Below, in pieces: positions 1 through 64,000 of a stretch of 64,000 nucleotides of DNA (position 1 is its first letter; each line of letters opens with the position of its first letter). Where the stretch lies: NCBI GenBank assembly GCA_016178135.1, contig JACOTW010000002.1, positions 77,043-141,042 of the forward strand, written 5' to 3'. The notes under the pieces were generated by a model that worked only from the letters and a program-made list of their open reading frames with translations, made no database searches and was not told where the DNA came from. Source of the stretch: Candidatus Saccharimonadota bacterium. GTDB lineage: Bacteria > Patescibacteriota > Saccharimonadia > Saccharimonadales > JACOTW01. Position numbers and translations under genes: made by a program.

Positions 1-5
1 TAGGG

Positions 6-1634
6 ATGGAGGAAGCTTTGCGTAAGTCCAATATAGAGATACCGTTTGTTAGTGAGCGCGGATGGCATTACCGTTTATTTGAGATATTACCGGGGGCTAT
101 TACGTGGTCCATACTAATTTTGCCATTTATACTAAGCATATTTAACCCTCGCTTAACGGTGTTTTTCATCATTGCCTATCTATTACTTTGGTTCGTAAAA
201 GCTGTGGGACTCAATATCAGAGCTCTACAGGGTTACCATACGCTGACAATTCACCAGAAACTGCCATGGACACAAATGCTTAATGAGCTTGAGTCTGGAC
301 AATCCAACCAGTCAGACAAACGCTTACCTAATTGGCACCATGCTAATATCCGACGCATGCAAGACAGTACTCCATTAGTTAGGGCTAGCGATGTGTTACA
401 CGCGATTTTTATTGCTACGTATAACGAAAGTCGTGAAGTTCTTGAGCCAACGATTAAATCCGTACTTGCTTCTGATTTTGATATGAAACGAGTGATATTG
501 ATTCTGGCTTACGAAGAAAGAGGCGGTGAAGCGATTGCACGACAAGCCGAAACGCTCATAAAAGACTACAAATCTCATTTTCGAGACGCGATAGCCATAG
601 GTCATCCAAAAGATCTACCAGGTGAGATAATTGGCAAGGGTGGCAATATCACTTTTGCTGGCCGATATCTGAAGACATACTTAAAACAAAAGAAAATCAG
701 ACCTGTAGATGTCGTAGTTACAACTCTAGATGCCGATAATCGCCCTCATCCCAAGTATTTAGCCGCCCTAACCTATACCTACGTTATTTGCCCAGACCCC
801 ATACATATCTCTTATCAGCCCATACCTATGTATACGAGTAATATTTGGGATGCACCTGCTCCTATGCGAGTTATTGCTACGGGTAATTCGTTCTGGAATA
901 TAGTGTTGGCTTTACGGCCCCATATTCTGCGTAACTTTTCGGCTCATGCCCAAAGTATGCAAACCATAATTGATACAGATTTTTGGAGTGTTCGAACTAT
1001 TGTTGAAGATGGGCATCAATTTTGGCGTACATATTTTCGCTATGAAGGTAATCATGAAGTTGTTCCTATCTATCTACCAATTTATCAGGATGCCGTATTG
1101 GCCAATGGTTACATCAGAACCCTCAAAGCACAATTTATACAGCTTAGACGTTGGGCGTGGGGTGCTTCAGATGTGGCATATGTTGCAGAGAAAGGATTTT
1201 TTACAAAGAATAAGGTTCCAAAAATCGATCTTATCTTTAAGTTTTTGCGTCTTTTGGAAGGACATGTAACCTGGGCAGTTGCACCCTTGATATTAGCTTT
1301 CGGCGCCTTTATTCCTGTCTGGTTTAATCCAAAAGATTATGCAGCGAACCAACTACCAATTATTGCCAGTCGTATTCAGACGGTAGCCATGATCGGCATA
1401 TTTGCTACGCTTTACATAAGCCTGAAAACCTTACCGCCTAAACCTAAAAGGTACAAGGCACATCGCAACATTCTAATGATGGCGCAGTGGGTTATGTTGC
1501 CCGTAACGACTATTCTTTATAATTCTTTTTCGGCTCTTTATTCCCAGACGCGATTGATGTTCGGTAAATATATTGGCAAATTTGATCTTACCGAGAAAGC
1601 GGTCATTACCGAAGACAAAAAAACTATTGTTTAG
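6..1634 (+). CDS. Family-2 glycosyltransferase, multi-pass membrane, processive (cellulose/chitin-synthase-like)
   Basis: 542-aa ORF with hydrophobic N- and C-terminal segments. It has a DxD-like 'TLDADNRP', 'EDGHQFWR' and the processive GT2 QxxRW motif as 'QLRRWAWG'. Confidence 0.75.
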   Translation: MEEALRKSNIEIPFVSERGWHYRLFEILPGAITWSILILPFILSIFNPRLTVFFIIAYLLLWFVKAVGLNIRALQGYHTLTIHQKLPWTQMLNELESGQSNQSDKRLPNWHHANIRRMQDSTPLVRASDVLHAIFIATYNESREVLEPTIKSVLASDFDMKRVILILAYEERGGEAIARQAETLIKDYKSHFRDAIAIGHPKDLPGEIIGKGGNITFAGRYLKTYLKQKKIRPVDVVVTTLDADNRPHPKYLAALTYTYVICPDPIHISYQPIPMYTSNIWDAPAPMRVIATGNSFWNIVLALRPHILRNFSAHAQSMQTIIDTDFWSVRTIVEDGHQFWRTYFRYEGNHEVVPIYLPIYQDAVLANGYIRTLKAQFIQLRRWAWGASDVAYVAEKGFFTKNKVPKIDLIFKFLRLLEGHVTWAVAPLILAFGAFIPVWFNPKDYAANQLPIIASRIQTVAMIGIFATLYISLKTLPPKPKRYKAHRNILMMAQWVMLPVTTILYNSFSALYSQTRLMFGKYIGKFDLTEKAVITEDKKTIV

Positions 1635-1637
1635 ATA

Positions 1638-1800
1638 TAGCCCCCGCAAAACAAATTCGGGGGTTTTGGAGCCGATGATCTTCGAGTCAAAAACTGGCTT
1701 TTCCGAGGGAAGCATATCATTAGATAAGGTGAGTGAGGAAAGACAGCTTTTGGCCGAAGAGGGCGGTTCAAAAAGCCGTGAATTTGTTTTGCGGGGGCTA
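1638..1800. mobile_element. MITE-like element, family B (alpha subtype), full copy B1
   Basis: Perfect ~21-bp terminal inverted repeats: TAGCCCCCGCAAAACAAATTC ... GAATTTGTTTTGCGGGGGCTA. TA lies on both flanks. It starts 3 nt after the GT2 stop codon. Near-identical copies sit at 24275 and 51038. Confidence 0.85.
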
Positions 1801-1860
1801 TATATACCGGACTGACGCAAAACTTCTTTATTCCCAGACGGAATAATCTCGTGTCTGTGC

Positions 1861-2268
1861 CTAATGCAGGGGATGATATGCAAGATAATGCACTTGGGCA
1901 ACACGATCAAACCTTTTGAGTACTTCCGATCCAGCCCGTACAAGATCCTCTCTTTTAAGGGTAGCATTTATAATATATGCAGGAAGAAGGCTCAAAATAG
2001 TGTCTGTGAGTGCCGTAGCGTCATTTACAGCGGTTTTACGATGTCTACAGCATTCATAGATATCTAGAAACAATTTTTCCTTTATAAAGGGCTTTATGTG
2101 CCCAGTTGAGTCTTGAATGATTATTGAACTACTTAGATCGAGCTGTTCTACAGATGTAAAAATACTTCTGCAGTCTAGGCATTGCCGTCGTCGCCATACA
2201 TGGTTTTGACGCTTCTGGGGTCGAGAATTAATAACACCGGTATTTCCATCGCAATATATACATACCAT
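1861..2268 (-). CDS. NrdR-like regulator paralog (zinc ribbon plus ATP-cone-like domain)
   Basis: 135 aa. The N-terminus 'MVCIYCDG..(18)..RRRQCLDCRSIFTSVE' parallels the canonical NrdR in this window (58993-59466, 'MKCSQCH...RRRECTSCHYRFTTYE'). Confidence 0.5.
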   Translation of the reverse strand: MVCIYCDGNTGVINSRPQKRQNHVWRRRQCLDCRSIFTSVEQLDLSSSIIIQDSTGHIKPFIKEKLFLDIYECCRHRKTAVNDATALTDTILSLLPAYIINATLKREDLVRAGSEVLKRFDRVAQVHYLAYHPLH

Positions 2269-2324
2269 GACAATATATTGACATACGGCAGTTAAAATTA
2301 CTAGTGGAAAACCTGTGGAATTAA

Positions 2325-2484
2325 ACTCGACTTACGCAAAATCGTCCATTCCCAGAGTGAATTATCTTGAGCGAAAACTGTTTTGTCTGAAGGAGAGGTA
2401 GCCGTAGCTACATCGAGAGAAGAAAAACTGTTTGTAGCCGATAGAATTCGATCTGGGGATGGAGGAGTTTTGCATAAGTCGAGT
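2325..2484. mobile_element. MITE-like palindromic element, family A, full copy A1
   Basis: 160 bp with termini ACTCGACTTACGCAAAA / TTTTGCATAAGTCGAGT, flanked by AA/AA. Alignable end to end with 15984-16144. Confidence 0.85.
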
Positions 2485-2740
2485 AAAAAGCTCCAGGATA
2501 TACTGGAGCTTTTCACTCGTCCGACACTTCTATTTAGTAGCGCTAGAACGAGTGCGTCGTATGCGACTGTTGTTTGCTCTTGGTTTCAACTCCTCATAAA
2601 AAAGCTGAAAACTCTCGAGCGAACTTTTGGTACTCAAATTATGAGCGCCTCCCATTTAACTAGGTAATGCTAACATAAGTAATCAATTACGTCAATACTT
2701 TGTGAAATCTGTACCGGGTACAGTGTACAATATAAAGCAA

Positions 2741-3850
2741 ATGCCAACAGATAAGAATAAGCAATATTTTAATTATGAAGTTATGCATGGTTATAACCGT
2801 CGAGGCGTGTTGCGTACTCGTGTTGGCGACGTTTTAACACCGACCTTTATGCCCGATGGGACAAAGGGGGCTATAAAAGGGCTTACCCCCAGGCAGGTGC
2901 GATCAACAGGGGTTGGGGTAGTACTAGCCAATACTTACCATCTTCATATGCAGCCTGGAGAAGAGATTATTGCCAGGCTTGGCGGTATTCATAATTTTAG
3001 TAAGCAGACCCTGCCTCTATTGACTGATTCAGGGGGTTTTCAGGTATTTTCTTTGGCTAATATTCGTAAGATTAGTGAAGATGGTGTAACTTTTAAAGAC
3101 CCAAAAACAGGGGATGTTAATTTTTTGTCTCCAGAGAAATCTATTCAGATACAATTAAAACTTGGAGCCGATATGATGGTGGCCTTTGATGATGTAGTAT
3201 CTCTTGATCATACAGGACGGGAACGTACCAAAGAGGCTTTTGAACGAACGCACCGATGGCTGGAACGTAGTCTCGGGGAGTTTCAGCGCCTAACAAAAAA
3301 TATGGACCAAGACAAGAGACCTTTGTTATTTGGTGTAGTACAAGGAGGGCTAGATAAAGAGTTAAGAAAACTTAGTCTGGAAACGGTACAGTCGTTACCA
3401 GTAGACGGCATTGCTATAGGTGGCTTATCTGTTGGTGAGACAAGACAGGAGCTATATGATATGCTCGATTATTTAGTTGATTTTTATGATAATTCTTTTC
3501 GTCCACGGTTTTTACTAGGAGTTGGTGATCCGGTTGATCTGCGTTTTGCTATTGAACACGGCATAGATATGTTGGATTGTGTTTTGCCAACTCGTAACGC
3601 TCGCCATGGCATGGCTTGGATAAGTGGTGATAAAAAGATTCAATTAACTAATGCCAAATTTGCCACAGACACTGATCCTATTGATTTCAGTTGTGATTGT
3701 ACGACATGCGTACAGGGCTTTAGCCGTGGGTTCCTAAGGCATCAGTTTAAAGTTGGAGAACCTCTGGCTGGTACGCTAACTAGCATTCACAATATCCGGT
3801 ACCTACAGAGGATTTGTGAGGAGTATAGGGATAAGACTAAATTTTCATAA
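2741..3850 (+). CDS. tgt: Queuine tRNA-ribosyltransferase (tRNA-guanine transglycosylase)
   Basis: Tgt hallmarks: 'TPTFMPDGT', 'LTDSGGFQVFSL', 'VQGG', 'GIAIGGLSVGE' and a C-terminal CxCxxC zinc site 'CDCTTC'. ATG at 2741 is preferred over the GTG at 2702. Confidence 0.9.
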   Translation: MPTDKNKQYFNYEVMHGYNRRGVLRTRVGDVLTPTFMPDGTKGAIKGLTPRQVRSTGVGVVLANTYHLHMQPGEEIIARLGGIHNFSKQTLPLLTDSGGFQVFSLANIRKISEDGVTFKDPKTGDVNFLSPEKSIQIQLKLGADMMVAFDDVVSLDHTGRERTKEAFERTHRWLERSLGEFQRLTKNMDQDKRPLLFGVVQGGLDKELRKLSLETVQSLPVDGIAIGGLSVGETRQELYDMLDYLVDFYDNSFRPRFLLGVGDPVDLRFAIEHGIDMLDCVLPTRNARHGMAWISGDKKIQLTNAKFATDTDPIDFSCDCTTCVQGFSRGFLRHQFKVGEPLAGTLTSIHNIRYLQRICEEYRDKTKFS

Positions 3851-3954
3851 AACGCGTGAATGTTTCAGCAAATCTTGGTGGAGCTATACAACACAGCTCG
3901 AACCCATTTTCTCACAAAAAGCTGAGATAGCGAGAGCTAAATGGCGAATGGAAG

Positions 3955-4154
3955 CCCGACTGCGACCCCACGCCAAGTGAAATACTACCAAGCCCCACCG
4001 TTTGCCAGCCGAAGGCTGACCGCCCCAGCAGCCCTGGCCTTTGATTTTTTGGATTTACCCCCGCCAATTCCGAATTTTTTATATGGAAAAGTCCAGGTCT
4101 GCTGGTGCGCTGCCCGAGACGGGCAGAAACGGCGTGGCTTTTGCTGGCGGTAGC
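3955..4154. repeat. GC-rich repeat, family E, copy E1
   Basis: Shares 'GGCCTTTGATT..TTTTTGATTTCCCCGCC' and the terminus GCTACCGCCAGCA(R)AAGCC with 6200-6345. The ends are inverted: 4131-4154 is the reverse complement of the 6200 start. The 70-aa ORF 3941-4153 is read-through of this repeat. Confidence 0.6.
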
Positions 4155-4179
4155 CCCAAGAGCCTATATACTTATATGT

Positions 4180-4908
4180 ATGGCTATGTATATTGATGAG
4201 GGTTTTTGGCGAAAGGCGTTAGGCAAGCCAGATTGGTATTTGCTTTTATCTGACGATTTTAAGCGACTTGAAAAACTTGCTGAAGCAGAAAAAGACCCGA
4301 CTGTCCGCAAACGAATAAAAAGTGAGGCGTACGAAATGGTGGAAAGTGCAGTACGAGAAGAACGACTTCCTGTAGCAAAGTCCGGGGATAATTTTGATAA
4401 GGAACGTAAGCCTATCGATACAATCATTATCCATCACACAAAAAATCAACCAGGAATGACGCTTGAGCGACTTAACGCTATGCACTTACTACGAATATAT
4501 GGGATGTATTTTGCCAGTCCTACTGCTTCGAACGAACAGCACCTTAAGGGTCAACCAGTTTGGTCGGGGCATTTTTATAACGGTCAGCAAGTATTCTGGG
4601 GCTACCATTGGTTAGTAAGAGAAGATGGGACTACAGTGCAAATACTCAAAGATAAGTATGTTGGCTGGCATGCTGGTAACTGGGATATTAACACGCGTAG
4701 TATTGGTATTTGTATTGACAATGATCTCAGCGAAACAGAACCACGTGATAGTGTTATCAACGCAGTAGCTGAGATTATTCGTAAGCATTATCCAAAAATG
4801 CCCCCAAATCGAGTGCTTGGACACAAAGATGTCAATGATAAAACCGAATGCCCAGGCTCTTTATTTTCAAATGTTTGGAAACAAAAACTACTAGAACAGA
4901 TAACGTAA
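4180..4908 (+). CDS. N-acetylmuramoyl-L-alanine amidase (Amidase_2 / PGRP fold)
   Basis: 'IIIHHTKN', 'GWHAGNWDINTRSIGICID' and 'VLGHKDVNDKTECPG' match type-2 amidase zinc and substrate motifs. The ATG at 4180 lies 7 nt after TATACT. Confidence 0.8.
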   Translation: MAMYIDEGFWRKALGKPDWYLLLSDDFKRLEKLAEAEKDPTVRKRIKSEAYEMVESAVREERLPVAKSGDNFDKERKPIDTIIIHHTKNQPGMTLERLNAMHLLRIYGMYFASPTASNEQHLKGQPVWSGHFYNGQQVFWGYHWLVREDGTTVQILKDKYVGWHAGNWDINTRSIGICIDNDLSETEPRDSVINAVAEIIRKHYPKMPPNRVLGHKDVNDKTECPGSLFSNVWKQKLLEQIT

Positions 4909-4962
4909 ACATTTGCTATTTTATTGTAAATTATGCTATAATACACTAGATAGGAGGCACTT

Positions 4963-5589
4963 ATGGCAGAGGTTAAGTTATATCGTCCTGAAGAATTAGA
5001 GCATGATGAATGGAGACAACTTCAATCTATTGAGAGAGATGCTTTTGTAAGTACATTGGATAGAACTCAGGCTGAAATTGATGCATTAATTGAATGGGAT
5101 GACCCTGCCCACTTCACGGCTTCGCATGTTGACCCGAATACTGAAGTCGGTAAGCGCTATAACGCTAATCAGTCATATTCTCATTCACGAGTTGCAGTTG
5201 CTACAAAAAATCGCGAACCAATCGGGTTTGCCTACAGTGCTCATAATGTGTCCGGTGGCTCCGAACAGAATCGTTTAGTAAAAAGACTGACTGTTGTCAA
5301 AAATTACCTGTGGCTACGTGAAGTTGCTGTGAAACCAGAGCACCAAAGACAAGGTTTGGCTAGAGAACTTGGTAGGACACTGTTAAAAGATGCTATTGGA
5401 TTGCAGCCAGTAGCTGCCTATGTTTGGCCTGACGAAGACCCTGATTTTCTGCAAGGTACGCTAGAAAGACTTGGTTTTTCGCCGACTGGTGAGCAGCAGG
5501 TCAAAGTATTTGGCGAAAATAGTGAACCAATTAGACAGGTACGAATGCAAGCACCATCAGCTCGTGCTGTCTTAAGGAATTTAGGTTAA
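4963..5589 (+). CDS. GNAT-family N-acetyltransferase
   Basis: Acetyl-CoA binding motif A 'REVAVKPEHQRQGLARELGRTLL'. A strong SD (TAGGAGG) lies upstream of the ATG. Confidence 0.7.
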   Translation: MAEVKLYRPEELEHDEWRQLQSIERDAFVSTLDRTQAEIDALIEWDDPAHFTASHVDPNTEVGKRYNANQSYSHSRVAVATKNREPIGFAYSAHNVSGGSEQNRLVKRLTVVKNYLWLREVAVKPEHQRQGLARELGRTLLKDAIGLQPVAAYVWPDEDPDFLQGTLERLGFSPTGEQQVKVFGENSEPIRQVRMQAPSARAVLRNLG

Positions 5590-5608
5590 TAATTACAAGG
5601 CAATAGCT

Positions 5609-6199
5609 ATGGAACGAGGCGAGATATTAAATAAAGTACAGAGGCTTCCGTTAAATATCGTACGTGGCGTTCAAGAGGCGTTACAACGTCGCGTGGATCG
5701 CAAGTACGGCACTTTAGCCGAAAGACAAGCTACTTATTCGCACTTGTACAAGCGGTGTGAGGAACTTTTTACTGTTCATGCGGCTAAAGTAGGTACTCTG
5801 CAGGGTTATGCTAACCAAGGAGCCTACCAAAGACTTATACTTGATGGTATGCCTGGGGTGCATGAACTTATAATTGACAGGGATATAGGCGGCAACGATG
5901 AATTCCATTTGGTTGGTATGAATACGACAATGGGTTCATTTGAAAATCCGGTCATTTATGACCGCCAAATTCTGACAGTTACTCCGGAAACCGGCATTTT
6001 TCAGACGTCACATAGCGAAACACACTATCCGCCAAACTTTAATCCCCTTGATAACGTGCCCTACTACAAAGATACTGAGACCAAAGTACGACCATTAGCC
6101 GCTCCTGTTGCCCAAAGATGGGCAGAACAGATTAACCCTAATTTATCCCCAATTGATAATCACATTTTGATGAGCAGTGCTACTTTTGAAAACCAATAA
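5609..6199 (+). CDS. Hypothetical protein
   Basis: 196-aa ORF in an operon-like position after the GNAT gene. I recognise no motif. Confidence 0.45.
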   Translation: MERGEILNKVQRLPLNIVRGVQEALQRRVDRKYGTLAERQATYSHLYKRCEELFTVHAAKVGTLQGYANQGAYQRLILDGMPGVHELIIDRDIGGNDEFHLVGMNTTMGSFENPVIYDRQILTVTPETGIFQTSHSETHYPPNFNPLDNVPYYKDTETKVRPLAAPVAQRWAEQINPNLSPIDNHILMSSATFENQ

Positions 6200-6345
6200 G
6201 CTACCGCCAGCAGAAGCCCCGCCGCCTGTTCCAGCAAAGCTGTAATGCGCCCCGCCAGAAAAAACCGGCCTTTGATTCATTTTTTGATTTCCCCGCCGAG
6301 ATTTTTTAAAACAATATGGAAGAGGTCGGATTTTTCTGTCAGTTC
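6200..6345. repeat. GC-rich repeat, family E, copy E2 (truncated)
   Basis: Starts GCTACCGCCAGCAGAAGCCCCGCCGCCTGTTCCAGCAAAGCTGTAA. It shares blocks with 3955-4154 and, inverted, with 7556-7640. Confidence 0.6.
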
Positions 6346-6349
6346 GCCC

Positions 6350-6967
6350 CTAGCTTGTGAGTATTTTGACGGCTTCGCCAATGCTTTGTTGGAAATTGTC
6401 TCCAATAGTTATGACAGGCAAATTGTATTTCTTCGCCTCATCAAAGTAATATTTGTTCAATTCGAGATTAAAGATACAGAAAGCTCGGATGATTTCATCA
6501 TCATATTTGTGCAACCAGTCGAAAGTATTTTCATGCGCATGGCGCAATATTGTCTCGGTTTGGTCATGCAGATTAGCAATAAACACGACCTTGTACTCAA
6601 ACGGCAGTTCAGCAGTAAAGTTGTGTGGCAGAACCGCGACACCCTCTATTCCAATATCCTGACCATCCTCGACGTTAGATTTTGCGAAATCGAGCACCGA
6701 TTTCCATACAACTTCTGACTCACGATTTTGGTGGTCTACGACAACCGCTGGCTTATTTTGCATGTTTGTTACATTTTCCGGGGAATCAAACTTGCCCCTG
6801 GCAATTTTGAATAGGTCTTGATTACCATCAGCCTCTAGTACGCCACGTATGGTGTAACGTATCGCATCCGAAGAAGCAGCCAGGACAGACCTTTGTTTTA
6901 CAAATTCCTTGAGTGCAGTTGTCTTTCCTGCTCTCGGCGCACCGCCTATAAAATATGCTTTGGTCAT
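6350..6967 (-). CDS. P-loop NTPase / small-molecule kinase-like protein
   Basis: Walker A 'GGAPRAGKTT' at the N-terminus of a 205-aa protein. The family is not resolved. Confidence 0.55.
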   Translation of the reverse strand: MTKAYFIGGAPRAGKTTALKEFVKQRSVLAASSDAIRYTIRGVLEADGNQDLFKIARGKFDSPENVTNMQNKPAVVVDHQNRESEVVWKSVLDFAKSNVEDGQDIGIEGVAVLPHNFTAELPFEYKVVFIANLHDQTETILRHAHENTFDWLHKYDDEIIRAFCIFNLELNKYYFDEAKKYNLPVITIGDNFQQSIGEAVKILTS

Positions 6968-6971
6968 ATTT

Positions 6972-7526
6972 TTAGTTTATACTTTCTGGATCAATCATAA
7001 GTTCAAGTTTCATATTTTGGAACAGCAGGTCTCCGTCACTGTATGGTTCGCCTAAGTTTTCGAAACCCAACTTTGATAACAGATGTTCAGAGCCTATATT
7101 AGTGGTGATATACCGTGAGTACACGGTTTTCTCGCCACCATCCTTTAGATAATCTATAACTGAACTAACTGAAGCGAGTCCTACGCCTTTTCCGCGCATA
7201 TCCGGATCGCCAATCATTACGTGGACTGATGGACTTGCTAGAAAATCGCTAGCTTCTAAATCCACCCAGACGGAGCCTACAACTTTACCCCGGTATTCAA
7301 TCATCCAATTCAACTGGTCTTGTCTGGTTAAGAAATCGTTTACTCGTTCTTTTTCTTCATCGAGCGTTGTTGGTTTGTTATGCTCATCGGCTACGCCCAT
7401 AAGTTGTAGTGTGGCGCGTCCCATATCGCCCTCAAGCCATTTGACACCATTTAACGCATCACGTTCAATGTCAGGTTCAACGAGTTTCAAATCAGGATTG
7501 TTTGTTTCGAGCGTAACTATTTTCAT
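6972..7526 (-). CDS. GNAT-family N-acetyltransferase
   Basis: 'GDPDMRGKGVGLASVSSVIDYL' is a GNAT motif A. The ORF track starts at 7553, but that ATG lies in a hairpin of repeat E3. The ATG at 7526 sits 9 nt after TATAAT. Confidence 0.6.
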   Translation of the reverse strand: MKIVTLETNNPDLKLVEPDIERDALNGVKWLEGDMGRATLQLMGVADEHNKPTTLDEEKERVNDFLTRQDQLNWMIEYRGKVVGSVWVDLEASDFLASPSVHVMIGDPDMRGKGVGLASVSSVIDYLKDGGEKTVYSRYITTNIGSEHLLSKLGFENLGEPYSDGDLLFQNMKLELMIDPESIN

Positions 7527-7555
7527 ATGGGAGTTATTATAACAGGTTTCCAACC

Positions 7556-7640
7556 TGTTATTCCTTGTTCTGCGAAGCCTCGGGGCACGTTACAGCTTTG
7601 CTGGAACAGGCGGTGGGGCTTGTGCTTTTCAGCAGTTTTT
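7556..7640. repeat. GC-rich repeat, family E, copy E3 (partial, inverted)
   Basis: Its reverse complement reads AAGCCCCACCGCCTGTTCCAGCAAAGCTGTAACGTGCCCCG, matching 6214-6255. Confidence 0.6.
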
Positions 7641-7643
7641 TCT

Positions 7644-7720
7644 TGGTGGGCGATGCAGGATTTGAACCTGCCACCTCCGCAACGTCAATGCGGCGCTCTA
7701 GCCAAATGAGCTAATCGCCC
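7644..7720 (-). tRNA. tRNA-Val (anticodon GAC)
   Basis: The reverse complement folds as a cloverleaf: GGGCGAT TA GCTC ATTTGGCT AGAGC G CCGCA TTGACGT TGCGG AGGTG GCAGG TTCAAAT CCTGC ATCGCCC ACCA. CCA is encoded. Confidence 0.9.
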
Positions 7721-7727
7721 CAGATAG

Positions 7728-7931
7728 ACTGGATCTGTTGCAAAACTCCTCCATCCCCAGATCGAATTCTATCGGCTACTCTTCGAGTCTGAGCCTGAGG
7801 GCTCACCTCAGAGTCGAAAACAAACAGTTTTTCTTCTTTCGATGTAGCTAAGGCTACCTCTCCTTCAGACAAAACAGTTTTCGCTCGAGATAATTCACTC
7901 TGGGAACGGACGATTTTGCGACAGGTCCAGT
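7728..7931. mobile_element. Family A element A2 carrying a nested ~42-bp palindrome
   Basis: A-type termini with AG/AG flanks. The extra segment TCTTCGAGTCTGAGCCTGAGGGCTCACCTCAGAGTCGAAAA (~7789-7830) is absent from other copies and is itself a hairpin. Confidence 0.8.
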
Positions 7932-8129
7932 AGAACAGACACAAGCATACCGAAAAACTAGGTAAAAGTAAATTGACACCAACATGTCCACAGGAACAAT
8001 GTAAGGATAACAATAATAAAGTACTGGTAACATAATGCTAGTATGATATTCTGTATGTCTACGGTACCACATGGAGATGGGGTACGTAGACGTAGGTGCA
8101 GTTCTCGGAGAGGTTTTACGGGGTGAGCA

Positions 8130-8168
8130 GGGTCAAATGTATTTGCGAGAACATTTGACCCTTTTTTA
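8130..8168 (+). terminator. Rho-independent terminator-like hairpin
   Basis: GGGTCAAATGT-(10 nt)-ACATTTGACCC followed by TTTTTT. Confidence 0.6.
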
Positions 8169-8392
8169 TTTGTTATACAGGGGTGTATAATCTTTTATGA
8201 ACTATTAAGTAGTCTAACCAGCTATGGAGTTCCGTGGGAATGCCGAAAACGTGCGATAACGTGGTGGTAAGAGTGAAAGATTTCGGTGGAACAGCCTAAT
8301 TTTGCGACATCGTAATATTGGGCCCGGAACGCGCTATCAATACCGGTGTATTAATGTGTGTTTTTTATTTAAAATAATTTCGAGGGATTAGT

Positions 8393-10240
8393 ATGATAGA
8401 ACATCATAATGACGGTCTTAGCGTGATGCGACATAGTTTGGCGCATATTATGGCGACTACTATTCAGCACATCTGGCCTAATGCTAAGTTTGGAGTGGGT
8501 CCAGTTGTCGAGAATGGTTTTTATTATGATGTTGATTTAGGTGAAACCAAGATATCTGACAATGATTTTCAGCGCATAGAAACTGAAATGAAAAAAATAA
8601 TTGACCTAGATCAGCCTTTTAATCGAACCGAAAAGCTCATAGAAGAAGCCATTGAATGGGCGAAAAATACCGAACAACCTTATAAAGCGGAACTTTTGAA
8701 TGATTTGAAGAGGGCTGGCACTACGGTGGCTAAAGATCTGGATATTGCAGAGCTTGGGACTATTGTTGAGGGTGATGCCAAAGTAGAAACGGTATCATTT
8801 TATACAAATGGTGATTTTACTGATTTGTGTAGAGGTCCGCATGTGGTATCTACCGGTAAGGTTGGGGTGTTTAAGTTAATGAGGGTGAGTGGGGCATATT
8901 GGCGTGGTAACGAAAATAACGCTCAAATGCAACGTATTTACGGCGTGGCTTTTGCTACAAAAGAAGAACTAGTGCATCACCTGGAGATGCTAGAAGAGGC
9001 CAAGAAGCGTGATCATCGCAAACTTGGTCAAGAATTGGATTTGTTTGTTTTTTCAGATATGGTTGGATCCGGACTGCCTATGTTTACTCCACAAGGCACG
9101 ATTCTGCGCGATCAACTTGCATGTTTTTCAAATGAGTTAAGAGAGGCCTATGGTTATCAGAAGGTTTGGGTGCCTCACATGACTAAACGGGATCTATATG
9201 AAGCATCAGGACACTGGGCTAAATTTGGTGACGAGCTATTTATGGTTAAAAGCCAAGAAACTTCCGACGAACTAGTGCTTAAGCCTATGAATTGTCCTCA
9301 TCATACGCGTATCTATGCTAATAAACAGCGAAGTTATCGTGATTTACCCGTGCGATATTTAGAAACAACTACTGTTTATAGAGACGAAAAAACTGGTGAA
9401 CTCGGCGGTCTTAGTAGGGTGCGTTCAATTACGCAAGATGATAGTCATGCTTTTTGTCGTGAAGATCAGATAGAAGATGAAATTAATAATCTATTGAGTG
9501 CGGCTCAAGTGTTGTACTCAACCATAGATATGAAGCTCAAAGTGAGATTATCTTATCGTGGCGATGGTGATACTTATCTAGGGGATGAAAAATTATGGAA
9601 ATCCGCACAAGAGCAACTTAAAAGGGCTATTTTATCCAATAAATTAGATTATTTTGAGGCTGAAGGTGAAGCGGCTTTTTATGGTCCGAAAATTGATTTT
9701 ATGGCTACGGACGCAATTGGTCGCGAGCATCAGGTCGCCACGGTACAATTGGATTTTGTGATGCCCGAGCGATTTAAATTAGAATATGTGGCCGAAGACG
9801 GCAGCCTAAAAACACCTATAATGATCCACTCGGCATTACTGGGTTCCATAGAAAGATTCCTCTCCGTTTACATAGAACACACTGCGGGGCGATTCCCAAT
9901 CTGGTTAGCACCCGAGCAGTTGAGGCTTATAACTGTTAATCAGGAAGAAAAAACCATACAATTTGCAAACTCTGTATTAGAAAAAGCAAAAGAATACGAC
10001 ATCAGAGCGACCATTGATAACGGTAATGAATCTGTTGGTAAGAAAATTCGTTCGGCTGAAGTATGGAAGGTTCCATATAGTATTGTAATTGGTGAAAAGG
10101 AAATTGAATCTGGTATGGTAACGCCGCGTATCCGTAGTGATATGACGGTGGCTAATGAGCATAGTGAGCACGAAATTGAAAATTTCTTTCGTACAATTGC
10201 TAACGAAGCTAAGTCTCGTATCAATAAATCATCACTTTAA
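8393..10240 (+). CDS. thrS: Threonyl-tRNA synthetase (no N-terminal TGS domain)
   Basis: 615 aa. It shows a second-additional/editing-domain start 'MRHSLAHIMA', class II motifs ('LKPMNCPHH', 'RVRSITQDDSHAF', 'YGPKIDF') and a C-terminal anticodon-binding domain. Confidence 0.9.
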   Translation: MIEHHNDGLSVMRHSLAHIMATTIQHIWPNAKFGVGPVVENGFYYDVDLGETKISDNDFQRIETEMKKIIDLDQPFNRTEKLIEEAIEWAKNTEQPYKAELLNDLKRAGTTVAKDLDIAELGTIVEGDAKVETVSFYTNGDFTDLCRGPHVVSTGKVGVFKLMRVSGAYWRGNENNAQMQRIYGVAFATKEELVHHLEMLEEAKKRDHRKLGQELDLFVFSDMVGSGLPMFTPQGTILRDQLACFSNELREAYGYQKVWVPHMTKRDLYEASGHWAKFGDELFMVKSQETSDELVLKPMNCPHHTRIYANKQRSYRDLPVRYLETTTVYRDEKTGELGGLSRVRSITQDDSHAFCREDQIEDEINNLLSAAQVLYSTIDMKLKVRLSYRGDGDTYLGDEKLWKSAQEQLKRAILSNKLDYFEAEGEAAFYGPKIDFMATDAIGREHQVATVQLDFVMPERFKLEYVAEDGSLKTPIMIHSALLGSIERFLSVYIEHTAGRFPIWLAPEQLRLITVNQEEKTIQFANSVLEKAKEYDIRATIDNGNESVGKKIRSAEVWKVPYSIVIGEKEIESGMVTPRIRSDMTVANEHSEHEIENFFRTIANEAKSRINKSSL

Positions 10241-10269
10241 TTATGACAGTCTGAAAAGATTGGTAAGTT

Positions 10270-11322
10270 ATGAAATATAATCTACTGGACTTACGCAAAG
10301 CTCCCTCATCCCCAGACCAACTAACCTCGGCTGCAAACAGTTTTTCCTCTCTCGATGTACCTTCAGGTACCTCTCCTTCAGATAAAACTGTTTTCGCTCG
10401 AGCTGATTTGCCCTGGGAACGAGGGATTTTGCGTAAGTCCAGTCCACTCGACTTACACAAAATCGTCCGTTCCCAGAGTGAATTGCCCGAAACACCAGTT
10501 GCGCGAAAGACTCCATCTGTTAAATACAGCTCGGAGCCCATATTATCTAATTCTGCGCATTTCTTAGTGATTGTAGGGCCAACGGCTAGCGGAAAAAGTG
10601 CGTTAGCGATGGAGCTAGCTCAAAAATTAAATGGCGAAATAATCTGCGCTGATTCACGAACTGTATACAAGTATTTAGATATTGGTACCGCTAAACCTAC
10701 CAAAAAAGACAGAAAACAAGTGCCACATCATCTTTTGGATGTAGTTAATCCCGACCAGAACTTTACGGTTGCAGATTTTAAGTTACTGGCCAATGAGGCC
10801 ATAGATAACATACAAAAACGAGGGAGATTACCTATTATGGTTGGTGGTAGCGGACTATATATTGATGCTGTACTGTTTGATTATCAATTTGCAGCTGAAG
10901 GCATGCCACGTAATCCGATCAACCCGAGACATCTTATGCAAAAAAGGTCACGCCAGTTACAGGTATTACGCTCGAACACTCTTATTATTGGTTTGGATGT
11001 ACCTCGAGACATCCTAAAACAAAGAATTACGGATCGTGTACAAGACATGGTTGCGGTTGGTTTTATCGAAGAAGTACAACATCTTATGAAAATATATCCC
11101 GAAAGCAAAGCCTTACTAGCCCCAGGCTACAAGGCTTTTAGTGAATATATTAATGGTAATCTTAGTATCGAAGATGCCGAGGCCTTATTTATTAAAAATG
11201 ACTACCAATTAGTAAGGCGCCAGATGACATGGTTTAAGCGCAATAAAAGTATTCATTGGATAAATAACCCCAGTAATTCTGTAGAAATTATCACAACGTT
11301 TTTGAGTAAAACAATAGTTTGA
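10270..11322 (+). CDS. miaA: tRNA dimethylallyltransferase whose only in-frame ATG lies upstream of a family A repeat
   Basis: MiaA core from 'LVIVGPTASGKSALAMELA' onward, with 'DSRTVYKYLDIGTAKP' and 'LPIMVGGSGLY'. The first ~95 codons are translated repeat A3 plus a partial copy. An in-frame GTG at ~10567 is an alternative start. Confidence 0.8.
   Translation: MKYNLLDLRKAPSSPDQLTSAANSFSSLDVPSGTSPSDKTVFARADLPWERGILRKSSPLDLHKIVRSQSELPETPVARKTPSVKYSSEPILSNSAHFLVIVGPTASGKSALAMELAQKLNGEIICADSRTVYKYLDIGTAKPTKKDRKQVPHHLLDVVNPDQNFTVADFKLLANEAIDNIQKRGRLPIMVGGSGLYIDAVLFDYQFAAEGMPRNPINPRHLMQKRSRQLQVLRSNTLIIGLDVPRDILKQRITDRVQDMVAVGFIEEVQHLMKIYPESKALLAPGYKAFSEYINGNLSIEDAEALFIKNDYQLVRRQMTWFKRNKSIHWINNPSNSVEIITTFLSKTIV
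10284..10443. mobile_element. Family A element A3 (full), followed by a ~45-bp partial copy at 10446-10490
   Basis: ACTGGACTTACGCAAAG ... TTTTGCGTAAGTCCAGT. It lies inside the annotated miaA ORF, in the same frame and orientation as the copies in priA and the ROK kinase. Confidence 0.85.
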
Positions 11323-11350
11323 TTTATCGTCTGTCTGTTACAATGGGATC

Positions 11351-11977
11351 ATGATTGAGCAATTGTTTGGGTCAAAGACAAGGGTTAAGCTGTTAAGGCT
11401 TTTTTATAGCAACCCAAACAGATCATTTTATGTTCGTGAGATAACGCGGAAAATTGACGAACAAATCAACTCCGTTAGGCGAGAGCTGGCAAATCTATTG
11501 AGTATTGGGATTATTTCTTCAGACAATACAAATAATCGACTGTACTATGAAGTTAACCAGTCCTATGAATTCCATAAACCTTTAACGGTGATTTTTGGAG
11601 CCACCAGTATGTCCAAATCAAGTGTACCAGCTATTGCTAATGCGGAAACCAAGGACTTTAAAGCTCTTGGTAATGTGGATTTGGTTGTTTATACGGGACA
11701 GTTTACGCGTGATGAAACTGCTGGCATCGACTTTTTGGTAGTTGGCGACGTGAACCATACAAAACTAAATAAGTTTATTGCCGAGCTTGAAACCAAAGAA
11801 GGTAAAGAGATTCGCTATACTGCTATGTCTCTAGCTGAATTTAAGTATCGCAAACAGGTTAATGATCGGTTTTTGTCTAATGTCATGGATGCTAAAAAGC
11901 AGGTGATATACGATAGGCATTTTATATTAACCTCAAAACCAGAAAAGCTGGACAGCAAGAAAGTAGATAAGGAGTAA
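11351..11977 (+). CDS. Winged-helix (ArsR/MarR-like) DNA-binding domain protein
   Basis: The N-terminal 'KTRVKLLRLFYSNPNRSFYVREITRKIDEQINSVRRELANLLSIGII' looks like a wHTH. The C-terminal domain is unknown. A paralogous short form is at 53403-53693. Confidence 0.55.
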   Translation: MIEQLFGSKTRVKLLRLFYSNPNRSFYVREITRKIDEQINSVRRELANLLSIGIISSDNTNNRLYYEVNQSYEFHKPLTVIFGATSMSKSSVPAIANAETKDFKALGNVDLVVYTGQFTRDETAGIDFLVVGDVNHTKLNKFIAELETKEGKEIRYTAMSLAEFKYRKQVNDRFLSNVMDAKKQVIYDRHFILTSKPEKLDSKKVDKE

Positions 11978-11981
11978 TATT

Positions 11982-12608
11982 ATGGAACTACAGTTTTATG
12001 GAGCTAATTGTTTGCGTGTCGTAACCAAGAAGGCCGTGGTTACGATTGATGATAATCTGACAGATTTGGGCCTCAAGTCCGTAACAAAAAATGGAGACAT
12101 TGTTTTGTTCACCGGTTTACACGGTGATGTGCTGGCGGGGCCTAAAATAGTTATTGATCAGCCAGGCGAGTATGAGGTTTCGGATATGTCTATAAAAGGC
12201 GTGGCTGCTCGTGGGCACATTGAAGAAAATGATCGGCATGGTACTACGCTTTTTCGTTTGATTGTGGACGGAGTTAGAATTGTTATTACGGGCCATGTAT
12301 ATCCTGAATTAACAGATGAACAACTTGAGGCGCTAGGTACTGTTGATATTTTATGTATTCCTGTTGGCGGGAATGGATATACGCTTGATCCAACAGGGGC
12401 ATTAAAAATTATCAAAAAGATTGGACCCAAAATTATAATCCCGACCCATTATTTTGATGCTACAATTAAATATCCAGTTTCTCAAGTCAGTTTAGAAGAA
12501 GCAATAAAAGAATTGTCCATAGAGCCTAGCGAAACAGTAGATAAACTTAAATTGAAGGTTACAGAACTAGACGAGGCCACACGTTTAGTTATACTTGAGC
12601 GTCAATGA
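11982..12608 (+). CDS. MBL-fold metal-dependent hydrolase (UPF0173-like)
   Basis: 208 aa with the beta-lactamase-fold pattern 'LQFYGANCLRV...', 'ITGHVYPE', 'PVGGNGYTLD' and 'IIIPTHY'. SD AAGGAG is upstream. Confidence 0.6.
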   Translation: MELQFYGANCLRVVTKKAVVTIDDNLTDLGLKSVTKNGDIVLFTGLHGDVLAGPKIVIDQPGEYEVSDMSIKGVAARGHIEENDRHGTTLFRLIVDGVRIVITGHVYPELTDEQLEALGTVDILCIPVGGNGYTLDPTGALKIIKKIGPKIIIPTHYFDATIKYPVSQVSLEEAIKELSIEPSETVDKLKLKVTELDEATRLVILERQ

Positions 12609-12613
12609 AATGT

Positions 12614-12802
12614 CTATAAAAGACCTTTTTTCTTGAGTGTACGGATAGCTTGTGTACTAATTTTTAGAGTAATCTTCTTGCCATCAACGACAATGGTTTT
12701 GTTTTGTAAATTAGGCTTCCAAACTTTTTTGGTATGACGTTGTGAAAAGCTGACATTACTGCCATATTGTTTGCCTTTGCCGGTTAGATCACATACTTGC
12801 AT
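12614..12802 (-). CDS. rpmB: 50S ribosomal protein L28
   Basis: 'MQVCDLTGKGKQYGSNVSFSQRHTKKVWKPNLQ' is the canonical L28 N-terminus. The start is taken at the internal Met of the tracked ORF. Confidence 0.85.
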   Translation of the reverse strand: MQVCDLTGKGKQYGSNVSFSQRHTKKVWKPNLQNKTIVVDGKKITLKISTQAIRTLKKKGLL

Positions 12803-12938
12803 GGATGATATTGTATCTGTTTTGTCTCTGTAAGTCAATTAATCGATCTCATTCAAAATAAATCTAACCCAAGCCCCATTCGTTCTGTCGTAATAATCTA
12901 ACCTAAATAGCCATACTTGTTTCTGGAGGAAACGGAGT

Positions 12939-13758
12939 ATGGCTATGACTAATATTAACAGTCGTTATGAATATTTACGGGAGGCTCAAGTACTTTACTG
13001 GCGAGCTAAAAAGAGACGCAACCGCCGGAAGCTAACAGCTATTCTGGATGACGCGGTAGAGATAACTGGATTTAACCGTAAGTATCTAATTACTAAGCTT
13101 CGCAAAAGGCTTAAGCCATACCCCACAGGGCGTACTCGATCCGACCCTCGGGGACGCAAAGACATCTACGGTTCAACAGAGTTTCATGACGCTTTGCTGA
13201 CCTGTTGGCGGGCTGCCAATGAGATTTGTGCCGAACGGTTACAGCCATATTTACCTGAGCTGGTGCCGAAACTTGCACTGTGCGGCGAGTTATAGGTTAG
13301 TGACATCACCAAGGAATTGCTGTTAGCCGCCAGCATATCCACTATTGCCAGGCGGCTGGCTCGGGTCAAACGGCGCAGTCACGTGCACCAAGCCGGGTAC
13401 ACTGCTCAAAAGCCAGATACCGGTTCGTAAAGGCCTCTGGAATGAAACCAAGCCTGGCTATCTGGAAAGTGATACGGTTGCACACTGTGGCGGAGATTTA
13501 TCCGGTAGTTTCATCCATAGCTACAACTTCGTAGATATTGCTACTAGCTGGAGCGAGCAGTCCGTGGCCATGGGCATGGGAGAGAAGGCCACTGTTGAGT
13601 GCTTCGAGAAGATCCGTGGCCGGGTACCGTTCAAGGTACTCGGCATCGATTCCGACAATGGTGGTGAGTACATTAACCACCACCTGTGGCGGTACTGTCG
13701 GAAAAACAAGCTTGAGTTTACCCGTTCCCGTCCTGGCAAGAAGAACGGATATGGATGA
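12939..13758 (+). pseudogene. Decayed DDE (rve / integrase-core) transposase in two frames, truncated
   Basis: ORF1 is an HTH-like N-terminus. ORF2 'ESDTVAHCGGDLSGSFIHSYNFVDIATSWSE...LGIDSDNGGEYIN...TRSRPGKKN' is an rve core that stops just after RPxKKN, where an 18-bp hairpin (ACGGATATG..CATATCCGT) interrupts it. The region is visibly more GC-rich than its surroundings. Confidence 0.7.
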
Positions 13759-13956
13759 CAAAGTCATATCCGTCAAGCAGCAGGTATACGGATACCTAAC
13801 ACAACCAACCCATTAGATGGTCAATTTGGGGTCTGGAAGAGACGGATAAACAAACACTCAGGGCTCTCAAAACAACGGATAATTACACTGCTCCGTAGTT
13901 TCTTCTCTGAGGGAACAGATTAGGCTAGCAACATTATTTGAGTATTAACCCATAAT

Positions 13957-14101
13957 CACAAATCCTTTATCTGTTAGAGGACAGTCCTCTAGAATCCTCC
14001 TCTAGAATCAGTCCTCTAGAATCCCTCTAGAATCAAACCATGAACTTCGTATTTTTATATACACAAATCCTGCATCTGTTAGAGGATAGTTCTCTAGGAT
14101 C
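13957..14101. repeat. Direct ~40-bp repeats with the palindrome TAGAGGACAGTCCTCTA plus tandem TCCTCTAGAATC units
   Basis: CACAAATCCT..ATCTGTTAGAGGA.AGT.CTCTAG.ATC occurs at 13957 and 14062. There are 3-4 tandem (T)CCTCTAGAATC units at 13986-14034. An inverted copy at 14874-14893 lies just after the orphan gene. Confidence 0.7.
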
Positions 14102-14168
14102 ATAATTGTTTATGGTTTGAAAAGCATTACTAGGGGTATAAAATGGTTATATAAAAAGGAAGGGATTT

Positions 14169-14858
14169 ATGAGTGCAGACACAGGAGAGGGTGCGGTTAG
14201 TAGATACGAAGCAATTTTGTCAGCAGAACACAGTGCAGAAACAAAAGAAAGGTATCAAAAAGAGGCAGAGTTTTTAGCATTTTATGAACACTTGTTGGTG
14301 TTGGGACGCAATAAAGAAGTTGAACCCAATTTGATTAAAGGCCGTACCACGATTTCTGTACCTGCCTTTTTTGTCCTTGAAGGACATGGGACTAATCCTG
14401 TTAATAGAGCGGCTCTTGGATTACTCCCTACTTATTCATATTTCAAGGGCTACGGCGATAATGTGGAAACGCGCGTTGATGAGCCAGGATTGCGTCAAGT
14501 TCTAGCTTTGCCCGAGAATGAACTACAAGCCGCTAGAAAGGGTAAGGCTATACAGTTTATCGTAGCAAGTACCCTAGGATTACTTGACCCAGTTGCTAAA
14601 AAAACACTTCAAGAAGCTAGCCGTTCTTCTCGCAGTGGTTGGAGTGACGATACAAAACGTTCGCAGGATATTGGTGAGCTTGTTCGTAATGTCCCCAGTG
14701 ATCTTAATGAAATTGTTGTAAGTGAAGTAAGTGACATAGCAACTATGGTAGAACGAAAGGGTTATACGGACTTCCTAGATTACTTAGTTGACGCAAGGCA
14801 AATAATAGCAGATAGAGTTGCTACAATTTTTGCTCACGAAGCACCCGTTACAGAGTAG
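14169..14858 (+). CDS. Hypothetical protein (orphan, bracketed by palindromic sites)
   Basis: 229-aa ORF with SD AAGGAAGGG upstream. I recognise no motif. Confidence 0.5.
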   Translation: MSADTGEGAVSRYEAILSAEHSAETKERYQKEAEFLAFYEHLLVLGRNKEVEPNLIKGRTTISVPAFFVLEGHGTNPVNRAALGLLPTYSYFKGYGDNVETRVDEPGLRQVLALPENELQAARKGKAIQFIVASTLGLLDPVAKKTLQEASRSSRSGWSDDTKRSQDIGELVRNVPSDLNEIVVSEVSDIATMVERKGYTDFLDYLVDARQIIADRVATIFAHEAPVTE

Positions 14859-15356
14859 TTAATGGTTTTGTCAGGATCTAGAGGACTGTCCTCTTAAGCC
14901 TTAAGCTTCTGAAACACTTCCCAGGTTACTGGCTGCTGGCCGACTATTTGTTCTTCAATAAAATTTAGACCGCTGGCAGATAAACACCCCACTGCTTTGA
15001 ATGGACCCCCATGTTCCAGGCTTACAGAGTGCTCTGGGGATTGCATGAGTTTCATCGAACTGGAATGGGTGTGGTTGACCATTGGGCTGTTCTGGGATGA
15101 AGTGGCTGCTCTCCGTAGGAGCATTTCCCAATTGGTTACTGTGAGTCAACACTACGCGAATGAAGTCCCCACCAGCTTTGCTACAATCCGAATACAACAA
15201 TCTAAACCCAGTACAATTACTGGCTGAGATTAGATCTTTACTAACCGAACTGGAAACAACCTTGGGTTAGGTTTTATTGTGAATGATTACGTTAGTTGTG
15301 GAGGTTCTGTTTTTAGGTGTTGGCGACAAAGCGCAAAAGTCCTATATAATAAAGGT

Positions 15357-15974
15357 ATGATTTTTGAGCCGGGGGATATTTTTGTGGTAGCTGTGGCTAT
15401 TTTGCTGTCTATGGGATTCCATGAGGCAATGCATGCCTTTACTGCTCATTGGCTAGGGGACTCAACCGCCAAAGAGCAAGGACGGCTGACACTCAACCCG
15501 CTTAAGCATATAGATGTGGTTACTACAGTCCTACTACCTGTAATATTGATTTTATTAGGGCTACCCCCGATTTTTGCGGCTAAACCCGTACCATTTAATC
15601 CGGCCCTAGTTAAGTATGATGAATTTGGAGCGGCTCTTATAGGTATTGCAGGGCCCCTTACCAATCTTTTTCTGGCTATTATTGCTGCGCTTTTTCTTCG
15701 TGGCGTTAATCTTTCGGAGACTTTAGCACATGTATATCTTATATTTATAGCTGTAAATGTCGGATTTTTTGTCTTTAACATGATTCCGTTTCCGCCACTG
15801 GATGGCTCGCGTTTACTTTATGCTTTTGCTCCTGAACCAGTCCAACGCATCATGTATCAGATAGAATCAATGGGCTTCATGACGGTTTTATTGTTTCTAA
15901 TGCTACTTATTCCTGTGATTAGCCCCGTGATTGACTATGTTTACAGGCACATCATTATATTACTTCTCGGATAA
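15357..15974 (+). CDS. Site-2 protease family (peptidase M50) membrane metalloprotease
   Basis: The HExxH 'FHEAMHAF' lies in the first TM segment. There are multiple TM helices and the second motif 'NMIPFPPLDGSRLL'. The ATG at 15357 is 6 nt after TATAAT. Confidence 0.75.
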   Translation: MIFEPGDIFVVAVAILLSMGFHEAMHAFTAHWLGDSTAKEQGRLTLNPLKHIDVVTTVLLPVILILLGLPPIFAAKPVPFNPALVKYDEFGAALIGIAGPLTNLFLAIIAALFLRGVNLSETLAHVYLIFIAVNVGFFVFNMIPFPPLDGSRLLYAFAPEPVQRIMYQIESMGFMTVLLFLMLLIPVISPVIDYVYRHIIILLLG

Positions 15975-15983
15975 GGCGTATTT

Positions 15984-16144
15984 ACTGGACTTACGCAAAA
16001 TCGTCCGTTCCCAGAGTGAATTATCTCGAGCGAAAACTGTTTTATCTGAAGGAGAGGTAGCCATAGCTACATCGAGAGAAGAAAAACCGTTTGTAGCCGA
16101 TAGAATTTGATCTGGGGATGGAGGAGTTTTGCGACAGGTCCAGT
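15984..16144. mobile_element. Family A element A4 (full)
   Basis: 161 bp, ACTGGACTTACGCAAAATCG ... TTTTGCGACAGGTCCAGT. It begins 9 nt after the M50 stop codon. Confidence 0.85.
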
Positions 16145-16209
16145 TAAGCAGTTTTTAGCCCTGTAGGATTGGTTTGGGGTAGTGAAAAAATGCAAAAGTC
16201 CTATATACT

Positions 16210-16378
16210 ATATTGGCTGGGGAATACCAAGCTAATGATAATCTGAATACTTATCATTCGGGAGTTTAATATTATCGGTAACCGTGGTTACCGGATGAAA
16301 ACACCCACTTGGAATTACATTCCAGGTTGTCATCTTGGTTCTCAGTGAAAAAGCCCAAGGCTTCCTTGGGCTTTTTAC
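16210..16378 (+). ncRNA. Candidate structured small RNA of unknown class
   Basis: A TATACT -10-like box lies at 16204-16209. Three internal hairpins (AATGATAA/TTATCATT, GGTAACC/GGTTACC, CTTGGAAT/ATTCCAGG) are enclosed by ACCAAG/CTTGGT. A terminator AAAGCCCAAGG-CTTC-CTTGGGCTTTTT lies at 16350-16376. There is no ORF. Confidence 0.4.
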
Positions 16379-16431
16379 TTGGTCGGCACTCGTTTTTAGT
16401 TTTTTGACATATCTACAGATACATCTTCTTT

Positions 16432-16517
16432 ACTCGACTTACGCAAAATCGCCCGTCCCCAGAGTGAATCAGCTCGAGCAGATAGTGGTTTGACTGAAGG
16501 AGAGGTAGCCTTAGCTA
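16432..16517. mobile_element. Family A half-copy (A5), ending at its central TA
   Basis: ACTCGACTTACGCAAAATCGCCCG...GAGGTAGCCTTAGCTA is followed directly by a family B terminus. Confidence 0.75.
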
Positions 16518-16653
16518 TAGTCCCCGCAAAACAAATTCGTGGGTTTTTGAAGCAATGATCTTTGAGCCAAAAACTGACTTTTCCGAGAGAGACATATCCT
16601 TAGATACGTTGAACGAGGAAAGGCGGTTTTGGGCCAAAGAGGGTGATTCGAAA
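16518..16653. mobile_element. Family B (beta subtype) element, right end missing
   Basis: TAGTCCCCGCAAAACAAATTCGTGGG...GGTGATTCGAAA. It matches 37633-37796 over its whole length. Confidence 0.8.
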
Positions 16654-16691
16654 CTATTTGTAGTACGATCAAAAACACATAATATCTTGCT

Positions 16692-16767
16692 TGGTCGGGG
16701 TGACAGGACTTGAACCTGCGACCTCACGGCCCCCAGCCGTACGCGCTACCAACTGCGCCACACCCCG
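16692..16767 (-). tRNA. tRNA-Pro (anticodon GGG)
   Basis: Reverse complement: CGGGGTG..GCGC AGTTGGT AGCGC G TACGG CTGGGGG CCGTG AGGTC GCAGG TTCAAGT CCTGT CACCCCG ACCA. Confidence 0.85.
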
Positions 16768-16863
16768 TCTATTACTCGATTATTTCGTATTTTACATCAA
16801 TACTAAGGTTTTTATTAGTAAATCTTGAGATACTTGCGAACTATTATCTGTTAAGATAGTTGT

Positions 16864-17529
16864 ATGTGGCAAGAAAAAAACGGCGAATTATATCAAAAAT
16901 TTGAATTTAAAGATTTCCAGGATGCTTTTTTATTTATGCAAGTGGTGGCTACTGAAGCCGAAAAGCAACATCATCATCCTCGTTGGTGTAATGATTGGAA
17001 TGTAGTAGAGATATGGTTAAGTACGCATGAAGCTGGTCATGAAGTTACGGATAAGGATTGGTCGCTAGCGGAGAAAATCACCGAATTGTTCGATGGTCAG
17101 CAAATGTCTGCAGATGATTCAGTTATAAAATATGAAAAAATAAAGCTTTATGCCGATGGTGGCTCCAGGGGTAATCCTGGCCCTTCTGCTTCGGGCTATG
17201 TTTTGATGGATCTAAATGACAATGTTATATTCAGGACCGGCATTTATCTAGGTGTTACGACGAATAATCAAGCGGAATATAAGGCACTTAAATTTGGTCT
17301 AGAAAAAGCTCAAAAAATGCTAGTGCAAGAAGTAAATGTTTTCTTGGACAGTCTTTTAGTTGTGAATCAAATGAAAGGTACTTTTAAGATTAAAAATAAA
17401 GATCTTTTGCCAATTTATGATGCCATTCAAGAACTTCTAGGACATTTTCGAAAGGTTACTTTTACTCATGTCCCAAGAGCACTTAACAAGCTTGCCGACG
17501 CTGAAGTCAATAAGGTACTTGATCTATAG
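16864..17529 (+). CDS. Fusion protein: pterin-4a-carbinolamine dehydratase-like domain plus RNase H (type 1) domain
   Basis: The N-terminus 'FKDFQDAFLFMQVVATEAEKQHHHPRWCNDWNVVEIWLSTH' carries the PCD signature. The C-terminus 'LYADGGSRGNPGPSASGYVL...NNQAEYKALKFGLEKA...DSLLVVNQM...LNKLADAEVN' is an RNase H fold. Confidence 0.7.
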   Translation: MWQEKNGELYQKFEFKDFQDAFLFMQVVATEAEKQHHHPRWCNDWNVVEIWLSTHEAGHEVTDKDWSLAEKITELFDGQQMSADDSVIKYEKIKLYADGGSRGNPGPSASGYVLMDLNDNVIFRTGIYLGVTTNNQAEYKALKFGLEKAQKMLVQEVNVFLDSLLVVNQMKGTFKIKNKDLLPIYDAIQELLGHFRKVTFTHVPRALNKLADAEVNKVLDL

Positions 17530-17689
17530 CCATCCCAAAACAAAATGACCATTTTTGTCTGCGCCTGATGATCTAAAAACTACTTTTTTGTCTGTAGCAT
17601 ATCTACGGATATGCTTTAGCCAAAGAAAGCTAGTTTTTAGACTCATCATCCATCACTCAAAATTTGGTCATTTTGTTTTGGAATGGCTA
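17527..17689. mobile_element. MITE-like element, family C, copy C1
   Basis: TIRs TAGCCATCCCAAAACAAAATGACCA / TGGTCATTTTGTTTTGGAATGGCTA with TA on both flanks. Its first 3 nt (TAG) are the stop codon of the preceding gene. An inverted copy is at 22738-22900. Confidence 0.85.
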
Positions 17690-17761
17690 TACTATAGGCA
17701 TCAAACTCTGACTTGCCCCGATCCTGTACCCGTAAGCAGCACTAGTCGGCTTTTTTGCTAA

Positions 17762-17830
17762 ACTGGACCTGCTACAAAAATCCCTCGTTTCCGGGGCGAA
17801 TCAGCTCGAGCGAAAACTGTTTTTACTGGA
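17762..17830. repeat. Family A partial copy (left half)
   Basis: ACTGGACCTGCTACAAAAATCCCTCG...GAGCGAAAACTGTTTTTACTGGA. Confidence 0.6.
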
Positions 17831-17893
17831 TGTCATTCAATCTAAAAATGAAGTATGTCCGACAGTCCCAGTAAATGTTATAATTAACTCGTG

Positions 17894-18260
17894 CCAGATT
17901 ATCGGCTAATCGCCCCGCATATGCGGGGAGGAAAGTCCGGGCAGCGTAGGGAAAGACAGTCGCTAACGGCGACCGGGGGTAACCCTAGGGAAAGTGCCAC
18001 AGAAACGAAACCGCCTCGCATATGCGAGGTAAGGATGAAACGAGTGGGGTAAAAGCTCACAGTTCTATACGGTGACGTATGGGAGAGGTAAACCCTGTCT
18101 GCTGCAAGGAGATGGACTCTCATCGGCTAAACCGATTGGTGTCCCGCCAGAGCCTATCATAGAATCCGCTTGATCCGTCGAGCAATTGGCGGACTAGATA
18201 GATGATTAGCAGCCCCGCATATACGGGGTGAACAGAACCCGGCTTACGGATAATCTGGTA
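17894..18260 (+). ncRNA. rnpB: RNase P RNA, bacterial type A
   Basis: Conserved 'GAGGAAAGTCCGGGC' near the 5' end and 'ACAGAACCCGGCTTA' near the 3' end. P1 pairs CCAGATTATCGG (17894-) with CGGATAATCTGG (-18258). Confidence 0.9.
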
Positions 18261-18305
18261 CTTTATGTCTACTGTCAACGTTTAATGTGATGGACGTTAA
18301 TTATT

Positions 18306-19337
18306 ATGAGAAAAAACAAGAAATCTAATTTCCAGAATATTATTAGTACTCGTATGTGGACTAGGAACATTAAGTTGGTAGTATTTTTAGTAAGTTTTGG
18401 CTTAATTGGTGCTACATTTTTGCTAAAATCATACGCGATTACATCAAGCGAACCCCCTATGGGATTAATGATTCAAGTTTCATCTTTAGCCCCCAACACA
18501 ACACCGGCAACGCTAAAAACTTATCTTTCTACGATTCGCAAAAATCATCGTGATAAATCCAAGCCAGGCTATATTAACTCCATCGTTTTACAAGATATAG
18601 CAGATCAAAACGGTAATTTATTAACCAGTTATTTGGATGTTATTAAACCATTCTTGCCTGGCGGATCAACACCAGCTTTCGATCGCGCTTTTATTGGCAC
18701 AATCGATTTAAACTGGAGTGGAAGTGGCTCAAAATATATTGAAGGCATTGCCAACGCTACTTTTCGCGATAAGAACGTAAATCTTTCTAAAACTGTTGCT
18801 CAAGCCTTCAAAAAACGTTACCCATTAATAAAGACTGATTGGTATATAACATATGAGGCAAATTTGGCTGGTTTTTGGGACTCCAATATTGAAACGAATT
18901 ATCTAACCTATATCAATCAGCTGACCATAGCTCTATCGAGTGTAACTTCAGGCAAAACATTTATGTGGTCTCCAGCTTTTTGGACGCCCTATAGAAACGA
19001 ACCAGACTGGGCATTACCAGGACTAAAAACAAATTTCAACGATTTATTCTCTAAAATTCAGGCGCCTATAATTCTTAATTTTCAGGATTTTGTCGGTCAG
19101 AGTAACGGTAACTCAACAAAAGAGGACGCTGTAATCTGGCTGACTTACTTAAAACAAAATGTACCATCGTTAAGTAATATTCAGATTAATGTAGAACAAT
19201 TCAAGCAAAACACCGATGGTTCAATCGTCCCTGGCGACTCTACTGAATTGCCTGCCAGAGAAAAATATTACGTTAAAAATGGTATTAAATTAGGCCCAGC
19301 TTGGGAAATACGCTATTGGTATAAGCGATTATACTAA
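18306..19337 (+). CDS. Secreted or membrane-anchored hypothetical protein
   Basis: 343 aa. It has an N-terminal basic stretch and a TM/signal segment 'IKLVVFLVSFGLIGATFLLKSYA'. No catalytic motif is recognised. Confidence 0.5.
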   Translation: MRKNKKSNFQNIISTRMWTRNIKLVVFLVSFGLIGATFLLKSYAITSSEPPMGLMIQVSSLAPNTTPATLKTYLSTIRKNHRDKSKPGYINSIVLQDIADQNGNLLTSYLDVIKPFLPGGSTPAFDRAFIGTIDLNWSGSGSKYIEGIANATFRDKNVNLSKTVAQAFKKRYPLIKTDWYITYEANLAGFWDSNIETNYLTYINQLTIALSSVTSGKTFMWSPAFWTPYRNEPDWALPGLKTNFNDLFSKIQAPIILNFQDFVGQSNGNSTKEDAVIWLTYLKQNVPSLSNIQINVEQFKQNTDGSIVPGDSTELPAREKYYVKNGIKLGPAWEIRYWYKRLY

Positions 19338-19351
19338 CTATCGAAACTTGG

Positions 19352-19510
19352 CACGAGTTTCGCGCTTTTCCATCGTCCCAGATGACACCTGACAGGCTAC
19401 AGCCGCTCACTCCTCACTCAACATAGGCTATAGCCCAAGCCTCCCTCGGATTGAACAACTGTAACCAGCCAGCTACCACCTGGTATCAATGGCTAAGTGC
19501 GAAACTCGTG
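19352..19510. mobile_element. MITE-like element, family D, copy D1
   Basis: 14-bp TIRs CACGAGTTTCGC(G/A)C ... GTGCGAAACTCGTG. Alignable throughout with 56047-56205. Confidence 0.8.
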
Positions 19511-19547
19511 CCTGGTTGTAGCTCAAGGGGTTGTGAAAGAGGTCTAG

Positions 19548-19585
19548 TCTGGGGATGAAGGAGTTTTGCATAACTCGAGTCCAGT
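19548..19585. repeat. Family A partial copy (right end)
   Basis: TCTGGGGATGAAGGAGTTTTGCATAACTCGAGTCCAGT abuts the rplT stop codon. Confidence 0.6.
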
Positions 19586-19589
19586 AAAA

Positions 19590-19934
19590 TTATTTTTGAG
19601 TAACCTTAACTACGGCTTCAAAAGCTTTCGGTTCATTTACGGCAAGCTCACTCAAAATTTTACGGTCAATAACTACGTTGGCTTTTTTAAGGGCCGTAAT
19701 CAAGCGACTATACGTCGTACCATTTAGTCGAGCGGCGGCATTTATACGAGTGTTCCACAATTCTCTAAATGTTCGCTTACGATTTTTACGATCTCGCGTA
19801 GCGTACTGAAGTGATTTAGTTATTGCTTGCTTTCCACGCTTAATACTTGATCGATTACCACGAGTCATGCCTTTTGTAGCATGCCGAATTTTCTTGTGCT
19901 TGGCGTGACTGGCGACACCTCTTTTAACGCGCAT
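19590..19934 (-). CDS. rplT: 50S ribosomal protein L20
   Basis: '[16 protein letters not shown]...[23 protein letters not shown]' is canonical L20. Confidence 0.9.
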
Positions 19935-20008
19935 ATTTACTCCTTTTGGTAGTTTGCTTAAAATCTAATAATAAAAGTACTTTTGCTGATCGATTTGACG
20001 GACACATA

Positions 20009-20203
20009 CTAGATTCCCAGGTTTAACTTAATATTCTTTTTACTCTTGCCATCTACATTTTCTACACCAGCAAAACGTCGCTTGCGTGCAGCACTCTTTT
20101 TTTGCAAAAGGTGACTGCCAGTTGAATGACGACGTTGAACTTTGCCAGATTTAGATAGTTTAATACGGTCTTTTGTACCGCTATGGGTTTTTAGTTTTGG
20201 CAT
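20009..20203 (-). CDS. rpmI: 50S ribosomal protein L35
   Basis: 'MPKLKTHSGTKDRIKLSKSGKVQRR' is canonical L35. Confidence 0.9.
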   Translation of the reverse strand: MPKLKTHSGTKDRIKLSKSGKVQRRHSTGSHLLQKKSAARKRRFAGVENVDGKSKKNIKLNLGI

Positions 20204-20228
20204 ACGAAGCCTCCTTGTTTGGTAGTTA

Positions 20229-20753
20229 TCACGATTTTTTTGAAGAACCGTTCTTTCTTATCACGAAACTAAGTTGTTTACCAGCTAGTTGGGGCTGTTG
20301 CTCGACTACTACAGTGTCCCCGTAACCTTGTATGACTTTGTCAGCTAATTTAAATCCAAGATCTTTGTGGGCTAGTTCTCGACCGCGATAGAATACAGTA
20401 ATTTTTACTTTATGACCAGCCTCCAGGAAGCTACTCACTTTATTAAGCTTTACTACCAAATCATGTTCGCCAATCTTTAATCCGAAACGCATTTGTTTAA
20501 TCTCGGGATTTTTGACTCCTTGCTTGTTTTTTTGTAGCTGCTTAGTTCGCTGGTAATTATATTTCCCCCAGTCAATAATCTTAGCTACAGGCGGATTTGC
20601 ATCAGGTGAAATCTCTACAAGGTCAAGCTCTGATTCTTCAGCAAGCTTTAATGCCTCACTTCGAGATAAAACACCAAGCTGCTGGCCTTCTTCATCTATG
20701 ACTCGTAGCTGCGATGCCCGAATTGACTCATTCAGGCGTACAAACTTACTGAT
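20229..20753 (-). CDS. infC: Translation initiation factor IF-3, probable non-AUG (ATC) start
   Basis: The tracked ORF (87 aa) is only the C-domain. The frame stays open upstream and reads 'ISKFVRLNESIRASQLRVIDEEGQQLGVLSRSEALKLAEESELDLVEISPDANPPVAKIIDWGKYNYQ', an IF3 N-domain. AAGGAG lies 9 nt before the ATC at 20753. Confidence 0.8.
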   Translation of the reverse strand: MSKFVRLNESIRASQLRVIDEEGQQLGVLSRSEALKLAEESELDLVEISPDANPPVAKIIDWGKYNYQRTKQLQKNKQGVKNPEIKQMRFGLKIGEHDLVVKLNKVSSFLEAGHKVKITVFYRGRELAHKDLGFKLADKVIQGYGDTVVVEQQPQLAGKQLSFVIRKNGSSKKS

Positions 20754-20830
20754 ATGACAGATCTCCTTTTCATCTATTTGCTGACTTGCTGTTAATTCTA
20801 ACAGGTAAGGGAACAGAGGTCAAGCAAAAG

Positions 20831-22351
20831 CTATAGCATCATCTGTGGGCGACGATACTGCAGCGCTTCGGTAATATGTGGAATTTGAATATTTTGTTCT
20901 TCTGAAAGATCGGCAATAGTTCTAGCTACTTTAATTGTACGCATATAACTTCTGGCAGAGATTTGTAATTGTTCGGAGGCCTTGTTAAGGAGTTTTTCGG
21001 CCTCATTGGTTAGATTAGAGCTCTGTTTTATATCACGATTATTCATGCTGGCATTAAGCCGTAGTGAGCCAAGTCTCTGTAGCTGATTATGACGAGCAGC
21101 AACAACACGTGCCCTTATTTGCTTGCTATTTTCATTTTCATTATTCGCATGGAGCAGGGTATTATGCTTAACTTCGTCTACATTAACGTATAAATCTATT
21201 CGGTCGATAATTGGGCCAGAAATTTTACGTTGGTAATTATTGATTTGCCCGGGCAAGCAAGTGCACTCCTTCGATGTTCCATAATAACCACAAGGACAGG
21301 GATTACTTGTAGCTACTAGAATAAAGTCGGCAGGAAAAGTTATGGTATCTTTGGCTCGAGCTACTGTAATAACATTGTCCTCAAGTGGTTGCCTCAATGC
21401 CTCAATAGTGGATCGATTAAATTCGGGGAATTCATCAAAAAGTAAGACCCCTTTATGGCTAAGACTGATTTCACCTGGGCGAGGGTGTTGTCCACCCCCG
21501 ACAATAGCTATATTGCTAGCACTGTGGTGTGGTGAACGAAATGGTCGTGTAGCTATAATTTGTTCGTAGTCCTTATTTGCTAAACTGTGAAGCTGGGTAA
21601 CTTCTAATATTTCTTCTCTTTTAAGTGGAGGTAAAATTGACGGTAGTACTCTCGCTAGCATAGTTTTTCCGGTACCGGGCGGCCCATTTAATAAAATATT
21701 ATGTCCTCCAGCTGCGGTTATTTCTAGAGCACGTTTTGCCCGAGGCTGACCCACGATATCATTCATATCGTTGGGGTAATTTTCCTCGATTTTCGCTGAT
21801 ATCGAACTAGTATTAGTGTCGAATTTCTTAAAAGGCACTGTATCGCTAAAGCCAAGATACAATTCTCGCAAATGCTCTATAGGTATAAGAGTTATGTCTG
21901 GCACTAAAAGTGCTTGTGCCAGATTATTCCTTGGTATGAAGAAGTTATTTAGACCCTTTGCTCTACCGCTCAACAGTTTACCGATTATGCCCCGCACTGG
22001 ACGTGTGCGACCATCTAGGCCTAGCTCTCCTATAAGGGCTGATTTTTGCAATAGTGTAGTGGCTTTTATTTGTTGACTTGCCAGTAGTATCGCCGTAGCG
22101 ATGGCTAGATCATATCCCGTTCCTTCTTTGGGTAGGTCAGCTGGAGCTAGATTGATAGTAATACGTTTTTTAGGAAATGTCAGATCAGCACTAATAAAAC
22201 TACTTCTTACTCGTTCTTTGGCCTCTTCAATCGCTTTGCTTGCGAAACCTACGATAATAATACTAGGTAAGCCGTTTGTTACCTGACATTCAATATCAAT
22301 AATTATGCCACTGGCGGATGAATCTCCTATGCTACGAACGCTTACACTCAT
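20831..22351 (-). CDS. comM: YifB/ComM-family Mg-chelatase-like AAA+ ATPase
   Basis: 506 aa with an N-terminal Lon-protease-like 'ChlI' region ('RITINLAPADLPKEGTGYDLAIA'), Walker A 'GPPGTGKTM' and Walker B 'VLLFDEFPEF'. Confidence 0.85.
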   Translation of the reverse strand: MSVSVRSIGDSSASGIIIDIECQVTNGLPSIIIVGFASKAIEEAKERVRSSFISADLTFPKKRITINLAPADLPKEGTGYDLAIATAILLASQQIKATTLLQKSALIGELGLDGRTRPVRGIIGKLLSGRAKGLNNFFIPRNNLAQALLVPDITLIPIEHLRELYLGFSDTVPFKKFDTNTSSISAKIEENYPNDMNDIVGQPRAKRALEITAAGGHNILLNGPPGTGKTMLARVLPSILPPLKREEILEVTQLHSLANKDYEQIIATRPFRSPHHSASNIAIVGGGQHPRPGEISLSHKGVLLFDEFPEFNRSTIEALRQPLEDNVITVARAKDTITFPADFILVATSNPCPCGYYGTSKECTCLPGQINNYQRKISGPIIDRIDLYVNVDEVKHNTLLHANNENENSKQIRARVVAARHNQLQRLGSLRLNASMNNRDIKQSSNLTNEAEKLLNKASEQLQISARSYMRTIKVARTIADLSEEQNIQIPHITEALQYRRPQMML

Positions 22352-22410
22352 GGAATGTATTGTAATGTATGGTTGATTAACTTTAACTATAAAAAGTTTG
22401 AATGTTATTT

Positions 22411-22439
22411 AAAAACCCGCATATTTTTGTGCGGGTTTT
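22411..22439. terminator. Terminator-like hairpin with A/T runs on both sides
   Basis: AAAAACCCGCA-TATTTTTG-TGCGGGTTTT. Confidence 0.5.
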
Positions 22440-22737
22440 GTAAGGTTTTGAGATTTTTATTATGAGTTTTAAAACGTGTTGGTTTTATTGTTTTTATGGA
22501 ACAACGGCTTGCGAGAAGCCGTTGTTACAGATTCGTTTTTGTTTTGAGCACTTTTTTTATTCAAGCGCCATACTCATCTTATATATCTGATTTTGGACTG
22601 TCAATAGAACTCACGCTTATTTTTTTAGCTACCTGTGCATAACTTTATAATTTTAAGCCCTTTTTAGAAATATACACTTTATAATTTCTGCAAAAAATCT
22701 AGGATATGTGGCTATACAGGCACGAGTTTCGCACTTA

Positions 22738-22900
22738 TAGCCATTCCAAAACAAAATGACCAAATTTTGAGTGATGGATGATGAGTCTAAAAACTAGCTT
22801 TCTTTGGCTAAAGCATATCCGTAGATATGCTGCAGACAAAAAAGTAGTTTTTAGATCATCAAGCGCAGACAAAAATGGTCATTTTGTTTTGGGATGGCTA
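22738..22900. mobile_element. Family C element, copy C2 (inverted relative to C1)
   Basis: TAGCCATTCCAAAACAAAATGACCA ... TGGTCATTTTGTTTTGGGATGGCTA with TA flanks. It is preceded by a 15-bp family D terminus (22721-22735). Confidence 0.85.
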
Positions 22901-23279
22901 TAGGTCAATGCGTACTAATCGGGCTATGATATTTTATTCAAAAAATATATAAACATACAATAATTTATATCCTGAATGCTATACAAATCGTTATTTTTTA
23001 AACAACAGTAATTAATAAAAAATAAATGGTAAAATAATGTACGCAACAGTTTAACATTGTCTATATAACAACAAAAGTATTGACTAAAATAGTGTTTAGT
23101 AGTAACTTAACTAGTGTGAGTTAAAAAACAAAAAACTTACAATCTACAATAAATTTGGTTTGGCAAATTTATTGCTATCGCTCTCATTATGAGAGCGGTC
23201 AGTCAAAGCTATGGACGATAAGCGCTAATAAATTATTTTTTGTAAGAGCGGATTTATCGTCCTAGCTCTATTTAAAATA

Positions 23280-23464
23280 TTGTTCAACACGAGTTTCGCA
23301 GTTTGCCATTGATACCTTGGTTGCTCTAAGCCGAGCGAAAACAGTTTTCTCTGACACGCATTTCGCACTTAGCCGTTGATGCCAGTTTGCACCTAGCTGA
23401 GCAAAAACTGCTGAACTGATGGAGAGGTGGCTGTAGCTACATGGAGAGCAGGTCAATAGTTTGT
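23280..23464. repeat. Mosaic of degenerate family D and A fragments
   Basis: Contains CACGAGTTTCGCA, GAGCGAAAACAGTTTTCTCTGA, CATTTCGCACTTAGCCGTTGATG and GGAGAGGTGGCTGTAGCTACATGGAGAG. Confidence 0.55.
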
Positions 23465-23625
23465 ACTGGACTTGTATATTGATCCCTCATCCTCAGGCCG
23501 ACTAACCTCGGCTACAAACAGTTTTTCCTCTCTCGATGTACCTCCCAGGTACCTCTCCTTCAGACAAAACTGTTTTCGCTCGAGCTGATTCGCCCTGGGA
23601 ACGAGGGATTTTGCGTAAGTCCAGT
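23465..23625. mobile_element. Family A element A8 (full)
   Basis: 161 bp with GT/GT flanks, the same subtype as A3. Confidence 0.85.
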
Positions 23626-23825
23626 GTAGCCAGTTAGGAGTGAACTGGGGCAATGGAAAAGTGCGAAATGCGTGTCTGAAAGGGAGGTAGCCATATAGCT
23701 ACCGTAAACCAGAATCTACAGATTTGATCCATTGAGAGACATCAAAACACAGGTTTTGTTTCGGGCTATAGGGATATATAGATTGGGGGGTTGTGCAATA
23801 GGTCTAATATATTTAATCTAGTGTT

Positions 23826-24200
23826 ATGCTAGGGCGCAAAACTCACAAGAACAATATTTTTCGTAAACTACTACTTAGTAGCTTATTGTTTTTGTTGTTG
23901 CTACTGATTTTTGGAACAGATCCCCAGAAAATGGCTCTGCCTCTTTTGGTTGCTCCATTTATACTTATATTTATACTTATTTTTCTTAGTTTACTTTTTG
24001 TAATACAGGGCAGACTGAATGCCCCAAAACTATTAACTCAAAAATCAATAACTATAGCTATTACGGCAGCTGGAATACCGGTCATGTTGCTAGTTTTAAA
24101 ATCCATTGATCAGCTATCTTTAAGAGATATACTGATTTTATTGGGACTTTTCGGAGGTATATTATTCTACATTTCAAGATCCGATATGCTGACATCCTAA
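23826..24200 (+). CDS. Small integral membrane protein (3-4 TM), hypothetical
   Basis: 124 aa, strongly hydrophobic, with L/I/F-rich segments. Confidence 0.5.
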   Translation: MLGRKTHKNNIFRKLLLSSLLFLLLLLIFGTDPQKMALPLLVAPFILIFILIFLSLLFVIQGRLNAPKLLTQKSITIAITAAGIPVMLLVLKSIDQLSLRDILILLGLFGGILFYISRSDMLTS

Positions 24201-24274
24201 AAAATAATGTTTCATGGCATAGTCTTGCTTTAGCCAAAACTTATGTCTACGAAAAAGTGTGAAAGTCCTATATA

Positions 24275-24437
24275 TAGCCCCCGCAAAACAAATTCACGGC
24301 TTTTTGAACCGCCCTCTCCGGCCAAAAACTGTCTTTCCTCATTCACCTTATCTAATGATATGCTTCCCTCGGAAAAGCCAGTTTTTGACTCGAAGATCAT
24401 CGGCTCCAAAACCCCCGAATTTGTTTTGCGGGGGCTA
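24275..24437. mobile_element. Family B (alpha) element, full copy B2
   Basis: Same TIRs as B1 and TA flanks. It is immediately followed by family D copy D3. Confidence 0.85.
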
Positions 24438-24440
24438 TAC

Positions 24441-24600
24441 CACGAGTTTCGCACCTTTCTGTTGTCCCTAGCTCACACCTGAACGGCTACAAACTTCTAC
24501 TCCTCACTCAACATAGGCTACGGCTCAAGCCTCACTCGGATTAAAGGTTTTTGCCTGTCCAGTTGCAACTTGACATCAACGGCTAAGTGCGAAATTCGTG
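24441..24600. mobile_element. Family D element, divergent copy D3
   Basis: CACGAGTTTCGCACC ... GGCTAAGTGCGAAATTCGTG. As with D2, it is followed by TATACTAT and then an ATG. Confidence 0.75.
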
Positions 24601-24611
24601 TATACTATAAA

Positions 24612-25028
24612 ATGATGGATGAAAAGCATGTTGAATTTGGACCACCAACAGATCTTCCACCGTTAGCACACCGTTTATCACCTGAATTACAGGGAAAAGA
24701 AATGGGCTATAGAGAAGATGTGGTAGCCATGGCGCTTGAACAGGGCGCGAGTAGTTCAGTAACACCTCTTAATCATCAAACAGTTACAGTACCAGATGGT
24801 GCGTCTTCTGCAAAAACTCATTCGATTGGGGGCGCCTCTTATGCTTCTTCACTTCCGTCTGTTGCTGACGACACTAATCTTATAGAAAAGACCTGGGTGA
24901 TCAAAGCAAAAGAGATTGTCGAGAAAACAAAAGACAATCCCTACATACAAAATCAAGCAATGAATATAGTAAAAGCTGACTACCTCAAAAAACGTTATGG
25001 TAAGGATATTAAGTTAAGCAACAGCTAG
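24612..25028 (+). CDS. Hypothetical protein upstream of the TraD/VirD4-like ATPase
   Basis: 138 aa from the ATG at 24612, which is 5 nt after TATACT. The tracked start at 24570 lies inside repeat D3. Confidence 0.5.
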   Translation: MMDEKHVEFGPPTDLPPLAHRLSPELQGKEMGYREDVVAMALEQGASSSVTPLNHQTVTVPDGASSAKTHSIGGASYASSLPSVADDTNLIEKTWVIKAKEIVEKTKDNPYIQNQAMNIVKADYLKKRYGKDIKLSNS

Positions 25029-25037
25029 GTTAAAACA

Positions 25038-27920
25038 ATGATGACAGCTATATTAACTTTTTTTGGCATATTACTTGGCATAATGCTTGTGGCTTCGCCT
25101 GTTATATTTCTGCAAATTCGCAGAATATTGCGTGAACAGAAAAACTTTGAACGTGGTCTTAAGATGGTGCCTTTATTGATACATCTGCCACCTCCTAGCG
25201 ATGATACGGAAGTGGGTAGTCGAGATGTTCGAGACGTGTTAGATGAAAATATTTCTAAGGCCCAGATACTATACAACATTATATCTAGCACGCTCCAAAA
25301 AGGATTAAAGAGTCGCTTTTACGGACAGCGTCATATAACTTTTGAAATAGTTGGAAGCAAGGGTTTCGTGCATTTTTATGCTGCCGTGCCAGTTGCTTTG
25401 ATCGATGTAGTCAAGCAGGCAATCGTGAGTGCTTATCCAGCGGCCAGGCTAGAAGAGGTGGCAGAACACAATATTTTTAGTCCAATTGGTAAGATTAGTG
25501 GCACTATAGGAGGAGAGCTGACTCTCAAGGAGCATTATGCCTATCCTATTGCAACTTACCAGGATCTTAAGCGTGATGCCATGCAATCTTTGCTTAACTC
25601 TTTATCTACACTTGAAAAAGAAGATGGTGCTGGTATTCAGTTTTTGCTTCGTCCAGCCAATCCAGAATGGCGCAAAATTGCTTCGGGTATTTCTGCTAAA
25701 AAGCGTAAAGGTAAAGAATCCAAGAAAGGCCCAGACAAATTCTTCTCATGGACGCAACAACTGTTCACGGCCTTCACAAAGCCCCTTGAAGACAAAAGTG
25801 AAGGGGGTGGTGATAAGTCTAATTTATCTAGTCTAGATCAGGCGGTTTTGGATTCGATTGACGATAAAACCAGGAGTCCTGGATACGAGGTGCTAATAAG
25901 GATTGTGGCTTCTTCTAATATTTCTCAAAGAGCACAAGCTATTCTTAGTAATATAGTTGCAACTTTTGCACTTTTTGATGCTCAAGGGAAAAATGGCTTT
26001 AAATATACACCGGCAAAAGACATAGAGAAGTTTGTAACAGCTTACATATTGCGTTTCTTCCCCCAAGAAAATAATCAGAATATCTTGAATTCGGTGGAGC
26101 TGGCTACCTTATTTCACTTTCCAGATCAAGATAATATTCCAACTTCTCAACTTGAAAGACAGAACTCAAAACAGGTTGATGGACCACGCAACATCCCAGA
26201 AGAAGGATTTTTACTGGGCTATAATTTGTTCCGTGGTGTTAAAAAGCCCATTCGCATAAACCTAGAAGATCGTAGAAGGCATATGTATGTCGTTGGTCAG
26301 ACTGGTACGGGTAAATCTACTTTTCTTGAGAATCTGGCAATCCAAGACATGTTGAATGGTGAGGGTTTTGCTTTTGTTGATCCACACGGCGATGTAGCCG
26401 AGCGATTACTGGCTATGGTGCCACGTGAACGAACTGAAGATGTTGTCTATTTTGCGCCAGGGGATATGAACTATCCAATGGGCTTAAACCTTTTCGAATT
26501 TGACTCACCTGAACAAAAAGATTTTTTGATCCAAGAAGCAATTAATATGCTCTATAAATTGTATGATCCCCAGCATCAGGGAATTATCGGTCCGCGTTAT
26601 GAGCATTGGTTTCGTAATGCCGCATTAACATTGATGAGTGATCCGGGTGGCTCGACCTTTATAGATATTCCAAAGGTATTCACTGATAATAAATATGCCA
26701 AACAGAAACTTAAATTCGTTACAGATCAAACGGTTTTGGATTTTTGGAATAAAGAAATGGCCCAGACTAGTGATTATCACAAAAGTGAAGTGTTGGGATG
26801 GTTCGTAAGTAAATTCGGAGCGTTTCTTAGTAACGAAATGATGCGTAATATCATTGGTCAGACTAAAAGTGCCTTTGACCTTAGAGATATTATGGACAAC
26901 AAGAAGATACTCATAGTGAACCTTAGTAAAGGACGCACAGGAGAGTTGAACTCAAAACTTCTTGGTATGATCTTCGTTATGAAATTCCAGGCCGCGGCTA
27001 TGAGTAGAGCTAATATAGATGAGAATAAAAGGGTTGATTTCTCTTTGTATGTAGACGAATTTCAGAATTTTTCAACCGATTCTTTTGCTACTATTATGTC
27101 CGAAGCGCGTAAGTATCATTTAAACCTCATTGTGGCCAATCAGTTTACTACTCAGTTAACAGAAGAAATTAGAGATGCGGTATTTGGCAATATGGGCACT
27201 ATTGTTTCTTTTCGGGTTGGCCAAAATGATGTCGAGACTCTTTCTCGTTATTTCCAACCATTATTTGAGGCTGATGATTTGCTGCGCGTGCCGAACTTTA
27301 ACGCCATAGTCAGGACATTAGTAAACGGTGTTCCTACGCAATCATTCAGTATGGCTACAATGCCAGCACTTGGTAGACCAAACGCCCAGCTTGCTGTCGC
27401 CTTAAAACAGCTTTCGGCGGCAAAATTTGGACGCCCTAGGGCAAAAGTAGAAACTGAAATTTTTGCCCGCCTAACGACTATAGGAGAACCAAAGCCATCA
27501 TTTGACAGTCATCCTTTGCCACCGACCAGACCAAGAACTATGCCTCCTGTAAAATATCCTGCCAGCGGATCATCGTTTCTCGACGAATGGCTTGCCAAAA
27601 AACGTTCAAAAAACGTTCAAAAAACCAACAAACCCATATCTTCCGTTCCCCCACCGCTAACTCCAAAACAACCACAACAACAGCCAGCAGGACAAAATAT
27701 ATCAAGCAGTGAACTTCAAAGTAAAGAAATCACTCATATTGCTGACGAGTTACGGCAATCACTCCAAAAATCAGAAAAAAATGAAAAGCCAAAAGAAGAC
27801 TTAGTTAAGCAATCCTCGGAGGCTCAACTTTTAGTCGACGACACGAATGATAAACCCGAAGAAAAAGACACAATATATATAGATCAAGAAGGCAATATTC
27901 ATAATACTGATAGCAAGTAA
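25038..27920 (+). CDS. TraD/VirD4/TrwB-like (FtsK-HerA superfamily) membrane-anchored P-loop ATPase
   Basis: 960 aa with an N-terminal TM and a ~370-aa region of unknown fold. Walker A is 'VVGQTGTGKST', Walker B 'LYVDEFQNF', and 'LIVANQFTTQL' follows. The C-terminal tail is P/Q/K/E-rich and low-complexity. Confidence 0.65.
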   Translation: MMTAILTFFGILLGIMLVASPVIFLQIRRILREQKNFERGLKMVPLLIHLPPPSDDTEVGSRDVRDVLDENISKAQILYNIISSTLQKGLKSRFYGQRHITFEIVGSKGFVHFYAAVPVALIDVVKQAIVSAYPAARLEEVAEHNIFSPIGKISGTIGGELTLKEHYAYPIATYQDLKRDAMQSLLNSLSTLEKEDGAGIQFLLRPANPEWRKIASGISAKKRKGKESKKGPDKFFSWTQQLFTAFTKPLEDKSEGGGDKSNLSSLDQAVLDSIDDKTRSPGYEVLIRIVASSNISQRAQAILSNIVATFALFDAQGKNGFKYTPAKDIEKFVTAYILRFFPQENNQNILNSVELATLFHFPDQDNIPTSQLERQNSKQVDGPRNIPEEGFLLGYNLFRGVKKPIRINLEDRRRHMYVVGQTGTGKSTFLENLAIQDMLNGEGFAFVDPHGDVAERLLAMVPRERTEDVVYFAPGDMNYPMGLNLFEFDSPEQKDFLIQEAINMLYKLYDPQHQGIIGPRYEHWFRNAALTLMSDPGGSTFIDIPKVFTDNKYAKQKLKFVTDQTVLDFWNKEMAQTSDYHKSEVLGWFVSKFGAFLSNEMMRNIIGQTKSAFDLRDIMDNKKILIVNLSKGRTGELNSKLLGMIFVMKFQAAAMSRANIDENKRVDFSLYVDEFQNFSTDSFATIMSEARKYHLNLIVANQFTTQLTEEIRDAVFGNMGTIVSFRVGQNDVETLSRYFQPLFEADDLLRVPNFNAIVRTLVNGVPTQSFSMATMPALGRPNAQLAVALKQLSAAKFGRPRAKVETEIFARLTTIGEPKPSFDSHPLPPTRPRTMPPVKYPASGSSFLDEWLAKKRSKNVQKTNKPISSVPPPLTPKQPQQQPAGQNISSSELQSKEITHIADELRQSLQKSEKNEKPKEDLVKQSSEAQLLVDDTNDKPEEKDTIYIDQEGNIHNTDSK

Positions 27921-27933
27921 GCAGTTCACTTAA

Positions 27934-30096
<2,163 letters not shown>

Positions 30097-30097
30097 T

Positions 30098-32686
30098 ATG
30101 GATGATGAACAAGTAAAATCTACAAATAATATTAACGAACCTGTAAGTGTGCCACAAGCAGGCAATTCATTTGAACGAGCTGGCGAAATGGTCGACAGTG
30201 ATCATTCTAGAAGTATAGAATTACGAACCGTCGAAGATGTTATGGAGGATAGCTACCTTCGTTATTCAATGAGCGTTATTGTGGCTAGGGCATTGCCGGA
30301 TGTTCGTGATGGCATGAAACCAGTGCATCGACGCATTTTGTATTCTATGGATAAAAATGGTTGGCGACCAGGTAGCAAGTTTGTAAAAAGTGCTCGTATT
30401 ACAGGTGATGTCATGGGTAAGTATCACCCTCACGGTGATGTAGCTATCTATGATGCTATGGTTCGTTTGGCCCAAGATTGGTCAACGCGCTACTTGCTAG
30501 TTGATGGTCAAGGTAACTTTGGTTCAATGGATGGCGATCCGCCAGCTGCGCAACGCTATACCGAAGCTCGGATGGCTAAGGCTGGTGCGGCCATGATGGA
30601 AGATATAGACAAAGACACAGTGCCATTTAGAGATAATTATGATGGATCAGAACAAGAACCAGAAGTTTTACCAGCTAAATTACCCAACTTATTATTAAAT
30701 GGTCAAATCGGTATTGCGGTCGGTATGGCTACAAATATCCCACCACATAACATCAGCGAAATTATTGATGCTACCGTGCAACTGATAGATAAGCCAGACT
30801 CAACAGTCGATGATTTGCTTGAATATGTGAAGGGGCCAGATTTTCCGACAGGTGGTGTTGTTTATGGAAAAGAGTCTATCCGTACCGCGCTGGCAACTGG
30901 TAGGGGGGGAGTGGTAGTTCGTGGTGTGGCCTCTGTTGAAGAAAACAAAAAAGGCCTGCAACAGATTATTATTTCTGAAGTACCCTATCAAGTGAATAAA
31001 GCTAGTTTGCTAGAAAAGATTGCCGAACTCTATAAAGATAAAAAGATTTCTGGCATCCGCGATCTTCGTGATGAAACTGCTCGCGGGGTGGTGCGTATTG
31101 TTATAGACCTTAAAAAAGATGCATATCCCAAGAAATTGCTTAACCAACTGTATAAATTGACACCTTTGCAACAAACCTTCCACTACAATATGCTAGCCCT
31201 AATTGATGGCATACAGCCACGCGTACTTGGTCTACAGGATATTTTGCAAGAGTACATTAAGCATCGTCAAGTTGTGATACGTCGGCGAACCGAATTTGAA
31301 CTTCGCAAGGCTAAAGATCGGGCACATATACTGGAAGGACTTAAGATCGCTCTTGACCACATAGATGAGGTCATTAAAACTATCCGCGCCTCACAAACCA
31401 CTGACGAGGCCCAGATTAATTTAATAAAACAGTTCAAGTTATCTGAAATTCAAGCTAAAGCCATCTTGGCCATGCAACTACGTACGTTGACCGGCCTACA
31501 ACGACAAGAAATTGAAAATGAGCTATCCCAGCTACTAAAATTGATCACTGAATTAGAGGATATTTTGGCTGACGAAAAGAAAATACTTAAGATTATTAAA
31601 ACTGAATTGCTTGAGATGAAAAAACAGTTTGGCGATGATCGTCGCACCAAAGTCGTTTTGAGTGAACTTGGAAAAATGAGTGATGAAGATCTTGTGCCAG
31701 ACGAGCAAGTAGTGGTTACACTTACTAGTGCCAACTATATTAAGCGGAGCCAGATTGCTGACTATCGTCGTCAAAATAGAGGTGGTAAAGGTAAGCGCGG
31801 TATGGCCACGCGTGAGGAAGACGTAATAGAGCATGTCGTGAATGCAAGTACACACGATTTCTTGCTATTCTTTACCAATAAGGGTCGAGTATTTCGTATT
31901 AAAACTTATGAAGTGCCAGCTGTTGGTCTGAACGCAAAGGGAATTGCTATAGTAAATCTATTGCAATTACAGCCAGAGGAAACTGTTAGTTCGGTTATAA
32001 ACGTCAGTAGGCAATCACGGGGTGGAAACTTACTTATGTGCACGGTTCGGGGCGTGGTTAAGAAAACACCATTTGAGCAGTATCAAAATGTTCGCCAGAC
32101 TGGCCTGATTGCTATCAACCTTGACGAGGGTGATGAACTTAAATGGATTCGTATGACTACTGGTAATAACGAGGTGATTATATCTACCCAGCAAGGTCAG
32201 GCTATTCGTTTCCACGAAAAAGATGCTCGTCCCATGGGTCGCGTTAGTCGTGGTGTTCGTGGTATTCGTTTGCGTGCTGGTGATCAAGTCATCGGTATGG
32301 ATATCGTAGAAGAGGGTAGCAGTATTTTTGTCATAAGTGAAAAGGGATATGGTAAGCGCACCAAGATTGCCCAATTTACAGCCCATGCTCGTGGTGGCGT
32401 AGGTATAAGATCGGCAGTGGTCAACGACAAAACCGGTCAATTAATTGGCGTTAAAACACTAAATGGAGACGATACCCAAGAGGTAATCATCATATCTAAG
32501 AACGGTCAGACAATCCGTTTGGGCCTAAAAGATACACCATCTATTAGCCGCGCTACTCAAGGTGTACGCATAATGCGTCTTTCAGAAGATGATCGAGTTG
32601 TATCCCTGGCCCTAGTAGACAAAGCCCAAGACGACGAAGCAGAAGGGCCAGAAGAAGAAGCTGTTGAAGCCCCTGAAAAAGCTTAA
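30098..32686 (+). CDS. gyrA: DNA gyrase subunit A
   Basis: '[19 protein letters not shown]', '[17 protein letters not shown]' and the active-site '[10 protein letters not shown]'. The C-terminal beta-pinwheel repeats end in an acidic tail. Confidence 0.95.
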
Positions 32687-32724
32687 GCTTAAGATTGAAC
32701 TGGCGCTACAGGGTCGCACCCTAT

Positions 32725-32801
32725 ACTGAACCTGTCGCAAAGCTCCCCCATCCCCAGACCAACTAATCTCGGTTGATAGCGGTCTGCCTTCTTTCGATGT
32801 A
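32725..32801. mobile_element. Family A half-copy (A9), ending at the central TA
   Basis: ACTGAACCTGTCGCAAAGCTCCCCCATCCCCAGACC...CTTTCGATGTA is followed directly by a family B terminus. Confidence 0.75.
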
Positions 32802-32928
32802 TAGCCCCCGCAAAACAAATTCCCGACTTTTCGAATCACCCTCTTTGGCCCAAAACCGCCTTTCCTCGTTCAACGTATCTAAGGATATGTCTCTCTCGGA
32901 AAAGTCAGTTTTTGGCTCAAAGATCATT
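32802..32928. mobile_element. Family B (beta) element, inverted and truncated (B5)
   Basis: TAGCCCCCGCAAAACAAATTCCCGACTTTTCGAATCACCC... is the reverse complement of the right part of 37633-37796. Confidence 0.8.
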
Positions 32929-32976
32929 CAGAATGATATGTTGTAAATGCTACTGCTTATATAGCCAAAAATAGTA

Positions 32977-33006
32977 TTGACACATCTGTATTGAGCGAGT
33001 TAAGAT
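32977..33006 (+). promoter_or_regulatory. Candidate sigma70-type promoter of the 16S transcription unit
   Basis: TTGACA (32977-32982), then 17-18 nt, then TTAAGAT (33000-33006). Confidence 0.55.
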
Positions 33007-33063
33007 GTACTCTACGCTTCGTGAGTGCTTGTATTTGGGTGTCTTGTGAGGTGTTTGAACGTT

Positions 33064-33096
33064 AAAAACTTATATAGTGCAAATCAACGTCAGTTC
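33064..33096 (+). other. 5' half of the 16S precursor processing stem
   Basis: AAAAACTTATATAGTGCAAATCAACGTCAGTTC is complementary to 35789-35823 (GAACTTGACGTTTGATTTGCACTATAAAAGTTTTT). Confidence 0.7.
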
Positions 33097-33299
33097 ATAT
33101 TGAACTATGTTTTGAAAATTAAGTCAGAATTCTAGATTTTCTAGATGTTCGACTGAAGTTCATGATTAGATTCTTTTTTGGAGAGTTTGATCCTGGCTCA
33201 GGATGAACCTCGCTCCGTAGGAGCGGTGAATTGTTGTCGGCGTTTACGCCGCCAGCGTTCATGTGGTTTATCTTGGCCTTGACCAGCCTTCATTTTTTT

Positions 33300-33346
<47 letters not shown>

Positions 33347-34254
33347 TACATGCAAGTCGAGCGGAAAGGTTCTGCACTTAGTATTTGACTTCGGTAAGTC
33401 CCGCATATGCGGGATACTGCCAAGAAACGTATTTTCTAGGCTAGAAAATACTGTCGAATTTTAAGTGTAGAATACTCGAGCGGCGGACGGCTGAGTAACA
33501 CGTAGGAACGTACCCCAAAGTGAGGGATAAGCACCAGAAATGGTGTCTAATACCGCATGTGATCTTCGGATTAAAGGATTTATCCGCTTTGGGAACGGCC
33601 TGCGCATGATTAGCTTGTTGGTGAGGTAAAAGCTCACCAAGGCGATGATCATTAGCTGGTCTGAGAGGATGACCAGCCAGACTGGGACTGAGAACGGCCC
33701 AGACTCCTACGGGAGGCAGCAGTAGGGAATTTTCCACAATGGGCGAAAGCCTGATGGAGCAACGCCGCGTGCAGGATGAATGCCTTAGGGTTGTAAACTG
33801 CTTTTATCTGTGAAGATTATGACGGTAGCAGATGAATAAGGATCGGCTAACTCCGTGCCAGCAGCCGCGGTCATACGGGGGATCCAAGCGTTATCCGGAA
33901 TTACTGGGCGTAAAGAGTTGCGTAGGTGGCAGAGTAAGTAGGTAGTGAAAGCGTCCCGCTCAACGGGATATACATTACCTAAACTGCTCAGCTAGAGGGC
34001 GAGAGAGGTTACTAGAATTCCTTGTGTAGGAGTGAAATCCGTAGATATAAGGAGGAATACCGATGGCGTAGGCAGGTAACTGGCTCGTCCCTGACACTAA
34101 GGCACGAAAGCGTGGGGAGCGACCGGGATTAGATACCCCGTTAGTCCACGCCGTAAACGATGGATGCTAGCTGTTAACCGTATCGACCCGGTTAGTAGCG
34201 AAGCTAACGCGTTAAGCATCCCGCCTGTGGAGTACGGTCGCAAGACTAAAACAT

Positions 34255-34290
<36 letters not shown>

Positions 34291-34393
34291 GTGTTCTTTA
34301 ATTCGATGGTAAGCGAAGAACCTTACCAGGGTTTGACATCCTTGGAATTTCTCTGAAAGGAGAAAGTGCTTTATTGAGCCAAGTGACAGGTGT

Positions 34394-34440
<47 letters not shown>

Positions 34441-34724
34441 TCAACGAGCGCAACCCTTATAGTTAGTTGGATTTTTCTAGCTAGACTGCCCCGGTAACGG
34501 GGAGGAAGGAGGGGATGATGTCAGGTCAGTATTACCCTTACACCCTGGGCTAGAAACACGCTACAATGGCCGGTACAAAGGGCTGCCAAGTCGCGAGACG
34601 GAGCAAATCCCATCAAAGCCGGTCTCAGTTCGGATAGCAGGCTGAAACTCGCCTGCTTGAAGCTGGAATCGCTAGTAACGGTAGGTCAGCACACTACCGT
34701 GAATACGTTCCCGGGTCTTGTACA

Positions 34725-35525
34725 AAATAAATGCGCCTGGCAGCGCATTGGACTAAGTGGTGTAAATCCACTTTCATAGCTGCGAGCAGGGCATCTCTGG
34801 TAACAGAATGCCTGAAGGGCTCTATATGCGAATAGTAGTCTTTACAATCAAAAGGCGCTTCGACCCTACAATGTGTACATAGGGGAAGAAGACAAGAAAA
34901 GCCTGTAAGGAATGCTAGAAATAGCCCAATGCGTGACCCAGGGAGATCCTGTTGTCGAAGAGTAATTGTTTCGCTGCATAAGCGAATAGACAGCAGGAAG
35001 TCAGCTGAGTTCATAGTATTTTTTATAGTAAAATGTAAAGAAGAAGGAATGAACCTTATGCTGAATCCACAATACATTGTTGGTTTTGTTGACGGAGAAG
35101 GGTGCTTTAGCATCACTATCAATAAAAACGGCGATAGGTTACCAGAAGTTCGTCTCATTTTTGAGATAGAACTTCGGGAAGATGACGAACCAATCTTGCG
35201 AGAGATCCGAAAAGTTCTTGATTGCGGTAATATTTACCACTTAGAGTACGAGCGTTATGCCAAATGGCGACCGCACGTTAAGCTTAAAGTCAGCAATTTT
35301 AATGACATATCGCAAAAGATTATTCCATTTTTTCAACGGTATCCACTTCAAGCAAAGAAGCGTTTGCAGTTTGAACAGTTTTGCTTAGTTGCAGAGCTTA
35401 TAAAGCGCAAACAACATCTTACAATTGAAGGAGTAGAGCAGATTCGAACCTTAAGGCATAAGGACTCGCGTAGTGCGTTAGACGCGCACGCTACGTGGGG
35501 AGCGCCGGAAATTACCCGAGCGCAA
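34725..35525 (+). mobile_element. Intervening sequence / intron-like insertion in 16S at about E. coli 1396/1397
   Basis: The flanks reconstruct the universal ...CTTGTACA|CACCGCCCGTCA... (the 1392-1406 primer site). It carries a homing-endonuclease ORF. Confidence 0.85.
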
Positions 35526-35546
35526 TCACCGCCCGTCAAACCATGA
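35049..35546 (+). CDS. LAGLIDADG homing endonuclease (single-motif type) encoded in the 16S insertion
   Basis: 'YIVGFVDGEGCFSI' is the LAGLIDADG motif, and 'IIPFFQRYPLQAKK' is paralogous to the 23S intron ORF at 40707. The frame runs 21 nt into the downstream 16S exon before its TGA. The alternative start is 35058. Confidence 0.85.
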   Translation: MNLMLNPQYIVGFVDGEGCFSITINKNGDRLPEVRLIFEIELREDDEPILREIRKVLDCGNIYHLEYERYAKWRPHVKLKVSNFNDISQKIIPFFQRYPLQAKKRLQFEQFCLVAELIKRKQHLTIEGVEQIRTLRHKDSRSALDAHATWGAPEITRAQSPPVKP

Positions 35547-35833
35547 AAGTCGCCAATACCTGACGTCTGCACTTGCTGCGGCCTAAGGTAGGGGAGATGA
35601 TTGGGGTTAAGTCGTAACAAGGTATCCGTACCGGAAGGTGCGGATGGATTACCTCCTTTCTAGGGAGAAAACTAGCATCATGCGGAGCAATCCTGTGAGA
35701 GCTAGGTCGGTCTTGGTGAGTTGTAATATCAGTACTGACAACTCACATATCCCGCATATGCGGGACAAGATTTCAGTTCTGTAACTACGAACTTGACGTT
35801 TGATTTGCACTATAAAAGTTTTTAAAATATAGA

Positions 35834-35860
35834 GAGCCCTCTGTTGAGGGTTCTTTTTGT
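35834..35860 (+). terminator. Rho-independent terminator after the 16S unit
   Basis: GAGCCCTC-TGTT-GAGGGTTC followed by TTTTTGTTT, just 3' of the processing stem. Confidence 0.6.
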
Positions 35861-35962
35861 TTGACAAAACGAAGACGAAGATTGACAAAATAACAAGCTT
35901 ATGCTAATATAAAAGTTGTAATATGTAATAATTGATTATTTTGTAAAAGGAAAAGCAATAAT

Positions 35963-36304
35963 ATGACACGTAAAGTAGAAGAAAGAGAACTATTCTATAG
36001 TATTGATAGTGAAGGAAATATTGATCCGAGACACAAGTTGGTAGGTGCCTTAGCTGCAGGTTTTGCCACAGCTTTAGAAGATAATGGTTACATATCAGGC
36101 GGGGTTTATCAAGCAGGCATGCAAGCTATTTCACAAGGAAGTGAATACATGGCAGGATCTGCATGGGTTGGTGTGGGAGGTAGTTGGGGTGATCAGGTTG
36201 GTTTTAAAACTGACCAATACCCCGTACTCAGCGAAGAACAACAACATGATCTTGACACGGCCATAGGACTTGCCAAAGATATTGCAGGATTAACCAAATT
36301 ATAA
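35963..36304 (+). CDS. Hypothetical protein (Gly/Ala-rich) lying between 16S and 23S
   Basis: 113-aa ORF with SD AAAGGAAAAG upstream. No motif is recognised. Confidence 0.45.
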   Translation: MTRKVEERELFYSIDSEGNIDPRHKLVGALAAGFATALEDNGYISGGVYQAGMQAISQGSEYMAGSAWVGVGGSWGDQVGFKTDQYPVLSEEQQHDLDTAIGLAKDIAGLTKL

Positions 36305-36381
36305 ATGTAAGTTATATTATCGGTGAGGGGTAATGTATTGCTATGATTGTGATGGCTGAAAGCACTAGCAAGGAAAAGTTT

Positions 36382-36768
36382 TTAGATTTTGTCTGTAACT
36401 TTTGTAAGCAATAATTTTGCTACGGTTTGACCTGCTTCAAGAGTTATTGGGTTTTGACTGGCATTGAATAATTCAAGTGTAAGTGGGTTGTTCGTCCCAG
36501 GCTCAATAAATGTAGAAGACTGCTCAACGGACAGACCTTGCCTAGCAAGCGAGGCGCGACCTTCAACAAACCCGCAAATGTCATTGCTAAGATGTATTGT
36601 TTCAGCCGTTTCTACTGTTAAGAATTCTTTTGGTGTTAGTAGCAAATCTGAACTACCGCCAAGATGTAAATCTACATGAGCTGGCCCCAACCATTCAGGG
36701 TTGAAAGGCTCAATTTTTATCTTATCAAGTTCAATAGCTGCAAGTATCGCTTTTTTCGAGAAGATCAT
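36382..36768 (-). CDS. dcd: dCTP deaminase / dUTPase-superfamily protein (short form)
   Basis: 'IKIEPFNPEWLGPAHVDLHLG' and 'GFVEGRASLARQGLSV...PGTNNPLTLELFN' match the dCTP deaminase beta-barrel signature. At 128 aa it is shorter than typical Dcd. Confidence 0.65.
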   Translation of the reverse strand: MIFSKKAILAAIELDKIKIEPFNPEWLGPAHVDLHLGGSSDLLLTPKEFLTVETAETIHLSNDICGFVEGRASLARQGLSVEQSSTFIEPGTNNPLTLELFNASQNPITLEAGQTVAKLLLTKVTDKI

Positions 36769-37056
36769 GAAGCTATTTTACAATATATTCAGTTAATAAG
36801 CATAAGCGTCCGGAAATTTATAATGGCTCGGTTGCAACTTTTGCCTTTGGCTGACTCACGGCCCCGACTTATCTCAGGTAATAACTTAGGGCGATGAGGG
36901 GCAAACGCACGACTACACCCGTTCTCGGAGTAAACTCCTGCGAGCGGGCTTGTCGACCGAGCCTCCGACTTCCGTATTGCTGAAGCAATCCGAGTCGGAG
37001 AACCGAGGCGCTTCATTCACCAATGAAGAAGCCCCACTTGCGTGGGGCATCTTCAT

Positions 37057-37133
37057 TGGTGGGCGATGAGGGACTCGAACCTCCGACCTCGTCATTATCA
37101 GTGACGCGCTCTAACCAGCTGAGCTAATCGCCC
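37057..37133 (-). tRNA. tRNA-Ile (anticodon GAT)
   Basis: Reverse complement: GGGCGAT TA GCTC AGCTGGTT AGAGC G CGTCA CTGATAA TGACG AGGTC GGAGG TTCGAGT CCCTC ATCGCCC ACCA. Confidence 0.9.
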
Positions 37134-37232
37134 ACATCATGTGGATTTTAAGATGTAAATGTATCTGCTAACTGAGGTGTTAACGACCGGTTAGCGTGCG
37201 TTATGCGCTATATAATTTTGCAGTAAACTGCG

Positions 37233-37260
37233 CCAGCTGAGCTAATCGCCCTTGGTGGAG
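37233..37260 (-). pseudogene. tRNA gene fragments: 19-nt copy of the tRNA-Ile 5' end fused to a tRNA 3' end (CTCCACCA)
   Basis: The minus strand reads ...CTCCACCA-A-GGGCGATTAGCTCAGCTGG and then diverges. The 19 nt are identical to tRNA-Ile positions 1-19, and CTCCACCA equals the tRNA-Ala 3' end. Confidence 0.6.
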
Positions 37261-37294
37261 ATGCTTTGCTTGCGCATCGCACCCCCATGTAATT

Positions 37295-37371
37295 TGGTGG
37301 AGCGTCGGGGACTCGAACCCCGGACCCCCTGCTTGCAAAGCAGGTGCTCTAGCCAACTGAGCTAACGCCCC
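37295..37371 (-). tRNA. tRNA-Ala (anticodon TGC)
   Basis: Reverse complement: GGGGCGT TA GCTC AGTTGGCT AGAGC A CCTGC TTTGCAA GCAGG GGGTC CGGGG TTCGAGT CCCCG ACGCTCC ACCA. The G3:U70 identity pair is present. Confidence 0.9.
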
Positions 37372-37429
37372 ACAGGAAATTACTCGAGTAATTCTACCTA
37401 AAAAGGCCCTTTATTACAAGGTTTACGGA

Positions 37430-37890
37430 TAACCCAACTTTCGCACTTATGGACATAACATTCCAGCTTGCCCTGATTCCGCACTCATAATAACGACTTT
37501 CGCACTTTTCCATCGCCCCCGTTCACACCAAACCGGCTGCAAACAGTTTTTCTGTCCTCGATGTAGCCACAGCTACCTCTCCGCCAGATAAAACTGTTTC
37601 GCTCGGTTTGATGCAACCTGGCATCGACAGATATAGTCCCCGCAAAACAAATTCGTGGGTTTTTGAAGCAATGATCTTTGAGCCAAAAGCTGACTTTTCC
37701 GAGAGAGACATATCCTTAGATACGTTGAACGAGGAAAGGCGGTTTTGGGCCAAAGAGGGTGATTCGAAAAGTCGGGAATTTGTTTTGCGGGGGCTATAAG
37801 TGCGAAACTCGTGATAATTAGCACTATTTGACTCTCTGACGAATTGATCTGGGGATGGGGGAGCTTTGCGACAGATTCAGTATAAGTCCA
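37430..37890. repeat. Nested mosaic of families D, A and B (full B6 at 37633-37796)
   Basis: In order: D-left fragments (ACTTTCGCACTTTTCCATCGCCCC), the A centre, a full B (beta) copy with TA flanks, the D-right end (AGTGCGAAACTCGTG) and the A-right end (TCTGGGGATGGGGGAGCTTTGCGACAG). Confidence 0.8.
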
Positions 37891-38160
37891 GCACACGTAG
37901 TGCCCAGATTATTTAGTTTCCGAAACGTAACACCTTCCAAAATGTTGCAAGTTTAACATCATAATGTGCTTGACCGCCTCTGTTATTGGTGCTAAGATAG
38001 TTTGGCTACTTGAGTTTAGGCACGAGGTTATTTGCATAAACCGCCAAGCTTCCAGCGTAAACTCAAGCTTCTGGAATAAACTAATCATATTTAGTGAGAT
38101 GTTCTTGAGTTAGTAATTTAACAATTTAGGTTTAAATTAAAGTATAAGGATGACGAGTTG

Positions 38161-38188
38161 TTGGTATTACCAATAACTAGTCAAATGT
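38161..38188 (+). other. 5' half of the 23S precursor processing stem
   Basis: TTGGTATTACCAATAACTAGTCAAATG is complementary (~24 of 27) to 43255-43281 (GCATTGACTAGTTATTGGTGTTACCAA). Confidence 0.65.
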
Positions 38189-38908
38189 ACATATGGGATA
38201 ATTTATCTCATATATCGTAAAAAGTTACATAAGCGCACACAAGGGATGCCTTGACGTGAGATACCGATGAAGGACGTGAGAAGCTGCGAAAAGCTTCGGG
38301 GAGCTGCTTACTAAGCTATGAACCGAAGATATCCGAATGGGGAAACCCGGCTAGAGTCATGTCTAGTCACCCGTAATTGAATATATAGATTACGAGGCGG
38401 GAACCAGGGGAACTGAAACATCTTAGTACCCTGAGGAAGAGAAAGTAAACAACGATTCCGGGAGTAGTGGCGAGCGAAACTGGAATAGCCCAAACCTTTT
38501 AAGTTTTTGTCTGCTCATTTATGGGCGGACAAATAAGTTGGTAGACGAATATTTAAAAGGGGTTGTGACACTACAAAAAACCTTTTGTAGGACCTGGACG
38601 TAGTCCAGATTCTACATAAGGCGGCAGGAGCTACCATTATTCTGCATAAGGTTAGAAATTTGCGAGGTGAGCAGAAGGAATTGGAAAGTTCCGCCAGAGA
38701 CGGTGAAAGCCCGGTATGCCAAACTTCGCAAACCTTATATTTGTAGAGCTTGTGCCGAGCACAAGCGAGTGAAAAGATAAAGGTCTTTTGGATTTTTGCT
38801 TTTAACTTGCTCGTGCGAAGTGCGAGCGATTGTCGAGTAGGTCGGGACACGTGAAACCCTGACTGAATCCGGGACGACCACGTCCCAAGGCTAAATATAT
38901 CTTGCGAT

Positions 38909-38939
<31 letters not shown>

Positions 38940-40548
38940 TAAAAGAACCCCGGAAGGGGAGTGAAATAGAACCTGAAATTGTGTGCGTACAAGGAGTCGG
39001 AGCCCCGCATATGCGGGGTGACGGCGTGCTTTTTGTAGAACGATCCAGCGAGTTAATTATTACGGCAAGCCTAAGACATCTGTCGGAGGCATAGTGAAAG
39101 CGAGGCTGAATAGGCCGTTAGGGATTTATCCCTTAAGTCGTGGTAATTAGACCCGAAACCAGGTGACCTAACCATGGGCAGGTTGAAGCGCAGGTAAAAC
39201 TGCGTGGAGGACCGAACCGTCGAGTATTGCAACACTCTCGGATGACCTGTGGTTAGCGGTGAAATGCCAATCGAACCTGGAGATAGCTGGTTCTCCTCGA
39301 AATAGCTTTAGGGCTAGCGTCGTACGGTAGCATGTAGGGGTAGAGCTCTGTTTCGGACTGGGGCGCGTAAGCGTACTCACCCTTGACAAACTACGAATAC
39401 TACATGTGGAACTACGGCAGTCAGAACGCCGGGGCTAAGCTCGGCGCTCGAAAGGGAAACAGCCCAGACCATCATCTAAGGTCCCTAAGTCTATGCTAAG
39501 TGGGAAACGAGGTGAGATTTCTTAAACAACTAGGATGTTGGCTTAGAAGCAGCCATTCATTTAAAGAGTGCGTAACAGCTCACTAGTCAAGAGATCTTGC
39601 GCGGAAAATGTAACGGGGCTAAGCATAGCACCGAAGATATGGATGTCACATTTATGTGGCGTGGTAGAGGAGCGTTGATATTGCATTGAAGTTGGACTGC
39701 GAGGTCTGGTGGAGCGGTATCAAGTGAGAATGCTGGAATGAGTAACCATAAGGCAGGTGAGAATCCTGCCCGCCGAAAGAGCAAGGTTTCCTGGGCCACG
39801 ATAATCGTCCCAGGGTTAGTCGGTCCTAAGCCGAGGCGCGTAGCGTAGGCGATGGACAACGGGTTAATATTCCCGTACTAGTCATACATTGTTTGAAATG
39901 ACGCATCATGTTAGCAGGAGCGAATTCATGGTTATATTCGTCTAATCTCGATTAACGTCGGGAGAATGAAAAGCCATTTTGGCTGATTCTTGTGAGAGTG
40001 GTGACTAGAAAATCTTTCAAACTTGTGTGTATGGCTATCCGTACCGCAAACCGACACAGGTGCTCAGGTCGAGTAGACCAATGGCGTACGAGTGATTCTT
40101 CGTTAAGGAACTCGGCAATTTAGCGACCGTAACTTCGGGATAAGGTCTGCCCCGTCACAGTGTCTATGACATTCGTGACTTGCCAGTTTTCTTTTTGAAA
40201 ACAATAGGTGTCTTGGCGTAAGTTTTTAACTTCTTACGTTCAAGCGCAAAGACGAGCATCCACCAACTGGTGGATTGAGAAAAGAAAGCTGACCCCATAG
40301 AATTACGTTTTAGTAAGTCTATTAAGTCAATTATCGTGGTAGATAATGTGACGGGGCCGCAGCTAAGGAGCCCACGCAACTGTTTACCAAAAACATAGGT
40401 CTCTGCTAACACGAAAGTGGATGTATAGGGGCTGACTCCTGCCCAGTGCTGGAAGGTTAAGGGGAGTGCTTTACGGTGCGAACTGAAGCCCCAGTGAACG
40501 GCGGCGGTAACTATAACCGTCCTAAGGTAGCGAAATTCCTTGTCAGGT

Positions 40549-41256
40549 AATAAACTTGCCTGAAAAGCAAAGCGATTTGCTTAGAGTAAACCAACTAATA
40601 ACGGGGAAATCTAAAACTGTTTTCAACAGTAATGACAATCCCGTGGCAATCATTCGCTTTACATAGTGAATGGAAGCCGTAACGACTAATCCGAAAGGAG
40701 AGGTACATGATGAAAAATGTACAATACGTTGGCTCTCGCCCAAAAAAGGAATCCATGGAGTTTGCTTGGTATATTACAGGTTTTACAGATGGAGAAGGTT
40801 GTTTTTCGGTTAGTTTTAACCAGCGTGCAAAACTGAAAACTGGTATCGAAGTGAGACCAAGTTTTTCTATTGCACAGAACAAACGCAGCCTACAGGTATT
40901 GAAAGACATTCATGCCTACTTCGGATGTGGCGCGATTCGTTTCAGTAAGCGCGATCAAATGTATAAATATGAAGTACGTTCGATTAGCGATCTGAGGTTG
41001 CGAATTATCCCGCATTTTCAGAAGTTTCCATTGTTAACCAGTAAAGCTAATGATTTTGAGATATTCGCCAAGGTATGTGAGCTGATTCATCAGTCGCATC
41101 ACCTGAATGCAGAATATCTTAAACAGATCATCATACAGAGTCATCTTATGAATAAGTCTGGAATCAGACGCAATAGCCAAGATGAGCTTCTAAAGATTCT
41201 GGCGAGATGAAAAGATAGTCTGATCTGCTTGGAAACGAGCAGCTAACTAAACTATG
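40549..41256 (+). mobile_element. Group-I-like intron in 23S domain IV at the L1951-type site
   Basis: The exons rejoin to CCTTGTCAGGT|AAGTTCTGACCCGCACGAATGG. The 5' exon ends in U and the insert ends in G, the group I splice-site rule. It carries a LAGLIDADG ORF. Confidence 0.8.
40707..41210 (+). CDS. LAGLIDADG homing endonuclease (23S intron 1)
   Basis: 'WYITGFTDGEGCFSVSF' and 'IIPHFQKFPLLTSK'. SD AAGGAGAGG is upstream. It is a paralog of the 16S-insert ORF. Confidence 0.85.
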   Translation: MMKNVQYVGSRPKKESMEFAWYITGFTDGEGCFSVSFNQRAKLKTGIEVRPSFSIAQNKRSLQVLKDIHAYFGCGAIRFSKRDQMYKYEVRSISDLRLRIIPHFQKFPLLTSKANDFEIFAKVCELIHQSHHLNAEYLKQIIIQSHLMNKSGIRRNSQDELLKILAR

Positions 41257-41352
41257 AAGTTCTGACCCGCACGAATGGAGTAATGATGTGGGCACTGTCT
41301 CAACGAAGAGCTCGGTGAAAGTGCATTGACGGTAAAGATGCCGTCTGTCCGC

Positions 41353-41384
<32 letters not shown>

Positions 41385-41830
41385 ACAGCTTGACATTGGG
41401 CATAGGGACAACATGTGTAGGATAGGTGGGAGACTTTGAAGCTTTGGCGCTAGCCGAGGTGGAGTCATCGGTGAAATACCACCCTTGTTGTTTTTGTGTC
41501 CTTACGGGGACCACAATTTGCAGAGCAAATTGAGTAATTAGTATGCAACATTTATCACATAAGATAAATTACGCAGTATTACTCACGATTGGTCTTCAAG
41601 TTCTGGTTCCTGGACAGTGTCTGGTGGGTAGTTTAACTGGGGCGGTTGCCTCCCAAAGAGTAGCGGAGGCGTTCAAAGGTTGGCTAGGTTCGGATGGAAA
41701 TCGAATCGATAGTGCATACGCATAAGCCAGCTTGACTGTGAGGCCTACAAGCCAATCAGACACGAAAGTGGGAGTAAGTGACCCGTTGTATCGGCCATTT
41801 ATGGCCATTGAACGTGGGATCGACAACGCA

Positions 41831-41863
<33 letters not shown>

Positions 41864-41999
41864 TATAGCGCCCAATAGTTCACATAGACGGCGCTGTTTG
41901 GCACCTCGATGTCGGCTCATCTCATCCTGGAGGGGGAGCACCTTCCAAGGGTCCGGCTGTTCGCCGGTTAAAGAGGTACGTGAGCTGGGTTCAGAACGT

Positions 42000-42765
42000 A
42001 AATTACATTGCGTTCTACCACTGAGAAGTGGTAAAGTACGGATGTACATCGCATCAATGGTACTAAATTCGACTAATATCGGTGAAACCTTACTTTAAAG
42101 TTTCGAACGACTTAAAAAGGCAATACCGAGGGAAGACGAAATCGAAAGTGACTCAAGAAGAAAAGGCCTACATAGCTGGATTTCTTGATGGTGATGGTTC
42201 AATCATGGCTCAATTAGTTTATCGTAAAGATTACAAATTGGGCTATCAGATACGAACCAGTATAGTTTTCTATCAGAAAACTAACCATCATGATTTCATC
42301 CTTTGGCTAAAGGACCAGTTAGGCTATGGTTATGTTCGCACGCGTCGTGACGGCATGAGCGAGTACGCCATAGTTGGCTTTAGGGAAGTTAGTCATGTGT
42401 TGACACTTCTGTATCCCTTTCTTCATCTCAAAAAAGCATTAGCTGAACGTGTTATTGCCCTTATAGAGCAACATCCGTCTCAGCGAAAACTAACTGCACA
42501 GCAATTGGTCGTTTTGAGTAAGCTCGTTGATAAAACAGCAAGTTTTAATTACTCTAAAAAACGAACTAATACGAGCATGCAAGTTATAGCTTTTTTGCGA
42601 GAGCACAAGATTTTTGTCCCCGTAGAGACTGATTCTGCCAAATAGACCGGGCAGATGAGATGGGACCCACAACTAATGGCCCATCATACGTCGACCCCTA
42701 GTCTCAAGCACATTGAGAAAGGGAGAAGATATAGTCCGTGCCATCAGAAATGGTGGAATTACACG
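42000..42765 (+). mobile_element. Group-I-like intron in 23S domain V at the I-CreI (Cr.LSU-type) site
   Basis: The exons rejoin to GGGTTCAGAACGT|CGTGAGACAGTTCGG. The 5' exon ends in U and the insert ends in G. Confidence 0.85.
42082..42645 (+). CDS. I-CreI-family LAGLIDADG homing endonuclease (23S intron 2)
   Basis: From memory of I-CreI: '[16 protein letters not shown]' matches 'YLAGFVDGDGSIIAQI', '[17 protein letters not shown]' matches 'GVGYVRDRGSVSDYIL', '[24 protein letters not shown]' matches 'LQPFLKLKQKQANLVLKIIEQLPS', and '[10 protein letters not shown]' matches 'NDSKTRKTTS'. The start codon is uncertain (GTG). Confidence 0.85.
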
Positions 42766-43478
42766 CGTGAGACAGTTCGGTTTATATCCGCTGTGGACGA
42801 TAGGAAATTTGAGGGAATTTGCTCGTAGTACGAGAGGACCCGAGTGAACGCACCGCTGGTGTACCAATTGTCATACCAATGGCATTGTTGGGTAGCTATG
42901 TGCGGACCAGATAAGCGCTGAAAGCATATTAAGCGCGAAACTGACCCCAAGATTAGATTTCCCGGAGATTTATCTCTAGAGGACCCTGAAAGACGATCAG
43001 GTTGATAGGCGCAAGGTGAAAGTGCGGTAACGTATTGAGCCGAAGTGTACTAATAGTCCCATCGACTTTTTACGACCCATGAAATGTGCGCCGCTAATCT
43101 GGACACTTGGCTTTGCCAGGCCTATAGATTAGTTTTTGACACAAGATGTGATATTTTGTTTATGATACTAAAGGAATAGTATTTTTGTACAACTCCTCTA
43201 GGCTTATTTACATAACGTTGATTTTGTAATCAAACGCACACCTCATGGTGAAGTGCATTGACTAGTTATTGGTGTTACCAAGAGGTAACACACGATCCTT
43301 ATACGGCATTTATTGAAATATATCACAAGTGGTATAGGCATTGTATAGACTATATCGTATATGGTATATTCATGGACATCAACAGAGCGCCTACGGTGCG
43401 GAATATGGAATATTGAAGATGCTTCAAAAAAGCTAACTTCTACCTTCTACCAATTTCCGTGTCATCGAGACGCGAAAA

Positions 43479-43590
43479 TTGGTGCCCATGGCGCGAGGGA
43501 AACACCTGTTCCCATCCCGAACACAGCAGTTAAGCCTCGCAGCGGTTACAATACTTGGGTTTTAACCCTGGGAAAATAGCACGGTGCCAA
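43479..43590 (+). rRNA. rrf: 5S rRNA
   Basis: TTGGTGCCCATGGCGCGAGGGAAACACCTGTTCCCATCCCGAACACAGCAGTTAAGCC...GGTGCCAA. The conserved CCCATCCCGAACACAG loop C/helix III block is present, and the ends pair. Confidence 0.9.
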
Positions 43591-43600
43591 ATTATATAAT

Positions 43601-43628
43601 GAGACCCCCAAAAGGGGTCTTTTTATTT
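43601..43628 (+). terminator. Rho-independent terminator of the 23S-5S unit
   Basis: GAGACCCC-CAAAA-GGGGTCTC followed by TTTTTATTTTT. Confidence 0.75.
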
Positions 43629-43788
43629 TTCTTAAACGTAAAGCATAACGTAAAACATGATTTTATTGACATGAGCGCAATGTAGTGCTATTATTAGTGT
43701 ATTCGATAGAGGTAAGGGGGTTCGGCCATCTTTTGTGGTAGGACCCTTTTATTTCACTCGAGAGAATTAATAACGGAGGTCACATAAT

Positions 43789-43986
43789 ATGGCTGGAACT
43801 AAAGATGGTGGCAAAGCTGCTGCTTCAACTAATAAGACTAAATATGGTGCTGATTTTTATGCAAAAATTGGAGCTATGGGTGGTAAAAAAGGAAAAACCG
43901 GTGGTTTTTATGCTAATCGCGAACTAGCTCGTATTGCTGGTGCAAGGGGTGGTCGTATTAGCCGTCGCTCTAAAAAAATAGCCTAA
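43789..43986 (+). CDS. KGG-repeat general stress protein (YciG/GsiB-like)
   Basis: 65 aa. 'GGKKGKTGGFYANRELARIAGARGG' is the stress-induced KGG repeat pattern. SD GGAGG is upstream. Confidence 0.65.
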   Translation: MAGTKDGGKAAASTNKTKYGADFYAKIGAMGGKKGKTGGFYANRELARIAGARGGRISRRSKKIA

Positions 43987-44157
43987 ACTGGACCTGTCGC
44001 AAAATCCCACTGATGAAAGGTAAAACAGTAGCAGCAACCATGATTTTTCTTGTATTTATTGTGCCAAAAGGTACCTAAACGGTACATTTTGAAGCAAAAA
44101 ATACAGGAAAAGTGGTCGACCTACTGTTTTAGCCATCAGTGGGATTTTGTCAGGCTC
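43986..44157. mobile_element. Palindromic element, family G (A-like terminus, distinct interior)
   Basis: The left end ACTGGACCTGTCGCAAAATCCCACTGATGAAAGGTAAAACAGTAG is an inverted repeat of the right end CTACTGTTTTAGCCATCAGTGGGATTTTGTCAGG. It fills the gap between two convergent genes and contains the stop codon of the 44150 ORF. Confidence 0.7.
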
Positions 44158-44599
44158 TTAGCCGGTATGGGCGACAAAACCTAGAACTAGTAACGCGCCA
44201 TACAAGGCCACAGTTTAGGCAGTAATAATGACGACTATCGCTTTGTAAGCCGTTACTAGTGCACTCTGGACAAGTGCTACGAGCATCTAGCCAATCTCTG
44301 TATGTATCAATGCAGTCTTGTATGTGATTTTTATCTATGATTATGTCATAATTTGCTGCCAGTTTTTCGGCTTTTGACCAAGCGGCTACCTCTAACATCA
44401 AAAGTTCCATGTCTGTTTTATAGATTGTATGGTTGAGGAGTCCGTGAGCAAGCTCGTGCATTAGTGACCACTCTGCTACGCTGGAATATTCAGATTTATA
44501 TATGATTTTCTTCTCTTCGGGTGACCAGCAAAATGCTTCGCCAGACACAAAACTAAGTTCTGTAAAATCTTTAGCCAGTCTATCAAGTAGATTTTGCAT
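44150..44599 (-). CDS. Putative zinc metallopeptidase-like protein (HExxH) with a C-terminal zinc ribbon
   Basis: 'LMHELAHGLL' is an HExxH motif, and 'CPEC...(14)...CLNC' looks like a zinc ribbon. It overlaps the upstream ROK gene by 17 nt, suggesting an operon. Confidence 0.5.
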   Translation of the reverse strand: MQNLLDRLAKDFTELSFVSGEAFCWSPEEKKIIYKSEYSSVAEWSLMHELAHGLLNHTIYKTDMELLMLEVAAWSKAEKLAANYDIIIDKNHIQDCIDTYRDWLDARSTCPECTSNGLQSDSRHYYCLNCGLVWRVTSSRFCRPYRLRA

Positions 44600-45563
44600 G
44601 ACTATCCCTTATTAATTCATAACAACCATATATTACAGCTTCTTCTGGCCGTTGTGCTTGTAGAATAGGAGGCATAGAAATTAATGGCATCTTGTATTTT
44701 TTTAGTTCGTTAACTAAAAAATCAGCAAATCTATCATAATAAGATGCCACCCCACCACCTAGAATTACTACTTCTGGCTCAAATAGTGATATGAAATTAA
44801 TAAGTCCTACGGATAAGTCTCTGGCAATAATCTGCCAAATTTTAGGATCTTCTATTTCGCTCGCTCTCTTGCCAAAACGTCTTACGATTGCTTTGCCTGA
44901 AGCAAAATTTTCCCATAACTCCATAGCTCCATCGTGCTCAACTAGCAATCCTTTGCCACCACTATCTCCTAATGATAAATCAATTACTCCACTTGTTACC
45001 AGGGCAGCCCCTATACCGGTTCCTATGGTTATGTATAGTACTTTATCGTAGTCTTGCTTAACAAGAATCGCTTCAGATAGGGCTCCTAGTTTTGCATCGT
45101 TTTCTACGGCAACAGGACACTTAACAATTTTTTCTAGATCAGATTGAATAAATTTATTTTTCCAGTTTAGATTCCCGCTACTTTTAAGTTTGCCTTGCTC
45201 TCTATCTAAGACACACGGGATACCTACACCGGCCCCCAGAAAACTATTAGTCTGTAGAACAGATATACTTGACTTACGCAAAATCGCCCGTTCCCAGGCT
45301 AAATCAGCTCGAGTTGGGAGTGGTTTGGCTGAAGGAGAGGTAGCCATAGCTACATCGAGAGAAGACAGACTGCTACCAGCCGAGATGAATTGGTCTGGGG
45401 ATGGGGGAGCTTTGCGTAAGTCCAGTATATTACTCCCCAGTTCTATTAAAAAATCATCATAGTTCTTGATCGTAGGGAATCGTAGTTTTTTTATTATATT
45501 ACCCATATCATCAAAAGAGGCAACAAGTGTTTTTGTCCCTCCAACATCTACAGCCAAATACAT
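44583..45563 (-). CDS. ROK-family sugar kinase (glucokinase-like) interrupted in frame by a family A repeat
   Basis: 'MYLAVDVGGTKT', 'GAGVGIPC', 'ENDAKLGALSE', 'ITIGTGIGAAL' and 'ILGGGV'. Residues ~46-99 ('ILDLRKAPPSPDQFISAGSSLSSLDVAMATSPSAKPLPTRADLAWERAILRKSSI') are the translated repeat A12. Confidence 0.85.
   Translation of the reverse strand: MYLAVDVGGTKTLVASFDDMGNIIKKLRFPTIKNYDDFLIELGSNILDLRKAPPSPDQFISAGSSLSSLDVAMATSPSAKPLPTRADLAWERAILRKSSISVLQTNSFLGAGVGIPCVLDREQGKLKSSGNLNWKNKFIQSDLEKIVKCPVAVENDAKLGALSEAILVKQDYDKVLYITIGTGIGAALVTSGVIDLSLGDSGGKGLLVEHDGAMELWENFASGKAIVRRFGKRASEIEDPKIWQIIARDLSVGLINFISLFEPEVVILGGGVASYYDRFADFLVNELKKYKMPLISMPPILQAQRPEEAVIYGCYELIRDSHAKST
45267..45426. mobile_element. 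Family A element A12 (full) inside the ROK kinase ORF
   Basis: 160 bp with AT/AT flanks. The internal ~125 bp differ at one position from the intergenic copy at 48627-48788, which is inverted. Confidence 0.9.
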
Positions 45564-45704
45564 AAGAACAGTTTACGTTTTTACTACTTATATGTCCAGT
45601 TGAGTGGATTGCTTTTACAGATTGGAACAGGTATAATATTTTTATAAGACTGATCGGACTAACAACTCAAGGGTTGCCGCAGGGATAAGGAGACATGTAT
45701 TAGT

Positions 45705-46766
45705 ATGTCAAACGATATGACTATGGATGAGCTTTTGGCTTCAACGGAAGTAAAAGAGCTTAAAACTGGTGATGTGATTGAAGCAACAATTACTTCAGTT
45801 CGTAAACATGAGGTCTGGGTCGATTTAGGGGCTAATGGCGTTGGCGTGGTTATGCGTCGAGAGATCGGCTATGGTCAACAACTGGAAGAGGGTGAAAAAG
45901 TTACTACTAGCGTAGTTGATCCAGAGCTTGAAGAAGGCTACGCTCTGCTTAGTATGAAGCGTGCAGTTAAGGACAGGGGATGGGATGAGCTTCAAAGGAT
46001 TTTTGACAACCAGGAAATTATTGAGATTACGGCCTACGATGCTAATCGAGGTGGTTTATTGGTTGAGCTTGAAGGTATACGCGGATTTCTGCCTGTTTCA
46101 CAGCTCGCCGCCGGCCATTACCCTCGTGTATCAGGGGCGGACAAAGATGAAATTCTACAGAAACTTAACCAGTTGGCTGGCAAGCCAATGCGAGTTCGTA
46201 TTTTAGATGTGAGTCGCAAGGATAATAAACTTATTTTTTCAGAAAAAGAAGCCATAAAAGATTACATGCAATCACGCCTAACCGAGCTTAAGGTGGGTGA
46301 TGTGGTGGAAGGGGTTATTACAGGGGTTATAGATTTCGGAGCGTTTGTAAATGTCGATGGCATCGAGGGCTTGATTCATATTTCAGAGATTTCTTGGGAG
46401 AGAGTAGAAAATCCTCGTAACTATATAAAGATCGGCCAGGTCATAAAAGCCAAGATTATTTCAATTGATAAAGATCGTTTATCGCTTAGCCTTAAACAGA
46501 TGACTGAAGACCCGTGGCTGCAAGAAGTTAAATCTTTTAAAAAAGATGACGTGGTGGAAGGTAAAGTAACCAGAATTACGCCATTTGGAGCTTTTGTACA
46601 ACTTTCATCTGCAGTTGAAGCCCTCGTCCATGTATCTGAAATGAGTAATGACGAAGGTATTGATCCAGAAAAAATCTTTCAACTTAATGAAAAAAAGAAA
46701 TTCAAGGTATTGGAAATTGATACTGAAGCTCGAAAGATCGCTCTAAGTCTAAAAAACGCTAAATAG
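45705..46766 (+). CDS. rpsA: 30S ribosomal protein S1 (four S1 domains)
   Basis: Four repeats of the S1 OB-fold pattern ('GDVIEATI..', 'G.LPVSQL', 'GDVVEGVITGVIDFGAFVNV..GLIHISE', 'DDVVEGKVTRITPFGAFVQL..ALVHVSE'). Confidence 0.9.
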   Translation: MSNDMTMDELLASTEVKELKTGDVIEATITSVRKHEVWVDLGANGVGVVMRREIGYGQQLEEGEKVTTSVVDPELEEGYALLSMKRAVKDRGWDELQRIFDNQEIIEITAYDANRGGLLVELEGIRGFLPVSQLAAGHYPRVSGADKDEILQKLNQLAGKPMRVRILDVSRKDNKLIFSEKEAIKDYMQSRLTELKVGDVVEGVITGVIDFGAFVNVDGIEGLIHISEISWERVENPRNYIKIGQVIKAKIISIDKDRLSLSLKQMTEDPWLQEVKSFKKDDVVEGKVTRITPFGAFVQLSSAVEALVHVSEMSNDEGIDPEKIFQLNEKKKFKVLEIDTEARKIALSLKNAK

Positions 46767-46782
46767 CGAAGGGTGGTTAAGC

Positions 46783-48540
46783 GTGAGTTCCATTATAGAA
46801 ATTGATAACATAATAACCGTTGGCGATCTTGCCGATAAGCTCATGCTACCTGTTACGAAATTGATAGCTGAACTTATGAAAAATGGTGTCATGGCGACGG
46901 TTAATGAGCGTATTGATTTCGACACGGCCCAAATTATCGTTGGTGAGCTGGATCTAGATGTGGAACTAAAGAAAAAAGATACTGAAAGTTCAACAACACC
47001 GCGCCAAAGAATTATCGCATCAGAAAAAGCTACGCCTAGACCACCGGTTGTTGCAGTTATGGGTCATGTAGATCATGGTAAAACAAGTTTACTGGATGCC
47101 ATTAGAGGTTCGGAGTTAACCAAAGCCGAGGCCGGAGGGATTACTCAACATATTGCAGCTTATCAGGTTGAACATAATGGTCGTTTTATCACACTTCTAG
47201 ATACTCCAGGACACGAGGCTTTTGCCGCTCTTCGTGAACATGGTGCTCAATTGACTGATTTAGTTATTATTGTGGTTGCTGCTGATGATGGCGTGAAGCC
47301 GCAGACAATAGAAGCTATTCGTTTCGCACGTAAAGCGAATGTTAGGATTATAGTAGCTATTAACAAGATGGATAAAGAAGGGGCTGATTCTAACCAAGTT
47401 AAACAACAGCTTGCCGAACAAAAATTATTAGTAGAAGAGTGGGGTGGCGATATTGTAGCTCTTGAAGTTTCAGCCAAGACCAAAAAAGGTGTCAATGAGC
47501 TTCTGGATATGATTTTATTGGTTGCAGATGTGGAAGATTTGCGTGCCGATAACAATGTGCCCGCCAAAGGATTGATTATTGAGTCGCATATGGAGCGAGG
47601 GCGAGGACCTGTAGCTGTAGCACTTATAGAGGAAGGAACTCTACATAGTGGGGATTATGTTGTAACTGGCGCAACATATGCCAAAATTCGTAATCTTGAA
47701 TCAACTAACGGTAAGACAATACGAGACGCCGGACCATCTACACCCGTAGTGATCACTGGTTTTAAATCTCTTCCAGAATTTGGAGATGAATTTATTATAT
47801 CTGTAGATGAAAAAACTGCTCGCCAGGAAGCTAAAACCATAGATATTGGTCGTAAATCGGAGGGGCGATCGGATATTGGTAATAGTGAACTGATTAGGAT
47901 GATTAATCGTCATAATCAGGTTAGCGAATTCAATGTAATTATAAAAACAGATGTTCAGGGTTCACTAACTTCTGTTGTTGATAGCCTAAGAACTCTCGAT
48001 ACTGAAGAGGTGGTAGTGCGTGTCGTGGCTAGCGGGGTTGGGCCTGTTAACGAAAATGATGTTCATCTGGCTCGTAGCAGTTCAGCCATTATTTATGGCT
48101 TTAACGTCCCTGTTCCCCCAAACATCAAACAACTTGCAGTTAGAGATCGAATACGTATTCGAATGTATAAGGTTATATACGAGTTGATTGATGATACTAA
48201 AGATGAAATGAGCAAGCTTTTAGTGCCAGAGATTATAGAAACTGTCATGGGTCAATTGGTCGTTAAGGGCGTTTTCAAGACCACTAAAACAGAAGTTATT
48301 TGTGGTGGTGAAGTCACAAAAGGTAAGTTAGTAATGCCGGCACTTGCACGGGTTATTCGGGATAAACAAGAGTTGGCTGAAGTAGAAGTAACTAACCTAA
48401 AACGTGGTACGCAAGATACAAAAGAAGTGTTTGAAGGTGAAATGTGTGGAATGAGCTTGAAGTATTCGTCACGAGTTGATCTTGTGATAGGCGATCGCGT
48501 AGAATTGTTCACGAGAGAGACAAAAGAACGCAAACTGTAG
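46783..48540 (+). CDS. infB: Translation initiation factor IF-2 (short N-terminus)
   Basis: G-domain 'VVAVMGHVDHGKTSLLD', 'DTPGHEAF' and 'NKMD', followed by typical IF2 domains II-IV. It starts with GTG. Confidence 0.9.
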   Translation: MSSIIEIDNIITVGDLADKLMLPVTKLIAELMKNGVMATVNERIDFDTAQIIVGELDLDVELKKKDTESSTTPRQRIIASEKATPRPPVVAVMGHVDHGKTSLLDAIRGSELTKAEAGGITQHIAAYQVEHNGRFITLLDTPGHEAFAALREHGAQLTDLVIIVVAADDGVKPQTIEAIRFARKANVRIIVAINKMDKEGADSNQVKQQLAEQKLLVEEWGGDIVALEVSAKTKKGVNELLDMILLVADVEDLRADNNVPAKGLIIESHMERGRGPVAVALIEEGTLHSGDYVVTGATYAKIRNLESTNGKTIRDAGPSTPVVITGFKSLPEFGDEFIISVDEKTARQEAKTIDIGRKSEGRSDIGNSELIRMINRHNQVSEFNVIIKTDVQGSLTSVVDSLRTLDTEEVVVRVVASGVGPVNENDVHLARSSSAIIYGFNVPVPPNIKQLAVRDRIRIRMYKVIYELIDDTKDEMSKLLVPEIIETVMGQLVVKGVFKTTKTEVICGGEVTKGKLVMPALARVIRDKQELAEVEVTNLKRGTQDTKEVFEGEMCGMSLKYSSRVDLVIGDRVELFTRETKERKL

Positions 48541-48567
48541 CCATCCCATAGCAAAACGGGTATTTTT
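48538..48567. repeat. Family C-like terminus remnant supplying the infB stop codon
   Basis: TAGCCATCCCATAGCAAAACGGGTATTTTT resembles the C terminus TAGCCATCCCAAAACAAAATGACCATTTTT. Confidence 0.5.
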
Positions 48568-48626
48568 AGGCGACGGAAAAGTGCGAAACTTGTGTCCGAG
48601 AAGGTATTTTGCGACAGGTCCAGCAT

Positions 48627-48788
48627 ACTGGACCTGTCGCAAAGCTCCCCCATCCCCAGACCAATTCATCTCGGCTGGTAGCGGTCTGTCTTCTCTCGAT
48701 GTAGCTATGGCTACCTCTCCTTCAGCCAAACCACTCCCAACTCGAGCTGATTTAGCCTGGGAACGGGCGATTTTGCGACAGGTCCAGT
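48627..48788. mobile_element. Family A element A11 (full), preceded by a 21-bp A-end fragment (48603-48623)
   Basis: 162 bp with AT/AT flanks. It is the near-identical inverted partner of A12. Confidence 0.9.
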
Positions 48789-48805
48789 ATACTGTGGTAG
48801 AAGAT

Positions 48806-49018
48806 ATGACAGAACCAGACTCTACCAACTTGAATCTTGCGGACAAAAATACAATTCACGCAGCTACTGCTGTTGGTGAAGTGCTACCTAACTTACATTC
48901 AACACAGTGGTTAGAAGGTAGAAAGAGAGCCAGTTCTATTTACAAACAAGCTTTTATGGTTGGTTTTTATACAGCCCTATTGTTACTTTTTGTTATAACT
49001 TTGCTAAAATACAAATGA
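48806..49018 (+). CDS. Small C-terminally membrane-anchored hypothetical protein
   Basis: 70 aa from the ATG at 48806, with the C-terminal TM 'FMVGFYTALLLLFVITLL'. The tracked ORF start (48581) would add a translated A repeat in the same frame as in priA and the ROK gene. Confidence 0.4.
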   Translation: MTEPDSTNLNLADKNTIHAATAVGEVLPNLHSTQWLEGRKRASSIYKQAFMVGFYTALLLLFVITLLKYK

Positions 49019-49034
49019 AAGGAATTATTCAACT

Positions 49035-49349
49035 ATGTTTAAACTAGATGATAATCTACTACAAGAGCTGGGATTAGGAGCTCTATCTGCTGAAGAAAAA
49101 AACAAAATGCTGACTCATATTTATGAAACTCTTGAGATGCGAGTTGGTATGAAACTAGCGGAACAGATGACCAACGAACAACTGGATGAGTTTGAAGCCT
49201 ACATAGATAAGAATGATGAACCTGGAGCTCTAAAATGGCTCGAAACTAATTTTCCGAACTACAAACAAGTGGTGGCCGATGAATTAGAAAAGCTAAAGTA
49301 TGAGATTAAGCAATCTGCTCCGCAAATTATAGCTGCTGCTGCTGAATAA
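49035..49349 (+). CDS. Hypothetical acidic helical protein
   Basis: 104-aa ORF. No motif is recognised. Confidence 0.45.
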   Translation: MFKLDDNLLQELGLGALSAEEKNKMLTHIYETLEMRVGMKLAEQMTNEQLDEFEAYIDKNDEPGALKWLETNFPNYKQVVADELEKLKYEIKQSAPQIIAAAAE

Positions 49350-50283
49350 TTTTATTACCAACAAGAAATGCTTTGCTGGTCATCTCTTTCTTACCAGCTG
49401 GCTTCACCGTTACCAAAATAAGTGCTCCTTTGCCCGTCTTGATTGCCAAATAATCGTCTGTGGTTATTATTTCTCCGCATTTTATATTTTCCAGTAAATC
49501 TATATCTGACACAGCACGAGCTTTAGTAATAATGACATCCCGATCACCAATTTTTACATGGCTTTTAGGCCAATTCATAAATGCTCTAATTTCTCGCTCA
49601 ATTTGTTGAGCAGGCTTGCGCCAATCTACTACTCCGTCTTTTTTGGATAACAAATTATCATATGTTGCACCTGATATATCTTGGGGCAGTGCCACTATGT
49701 TGCCGTGTAAAATTTCTGGCAGAATATCTAACAGCATGGCACCACCTATATTTAATAGGGTGTCAGCTAAATATTGTTTGGTTTCTGTGCCGTCTAGCTT
49801 GATTTGACTCTGTGCAAACACAGGCCCTGCATCCATATCTTTTGTAAGTTGCATTATAGAGACGCCAGTATCTGAATCATTATTTAAGATTGCACTTTCA
49901 ATAGGTGTTGGTCCACGATGTTTTGGCAGAAGAGAGGGGTGAATATTTATAATTCCTTTAGGGAAAATATCAATGATACTTTGAGGTACTATTTTTCCAT
50001 AGGCTATTAAAACTCCTACAGAAGCGCCATAATCTTTAAGCTGTTGTTCTATATCGATAAGTTTTTTAGGCAATAAAACAGGTATATTGTTTGCTTTAGC
50101 AATATCTTCAATTTCAAGATGTTGCTGCTTAGAACGAGACTTGCTGTGTTCGTTGTTGACAATTACTGCAGCAACATTGTACCTAGCTTTTATGAGGGCT
50201 TGTAGTGTTGGGGCAGAGGTTTTTACTCCTGTTGCGAGCCGTTCATTACCAAAGAATACGATTGTCTTTGATGTGTTTTTCAT
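49327..50283 (-). CDS. fmt: Methionyl-tRNA formyltransferase
   Basis: 'IVFFGNERLA', 'INIHPSLLPKHRGPTPIESAIL' and a C-terminal Fmt domain. The start is at the internal Met (MKNTSK...), overlapping def. Confidence 0.85.
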   Translation of the reverse strand: MKNTSKTIVFFGNERLATGVKTSAPTLQALIKARYNVAAVIVNNEHSKSRSKQQHLEIEDIAKANNIPVLLPKKLIDIEQQLKDYGASVGVLIAYGKIVPQSIIDIFPKGIINIHPSLLPKHRGPTPIESAILNNDSDTGVSIMQLTKDMDAGPVFAQSQIKLDGTETKQYLADTLLNIGGAMLLDILPEILHGNIVALPQDISGATYDNLLSKKDGVVDWRKPAQQIEREIRAFMNWPKSHVKIGDRDVIITKARAVSDIDLLENIKCGEIITTDDYLAIKTGKGALILVTVKPAGKKEMTSKAFLVGNKIIQQQQL

Positions 50284-50824
50284 AATCAAGCGCCTCCAGT
50301 TGGCCATCATTTTTTAATTTATAAAAAGCATCGGTTGTATTTTTGATGTGGTCGATAAATACGATTCCGTTGGTGTGATCGATTTCATGTTGAAAAACTC
50401 GGGCCAAGAATCCCTCGACCTTAACCCTGATTAACTTGCCATCTTCATTGATGGCCTTAACCCGAACTTTTTCATAACGAGGTACTTTGCCATAGATATC
50501 CGAGACACTTAAACATCCTTCAAAATCATCTATGATATCACCTTCATACTTAGTAATTTCTGGATTAATAAATGCTGTGAATACTCGGTTTTTTTTATTG
50601 TTGAAATCGTTGCGAACTATTACTACTCTTAGGGGTTGATCAATTTGTATGGCGGCTAGCGCAACACCGACTTCGTGATCTCGGCTGTCCTCCCAGTCTA
50701 GCGTAGCATCCTTCATGTTATCGATAAGTTGCTTGATTGATTCAGTAACCACACCTATTTTTTTTGAACCATGCCTTAAGTGAGGGTTAGGAAGCGTGAT
50801 AATGCTATCTTTTGTAATAATCAT
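50246..50824 (-). CDS. def: Peptide deformylase
   Basis: The three PDF motifs are present: 'GVALAAIQI', 'EGCLS' and 'QHEIDHTNG'. Confidence 0.9.
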   Translation of the reverse strand: MIITKDSIITLPNPHLRHGSKKIGVVTESIKQLIDNMKDATLDWEDSRDHEVGVALAAIQIDQPLRVVIVRNDFNNKKNRVFTAFINPEITKYEGDIIDDFEGCLSVSDIYGKVPRYEKVRVKAINEDGKLIRVKVEGFLARVFQHEIDHTNGIVFIDHIKNTTDAFYKLKNDGQLEALDYEKHIKDNRILW

Positions 50825-50883
50825 TTAACAGAGTATATAGGACTTTTACACTTTTTTGTAGATAACAGGGTGCAACTGGCTAA

Positions 50884-50950
50884 GCGAAAACTTTCAGGCC
50901 GAAGGAGAGGTAGCCATCGCTACATCGAAAGAGGCATGGAAGTTTGTAGC
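50884..50950. repeat. Family A central fragment
   Basis: GCGAAAACTTTCAGGCCGAAGGAGAGGTAGCCATCGCTACATCGAAAGAGG. Confidence 0.55.
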
Positions 50951-51037
50951 TAGTCAGTTGTGCTCTGTTGCTATGAAAAGGTGTGAAAGTCCTGTATATA
51001 TAGGACTTTTACACTTTTTTGTAGATATAGCCCCCGC

Positions 51038-51190
51038 AAAACAAATTCACGGCTTTTTGAACCGCCCTCTCCGGCCAAAAACTGTCTTTCCTCACTCACC
51101 TTATCTAATGATATGCTTCCCTCAGAAAAGCCAGTTTTTGACTCGAAGATCATCGGCTCCAAAACCCCCGAATTTGTTTTGCGGGGGCTA
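51038..51190. mobile_element. Family B (alpha) element, full copy B3, supplying the priA stop codon
   Basis: Same TIRs as B1/B2 and TA flanks. The last 3 nt (CTA, 51188-51190) are the reverse complement of the priA TAG stop. Confidence 0.85.
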
Positions 51191-53308
51191 TAACAGGGTA
51201 GCGGGAAGACTTTTGATAATTTCAAGCAATTTCCCTCGACTTCTTGATTTCACTATCAATTGCCAATGATATTTGCCTTGTTGTTTTTCATGAAATGCCG
51301 GTGATGGTCCGATGATTGATAGAGATAATTGTTTTTGCTGGAGTTCTAATAGTAATTTTTCCGAGGCTTTTTTAGCAGATTGCTGGGTGGCACGTTTGCA
51401 AGATAGTTTGAGAAGATAACAGAAGGGAGGGAATATGAAAATTTCACGTTCATGCAACTGTTGTTTATAAAATTCTTCATAATTTTTAGTTATTGCAGCG
51501 TTAATGATCGGGCTTTCTGGATGATATGTTTGTATTATCAACATACCTTTAAGGTGTCCGCGCCCTACTCGACCACTGACTTGGCTGATCATCTGAAATG
51601 TTTTTTCTTCAGCGGTATAATCTGGAATATATAAGCCGGTATCAGCCACAACTATGCCCACTAAACTTAATCGAGTCAAATCAAGGCCTTTTGAGAGTAT
51701 TTGTGTCCCGACCAATATATCTACGGCTCCACTTTCTATAGTTTCGTAATGCATTTCTAGCCGATCGGCCTTAAGATTGTCGCCGTCAAACCTTTGCACC
51801 CTTGCCTCGGGCAGTAGTCTTTTTATTTCGGCAACAATAAGTTTTGTGCCTATGCTCTTGAAGATAACTTCAGTACCGTGACAGTTTGGGCAATTAGATG
51901 GAGTTTGTTCGCTATGACCGCACGTATGGCATAAAGCCAAATGAGTATCACCATGATAGGTAAGTGGAAGGTCGCAACGTGGACAAAGTAGCTGCCAGCC
52001 ACAACTTTGACACAATATTATTCGTGCCGTACCCCGTCTATTTAAGAAAAGCAAAGACTGTTCCTTGTTTTGTAGGCGTAAGCGCATTTCTTTTATAAGA
52101 TCATCGGATAGCCATTTTGATTGTGAAAAATGAGCCTTATCTTGTAGTGCTATTAATTTGGTGACGGAGCCTGCTTCATTAGACTTATGCAAAATTGTTT
52201 GTTCCTGGGGCGAATCAGCTCGAGCGAAAACTGTTTTGTCTGAAGTAGAGGTACCTGAAGGCACATCGAGAGAAGAAAAACTGGTTGTAGGCGAGGTTAT
52301 TCGATCTGGGGATGGGAGAGCTTTGTTTAAGTCCAGTTTAGCGGTCTCTGTGGCTGCTCTTGTCATGCGGACGATTGGCAGTCCCTTCGCCTTAAAGGTG
52401 AAGTAGTCATTGATTAGGGGGGTAGCGGAGCCAAGTACTAGTCGCGCACCTTCTAATTGGGCTAAACGTGCTGCAACTCGTGTTGTTTGATAGTTGGGGG
52501 CTTGTTCTTGCTTGTATGCTGTGTCATGAGCCTCGTCTACCACAATAAGTCCTATGTTTGACAAAGGGGTGAACAATGCCGATCGAGGTCCAACTACCAC
52601 TAGTGGCTCCTCGGCCTCCAGAATCTTTAACCAGGCATCACGCCTTTGTGCCGAGGTTAGCGCGGAATGTATACCGATAATTTGATCAGGAAATGCTACT
52701 TCCAGCATTTTTATTAGTTGAGGCGTAAGACCGATTTCGGGTGTTAATATGAGTACTGAACGACCATTTTGAATCTGTTCTTTTGCTAATTCAATATATA
52801 CCCTGGTTTTGCCTGTGCCGGTATCGCCATGCAGCAATATGGGTTCTTGTTTTTTTGATGCTTGTATTTGTTGTAGTGCAGATTGCTGATCAGGCGTAAG
52901 CGTTGGGAGCTTTTTTTCAGGGGGTGGAGGAGTTTCGGGTAAGTCGTCGAGTATAGGGATTTTGCTTGGGCCCGGTGTCGGTCTAGCTTGTTGCTGGATG
53001 CCACTCGGTAAAAATAATTGTATCAAGACCCCAGAAGGAGCTGGATAATAAGATCTAAGCCACCCAAAAAGCTTAAACACCGAAGAAGGCACAGGATTTT
53101 TACCTATTTGCTTCAATATAGATTGAGTTTTAAAAGCTGGCTTTTTAACTTGAGCATTAACGATACCAAGTACTACTTGTCGCCGTAGACCTACAGTAAC
53201 AACAGAGCCATTTTCTATCGATATGTCGCTTTCGTAAATCAGAGGCTTATCACCATGATATCTAGGGCTACTTATCCAAACTTCGTAGTACGACTTTATT
53301 GTAGGCAT
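51188..53308 (-). CDS. priA: Primosomal protein N' (replication restart helicase PriA) interrupted in frame by a family A repeat
   Basis: 'LLHGDTGTGKT', 'VVDEAHD' and a Cys-rich zinc module 'CQSCGWQLLCPRCDLPLTYH...CHTCGH...CPNCHG', then 'GTQILSKGLD' and 'QVSGRVGRG'. The segment 'LDLNKALPSPDRITSPTTSFSSLDVPSGTSTSDKTVFARADSPQEQTILHKSN' is the translated repeat A13. Confidence 0.9.
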   Translation of the reverse strand: MPTIKSYYEVWISSPRYHGDKPLIYESDISIENGSVVTVGLRRQVVLGIVNAQVKKPAFKTQSILKQIGKNPVPSSVFKLFGWLRSYYPAPSGVLIQLFLPSGIQQQARPTPGPSKIPILDDLPETPPPPEKKLPTLTPDQQSALQQIQASKKQEPILLHGDTGTGKTRVYIELAKEQIQNGRSVLILTPEIGLTPQLIKMLEVAFPDQIIGIHSALTSAQRRDAWLKILEAEEPLVVVGPRSALFTPLSNIGLIVVDEAHDTAYKQEQAPNYQTTRVAARLAQLEGARLVLGSATPLINDYFTFKAKGLPIVRMTRAATETAKLDLNKALPSPDRITSPTTSFSSLDVPSGTSTSDKTVFARADSPQEQTILHKSNEAGSVTKLIALQDKAHFSQSKWLSDDLIKEMRLRLQNKEQSLLFLNRRGTARIILCQSCGWQLLCPRCDLPLTYHGDTHLALCHTCGHSEQTPSNCPNCHGTEVIFKSIGTKLIVAEIKRLLPEARVQRFDGDNLKADRLEMHYETIESGAVDILVGTQILSKGLDLTRLSLVGIVVADTGLYIPDYTAEEKTFQMISQVSGRVGRGHLKGMLIIQTYHPESPIINAAITKNYEEFYKQQLHEREIFIFPPFCYLLKLSCKRATQQSAKKASEKLLLELQQKQLSLSIIGPSPAFHEKQQGKYHWQLIVKSRSRGKLLEIIKSLPATLL
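52178..52337. mobile_element. Family A element A13 (full, diverged) inside the priA ORF
   Basis: ATTAGACTTATGCAAAATTG...GGGATGGGAGAGCTTTGTTTAAGTCCAGT. It is colinear with A1 and A4. Confidence 0.85.
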
Positions 53309-53402
53309 TATAGTCCCAGTATAGGCTTTTTACAGAAACATATTGAAATAATAAGACAAGTTAACTATACTTGACGTTGTCCTAATAACAATAGAAGAGC
53401 TT

Positions 53403-53693
53403 ATGCTAGATGTATTTATAACTTCAAGGGTTCGTAGAAAGATAATCGTAGTTTACGCCAAGTATCCAGACTTCAAGACGCATGTTCGTGGTCTTGCCAA
53501 GCTTATTAAGGAGGACGCTGGCAATATTCAGCGTGAGCTTAAGCGACTGGAAAAAATAGGTTTTCTTATTTCTGAAAAACAGGGCAATACAAAAATCTAT
53601 CATACCAACAAGCATTTCGCCATCTTTAAAGAGCTTCAGAGTATAGTGTTGAAATCACAACGAATAAACCAGAAAAAACAACTAGGTCAATAG
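53403..53693 (+). CDS. Small winged-helix DNA-binding protein
   Basis: 'SRVRRKIIVVYAKYPDFKTHVRGLAKLIKEDAGNIQRELKRLEKIGFLISEKQGNTKIY' parallels the N-domain of 11351-11977. Confidence 0.5.
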   Translation: MLDVFITSRVRRKIIVVYAKYPDFKTHVRGLAKLIKEDAGNIQRELKRLEKIGFLISEKQGNTKIYHTNKHFAIFKELQSIVLKSQRINQKKQLGQ

Positions 53694-53731
53694 GTTGCAA
53701 AACCTTCCCTGTTACTGTACAATTTACACTC

Positions 53732-53947
53732 GTGATACAAGTTACTAGAAAAGATGCCAAAGAATCATTAGAAAACCTACTACGTCGCTTTACTCGAAAG
53801 GTTCAGCAAGCAGGGATAATGACTGTCGCGAAGCAGAACCAGTATTTTGATAAGCCAACAAGCAAACGTGATAGGCGTGAAAAAGCAATTATTCGTCGTG
53901 AACGCAAGGCCATCAAGATGAAAAAAATGAAACTTGGCCAAAAATAA
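53732..53947 (+). CDS. rpsU: 30S ribosomal protein S21
   Basis: 'LENLLRRFTRKVQQAGI...KRDRREKAIIRRERKA' is the S21 pattern. It starts with GTG. Confidence 0.8.
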   Translation: MIQVTRKDAKESLENLLRRFTRKVQQAGIMTVAKQNQYFDKPTSKRDRREKAIIRRERKAIKMKKMKLGQK

Positions 53948-53960
53948 TCCAAGAATCTAA

Positions 53961-54036
53961 ACTGGACCTATCGCAAACTCCTCCATCCCCAGATCAACTA
54001 ATCTCGGCTGGTATCAGTCGGTATTTTCTCGATGTA
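53961..54036. mobile_element. Family A half-copy (A10), ending at the central TA
   Basis: ACTGGACCTATCGCAAACTCCTCCATCCCCAGATC...TTCTCGATGTA is followed directly by a family B terminus. Confidence 0.75.
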
Positions 54037-54186
54037 TAGTCCCCGCAAAACAAATTCGTGGGTTTTTGAAGCAATGATCTTTGAGCCAAAAACTGACTTT
54101 TCCGAGAGAGACATATCCTTAGATACGTTGAACGAGGAAAGGCGGTTTTGGGCCAAAGAGGGTGATTCGAAAAGTTGCGGGGGCTA
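54037..54186. mobile_element. Family B (beta) element with a ~12-bp internal deletion near the right TIR (B7)
   Basis: TAGTCCCCGCAAAACAAATTCGTGGG...GATTCGAAAAGTTGCGGGGGCTA, followed by TA. Confidence 0.8.
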
Positions 54187-54231
54187 TAATTATAGCCAAA
54201 CTAACTGTGGTTTGATACACTTTTGTTATAA

Positions 54232-54696
54232 ATGAAGATCAAGCAACAAATTGAGCAAGATCTAAAACAGGCTATGCTTGCCGGTAACAAATTACTTGTG
54301 GATACTCTTAGAGGGCTTAAGAATGCGATTCTTTATGCTGAGGTTGCTGCAAATAAGCGAGATGAGGGTTTGCCAGAGGATATTGTAACTAGCTTACTCT
54401 TAAAAGAAGTAAAAAAACGTCAAGAAAGCGCCGATATGTATAGGCAAGGCGGTAGTACTGAACGAGCAGAAAAAGAACTTGCCGAAAAAATAATGATAGA
54501 ACACTATCTGCCCGCACAAATGCAAGAAAAAGACATAGAAATACTTATAGATGAAATTATGACAGACATTAAAGATCCATCAATTATTACGATGGGGCAA
54601 GTTATAGGATTGGTAAAGCAGGCAAGTAAGGGATTGGCAGACGGTGCTACTATTGCCAGATTGGTCAAAGAGCGTATAGCGAAGATGGCAAAATGA
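54232..54696 (+). CDS. GatB/YqeY domain protein
   Basis: 'IEQDLKQAMLAGNKLLVDTLRGLKNAI' is a typical YqeY N-terminus. 154 aa. Confidence 0.75.
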   Translation: MKIKQQIEQDLKQAMLAGNKLLVDTLRGLKNAILYAEVAANKRDEGLPEDIVTSLLLKEVKKRQESADMYRQGGSTERAEKELAEKIMIEHYLPAQMQEKDIEILIDEIMTDIKDPSIITMGQVIGLVKQASKGLADGATIARLVKERIAKMAK

Positions 54697-55259
54697 TTAT
54701 CTTTATAGGAGTAGCTGGATCTGGAAAAAGTATGCAGGGGCGACTTTTGGCGGATGAACTAGCGGTACCTTGGCTATCAACAGGTGAGTTTCTTAGAATG
54801 CTTATTTCTGGTGAGCGACGCAAAGATATGGTGGCCGGCAAACTCCTAAAAGACCAAGATATAATTAGTTTAGTACGTAAAATATTTACCATAATAGATG
54901 TAGGCAATGAATTTGTGCTGGACGGGTTTCCTCGAACGCCCGCCCAAGCTGACTGGCTACTCAATCAAGTTAAGCATGGTCAATTGTCGTCCACAGTAGT
55001 GATTCACCTCAAGGCATCTTCAGAAATTATCAAGGAACGATTATTGCAACGTGGTCGTAAGGATGATTATAAAGAAGCTATTGACGAGAGATTACTTGAG
55101 TATGAACAACTTAGCGTACCGATTATTAAAAACTTTAAAGAAGCTGGAATTATGGTTTATGATATTAACGGAGAAGAAACTTCGGAAAAGGTGCATCAAC
55201 AAATTCTTGAAGCTGTAGAGAAGGCGCATAGTGTTTACGCGAATAAAAACCAAGTCTGA
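54693..55259 (+). CDS. adk: Adenylate kinase (short lid)
   Basis: P-loop 'GVAGSGKSMQG', 'STGEFLR', 'VLDGFPRTPAQADWL' and 'RGRKDD'. Confidence 0.8.
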   Translation: MIIFIGVAGSGKSMQGRLLADELAVPWLSTGEFLRMLISGERRKDMVAGKLLKDQDIISLVRKIFTIIDVGNEFVLDGFPRTPAQADWLLNQVKHGQLSSTVVIHLKASSEIIKERLLQRGRKDDYKEAIDERLLEYEQLSVPIIKNFKEAGIMVYDINGEETSEKVHQQILEAVEKAHSVYANKNQV

Positions 55260-55992
55260 AATTGATTCTATGAGAGCAAGTGGCCAGATATTGGCTACAA
55301 TTCTCAAACTATTAGAAGAACAGCTTAGCGTTGGGATGACCACTCAACAACTTGCCGATTCTGCCGGTCGGGAACTAAAAGCACTTGGCGGAAAACCTGC
55401 TTTTTTGGGCTACTTTGGCTATCCTGACGTGCTTTGCGTATCAATTAATGATGAGGTTGTTCACGGTATACCGAGCAGCCGGCGTGTAATTGAGGATGGA
55501 GATATTGTTAGTATTGATTTTGGGGTTTTATATGAAGGTATGATCACCGACTCGGCCCTTACGACCATAGCTGGACGACCAAAATCGGCTACTGACACCA
55601 AACTAGTGCAAGACACCCGTAAATCACTTAATGCAGGCATAGGGGCCTTACATGGTGGTGTTATGGTTGGTGATGTGGCGGCAGCAATCCAGAAAGTATT
55701 AGATGACGGCAAGTACGGTGTAGTTAGGGATTTGGTGGGTCATGGTGTTGGACATGAATTGCACGAAGATCCAAATATTCCAAATTATGGAAGCCGTGGT
55801 ATGGGGCCAAAGCTTGAGGTTGGCATGACAATCGCCATAGAACCGATGGCAACCCTGGGGGACTATCGTGTCTATATAGAAAATGATGGCTGGACTGTTC
55901 GTACGCGTGATGGTTCAAGGGCAGCACATTTCGAGCACACGGTATTAATTACTGAAAACGGTGCTGAAATATTAACAGAACGTCGAAATTAG
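55231..55992 (+). CDS. map: Type I methionine aminopeptidase
   Basis: 'VVHGIP', 'GDIVSIDFG', 'GHGVGHELHEDP', 'IAIEP' and 'HFEHTVLIT' are the metal-ligand motifs. It starts with GTG. Confidence 0.9.
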   Translation: MFTRIKTKSEIDSMRASGQILATILKLLEEQLSVGMTTQQLADSAGRELKALGGKPAFLGYFGYPDVLCVSINDEVVHGIPSSRRVIEDGDIVSIDFGVLYEGMITDSALTTIAGRPKSATDTKLVQDTRKSLNAGIGALHGGVMVGDVAAAIQKVLDDGKYGVVRDLVGHGVGHELHEDPNIPNYGSRGMGPKLEVGMTIAIEPMATLGDYRVYIENDGWTVRTRDGSRAAHFEHTVLITENGAEILTERRN

Positions 55993-55998
55993 TAGTTA

Positions 55999-56044
55999 TA
56001 GCCCCCGCAAAACAAATTCGGAGGTTTTGGAGCCGATGATCTTT
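55999..56044. repeat. Family B (alpha) left-end fragment (B8)
   Basis: TAGCCCCCGCAAAACAAATTCGGAGGTTTTGGAGCCGATGATCTTT, starting 6 nt after the map stop codon. Confidence 0.7.
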
Positions 56045-56046
56045 AA

Positions 56047-56205
56047 CACGAGTTTCGGACTTTTCCATCGCCCCAGATGACACCTGACAGGCTACAGCCG
56101 CTCACTCCTCACTCAACATAGGCTATGGTCCAAGCCTCCCTCGGATTGAACAACTGTAACCAGCCAGCTACCACCTGGTATCAATGGCTAAGTGCGAAAC
56201 TCGTG
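56047..56205. mobile_element. Family D element, copy D2
   Basis: CACGAGTTTCGGAC ... GTGCGAAACTCGTG, nearly colinear with D1. It is followed by TATACT and the ftsA ATG. Confidence 0.8.
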
Positions 56206-56217
56206 TATACTATTTAT

Positions 56218-57450
56218 ATGCGTGAATCCTTGCCGGCGCACTATGTCGGTCTTGATATTGGTACTAGCACTGTTCGCTGCGTAGTCGGTGTTGTTGATGG
56301 TAATGACTCAACTCAACTGTCTGTAATTGGACATGGTAGTGCTCCCAATCTTGGTATGCGTAAGGGAGTTATAGTTCATTCCGAAGACGTTGTTGAGGCT
56401 ATTAGTCAGGCTGTTAGTGATGCCGAGCGGTTAGCGGGCATCCATATCCAAAGAGCTACCATAAATATAAATGGTGCAAATGTCGTAGGTATGAATTCAA
56501 AAGGTGTCATAGCAATTAGTACTGCAAACCGCGAAATTACATCAGAAGACCGGCTGCGTGTAGAAAGGGAAGCTACTATCGTTCAGCTACCGCCTAATCG
56601 TGAGATTGTACAGGTATTTGCTAAAAACTATCGACTGGATGGACAGGAAAATATCAAAGATCCTGTTGGTATGCAGGGTGTGCGTCTAGAGGTAGATACT
56701 CATATAGTTACAGCCGCGACTCCCAATCTTCGAAGCCTAGCATCAGTTCTAGAAAAAGCCAATATAAACATAGCTCATCATACCGTTTCGGGCGTAGCGT
56801 CAGCGGAAGCAGTTCTAAATAGACAACAAAAAGAGTCAGGAACTCTGTTGTTAGATATTGGTGCGGGCACTACAAACGTTGTAGTAATTGAAGATGGCGA
56901 GGTACAACATATAGCAGTACTGCCTATAGGCGGTATAAATATTACAAATGATTTAGCTATTGGACTAAAAACCGATCTAGATATAGCTGAAATTGTAAAA
57001 ATCCAGCATGCCAGCCTAGAAGAAAACAGCTCATTCGATAACAGCATTAGCGTAACGTTTAATAATAAAGAATATAAGTTCGATACCCGTGAAATTCGAA
57101 TGATTACAGAAGCACGAGTTGAGGAATTACTTGAATATGTAGATAAAGAACTCAAGAAAATACATCGTTCGCGCAAGCTACCAGGGGGTGTTGTGTTGGT
57201 GGGTGGCACGTCTAAATTGCCAGGTATTGCTGACTTTACGCGGGATAAATTAGAACTGGCTGCTCGATTGGGTACGTTGCAGTCTATTGGAGGGCTGGTT
57301 GATACTGTTCAAGATCCTGCATTTACTACAGCGGTGGGTCTCATGGTACTGGACGTACTACTGATACCCTCCCATAATCTACAAAAAGGTCAGCCCAATA
57401 CTAATGCGTTTGGTCTGATAGAAAGTTTATTCAAGTGGATCAAGCGATGA
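56218..57450 (+). CDS. ftsA: Cell division protein FtsA
   Basis: Actin-fold 'VGLDIGTSTVRCVVG', 'LLDIGAGTTNVVV' and 'VLVGGTSKLPG'. The ATG at 56218 is 6 nt after TATACT. The tracked start at 56125 lies inside repeat D2. Confidence 0.85.
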   Translation: MRESLPAHYVGLDIGTSTVRCVVGVVDGNDSTQLSVIGHGSAPNLGMRKGVIVHSEDVVEAISQAVSDAERLAGIHIQRATININGANVVGMNSKGVIAISTANREITSEDRLRVEREATIVQLPPNREIVQVFAKNYRLDGQENIKDPVGMQGVRLEVDTHIVTAATPNLRSLASVLEKANINIAHHTVSGVASAEAVLNRQQKESGTLLLDIGAGTTNVVVIEDGEVQHIAVLPIGGINITNDLAIGLKTDLDIAEIVKIQHASLEENSSFDNSISVTFNNKEYKFDTREIRMITEARVEELLEYVDKELKKIHRSRKLPGGVVLVGGTSKLPGIADFTRDKLELAARLGTLQSIGGLVDTVQDPAFTTAVGLMVLDVLLIPSHNLQKGQPNTNAFGLIESLFKWIKR

Positions 57451-57527
57451 GCACTCTAGTCTATAGACTACAGGTACTGTTTGAGGTATACTCTGGTCGT
57501 AGGTAAGAGCTTAGAGGATATTATAAT

Positions 57528-58811
57528 ATGCCACAAGTAGCACCAGATATTGAAACATTTGCACGAATTAAGGTTATAGGCGTTGGCGGAGCTGGTGGAG
57601 CTGCCGTTGATCGTATGGTGGAGGCTGGCATAGAAGGTGTTGAATTTATTGCTATCAACACCGATGCCCAAGCAATTCATCATTCCAAGGCCCAGAAAAA
57701 GATTCATATAGGTAGCGATACTACTCGCGGACTTGGTGCCGGAGCAGATCCTCTTGTAGGGCAAAAGGCCGCAGAGGAGTCACTGGATGAAATCAAGAAG
57801 GTTGTTGAGGGTGCCGATATGGTATTTATTACCATTGGAGCTGGTGGGGGTACTGGTAGTGGAGCCGGACATATAGTAGCTAAGGTAGCCAAAGAAGCGG
57901 GGGCACTTGTTGTAGGATTTGCTACAAAGCCTTTTGCTTTCGAGGGTGAAAAGCGTCGTCGAAATGCCGATATAGCCATTACTAATCTGCGTGATGCCGT
58001 GGATACTCTAATCATTATTCCAAATGATCGTCTCCTGCAGACTATTGATAGGCAAACTCCATTACTTGAAGCTTTTAAGGTTGCTGATGATGTCTTAAGA
58101 CAGGGCGTACAGGGTATATCTGACCTTATAACAGTACATGGTCTTATTAACTTAGACTTTGCTGACGTCAAAACTGTCATGAGTAATGCTGGATCAGCTC
58201 TTATGGGTATTGGTCGAGCTAGTGGTGAAAATAGATCAGTCCAGGCCGCACAGCAAGCCATTGAATCACCACTGCTTGAGATATCTATAGATGGCGCTAG
58301 GGGCATACTGTTTAATGTAATTGGCGGCATGGATATGTCCATGCATGAAATCAACAGTGCCGCAGAGACCATAACGGCCGCCGCCGATCCTGATGCGAAC
58401 ATAATCTTTGGAGCCACGCTCAATCCTGCTCTTGACGGGGAGATTATTATTACAGTGGTGGCTACAGGTTTTGACGCGTCATATTTTTCAAATCGATCCA
58501 CAAAAGTTGACCATAAAACCCGAACGAGCACATCGCCAAAACACGATGAGCACGTCATGAAAGATATTGATATGGATCTTGATGATACTACAGGTGCAGA
58601 CAGAGATTTTCATAATGATAATCCAATGCCCAATATATGGACGTTAGACAATAATGAAGAATCCAAAAACCCGGAAGATGACAAATCAGAAACTGTACAA
58701 ACAATTTTTACGAGCGATCATGAGGATGATGAACTGGAAAAACCCTCATTTTTGCGTCGGTTAAAGAATCGTCGCAATAAATCAGAAAAAGAAGATGACG
58801 AATCTTTTTGA
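57528..58811 (+). CDS. ftsZ: Cell division protein FtsZ
   Basis: '[17 protein letters not shown]', the tubulin signature '[11 protein letters not shown]' and '[11 protein letters not shown]'. The C-terminal tail is acidic. Confidence 0.95.
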
Positions 58812-58927
58812 TTTTTACTCTTTATAACAGGGGTAAATTGTTTATGCCAATTTGTACAATAGTACAACAAAAAACGCATTATTAGTCTTGCATAACGCTA
58901 TCAGTAGGGTTATTATCTAAGGCATAG

Positions 58928-58959
58928 CCACTATATGTAGCATGATTAATATAGTGTTA
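58928..58959 (+). promoter_or_regulatory. Candidate NrdR-box pair or palindrome upstream of nrdR-nrdJ
   Basis: CCACTATATGTAGCATGATTAATATAGTGTT has inverted halves CACTATAT / ATATAGTG. These resemble the remembered NrdR-box consensus acaCwAtATaTwGtgt. Confidence 0.45.
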
Positions 58960-58992
58960 GTACGTTCAGAATGAGTAAAGGAGGTGTGCAAC

Positions 58993-59466
58993 ATGAAGTG
59001 TAGCCAATGTCATCAAGTTGATACCAAGGTGATTGAATCGCGGGATGTAAGTGACGGAGAAGCTATTCGCCGCCGCCGCGAGTGCACTAGTTGTCATTAT
59101 AGATTTACGACCTATGAACGCTTAGAGCGTCCACAGATTATCGTGATTAAGAATAATGGCACAAGAGAGCTATTCAATCGGGAAAAACTTCTTGGAGGGT
59201 TGTATAGAGCCTGCGAAAAAACACCTGTTACCAGTTTGCAGCTGGAAAGATTGGTCTCTAATATTGAACACCAAATATATGATTGCGGAGATCAAGAAGT
59301 TCGATCAGCAAAAATTGGTGATATGGTGATGGATCAACTAGCACGAACCAATGAAGTCGCGTATGTACGCTTTGCTAGCGTATACCGTCGATTCAAAGAC
59401 ATTGCCGGATTTGAGCGTGAATTACTACAAATTCGGGAACGCAAGACCAGTAGTCTTAAGGTATAA
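58993..59466 (+). CDS. nrdR: Transcriptional repressor NrdR
   Basis: 'MKCSQCHQVDTKVIESRDV...IRRRRECTSCHYRFTTYE' is the zinc ribbon, followed by an ATP-cone ('VIKNNGTRELFNREKLLGGLYRACEK'). Confidence 0.9.
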   Translation: MKCSQCHQVDTKVIESRDVSDGEAIRRRRECTSCHYRFTTYERLERPQIIVIKNNGTRELFNREKLLGGLYRACEKTPVTSLQLERLVSNIEHQIYDCGDQEVRSAKIGDMVMDQLARTNEVAYVRFASVYRRFKDIAGFERELLQIRERKTSSLKV

Positions 59467-59554
59467 TTGTTGTCAGTTAGCTGACTTGAGGTTATCGGAG
59501 ACGATAAAAAACACCAAACATTAACTAAATATAATTAAAAAAGTGAGGGTACTT

Positions 59555-62320
59555 ATGGGACAAACTACTATCCTGGGTCGCAGGCGGCTATTTACGCCAC
59601 CCAAATCTAAGGCATACGAACAACTAAAATGGACAAGTCGTGATTCGATCATCGTTAATCCGATAGCCAATAAACCGGTTTTTGAGCAAAAAGATATAGA
59701 GTTTCCTGAAGGCTGGTCTCTGAATTCTATCAATATAGTCGCACAAAAATACTTTACTGGTACACCCGGTACTCCGGGGCGTGAAGATTCTCTTAAGAAA
59801 CTCATTGATCGTGTTGTTGATACTATTGTCAGGACTGGTCTTCAAGAGGATTATTTTGAAACAGATACAGAGGCAGAAGATTTTCGTGAAGAACTCAAAT
59901 ACATCCTTGCTACTCAACGTGCCGCGTTTAATTCGCCAGTTTGGTTCAATATCGGTGCTCCTGATCGTCCTCAACAGGCAAGCGCCTGTTTTATTCTTGC
60001 GGTAGAAGATACAATGCCCTCAATACTGAATTGGTACAAAGAAGAAGGCATGATTTTTAAGGGTGGTTCTGGCGCTGGCGTCAACCTAAGTACTATCCGA
60101 TCGTCTGTAGAAAAACTAGGTAAGAGTGCTGGTACGGCTTCTGGACCACTTTCATTTATGCGTGGTGCTGATTCTTCGGCTGGAGCTATTAAAAGCGGTG
60201 GCAAGACACGTAGGGCTGCTAAAATGGTTATCCTGAATGCTGACCACCCTGATATTGAAGAGTTTATTTGGGCAAAAGCCATAGAAGAACGAAAAGCTCG
60301 CGTATTGCAGGATGCTGGTTATGATATGGATCTGGATGGCAAAGATTCCTTCTCTGTACAGTATCAAAATGCCAATAATTCGGTGCGTGTTACTGACGAA
60401 TTTATGCAAGCGGTCATAAATGATGAAGACTGGCAATTAAAAGCCGTCAGTAATGACAAGCCACTCAAAACACTCAAGGCACGCGACTTGTTTCGTCAAG
60501 TTAATGAAGCGGCATGGGAGTGTGCCGATCCGGGTATGCAGTTTGACACAACTATTAATAAATGGCACACAACCCCAAATGTTGGCCGTATTAATGCCAG
60601 CAACCCTTGTAGTGAATATATGCATCTTGATAATTCAGCCTGTAACCTGGCCTCTATAAACTTACTGAAGTATTTAAATGACGATGGCAGTTTTGACATT
60701 AAGTCTTTTATACATACGGTAGAAATTATATTTACTGCTCAGGAAATTCTGGTTGGCTATAGCGAGTATCCGACAGAGAGTATTGCCAAGAACGCTCGAG
60801 CTTATCGCGAGTTAGGACTTGGCTATGCTAATTTGGGCGCCATGCTTATGGCTATGGGCCTTCCTTATGATAGCGATGAAGGTCGTGCTATTGCCGCAGC
60901 TATTACTGCTCTAATGACCGGACAGGCATACGCTACAAGCGCGCGTTTAGCTAATCGCGTCGGGCCTTTTGCTGGATTTCATAAGGATAGAGAAGGTGTT
61001 TTAAATGTTCTAAAGATGCACCGTGCAGAGGTTTCCAAAATTGATGCAAGTTTGGTAGCCGAGGACCTGCTTAATGCCGCAACAACCGCATGGGACGAAG
61101 CCGTAGAGTTAGGCGAATTGTATGGTGTTCGTAATTCTCAGGCAAGCGTGCTTGCTCCTACCGGTACCATAGGACTTATGATGGACTGCGATACCACCGG
61201 TATTGAACCAGATCTGGGACTAGTAAAAGTCAAGAAGTTAGTTGGTGGCGGTACGATGAGTATCGTTAACCAAACTGTTCCCCGAGCACTAAAAGTACTC
61301 GGCTATAGCGAAGGTCAAATAAGGGATATTGTAAAATATATTGATGTAGAAAAAACAATAATCGGGGCTCCTCACCTCAAGAAAGAACACGAAGCCGTAT
61401 TTTCTTGTTCTATGGGAGATAACGCGATTCATTATATAGGTCATGTGAAGATGATGGGGGCAGTACAGCCATTCATATCCGGTGCTATTAGCAAAACCGT
61501 CAATATGCCTGAAGATGTAACGGTAGAGGACGTAGAGCAGCTACACATAGAAGCGTGGAATCTAGGTCTCAAGGCGGTTGCTATATATCGTGATAATTGT
61601 AAAGTGGCACAACCTCTTTCAATGGCCAAAAAAGACAGTTCTAAGGCTGATGAAAAAAACACAACGAAAGATGCCATTAATGATGGGTTTATAGTAAAGG
61701 GCGCAGTACGTCGCGCACTGCCTAAAGTTCGAACAGCCAAAACTTTTTCCTTTACCGTATCTGGCGTACATGGCTATGTTACTGTTGGTGAATACCAAGA
61801 CGGTACGCCCGGGGAGTTGTTTATCAATATCGCCAAGATGGGGTCTACATTAGCTGGCTTAATGGATTCATTTGCTCGAAGTGTAAGTTACGGTTTGCAA
61901 TACGGAGTACCGCTAAAATCTTACGCCAAGGGACTTAGTCATATGAGCTTCGCGCCCGCCGGCATTACTGATGATCCAGAAATTCGTACTGCTTCAAGTC
62001 TTGTTGACTACATTTTTCGACGCCTATCCTTGACATATCTAAGCTTTGACGATCGTCTTGAGCTAGGACTTGCATCTATTGAAGATATGCCCGAAGATCA
62101 GACTAGCTTGCTTGAACAGGCGGTGGTGGTAGAACCGATTGCTGAAGAAATAAAACCAGAAATAACGACTAGCTCCGAAACAGCTCCAACAACCAAGCCA
62201 GCAGTATCAAGTAGGGTAGATATAGCTGCACCGCTATGCTACAACTGCGGTAACCAGACTCAAAAAGCTGGTAGCTGCTATGTCTGTACAAGTTGCGGTA
62301 GCACCACCGGTTGCTCTTAG
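59555..62320 (+). CDS. nrdJ: Class II (adenosylcobalamin-dependent) ribonucleotide reductase
   Basis: ~920 aa monomeric RNR with 'NSPVWFNIG', 'ACFIL', 'SNPCSEY' and 'APTGTIG'. The C-terminal Cys cluster is 'CYNCGN...CYVCTSCGSTTGCS'. The ATG at 59555 follows the SD GAGGG. Confidence 0.85.
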   Translation: MGQTTILGRRRLFTPPKSKAYEQLKWTSRDSIIVNPIANKPVFEQKDIEFPEGWSLNSINIVAQKYFTGTPGTPGREDSLKKLIDRVVDTIVRTGLQEDYFETDTEAEDFREELKYILATQRAAFNSPVWFNIGAPDRPQQASACFILAVEDTMPSILNWYKEEGMIFKGGSGAGVNLSTIRSSVEKLGKSAGTASGPLSFMRGADSSAGAIKSGGKTRRAAKMVILNADHPDIEEFIWAKAIEERKARVLQDAGYDMDLDGKDSFSVQYQNANNSVRVTDEFMQAVINDEDWQLKAVSNDKPLKTLKARDLFRQVNEAAWECADPGMQFDTTINKWHTTPNVGRINASNPCSEYMHLDNSACNLASINLLKYLNDDGSFDIKSFIHTVEIIFTAQEILVGYSEYPTESIAKNARAYRELGLGYANLGAMLMAMGLPYDSDEGRAIAAAITALMTGQAYATSARLANRVGPFAGFHKDREGVLNVLKMHRAEVSKIDASLVAEDLLNAATTAWDEAVELGELYGVRNSQASVLAPTGTIGLMMDCDTTGIEPDLGLVKVKKLVGGGTMSIVNQTVPRALKVLGYSEGQIRDIVKYIDVEKTIIGAPHLKKEHEAVFSCSMGDNAIHYIGHVKMMGAVQPFISGAISKTVNMPEDVTVEDVEQLHIEAWNLGLKAVAIYRDNCKVAQPLSMAKKDSSKADEKNTTKDAINDGFIVKGAVRRALPKVRTAKTFSFTVSGVHGYVTVGEYQDGTPGELFINIAKMGSTLAGLMDSFARSVSYGLQYGVPLKSYAKGLSHMSFAPAGITDDPEIRTASSLVDYIFRRLSLTYLSFDDRLELGLASIEDMPEDQTSLLEQAVVVEPIAEEIKPEITTSSETAPTTKPAVSSRVDIAAPLCYNCGNQTQKAGSCYVCTSCGSTTGCS

Positions 62321-62473
62321 ACACGAATTTCTAGACATTGGTAGCTCTACCTAAACTTACCCAAAAATATTCTAAAATTTTGCTTGCATACACCCAACCA
62401 TAAGCGTATAATTTACAGATAATAAACAGGTAAGGAGCTACAACTGCCTATAGGCATCAGCTACAACAGAAAT

Positions 62474-64000
62474 ATGGCAGACAAACAACCCATTACCACA
62501 ATATTTAATCAGCCGTATGATATTGAGTCTTCGGCCTCTGTTGGTAATGTTAGTGATCTTGCCAGCTCGAACATCGGACAACCAGTTAACGGCCATGCCG
62601 TACCCCTAATAAGCTATGGCTCTTTTGGCCCGATCAAACCTGACGGCAAGAACAAACGCCGATCACCATTCCCTTGGCGTCCGGTATTTACCTTCTTAGC
62701 AGTCATAGCTGCCATAGCCTTGCTAACATTTGGATATATATCACTGCGTAACAGAGACGATTCTATACTGACCGACGCTAGTAGCGATGATGCCATTATC
62801 GCCAATGGCGCTATCAATGCTACTAATCCTTCCAGACTGATCGTCGGCCGCCTAACCGCTGGCTTTAATCTATCTCTGCAGGGTGGTCTTGACAGTACTT
62901 TTAAAGTTACAGATGGTACCAACACTACCACTCTGGGTTTTACTCCTCCAATTGCTAATACTACTATAAACGTACCAGCCCTGGCAGCCGGCAATTATAC
63001 CCTCTGTACTAATGGCGGTAATTGTATTGGTGGTAATGGTAGTTCACCTAACGGTGCTGCCTATTTGACTGTAGGCAATAATGCTACTTTATCTTCCGAA
63101 AGATCTATCACGGCCGGCCTAAATCTTACTGCCGTTGATGGTGGCGCCAACTCGGCTTATACCTTATCTGTAGTAAATAATCCAACGTTTTCCGGCCTAA
63201 TAACAGCAACCTCTGGTATAGCAACCTCTGGTGCGGACTTAAGCCTAAACGTTAATTCTAATTTTGCCACCAACATCAACACAGGGTCTTCTACTGGTAC
63301 GGTATCTATTGGTAGTAGCAATGCTGGCACTATTGCTATTCAAAGCGCTTCAACTCTCAACCTAACTGGTGCCACCACTATCACCGGCCTAACTAGTGGC
63401 AACGCCCTAGTGGTTAATAATTCTACCAGTACTGGCAACATACTAGTCCTGCAAAACAACGGTATACCTACTCTAACAGTTCAAAACGACGCCAGTTTAG
63501 CCTGGGAAGGTACTACCGTAGACACTAACAAAACCGTGCTTACCGTTGTAAATCCTACAGCAAACATCACATATCGCCTAGCCGATGCCTTGCCTGGTAC
63601 CTATGACATATGTACCATGGCTGGTAATTGTGCTGGTGTTGCCGGCAATACTTTGCAGGCTGCCTACAGTGCCGATATTGATGGTGGAAATTCTATTATT
63701 GCCTTAACTACCACTGACGATTCCCTAATTGTTCGTAATCCAGCTGTTGGCGGTTCAGATTCAACTTTTGTGTTCAAAGTAGATCAGCTCAATACGGGTG
63801 CCGTTGATGGCGTAATAGTTAGTCACGCCGGCACTGGCTATGCCCTAAGAGTCAACGATGACGGCACCGATACCGACAGTACACCTTTTGTGATAGATAA
63901 CAATGGCAACGCCGGCATTGGGACGACTACCGGCATAAACTCTAAGCTAACATTCGCAGCCGATACTACCGCAGCTGGCGGCATACTCTTTGGCACAGAC
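62474..64000 (+). CDS. Large membrane-anchored, T/N/G/A-rich repetitive surface protein (partial; runs off the window)
   Basis: Manual translation from the ATG at 62474 stays open for 509 codons to the window end. An N-terminal cytoplasmic stretch precedes the TM 'VFTFLAVIAAIALLTFGYI'. Low-complexity beta-rich repeats follow, with recurring 'NYTLCTNGGNCIGG' / 'TYDICTMAGNCAGV' Cys pairs. Confidence 0.7.
   Translation, partial: MADKQPITTIFNQPYDIESSASVGNVSDLASSNIGQPVNGHAVPLISYGSFGPIKPDGKNKRRSPFPWRPVFTFLAVIAAIALLTFGYISLRNRDDSILTDASSDDAIIANGAINATNPSRLIVGRLTAGFNLSLQGGLDSTFKVTDGTNTTTLGFTPPIANTTINVPALAAGNYTLCTNGGNCIGGNGSSPNGAAYLTVGNNATLSSERSITAGLNLTAVDGGANSAYTLSVVNNPTFSGLITATSGIATSGADLSLNVNSNFATNINTGSSTGTVSIGSSNAGTIAIQSASTLNLTGATTITGLTSGNALVVNNSTSTGNILVLQNNGIPTLTVQNDASLAWEGTTVDTNKTVLTVVNPTANITYRLADALPGTYDICTMAGNCAGVAGNTLQAAYSADIDGGNSIIALTTTDDSLIVRNPAVGGSDSTFVFKVDQLNTGAVDGVIVSHAGTGYALRVNDDGTDTDSTPFVIDNNGNAGIGTTTGINSKLTFAADTTAAGGILFGTD

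Follow-up and report, generated by a model that had tools for sequence, protein, structure and literature searches.

The ROK family sugar kinase gene described here encodes 54 residues that its orthologues do not have, and this surplus coincides with a copy of a palindromic repeat (family A), further copies of which lie in non-coding DNA. The question raised by the locus is whether the additional segment is an ancestral part of the protein or a mobile element that is read in frame and, in the latter case, what has become of the enzyme. We approached it using the whole 64-kb stretch of DNA in which the gene lies (the window), the corresponding locus of a sister strain (GCA_040960765.1; 99.3-99.9% identical to the window) and loci of other genomes. 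The positions of the features in the window are given in Table 1.

Table 1 Family A copies and the genes carrying them in the 64-kb window
Feature	Position	Strand	Evidence
ROK family sugar kinase ORF, 326 aa	44583..45563	-	ORF list, Pfam, PDB sequence matches, AF2 + Foldseek
Copy A12 of family A (MITE), 158 bp, in frame in the ROK kinase	45268..45425	-	terminal repeats CTGGACTTACGCAAA / TTTGCGTAAGTCAAG; stop-free frame 0; hairpin
TATA target-site duplication, first copy	45264..45267	.	identical 4-mer flanks A12 on both sides
TATA target-site duplication, second copy	45426..45429	.	identical 4-mer flanks A12 on both sides
Copy A11 of family A, 160 bp, flanked by the IF-2 gene and a DUF5663 gene	48628..48787	+	flanks CATA/TATA
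ORF of PriA (primosomal protein N'), 706 aa as against ~646 aa in orthologues	51188..53308	-	Pfam PriA domains
Family A copy in frame in PriA, between the two helicase lobes	52179..52336	-	profile boundaries, ortholog indel
Family A copy in the MiaA open frame (10270-11322), at its 5' end	10285..10442	+	profile boundaries
Family A copy, intergenic, TSD TTTA	2326..2483	-	flanking 4-mers
Family A copy, 202 bp with internal insert, TSD TAGA	7729..7930	+	flanking 4-mers
Family A copy, 159 bp, intergenic	15985..16143	-	profile boundaries
Family A copy, 159 bp, intergenic, TSD TGTA	23466..23624	+	flanking 4-mers

A ROK kinase with a segment absent from its orthologues

The open reading frame which the first-pass annotation had assigned to a ROK kinase was confirmed as such. 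Its product matches PF00480 in Pfam (E = 6e-31, 108 bits) and has the DxGGT phosphate-1 motif, the ExDxN/ENDA catalytic region and the ASKHA fold of the family. NCBI lists the protein under the name 'ROK family protein [Candidatus Saccharibacteria bacterium]' (MBI1856866.1), and an identical protein comes from a second MAG (MBI3337748.1); these records confirm that the window is DNA of Candidatus Saccharibacteria. The alignment to PF00480 begins only at residue 105 (profile position 54) and extends to residue 319 (profile position 292). Similarly, a sequence search against the ROK fructo- and glucokinases in the PDB aligned the protein at residues 4-32 and again from residue ~123, with ~53 surplus residues. 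The modal length of the orthologous proteins of Saccharibacteria/Patescibacteria is 272 aa, and the best 120 of the 3074 homologues detected at E <= 1e-10 are nearly all ~270-280 aa long.

The alignment of the kinase comprised 113 sequences including 111 ROK orthologues from Saccharibacteria/Patescibacteria, and it displayed the clean indel of ~54 residues that had been anticipated. All 111 orthologues have a gap across residues 47-100, and the only aligned protein sharing the segment (P0001) is the 99% identical one of the sister strain. With residues 47-100 missing from every orthologue compared, the segment is not an ancestral domain. The residues D6-G8-G9-T10 and E154-N155-D156 form invariant alignment columns, and every column that is invariant among the orthologues is preserved in the insert-bearing kinase.

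The inserted copy and its target-site duplication

The element in the kinase gene, A12, had originally been described as 160 bp long and located at 45267-45426. The position was correct to within 1 nt at each end, but the length is 158 bp. Together with the 4-bp TATA duplication it makes up 162 bp, i.e. exactly 54 codons, and the read-through of ~54 residues proposed earlier was borne out at the sequence level: in the conceptual translation, A12 reads in frame as a part of residues L47-I100 (LDLRKAPPSPDQFISAGSSLSSLDVAMATSPSAKPLPTRADLAWERAILRKSSI), which lie, as also proposed, between D6-V-G-G-T10 and GAGVGIPC. When A12 and one TATA are removed, the sequence reads GGG AGT AAT ATA TCT GTT (...ELGSNISVLQTNSF), with the same spacing as in the ROK orthologues. 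The kinase reconstructed in this way by removal of 162 nt has 272 aa and retains AATATATCT; the expected nucleotide sequence of the empty site is GGGAGTAATATATCTGTT. The peptides spanning the two junctions are ...FLIELGSNILDLR and SSISVLQTNSFLGAGVGIPCVLDR, and APPSPDQFISAGSSLSSLDVAMATSPSAK is a peptide internal to A12.

The closest relative of A12 is the oppositely oriented A11, and their near-identity, already pointed out in the first-pass annotation, amounts to 99% with one mismatch over 140 nt (blastn E = 1e-71). Because A12 differs so little from this intergenic copy, its insertion into the kinase gene is very recent. A 35-nt probe is unique, with 0.00 chance occurrences expected, whereas blastn with the entire region detects a family of copies throughout the window; a chance origin of the repeat is excluded.

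The window comes from a MAG, and copies of the repeat are frequently found at contig ends in related MAGs, which might suggest that the insertion was created by misassembly of the repeat. Such an artefact is extremely improbable, since both flanks of A12 belong to the same gene in the same frame and carry a perfect TATA duplication. Moreover, the two NCBI accessions of the kinase and GCA_040960765.1 testify to the same insert junctions in independently deposited assemblies.

Family A as a MITE family with IS701-type ends

Matching the terminal repeat with a fuzzy regular expression proved far too permissive, and the boundaries of the family A copies were set by an nhmmer profile covering the window, the sister-strain locus and the loci of other genomes instead. 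Family A is imperfectly palindromic throughout and has CTGGACTTACGCAAA as the terminal inverted repeat at both ends. The variant CTGGACCTGTCGCAAA is also present and occupies both ends of A11, which has CCTGTCG where A12 has CTTACG. The modal length of the element is 158 bp, and variants of 159-161 bp exist. Seven full-length copies (158-160 bp) were found in the window in addition to the 202-bp copy and several fragments. In the sister strain, the centre of A11 is interrupted by an element of the companion family B; presence/absence polymorphism at the strain level was seen directly for family B only.

Identical 4-mers flank 11 of the 17 full copies with scored flanks, two of which are sister-strain duplicates of window copies, and the other six match at three of the four positions. 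The flanks of all 17 are of the TNNA type (TATA, TTTA, TCTA, TAAA, TACA, TAGA, TGTA). The 2-bp TA duplication of IS630/mariner elements was rejected, as flanks such as TAAA, TGTA, TACA, TCTA and TTTA agree at all 4 bp and the ROK frame is preserved only by 158 + 4 bp.

By its small size, lack of a transposase gene, terminal inverted repeats and duplication of fixed length (4 bp, TNNA), family A can be classified as a MITE, i.e. a non-autonomous DNA transposon. Its copies are dispersed, and the ROK and PriA sites are empty in the other lineages compared. The original suggestion of a mobile repeat rather than an ancestral domain agrees with all of these features: the terminal inverted repeats, the 4-bp duplications, the non-coding copies, the copies in unrelated genes and the related copies in other species mark family A as mobile DNA. 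The last were found by the repeat search in relatives that had been recommended; among the GTDB species representatives, the family A core occurs at 16 loci in three other Saccharibacteria MAGs.

Autonomous insertion sequences with family A ends exist in metagenome contigs. Scanning metagenomes with the 15-nt terminus gave mostly chance matches, as expected for a 15-mer, but also MITEs of 158-161 bp that are more diverged, share these ends and have flanks of the TNNA type (identical over 4 bp in 2/8) and at least seven complete elements of 1080-1125 bp with identical 15-nt termini CTGGACTTACGCAAA at both ends. One of these ISs (L020) encodes a 343-aa transposase that scores 382 bits on NCBIfam NF049921 (IS701 family; cut-off 250), and the remaining long copies encode its homologues (54-89% identity by tblastn). 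We infer that family A is most likely mobilised in trans by an IS701-type transposase. The two share the terminal 15 nt, which are identical at both ends of the 1080-bp ISs, and the 4-bp repeat, as tabulated for the IS701 family (PMC6352166). They differ in that family A has no transposase and the recovered ISs showed no clear 4-bp duplication. The ISs with matching ends lie on contigs of other GC content (35-56%), none of which is clearly from Saccharibacteria. Searching by tblastn revealed no IS701 transposase, either in the 64 kb of the window or among loci L001-L017 from MITE-bearing genomes, and a scan of viral contigs revealed no copy of family A.

In-frame copies in other genes

The kinase is not the only case of in-frame insertion. 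The copy in PriA has the same orientation and frame as A12 and gives rise to a clean 54-aa indel relative to 11 orthologues; in the match to PriA in the PDB (E = 1e-95), query residues 320-400 face residues 344-365 of the chain, which leaves ~59 surplus residues. This copy is older than A12: 33 differences separate it from the consensus of the family and its termini have decayed, yet it is still 158 bp long and open. The PriA of the window strain has lost its conserved C-terminus, and a lineage with a PriA shortened in this way may tolerate damaged genes.

In other Saccharibacteria MAGs, a nearly identical family A peptide follows the AAA+ domain of the delta-prime subunit HolB (L013), and an Fmt gene (L014) contains an antisense-frame family A peptide inside the C-terminal domain, opposite a gap in the window's own Fmt. 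In two TatC genes (L009, L128), sequence derived from the repeat is found in the C-terminal tail. When 1.84 billion representatives were searched exhaustively with a profile, the family A peptide was detected in only 71 cluster representatives, most of which are 'hypothetical proteins' of 45-110 aa, that is, simply translated repeats. When ten long peptide-bearing proteins were scanned against Pfam, domains were found in six (FemAB, TatC, Gmk [guanylate kinase], AAA_18 kinase, HAD and PIG-L) and none in the other four. A word-indexed peptide search yielded only short spurious ORFs and missed both ROK and PriA, so that it is unfit for counting genic insertions.

In three further cases the element is located at the 5' end of an open frame. 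One is MiaA of the window, and the others are an M1 peptidase (L011) and a response regulator (L084). Here it is probably a leader or a false extension of the frame; for MiaA, a leader is probable because the P-loop lies at about residue 100.

Preservation of the reading frame

Frame 0 of family A starts at the first base of the element (CTG GAC TTA CGC, LDLRK) and is open in 11 of the 12 copies of 158 bp. Random substitutions introduced into the consensus in the number observed per copy would lead to ~5.8 copies with a stop, while one was observed. In the antisense frame, three copies with a stop were observed as against 7.2 expected. All remaining frames of the 158-bp copies but one have at least one stop and up to five.

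In 17/23 full copies, adding 4 bp to the length gives a multiple of three, with modes at 158 and 161 bp (nominal binomial P = 8e-5). As the copies share ancestry, these figures exaggerate their independence. The 159-160-bp copies were observed only where there is no long open frame. Together, these data are no more than suggestive of selection for the coding compatibility of family A. Since both modal lengths give whole codons with the duplication (158 + 4 = 162, 161 + 4 = 165) and the phase-0 frame is mostly stop-free in both directions even in diverged subfamilies, we tentatively consider family A as possibly a MITE lineage adapted to life inside genes, which might persist in streamlined CPR genomes by colonising core genes.

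Consequences of the insertion for the kinase

The sequences show that a family A MITE inserted into the ROK kinase gene with the frame kept, and in our judgement it is highly probable that the gene now gives rise to a longer kinase. The course of events would be as follows. An IS701-type transposase acting in trans most likely moved the element, and its integration at a TNNA site (TATA in the kinase gene) duplicates 4 bp. Each insertion of a 158-bp copy thus adds 54 whole codons and cannot shift the downstream frame. The element in the kinase landed in its stop-free phase, and the reading frame stayed open. The 54 residues encoded in addition fall within helix alpha1, in the part of the N-terminal lobe that links the phosphate-1 loop to strand beta4. 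The mRNA would presumably be translated through the element and the segment tolerated as a flexible excursion. Purifying selection would spare only phase-0 insertions at permissive sites.

The AlphaFold2 model of the kinase, based on the alignment of 113 sequences, had a mean pLDDT of 87.9 and a pTM of 0.82, with core blocks at 94-98, and Foldseek matched it to ROK kinases with E ~2e-20 and TM ~0.7. The means of ten-residue blocks over residues 41-100 dropped to a pLDDT of 36-73, and residues 49-75 were below 50, although the low values in the insert may only reflect the two informative alignment rows there. The insert, which is rich in Ser, Ala, Leu and Pro, was modelled between a helix at residues 35-42 and a helix at residues 99-102, followed by a strand at 110-115. 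It had been asked whether the insert is a surface loop; the model shows a low-confidence excursion which splits helix alpha1 and is not placed in a loop. AlphaFold does not judge stability and is insensitive to destabilising insertions. The model is compatible with a tolerated surface excursion rather than a proof of one; an excursion of this kind has been argued for the peptides of the Rickettsia palindromic elements (PMC10969869).

The interruption of helix alpha1 may also mean that the insertion inactivated the enzyme, in which case the gene would be a young pseudogene. Its frame would then still be open only because the element is by chance without stops and, with its duplication, a multiple of three long, and because there has been no time for decay. 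The youth of A12 and the difference of less than 1% between the strains carrying it would fit this, as would the deleted C-terminus of PriA in the same strain. As A12 is so recent, the intact frame of the kinase says little about selection. We nevertheless regard inactivation as unlikely. The residues that are invariant among the orthologues are all intact in the kinase, and the much older copy in PriA is still 158 bp long and stop-free despite a simulated chance of 64% of having acquired a stop. PriA is normally indispensable and carries a copy all the same. Furthermore, in-frame copies are present in HolB and Fmt of other species, and the 159-160-bp copies, which would break the frame, were observed only outside long open frames.

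The transcript of the element is predicted to form a strong hairpin (-65.3 kcal/mol for A12, z = -4.55 versus shuffled sequences), which could hinder translation or attract RNase III. A long hairpin placed precisely in frame could also be taken for an intron- or intein-like segment, which would be removed after transcription or translation to leave a normal mature kinase, particularly as the rRNA operon of the same genome has elements of a self-splicing type (LAGLIDADG ORFs and a match to group II D1-D4). Such a removal is very improbable. Group I and II introns are far larger than 158 nt and inteins are longer than 54 aa, so that the element is too small for either. Neither splicing motifs nor a catalytic RNA structure were found in it; the usual intein junction residues are absent on inspection by eye, and Rfam gave no match over the element region at gathering thresholds or even at E <= 1. 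The architecture of terminal repeats and target-site duplication, together with the IS701 ends, is that of a DNA transposon. A scan of the region for promoters and terminators gave no signal above the shuffled background. Retention of the segment in a longer kinase is accordingly the reading which we prefer.

Relation to other gene-invading elements

The first-pass annotation had likened the repeat to the Rickettsia palindromic elements (RPEs; Ogata et al. 2000, 2002, summarised in PMC10969869). The likeness holds for the behaviour, as the conserved family A peptide occurs in frame in ROK, PriA, HolB, Fmt and TatC, whereas by identity the element would be an IS701-type MITE and not a relative of RPEs. 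Both RPEs and family A are palindromic repeats of ~150 bp in which a stop-free frame is conserved, both are inserted in frame in unrelated housekeeping genes of a host-dependent bacterium with a small genome, and both have further copies in non-coding DNA. They come from different phyla, and the comparison concerns behaviour and not RPE sequences. Family A is distinguished by its terminal repeats of 15-16 nt, the 4-bp TNNA duplication and the termini matching IS701-family elements.

In-frame fusion of MITE-borne frames with bacterial genes is 'not unusual' (PMC10969869). RPEs are the extreme case, and other examples are QMITE1 and QMITE2 of Coxiella, intragenic ERIC and BOX elements and the MITEs of Anabaena (PMC10969869, PMC5896051, PMC2229807, PMC3184786). 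Like family A, these are non-autonomous elements with terminal inverted repeats that form in-frame fusions or C-terminal tails (TatC, Gmk and FemAB in this study), and the insertion of IS1111 into QMITE2 in Coxiella parallels that of family B into family A. In contrast to those MITEs, which reside in hypothetical genes or at 3' ends, several family A insertions lie inside the conserved domains of ROK, PriA, HolB and Fmt. Family A also differs from other gene-overlapping MITEs in that its length and duplication add up to a multiple of three.

In-frame insertion of MITEs is thus already known in Rickettsia, Coxiella, enterobacteria and cyanobacteria but appears to be unreported for Saccharibacteria. 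In agreement with what had been surmised from the sequence, the searchable literature, from which most subscription journals are missing, yielded no report of it for Saccharibacteria, Patescibacteria or CPR.

For the annotation of CPR MAGs, the finding is a warning that dozens of 'hypothetical proteins' of 45-110 aa are translated family A repeats and that the repeat is also the source of some N-terminal extensions and C-terminal tails in real genes. The presence of selfish DNA inside protein-coding genes now extends beyond intracellular bacteria of the Rickettsia type to the ultra-small episymbiotic Saccharibacteria, and for family A, unlike RPEs as summarised in PMC10969869, a type of transposase can be proposed. 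The ROK kinase and PriA with and without the 54 residues offer testable cases of the tolerance of core enzymes to sudden insertions. If family A is indeed a gene-adapted MITE, it would exemplify disordered insertions tolerated in core genes where intergenic space is scarce, and new segments of proteins would repeatedly arise from it.

MITE family B and its relation to family A

The window carries a second MITE family (B), whose elements measure ~165 bp and have the termini TATAGYCCCCGCAAAACAAATTC. A11 is an intergenic copy of the palindromic MITE family A; its homologue in the sister strain contains a family B copy exactly in the central loop, with a TA duplication, and this copy is missing from the centre of A11 in the window (position 48703). 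The insertion is a presence/absence polymorphism between strains which are ~99.5% identical and family B has thus been recently active. In three chimeras in the window, half of a family A element is fused with a family B element, again at this central TA. This points either to a hotspot of B insertion in the family A centre or to a chimera that has been spreading as one unit; the case of IS1111 in Coxiella QMITE2 (PMC5896051) may be compared.

At the 3′ end of the PriA gene, an 86-nt deletion adjoining a family B copy distinguishes the window strain (51188-51230) from the sister strain (L001 4110-4197). The deletion removed the conserved C-terminus NWTYDIDPTNLL, which is near-invariant among PriA orthologues, and the window-strain protein ends with ...LPATLL, encoded by repeat-flanking DNA. 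Repeats were also observed at gene starts. The GyrB open frame has its first ATG within a family B copy (27973-28100), and the FtsA (56125-56205) and MiaA (10270-10442) open frames start in or pass through repeats. These repeat-borne starts may be false N-terminal extensions or start codons provided by the repeats.

The ends of the Saccharibacteria MITE family A, CTGGACTTACGCAAA, were also found as the termini of IS701-family ISs of 1080-1125 bp on metagenome contigs of 35-56% GC.

rRNA operon and other repeats

The 23S rRNA in the window extends over 3884 nt, compared with 2925 nt of the model. The rRNA operon contains three LAGLIDADG ORFs, one of which, together with a match to group II intron D1-D4, directly follows the 16S rRNA; the 16S-23S interval contains two tRNA genes and MITE copies. 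The 149-aa ORF at the end of the ROK kinase gene weakly matches the motif region of the IrrE/M78 peptidases, with HELAHGLLNH, as well as a C-terminal zinc ribbon.

Two 173-nt repeats, 98% complementary and in inverted orientation, flank ~5 kb with the RNase P RNA, a DUF4434 gene and a ComM/Mg-chelatase-like gene. The pair either constitutes a third repeat family or is arranged like a composite transposon. The repeat finder detected a further family, D8, with three copies of ~159 nt, two of which are 97% identical. Altogether, ~6.9% of the 64-kb window (4.4 kb in 30 intervals, a few tRNA genes included) recurs elsewhere within it, a repeat load that looks high for a Saccharibacteria genome.

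Features of the window, of the sister-strain locus (L001) and of the metagenome contigs
Feature	Location	Strand	Remark
Family B	1636-1802
Family B	16516-16656
Family B	24273-24439
Family B	27934-28074
Family B	32800-32966
Family B	37632-37798
Family B	51026-51192
Family B	54035-54175
Family B	55997-56044
Family B	L001 6696-6862		sister strain
A/B chimera	16433-16656
A/B chimera	32727-32928
A/B chimera	53962-54175
IS701-family IS	L020 2101-3180
Further IS701-family ISs	L107, L129, L078, L028, L071, L039
173-nt repeat	17519-17691
173-nt repeat	22736-22908
RNase P RNA	17894-18262
Family D8	19352-19510
Family D8	24442-24600
Family D8	56047-56205
rRNA operon	33296-43592
LAGLIDADG ORF	34929-35546		after 16S
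Group II intron D1-D4 match	34967-35049		after 16S
LAGLIDADG ORF	40707-41210
LAGLIDADG ORF	42082-42645
149-aa ORF	44150-44599	(-)	overlaps ROK kinase stop codon

Follow-up and report, generated by a model that had tools for sequence, protein, structure and literature searches.

How does a bacterial gene come to be interrupted by one mobile repeat and ended by another, and what is left of its product? The question is raised by a priA gene within the 64,000 nucleotides of Saccharibacteria DNA that we analysed (hereafter the window). Its reading frame contains a segment that also occurs as a dispersed repeat elsewhere in the window, and its stop codon falls within a repeat of a different family. 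A first-pass annotation had read both features as insertions, the second of which was thought to have redefined the 3′ end of the gene.

The gene lies on the minus strand at 51188-53308 (706 codons plus TAG). Its product of 706 aa matches NCBI entry MBI1856874.1, and the translation is identical to a 706-aa cluster member, including the ...LPATLL end. Five Pfam domains score above threshold in the open reading frame (3′BD, DEAD/ResIII, the Cys-rich zinc ribbon, Helicase_C and PriA_C), the DEAH motif being at aa 258-261 and the Cys-rich region at aa 433-476. Alignments with orthologs indicate that the invariant GTGKT has been kept, as have eight cysteines and, in the DEAH box, the DE.H core. 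A structure-sequence search matched the protein to the PriA structures of E. coli and K. pneumoniae with an E value of 1e-95, and an AlphaFold2 model aligned with solved PriA at TM scores of 0.70-0.77 (Foldseek). The domain order of these solved proteins (6DCR, 4NL4, 6DGD and 8FAK), namely 3′BD, helicase lobes, Cys-rich region and C-terminal domain, is shared by the window PriA. It differs from E. coli PriA by an extra disordered loop of 54 residues, located between the residues that align to E. coli chain positions 344 and 365, and from the solved proteins generally by the absence of the last conserved strand. The gene is thus still a priA, and its allele is a truncated one, in which the C-terminal domain is incomplete for want of the terminal W-x-Y-D-I-D-P strand.

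The extra loop is encoded by the repeat copy A13, which occupies 52178-52337 on the minus strand. Repeat alignment and six-frame translation show it to be 160 nt long and read in the frame that we call f+1, which remains open throughout, so that PriA does carry a dispersed repeat in frame as first claimed. BLAST aligns 156 nt of A13 with the copy at 10284-10439 at 85% identity (E 3e-47), and no fewer than seven further copies match it too. Together with one flanking dinucleotide it accounts for 162 nt, or 54 codons, corresponding to aa 324-377 of PriA and encoding a peptide that includes ALPSPDRITSPTTSFSSLDVPSGTSTSDK. The 5′ flanking dinucleotide, AA at 52338-52339 on the minus strand, forms with GA at 52176-52177 a degraded 2-bp target-site duplication in which one of the two bases agrees, and the termini of the element are degraded as well (ACTGGACTTAAACAAAG / GCATAAGTCTAAT). 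As the annotation had placed it, the segment sits past the DEAH motif and ahead of the Cys-rich region. The AlphaFold2 model places it between the two helicase lobes as a disordered loop: aa 322-379 have pLDDT values below 50 and lack secondary structure, and they are bordered by strands at 312-315 and 382-387.

Several observations indicate that this segment is a derived addition to the protein. It is missing from all 19 of the Saccharibacteria PriA orthologs examined in alignments of 16 and 19 sequences, so it is far from being a universal part of the protein. Nearly all of the best 120 PriA hits are 636-666 aa long, and in the five long ones that were aligned (677-711 aa) the excess consists of N-terminal extensions rather than anything at the A13 site. 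A13 is present in three strains with an identical peptide, and a single substitution within it, a synonymous one, separates them; a test for purifying selection on its codons consequently has no power. Since every close relative carries A13, a true empty site is lacking, and the nearest ortholog without the segment has 56% BLAST identity. Taken at the level of sequence, the comparison supports the view that A13 is derived, a repeat inserted in frame. It also supports the suggestion, made from divergence, that A13 has a greater age and is further decayed than the copy in a ROK kinase gene (A12, described below): among all copies A13 has diverged furthest, with a best match of 85% against 99% for the ROK copy, its termini have eroded, and its hairpin has a fold energy of -30.6 kcal/mol as opposed to -56.9 for the ROK copy.

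The repeat family to which A13 belongs, family A, has a well-defined anatomy. Intact copies are exactly 160 nt long (10 of 10 measured) and end in terminal inverted repeats, ACTGGACTTACGCAAA...TTTGCGTAAGTCCAGT, according to eight aligned copies from the window and six from other species. They are flanked by a 2-bp target duplication of variable sequence, which is perfect in nine of these 14 full copies (AT, AT, GT, TT, AG, AT, AT, AA and AC; five of eight in the window and four of six in the other species) when chance would predict 1/16 per copy. Because an insertion comprises the 160-nt element plus the 2-bp duplication, it adds 162 nt or 54 codons to its target. Six-frame translation shows that f+1 and f-1, one for each orientation, are the only stop-free frames, and the f+1 peptide reads LDL[RN]KA.PSPD...ILRKSS in the copies of priA, the ROK gene and the annotated miaA. 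The window contains eight full and approximately seven partial copies, at least 15 in all, which are mostly intergenic and lie in both orientations; a further 17 loci were found in three other Saccharibacteria species. No Rfam family matches these repeats. Being small, dispersed in many copies and devoid of any transposase gene, family A behaves as a miniature inverted-repeat transposable element (MITE). An autonomous parent with the same termini was found neither in the window nor in the 64 loci compared, and no clean empty site or presence/absence polymorphism for the family came to light; its presumed mobility is deduced from anatomy. One candidate for an empty site at the miaA copy, strain L021 (Logan), was rejected since its synteny breaks exactly at the family A terminus. 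The break, upstream of miaA, is a rearrangement at the end of the repeat.

The priA gene is not the only one that carries family A in frame. A12, at 45267-45426 on the minus strand, lies in frame f+1 within the ROK kinase gene (44583-45563); the product of that gene has 53 extra residues at this point relative to solved ROK structures. A third copy, on the plus strand at 10284-10443, falls in f+1 within the putatively translated N-terminal extension that the NCBI annotation gives to miaA (start at 10270; an exact look-up returned the annotated product of 350 aa, MBI1856839.1). The three copies are thus read with one orientation and frame, just as the annotation had maintained. In the three other species, in-frame copies occur in genes that we call holB-like (L016), tatC-like (L010) and fmt (L008 and L017), names assigned by reading the translations alone; the fmt copy of L008 is read in f+1 and that of L017 in f-1. 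A search with a profile of the peptide recovered only small spurious open reading frames from the same few metagenome-assembled genomes, and it must under-report, because the known in-gene copies were not among its results. The genes with family A in frame span replication, translation and secretion: priA, the ROK kinase gene, the holB-like and tatC-like genes, fmt and possibly miaA.

The stop codon of priA has a different origin. The TAG at 51188-51190 constitutes the first three bases of B3, a TAG...CTA element of family B at 51028-51190 on the minus strand (163 nt, TAGCCCCCGCAAAACAAATTC ... GAATTTGTTTTGCGGGGGCTA). In terms of the family it corresponds to bases 3-5 of a TATAG terminus that is conserved in eight of nine aligned copies, the ninth being truncated there, and its attribution to B3 was therefore correct. 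The element is flanked by a TA target-site duplication, one half of which, at 51191-51192 on the minus strand, provides positions 2-3 of the last Leu codon of priA, its partner being at 51026-51027; a paralogous empty site, CACCCTGTTATCTACAAAAAAG, can be compared with the filled site, CACCCTGTTA[TAG...CTA]TATCTACAAAAAAG. B3 is predicted to fold as a hairpin of -95.6 kcal/mol (z -13), and insertion of a family B element adds a net 165 nt (163 nt plus TA). A family B copy flanked by TA is also found in the related genome L002 at a position, 48702/48703, where the window has none. Inverted 23-nt family B termini occur 1.10-1.12 kb apart at four metagenome loci (L022, L046, L047 and L057). At the two of these that were examined, L047 and L057, they enclose an open reading frame of 342-343 aa with an HTH and a PF13358 DDE_3 domain (E 1e-21), and the full-length element of L047 has TA on either side. 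From these sequence features we conclude that family B is a MITE which arose by deletion from an insertion sequence of the IS630 family.

What B3 did to priA became apparent from a comparison with three sister genomes, L001 (GCA_016196105.1), L002 and L003. In all three, priA keeps its full C-terminus and its stop codon, and the C-terminus is complete in P0001 and P0150. In L001 the gene ends in ...LPANWTYDIDPTNLL-TAG, and B3 is present at the identical site and with identical flanks, starting 57 nt past the intact stop. The window and L001 do not differ by a single substitution over 22 kb; three indels set them apart, each of them in or beside a repeat. One of these is a gap of 87 nt in the window at the 3′ end of priA (AATTGGACATACGATATCGATCCAACTAATTTGTTGTAGCG...CCAGTTGC), which takes out the final 12 codons and the original stop together with 48 nt of spacer. 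Its junction, placed by comparison with the sister genomes, lies at 51199-51200 on the minus strand. The two sides share 1 nt of microhomology (A), and the junction reads CCCGCT followed by ACCCTG (CTTCCCGCT and ACCCTGTTATAG; spanning sequence CTTCCCGCTACCCTGTTATAG), so that codon 703 now abuts the 9 nt that precede the TAG of B3. L001 has a private deletion of its own, of 130 nt, which cuts the end of rpsU and whose junction shares 3 nt. Since L001 has B3 in place beyond an intact priA, the 3′ end of the window gene is one that was redefined by a deletion beside a pre-existing B3, a state private to one assembly. The earlier proposal that a second insertion had redefined it does not survive this comparison.

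The deletion removed the sequence NWTYDIDPTNLL from PriA. Accordingly, the intact protein covers positions 1-94 of the 95-position PriA_C profile and the window allele 1-76; the latter lacks the strand at residues 705-709 (pLDDT ~82), and D708, D710 and P711 are invariant across 20 PriA sequences. An upstream start was considered as the reason for the difference between the 715-aa and 706-aa forms of the protein and was rejected, as alignment puts the difference at the C-terminus. Of the original statement that the frame and all motifs downstream of A13 are preserved, the first half is right and the second is not, the C-terminal W-x-Y-D-I-D-P-x-N-L-L having gone. Because NWTYDIDPTNLL forms the conserved beta strand with which the C-terminal domain ends, we suspect that the truncated allele is more likely to be damaged than improved.

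We consider it probable that the locus combines a surviving family A insertion within priA with a deletion that fused the 3′ end of the gene to B3. Family A insertions that fall in the stop-free phase, and in a part of a gene that tolerates them, can persist because the frame is neither shifted nor ended. A13 would have landed in this way in the segment of PriA that links its two RecA-like helicase lobes, where the model suggests that it is translated as a disordered and probably neutral loop of 54 residues; it would later have lost most of its palindromic symmetry and become fixed in all three sequenced strains of the lineage. B3, for its part, would have inserted at a TA of the repeat-filled spacer, 57 nt beyond the stop that priA originally had. 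The 87-nt deletion, in whichever strain or assembly the window represents, would then have stripped priA of its final 12 codons and stop, along with 48 nt of spacer, leaving a frame that reads ...LPA-TLL and ends on the initial TAG of B3.

The explanation that competes best with this one, although we think it unlikely, is that the 87-nt gap is an artefact of assembly or binning, in which case the real genome would encode an intact PriA of 715 aa and the repeat-derived stop would exist in no cell. It is suspicious that the window and L001, free of substitutions as they are, should be distinguished by three indels in or beside repeats, and the direct and inverted repeats held by the spacer 3′ of priA are of a kind that troubles assemblers. 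Moreover, the deletion allele is carried by one metagenome-assembled genome and was found in no independent contig; an exact look-up of the 706-aa product returned no contig on record, and a 25-mer from the priA 3′ end matched neither allele in the JGI metagenomes. Collapse of a shared k-mer, however, is unlikely to yield the junction seen in the window because its two sides share a single base. The low sharing at both junctions, 1 nt in the window and 3 nt in L001, thus argues against a k-mer graph artefact. Nor does the deletion join the two copies of a 60-nt direct repeat in the spacer, as would be expected of a collapse, and the NCBI annotation pipeline accepted the 706-aa product. Either deletions are frequent beside these repeats or those of the window and of L001 are both assembly errors.

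More doubtful is the idea that priA is decaying into a pseudogene, with the insert, the C-terminal loss and the accumulated substitutions all being symptoms of lost function. Differences between strains include seven nonsynonymous and three synonymous changes in priA, compared with 9 and 36 in neighbouring genes (Fisher p 0.004). Because of this excess, the gene may, on the sequence data, be under relaxed constraint rather than merely tolerant of its insert. The long branch implied by 56% identity to the nearest ortholog and the missing terminal strand point in the same direction. Against decay, the frame of 706-715 codons is intact in all three strains, every Pfam domain still scores above threshold, and all eight zinc-binding cysteines and many other ortholog-invariant positions have been kept. 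Nine of the ten substitutions fall in codons 70-200, a distribution that a recombination tract would fit equally well. No second priA of the lineage is present among the best 120 hits.

It is very improbable that transposition of B3 itself to the 3′ end of priA replaced the C-terminus and stop of the gene. This reading accommodates the stop within the B3 terminus and the TA duplication within the last Leu codon, and it is in keeping with our failure to find a remnant of NWxYDIDPxNLL 3′ of B3 in three frames of the window; yet the sister genomes have intact C-termini and stops, and a base-by-base alignment of the L001 spacer places B3 at the identical site and shows no difference except the 87-nt gap. 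We give hardly any credence to the notion that the A13 segment is a native, functional PriA linker of this lineage with derived or chance-like copies elsewhere, since, although the peptide is identical in three strains and its sole substitution is synonymous, a single synonymous change carries no statistical weight, the loop is predicted to be disordered, and the 160-nt unit has inverted termini and target duplications, recurs in the window largely outside genes and in either orientation, and is found in unrelated genes of other species.

To our knowledge, Rickettsia offers essentially the one textbook case of selfish repeats that lie in frame in bacterial genes. A search of the literature on MITEs in Saccharibacteria, Patescibacteria or the candidate phyla radiation (CPR) returned nothing relevant. 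The closest parallel is provided by the Rickettsia palindromic elements (RPE), described as palindromic repeats of ~150-160 nt that lie in frame in unrelated housekeeping genes and whose peptide is read through (Ogata et al. 2000, Science 290:347, as summarised in the review PMC10969869). Insofar as that description goes, family A is alike in several respects: it consists of palindromes of ~150-160 nt, it belongs to a genome that is small and host-dependent, it sits in frame in housekeeping genes unrelated to one another, and it encodes a conserved peptide at sites that appear fold-compatible. The likeness is one of features, and it crosses from Alphaproteobacteria to Saccharibacteria/CPR. Because the phylum differs, we regard the window repeats as an analogue of the RPE rather than a member. 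Unlike RPE as portrayed in that account, families A and B have clear terminal inverted repeats and target-site duplications, and family B has a full-length IS630-type parent; the fixed net lengths of 162 and 165 nt, both multiples of three, are demonstrated here for the window elements and set them further apart from the RPE described.

Family B also resembles the IS630-derived MITEs of other prokaryotes in that it duplicates TA, folds as a long hairpin and has a 23-nt terminus in common with a 1.1-kb HTH plus DDE_3 element. It departs from them in that no full-length IS630-type parent lies within the window, and its TAG came to end a gene only through a secondary deletion. Intragenic ERIC sequences, QMITE1 of Coxiella and MITEs of Anabaena are open-frame elements that occasionally produce in-frame translational fusions (PMC10969869), whereas family A lies in its open phase in several housekeeping genes across at least four Saccharibacteria species.

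On balance, we lean towards the view that Saccharibacteria own an equivalent of the RPE: at least two MITE families with a net length divisible by three (160+2 and 163+2 nt) and stop-free frames, representing an independent second origin of such repeats in reduced, host-dependent bacteria, with small deletions nearby remodelling the ends of genes. If so, a second and unrelated case, from the CPR, would tie in-frame repeats to small host-dependent genomes rather than to one genus. The system would also be cleaner to study, given its clear termini and target duplications and the identifiable parent transposon of one family, and it would allow one to ask whether selection acts on the element to keep its length divisible by three and its frames open. 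The practical consequences concern the annotation and comparison of Saccharibacteria metagenome-assembled genomes, in which these repeats yield spurious small "hypothetical proteins", assembly breaks at contig ends and shifted starts and ends of annotated genes. The truncation of priA would itself be a minor matter unless reads prove it to be real and frequent.

A few further observations concern the surroundings of the elements. Small deletions beside them appear to have altered two gene ends, that of priA in the genome of the window and that of rpsU in L001, in a population without base substitutions. The only transposase-like open reading frame among those tested in the window, an rve integrase fragment at 13327-13758, has nothing that connects it with either family. 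Between B3 and the start codon of def lies another palindromic element on the minus strand, at approximately 50840-50993, which is a diverged relative of family A; it contains a member of repeat family D3 at 50901-50950, and B3 is flanked by a second copy of this element, a truncated one.

The priA open reading frame (51188-53308, minus strand) encodes a 706-residue PriA, an exact match of NCBI MBI1856874.1 from a Candidatus Saccharibacteria bacterium, with the 3' DNA-binding domain, DEAD/ResIII helicase core, Cys-rich zinc ribbon, Helicase_C and PriA C-terminal domain recognized by Pfam; the solved E. coli and K. pneumoniae proteins align to it with E ~1e-95. Within it lies A13 (52178-52337), a copy of the dispersed family A repeat that reads in its open frame f+1 as the peptide LDLNKALPSPDRITSPTTSFSSLDVPSGTSTSDKTVFARADSPQEQTILHKSN. 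Nothing occupies the position of this segment in any of the 19 Saccharibacteria PriA orthologs that were aligned, the closest ortholog lacking it, among the matches listed, being only 56% identical. The in-frame repeat insertion proposed in the first-pass annotation is thus borne out and, judging from the ortholog alignment, the insert is derived. Relative to E. coli PriA, the additional residues sit between chain positions 344 and 365. In an AlphaFold2 model, residues 322-379 are predicted to be without secondary structure (pLDDT <50) and to connect strand 312-315, the last in helicase lobe 1, to the next strand (382-387), and the remaining model matches solved PriA with a TM of 0.70-0.77. 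A13 is the most decayed family A copy, with 85% as its best identity to another copy and with degraded termini and flanking dinucleotides. It folds at -30.6 kcal/mol (z -2.4), as opposed to -56.9 kcal/mol (z -4.9) for the copy in the ROK kinase gene (45267-45426), which shares 99% identity with the family A copy at 48638-48777. Its low identity, degraded ends and weaker fold all support the earlier suggestion that A13 is the older of the two. The identical A13 peptide is found in three strains of the lineage; the single substitution between strains within the insert is synonymous, too few changes to give a selection test any power.

Several dispersed palindromic repeat families occur in the window. 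Family A, bounded in the copy alignment by ACTGGACTTACGCAAA...TTTGCGTAAGTCCAGT, measures exactly 160 nt in all intact copies measured (10/10; four from the window and six from other species). The 2-bp duplication that flanks it varies in sequence and is perfect in 9 of the 14 full copies. Each insertion therefore adds 162 nt, or 54 codons. On six-frame translation the element has one stop-free frame per orientation (f+1 and f-1) and several stops in each of the other four. The copies in the ROK kinase gene, where 53 residues are extra to solved structures, and in miaA (10284-10443) are both read in f+1, the same frame as A13, as had been claimed. The NCBI-annotated miaA start is at 10270, so the element belongs to the annotated product, whose N-terminal extension of ~95 residues consists of a complete family A copy and a partial one (10270-10570). 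In a Logan-assembled strain (L021:2900-3220), synteny upstream of miaA differs and homology sets in precisely where the partial copy has its terminus, which suggests that the repeat upstream of miaA is a rearrangement breakpoint in that strain.

In a scan that took one genome from each species, the family A core also turned up in three further Saccharibacteria species, frequently at the ends of contigs. In-frame copies lie in genes for a holB-like clamp-loader subunit (L016:1129-1288) and a tatC-like membrane protein (L010:2534-2693), in fmt (L008:2735-2890, frame f+1) and in a second fmt (L017:6693-6816, reverse open frame f-1), all names being our reading of the translations, without a domain search. 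Read-through of family A in housekeeping genes is therefore recurrent and not specific to priA. Annotation has also turned the open frame into 28 small "hypothetical proteins" (P0121-P0148; 45-93 aa each), which are very likely spurious predictions on repeat sequence. Most come from Saccharibacteria MAGs whose locus tags are HY003_ and HYS01_, and a few from unnamed ENA metagenome contigs.

Family B aligns as TATAGCCCCCGCAAAACAAATTCG...CGTGAATTTGTTTTGCGGGGGCTATA and measures 163 nt (TAG...CTA), which with its TA duplication makes 165 nt, a multiple of three; of the six frames, three are free of stops. A metagenome scan with its terminus returned 43 loci, four of which (L022, L046, L047 and L057) carry two inverted terminus copies ~1.1 kb apart. 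At L047:232-1347, which has TA at both sides, and at L057:126-1223, the termini enclose a 342-343-residue transposase of IS630 type with helix-turn-helix domains and DDE_3 (PF13358). These full-length elements share a 23-nt terminal repeat with family B, which is thus an IS630-derived MITE; the window itself contains no full-length copy with family B termini. The strain GCA_040960765.1 (L002), 99.3-99.9% identical to the window, has a TA-flanked family B copy (L002:14697-14861) that splits a family A copy (48627-48788) in its centre, between 48702 and 48703; in the window this family A copy is uninterrupted. Such nests also occur in the window at ~16512, 32800 and 54035.

The terminus search confirmed that the priA TAG stop is the first three bases of the family B copy B3 (51028-51190). 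The accompanying claim, that insertion of B3 had redefined the priA 3' end, proved to be wrong. Two further PriA proteins in the 90%-identity cluster, of 715 residues each, end in ...LPANWTYDIDPTNLL like all orthologs, whereas the window PriA ends in ...LPATLL. The sister genome GCA_016196105.1 (L001) matches the window with 0 mismatches and three indels over 22 kb, and its contig encodes one 715-residue PriA. Around the end of priA, the only difference between them is a stretch of 87 nt absent from the window, made up of the 12 final codons, the TAG that originally followed and 48 nt of spacer. L001 has B3 at the identical TA and between identical flanks, 57 nt past the intact stop, and a duplicated copy of the target without family B, ~300 nt further on, reads CACCCTGTTATCTACAAAAAAG, which shows the TA duplication directly. 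Because L001 combines an intact priA end with B3 at the same site, B3 did not insert into priA. Instead, the priA frame was probably brought up against the pre-existing B3 by a subsequent deletion that shows 1 nt of microhomology and is private to this assembly. The residues lost from the window PriA matter: residues 705-709 of the intact protein are predicted to form the last beta strand (pLDDT ~82), D708, D710 and P711 are invariant in 20 of 20 PriA sequences, and coverage of Pfam PriA_C falls from 1-94 to 1-76 of 95.

The priA deletion allele is represented by one assembly, and a search for an independent contig carrying it found none. L001 has a private deletion of its own, a mirror image of the priA case, in which 130 nt are lost with 3 nt of microhomology (L001:9330-9420 versus window 53936-54064). 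The lost stretch takes in the stop of rpsU (S21) with the three codons before it, a fragment of family A and the left end of a copy of family B; rpsU is thereby fused to the family B interior, such that S21 ends in ...KMKKMKL on a repeat TGA instead of ...KMKKMKLGQK. Two deletions between genomes with zero substitutions point either to deletion hot spots in the repeat-dense spacers or to two assembly errors, but junctions without shared sequence (1 nt and 3 nt) favour the reading that the priA and rpsU deletions are real variants. Between the window and L002, priA (compared over 51199-53308) differs by seven nonsynonymous and three synonymous changes, of which nine lie in codons 70-200, as against 9 nonsynonymous and 36 synonymous in the neighbouring genes (Fisher p 0.004); this excess could reflect either relaxed constraint or a recombination tract. 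The same nonsynonymous-rich differences keep alive the improbable reading that priA is a decaying gene.

The closest parallel is with the Rickettsia palindromic elements (RPEs), ~150-bp repeats that many genes carry as in-frame insertions (Ogata et al. 2000, reviewed in PMC10969869). Families A and B resemble them in behaviour and are best regarded as analogues, and the Saccharibacteria elements differ in their clear MITE anatomy and, for family B, in having an identified parent. A full-text search, with incomplete coverage of the literature, turned up no published description of MITEs from Saccharibacteria, Patescibacteria or the CPR. The priA finding is chiefly of value as evidence that something like the RPEs occurs in a second lineage with reduced genomes.

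Other mobile or repetitive features lie in the same window. An open reading frame at 13327-13758 matches the rve integrase core weakly, below the Pfam threshold, and probably represents the decayed transposase of an insertion sequence; nothing was found to tie it to family A or B. At least two more palindromic families of ~160-173 nt are represented at 19352-19510, 24442-24600 and 56047-56205 and at 17519-17691 and 22736-22908, one pair being 98% complementary and 5 kb apart. A group II intron D1-D4 match (34967-35049) lies shortly past the 16S gene. The 23S rRNA match (38218-42101) spans 3,884 nt versus a model of 2,925 nt, so the gene carries insertions. Open reading frames lie within or just past it at 40683-41210 and 42067-42645, and a PF00961 LAGLIDADG_1 gene annotated at L002 20919-21482 corresponds roughly to window 42080-42645.
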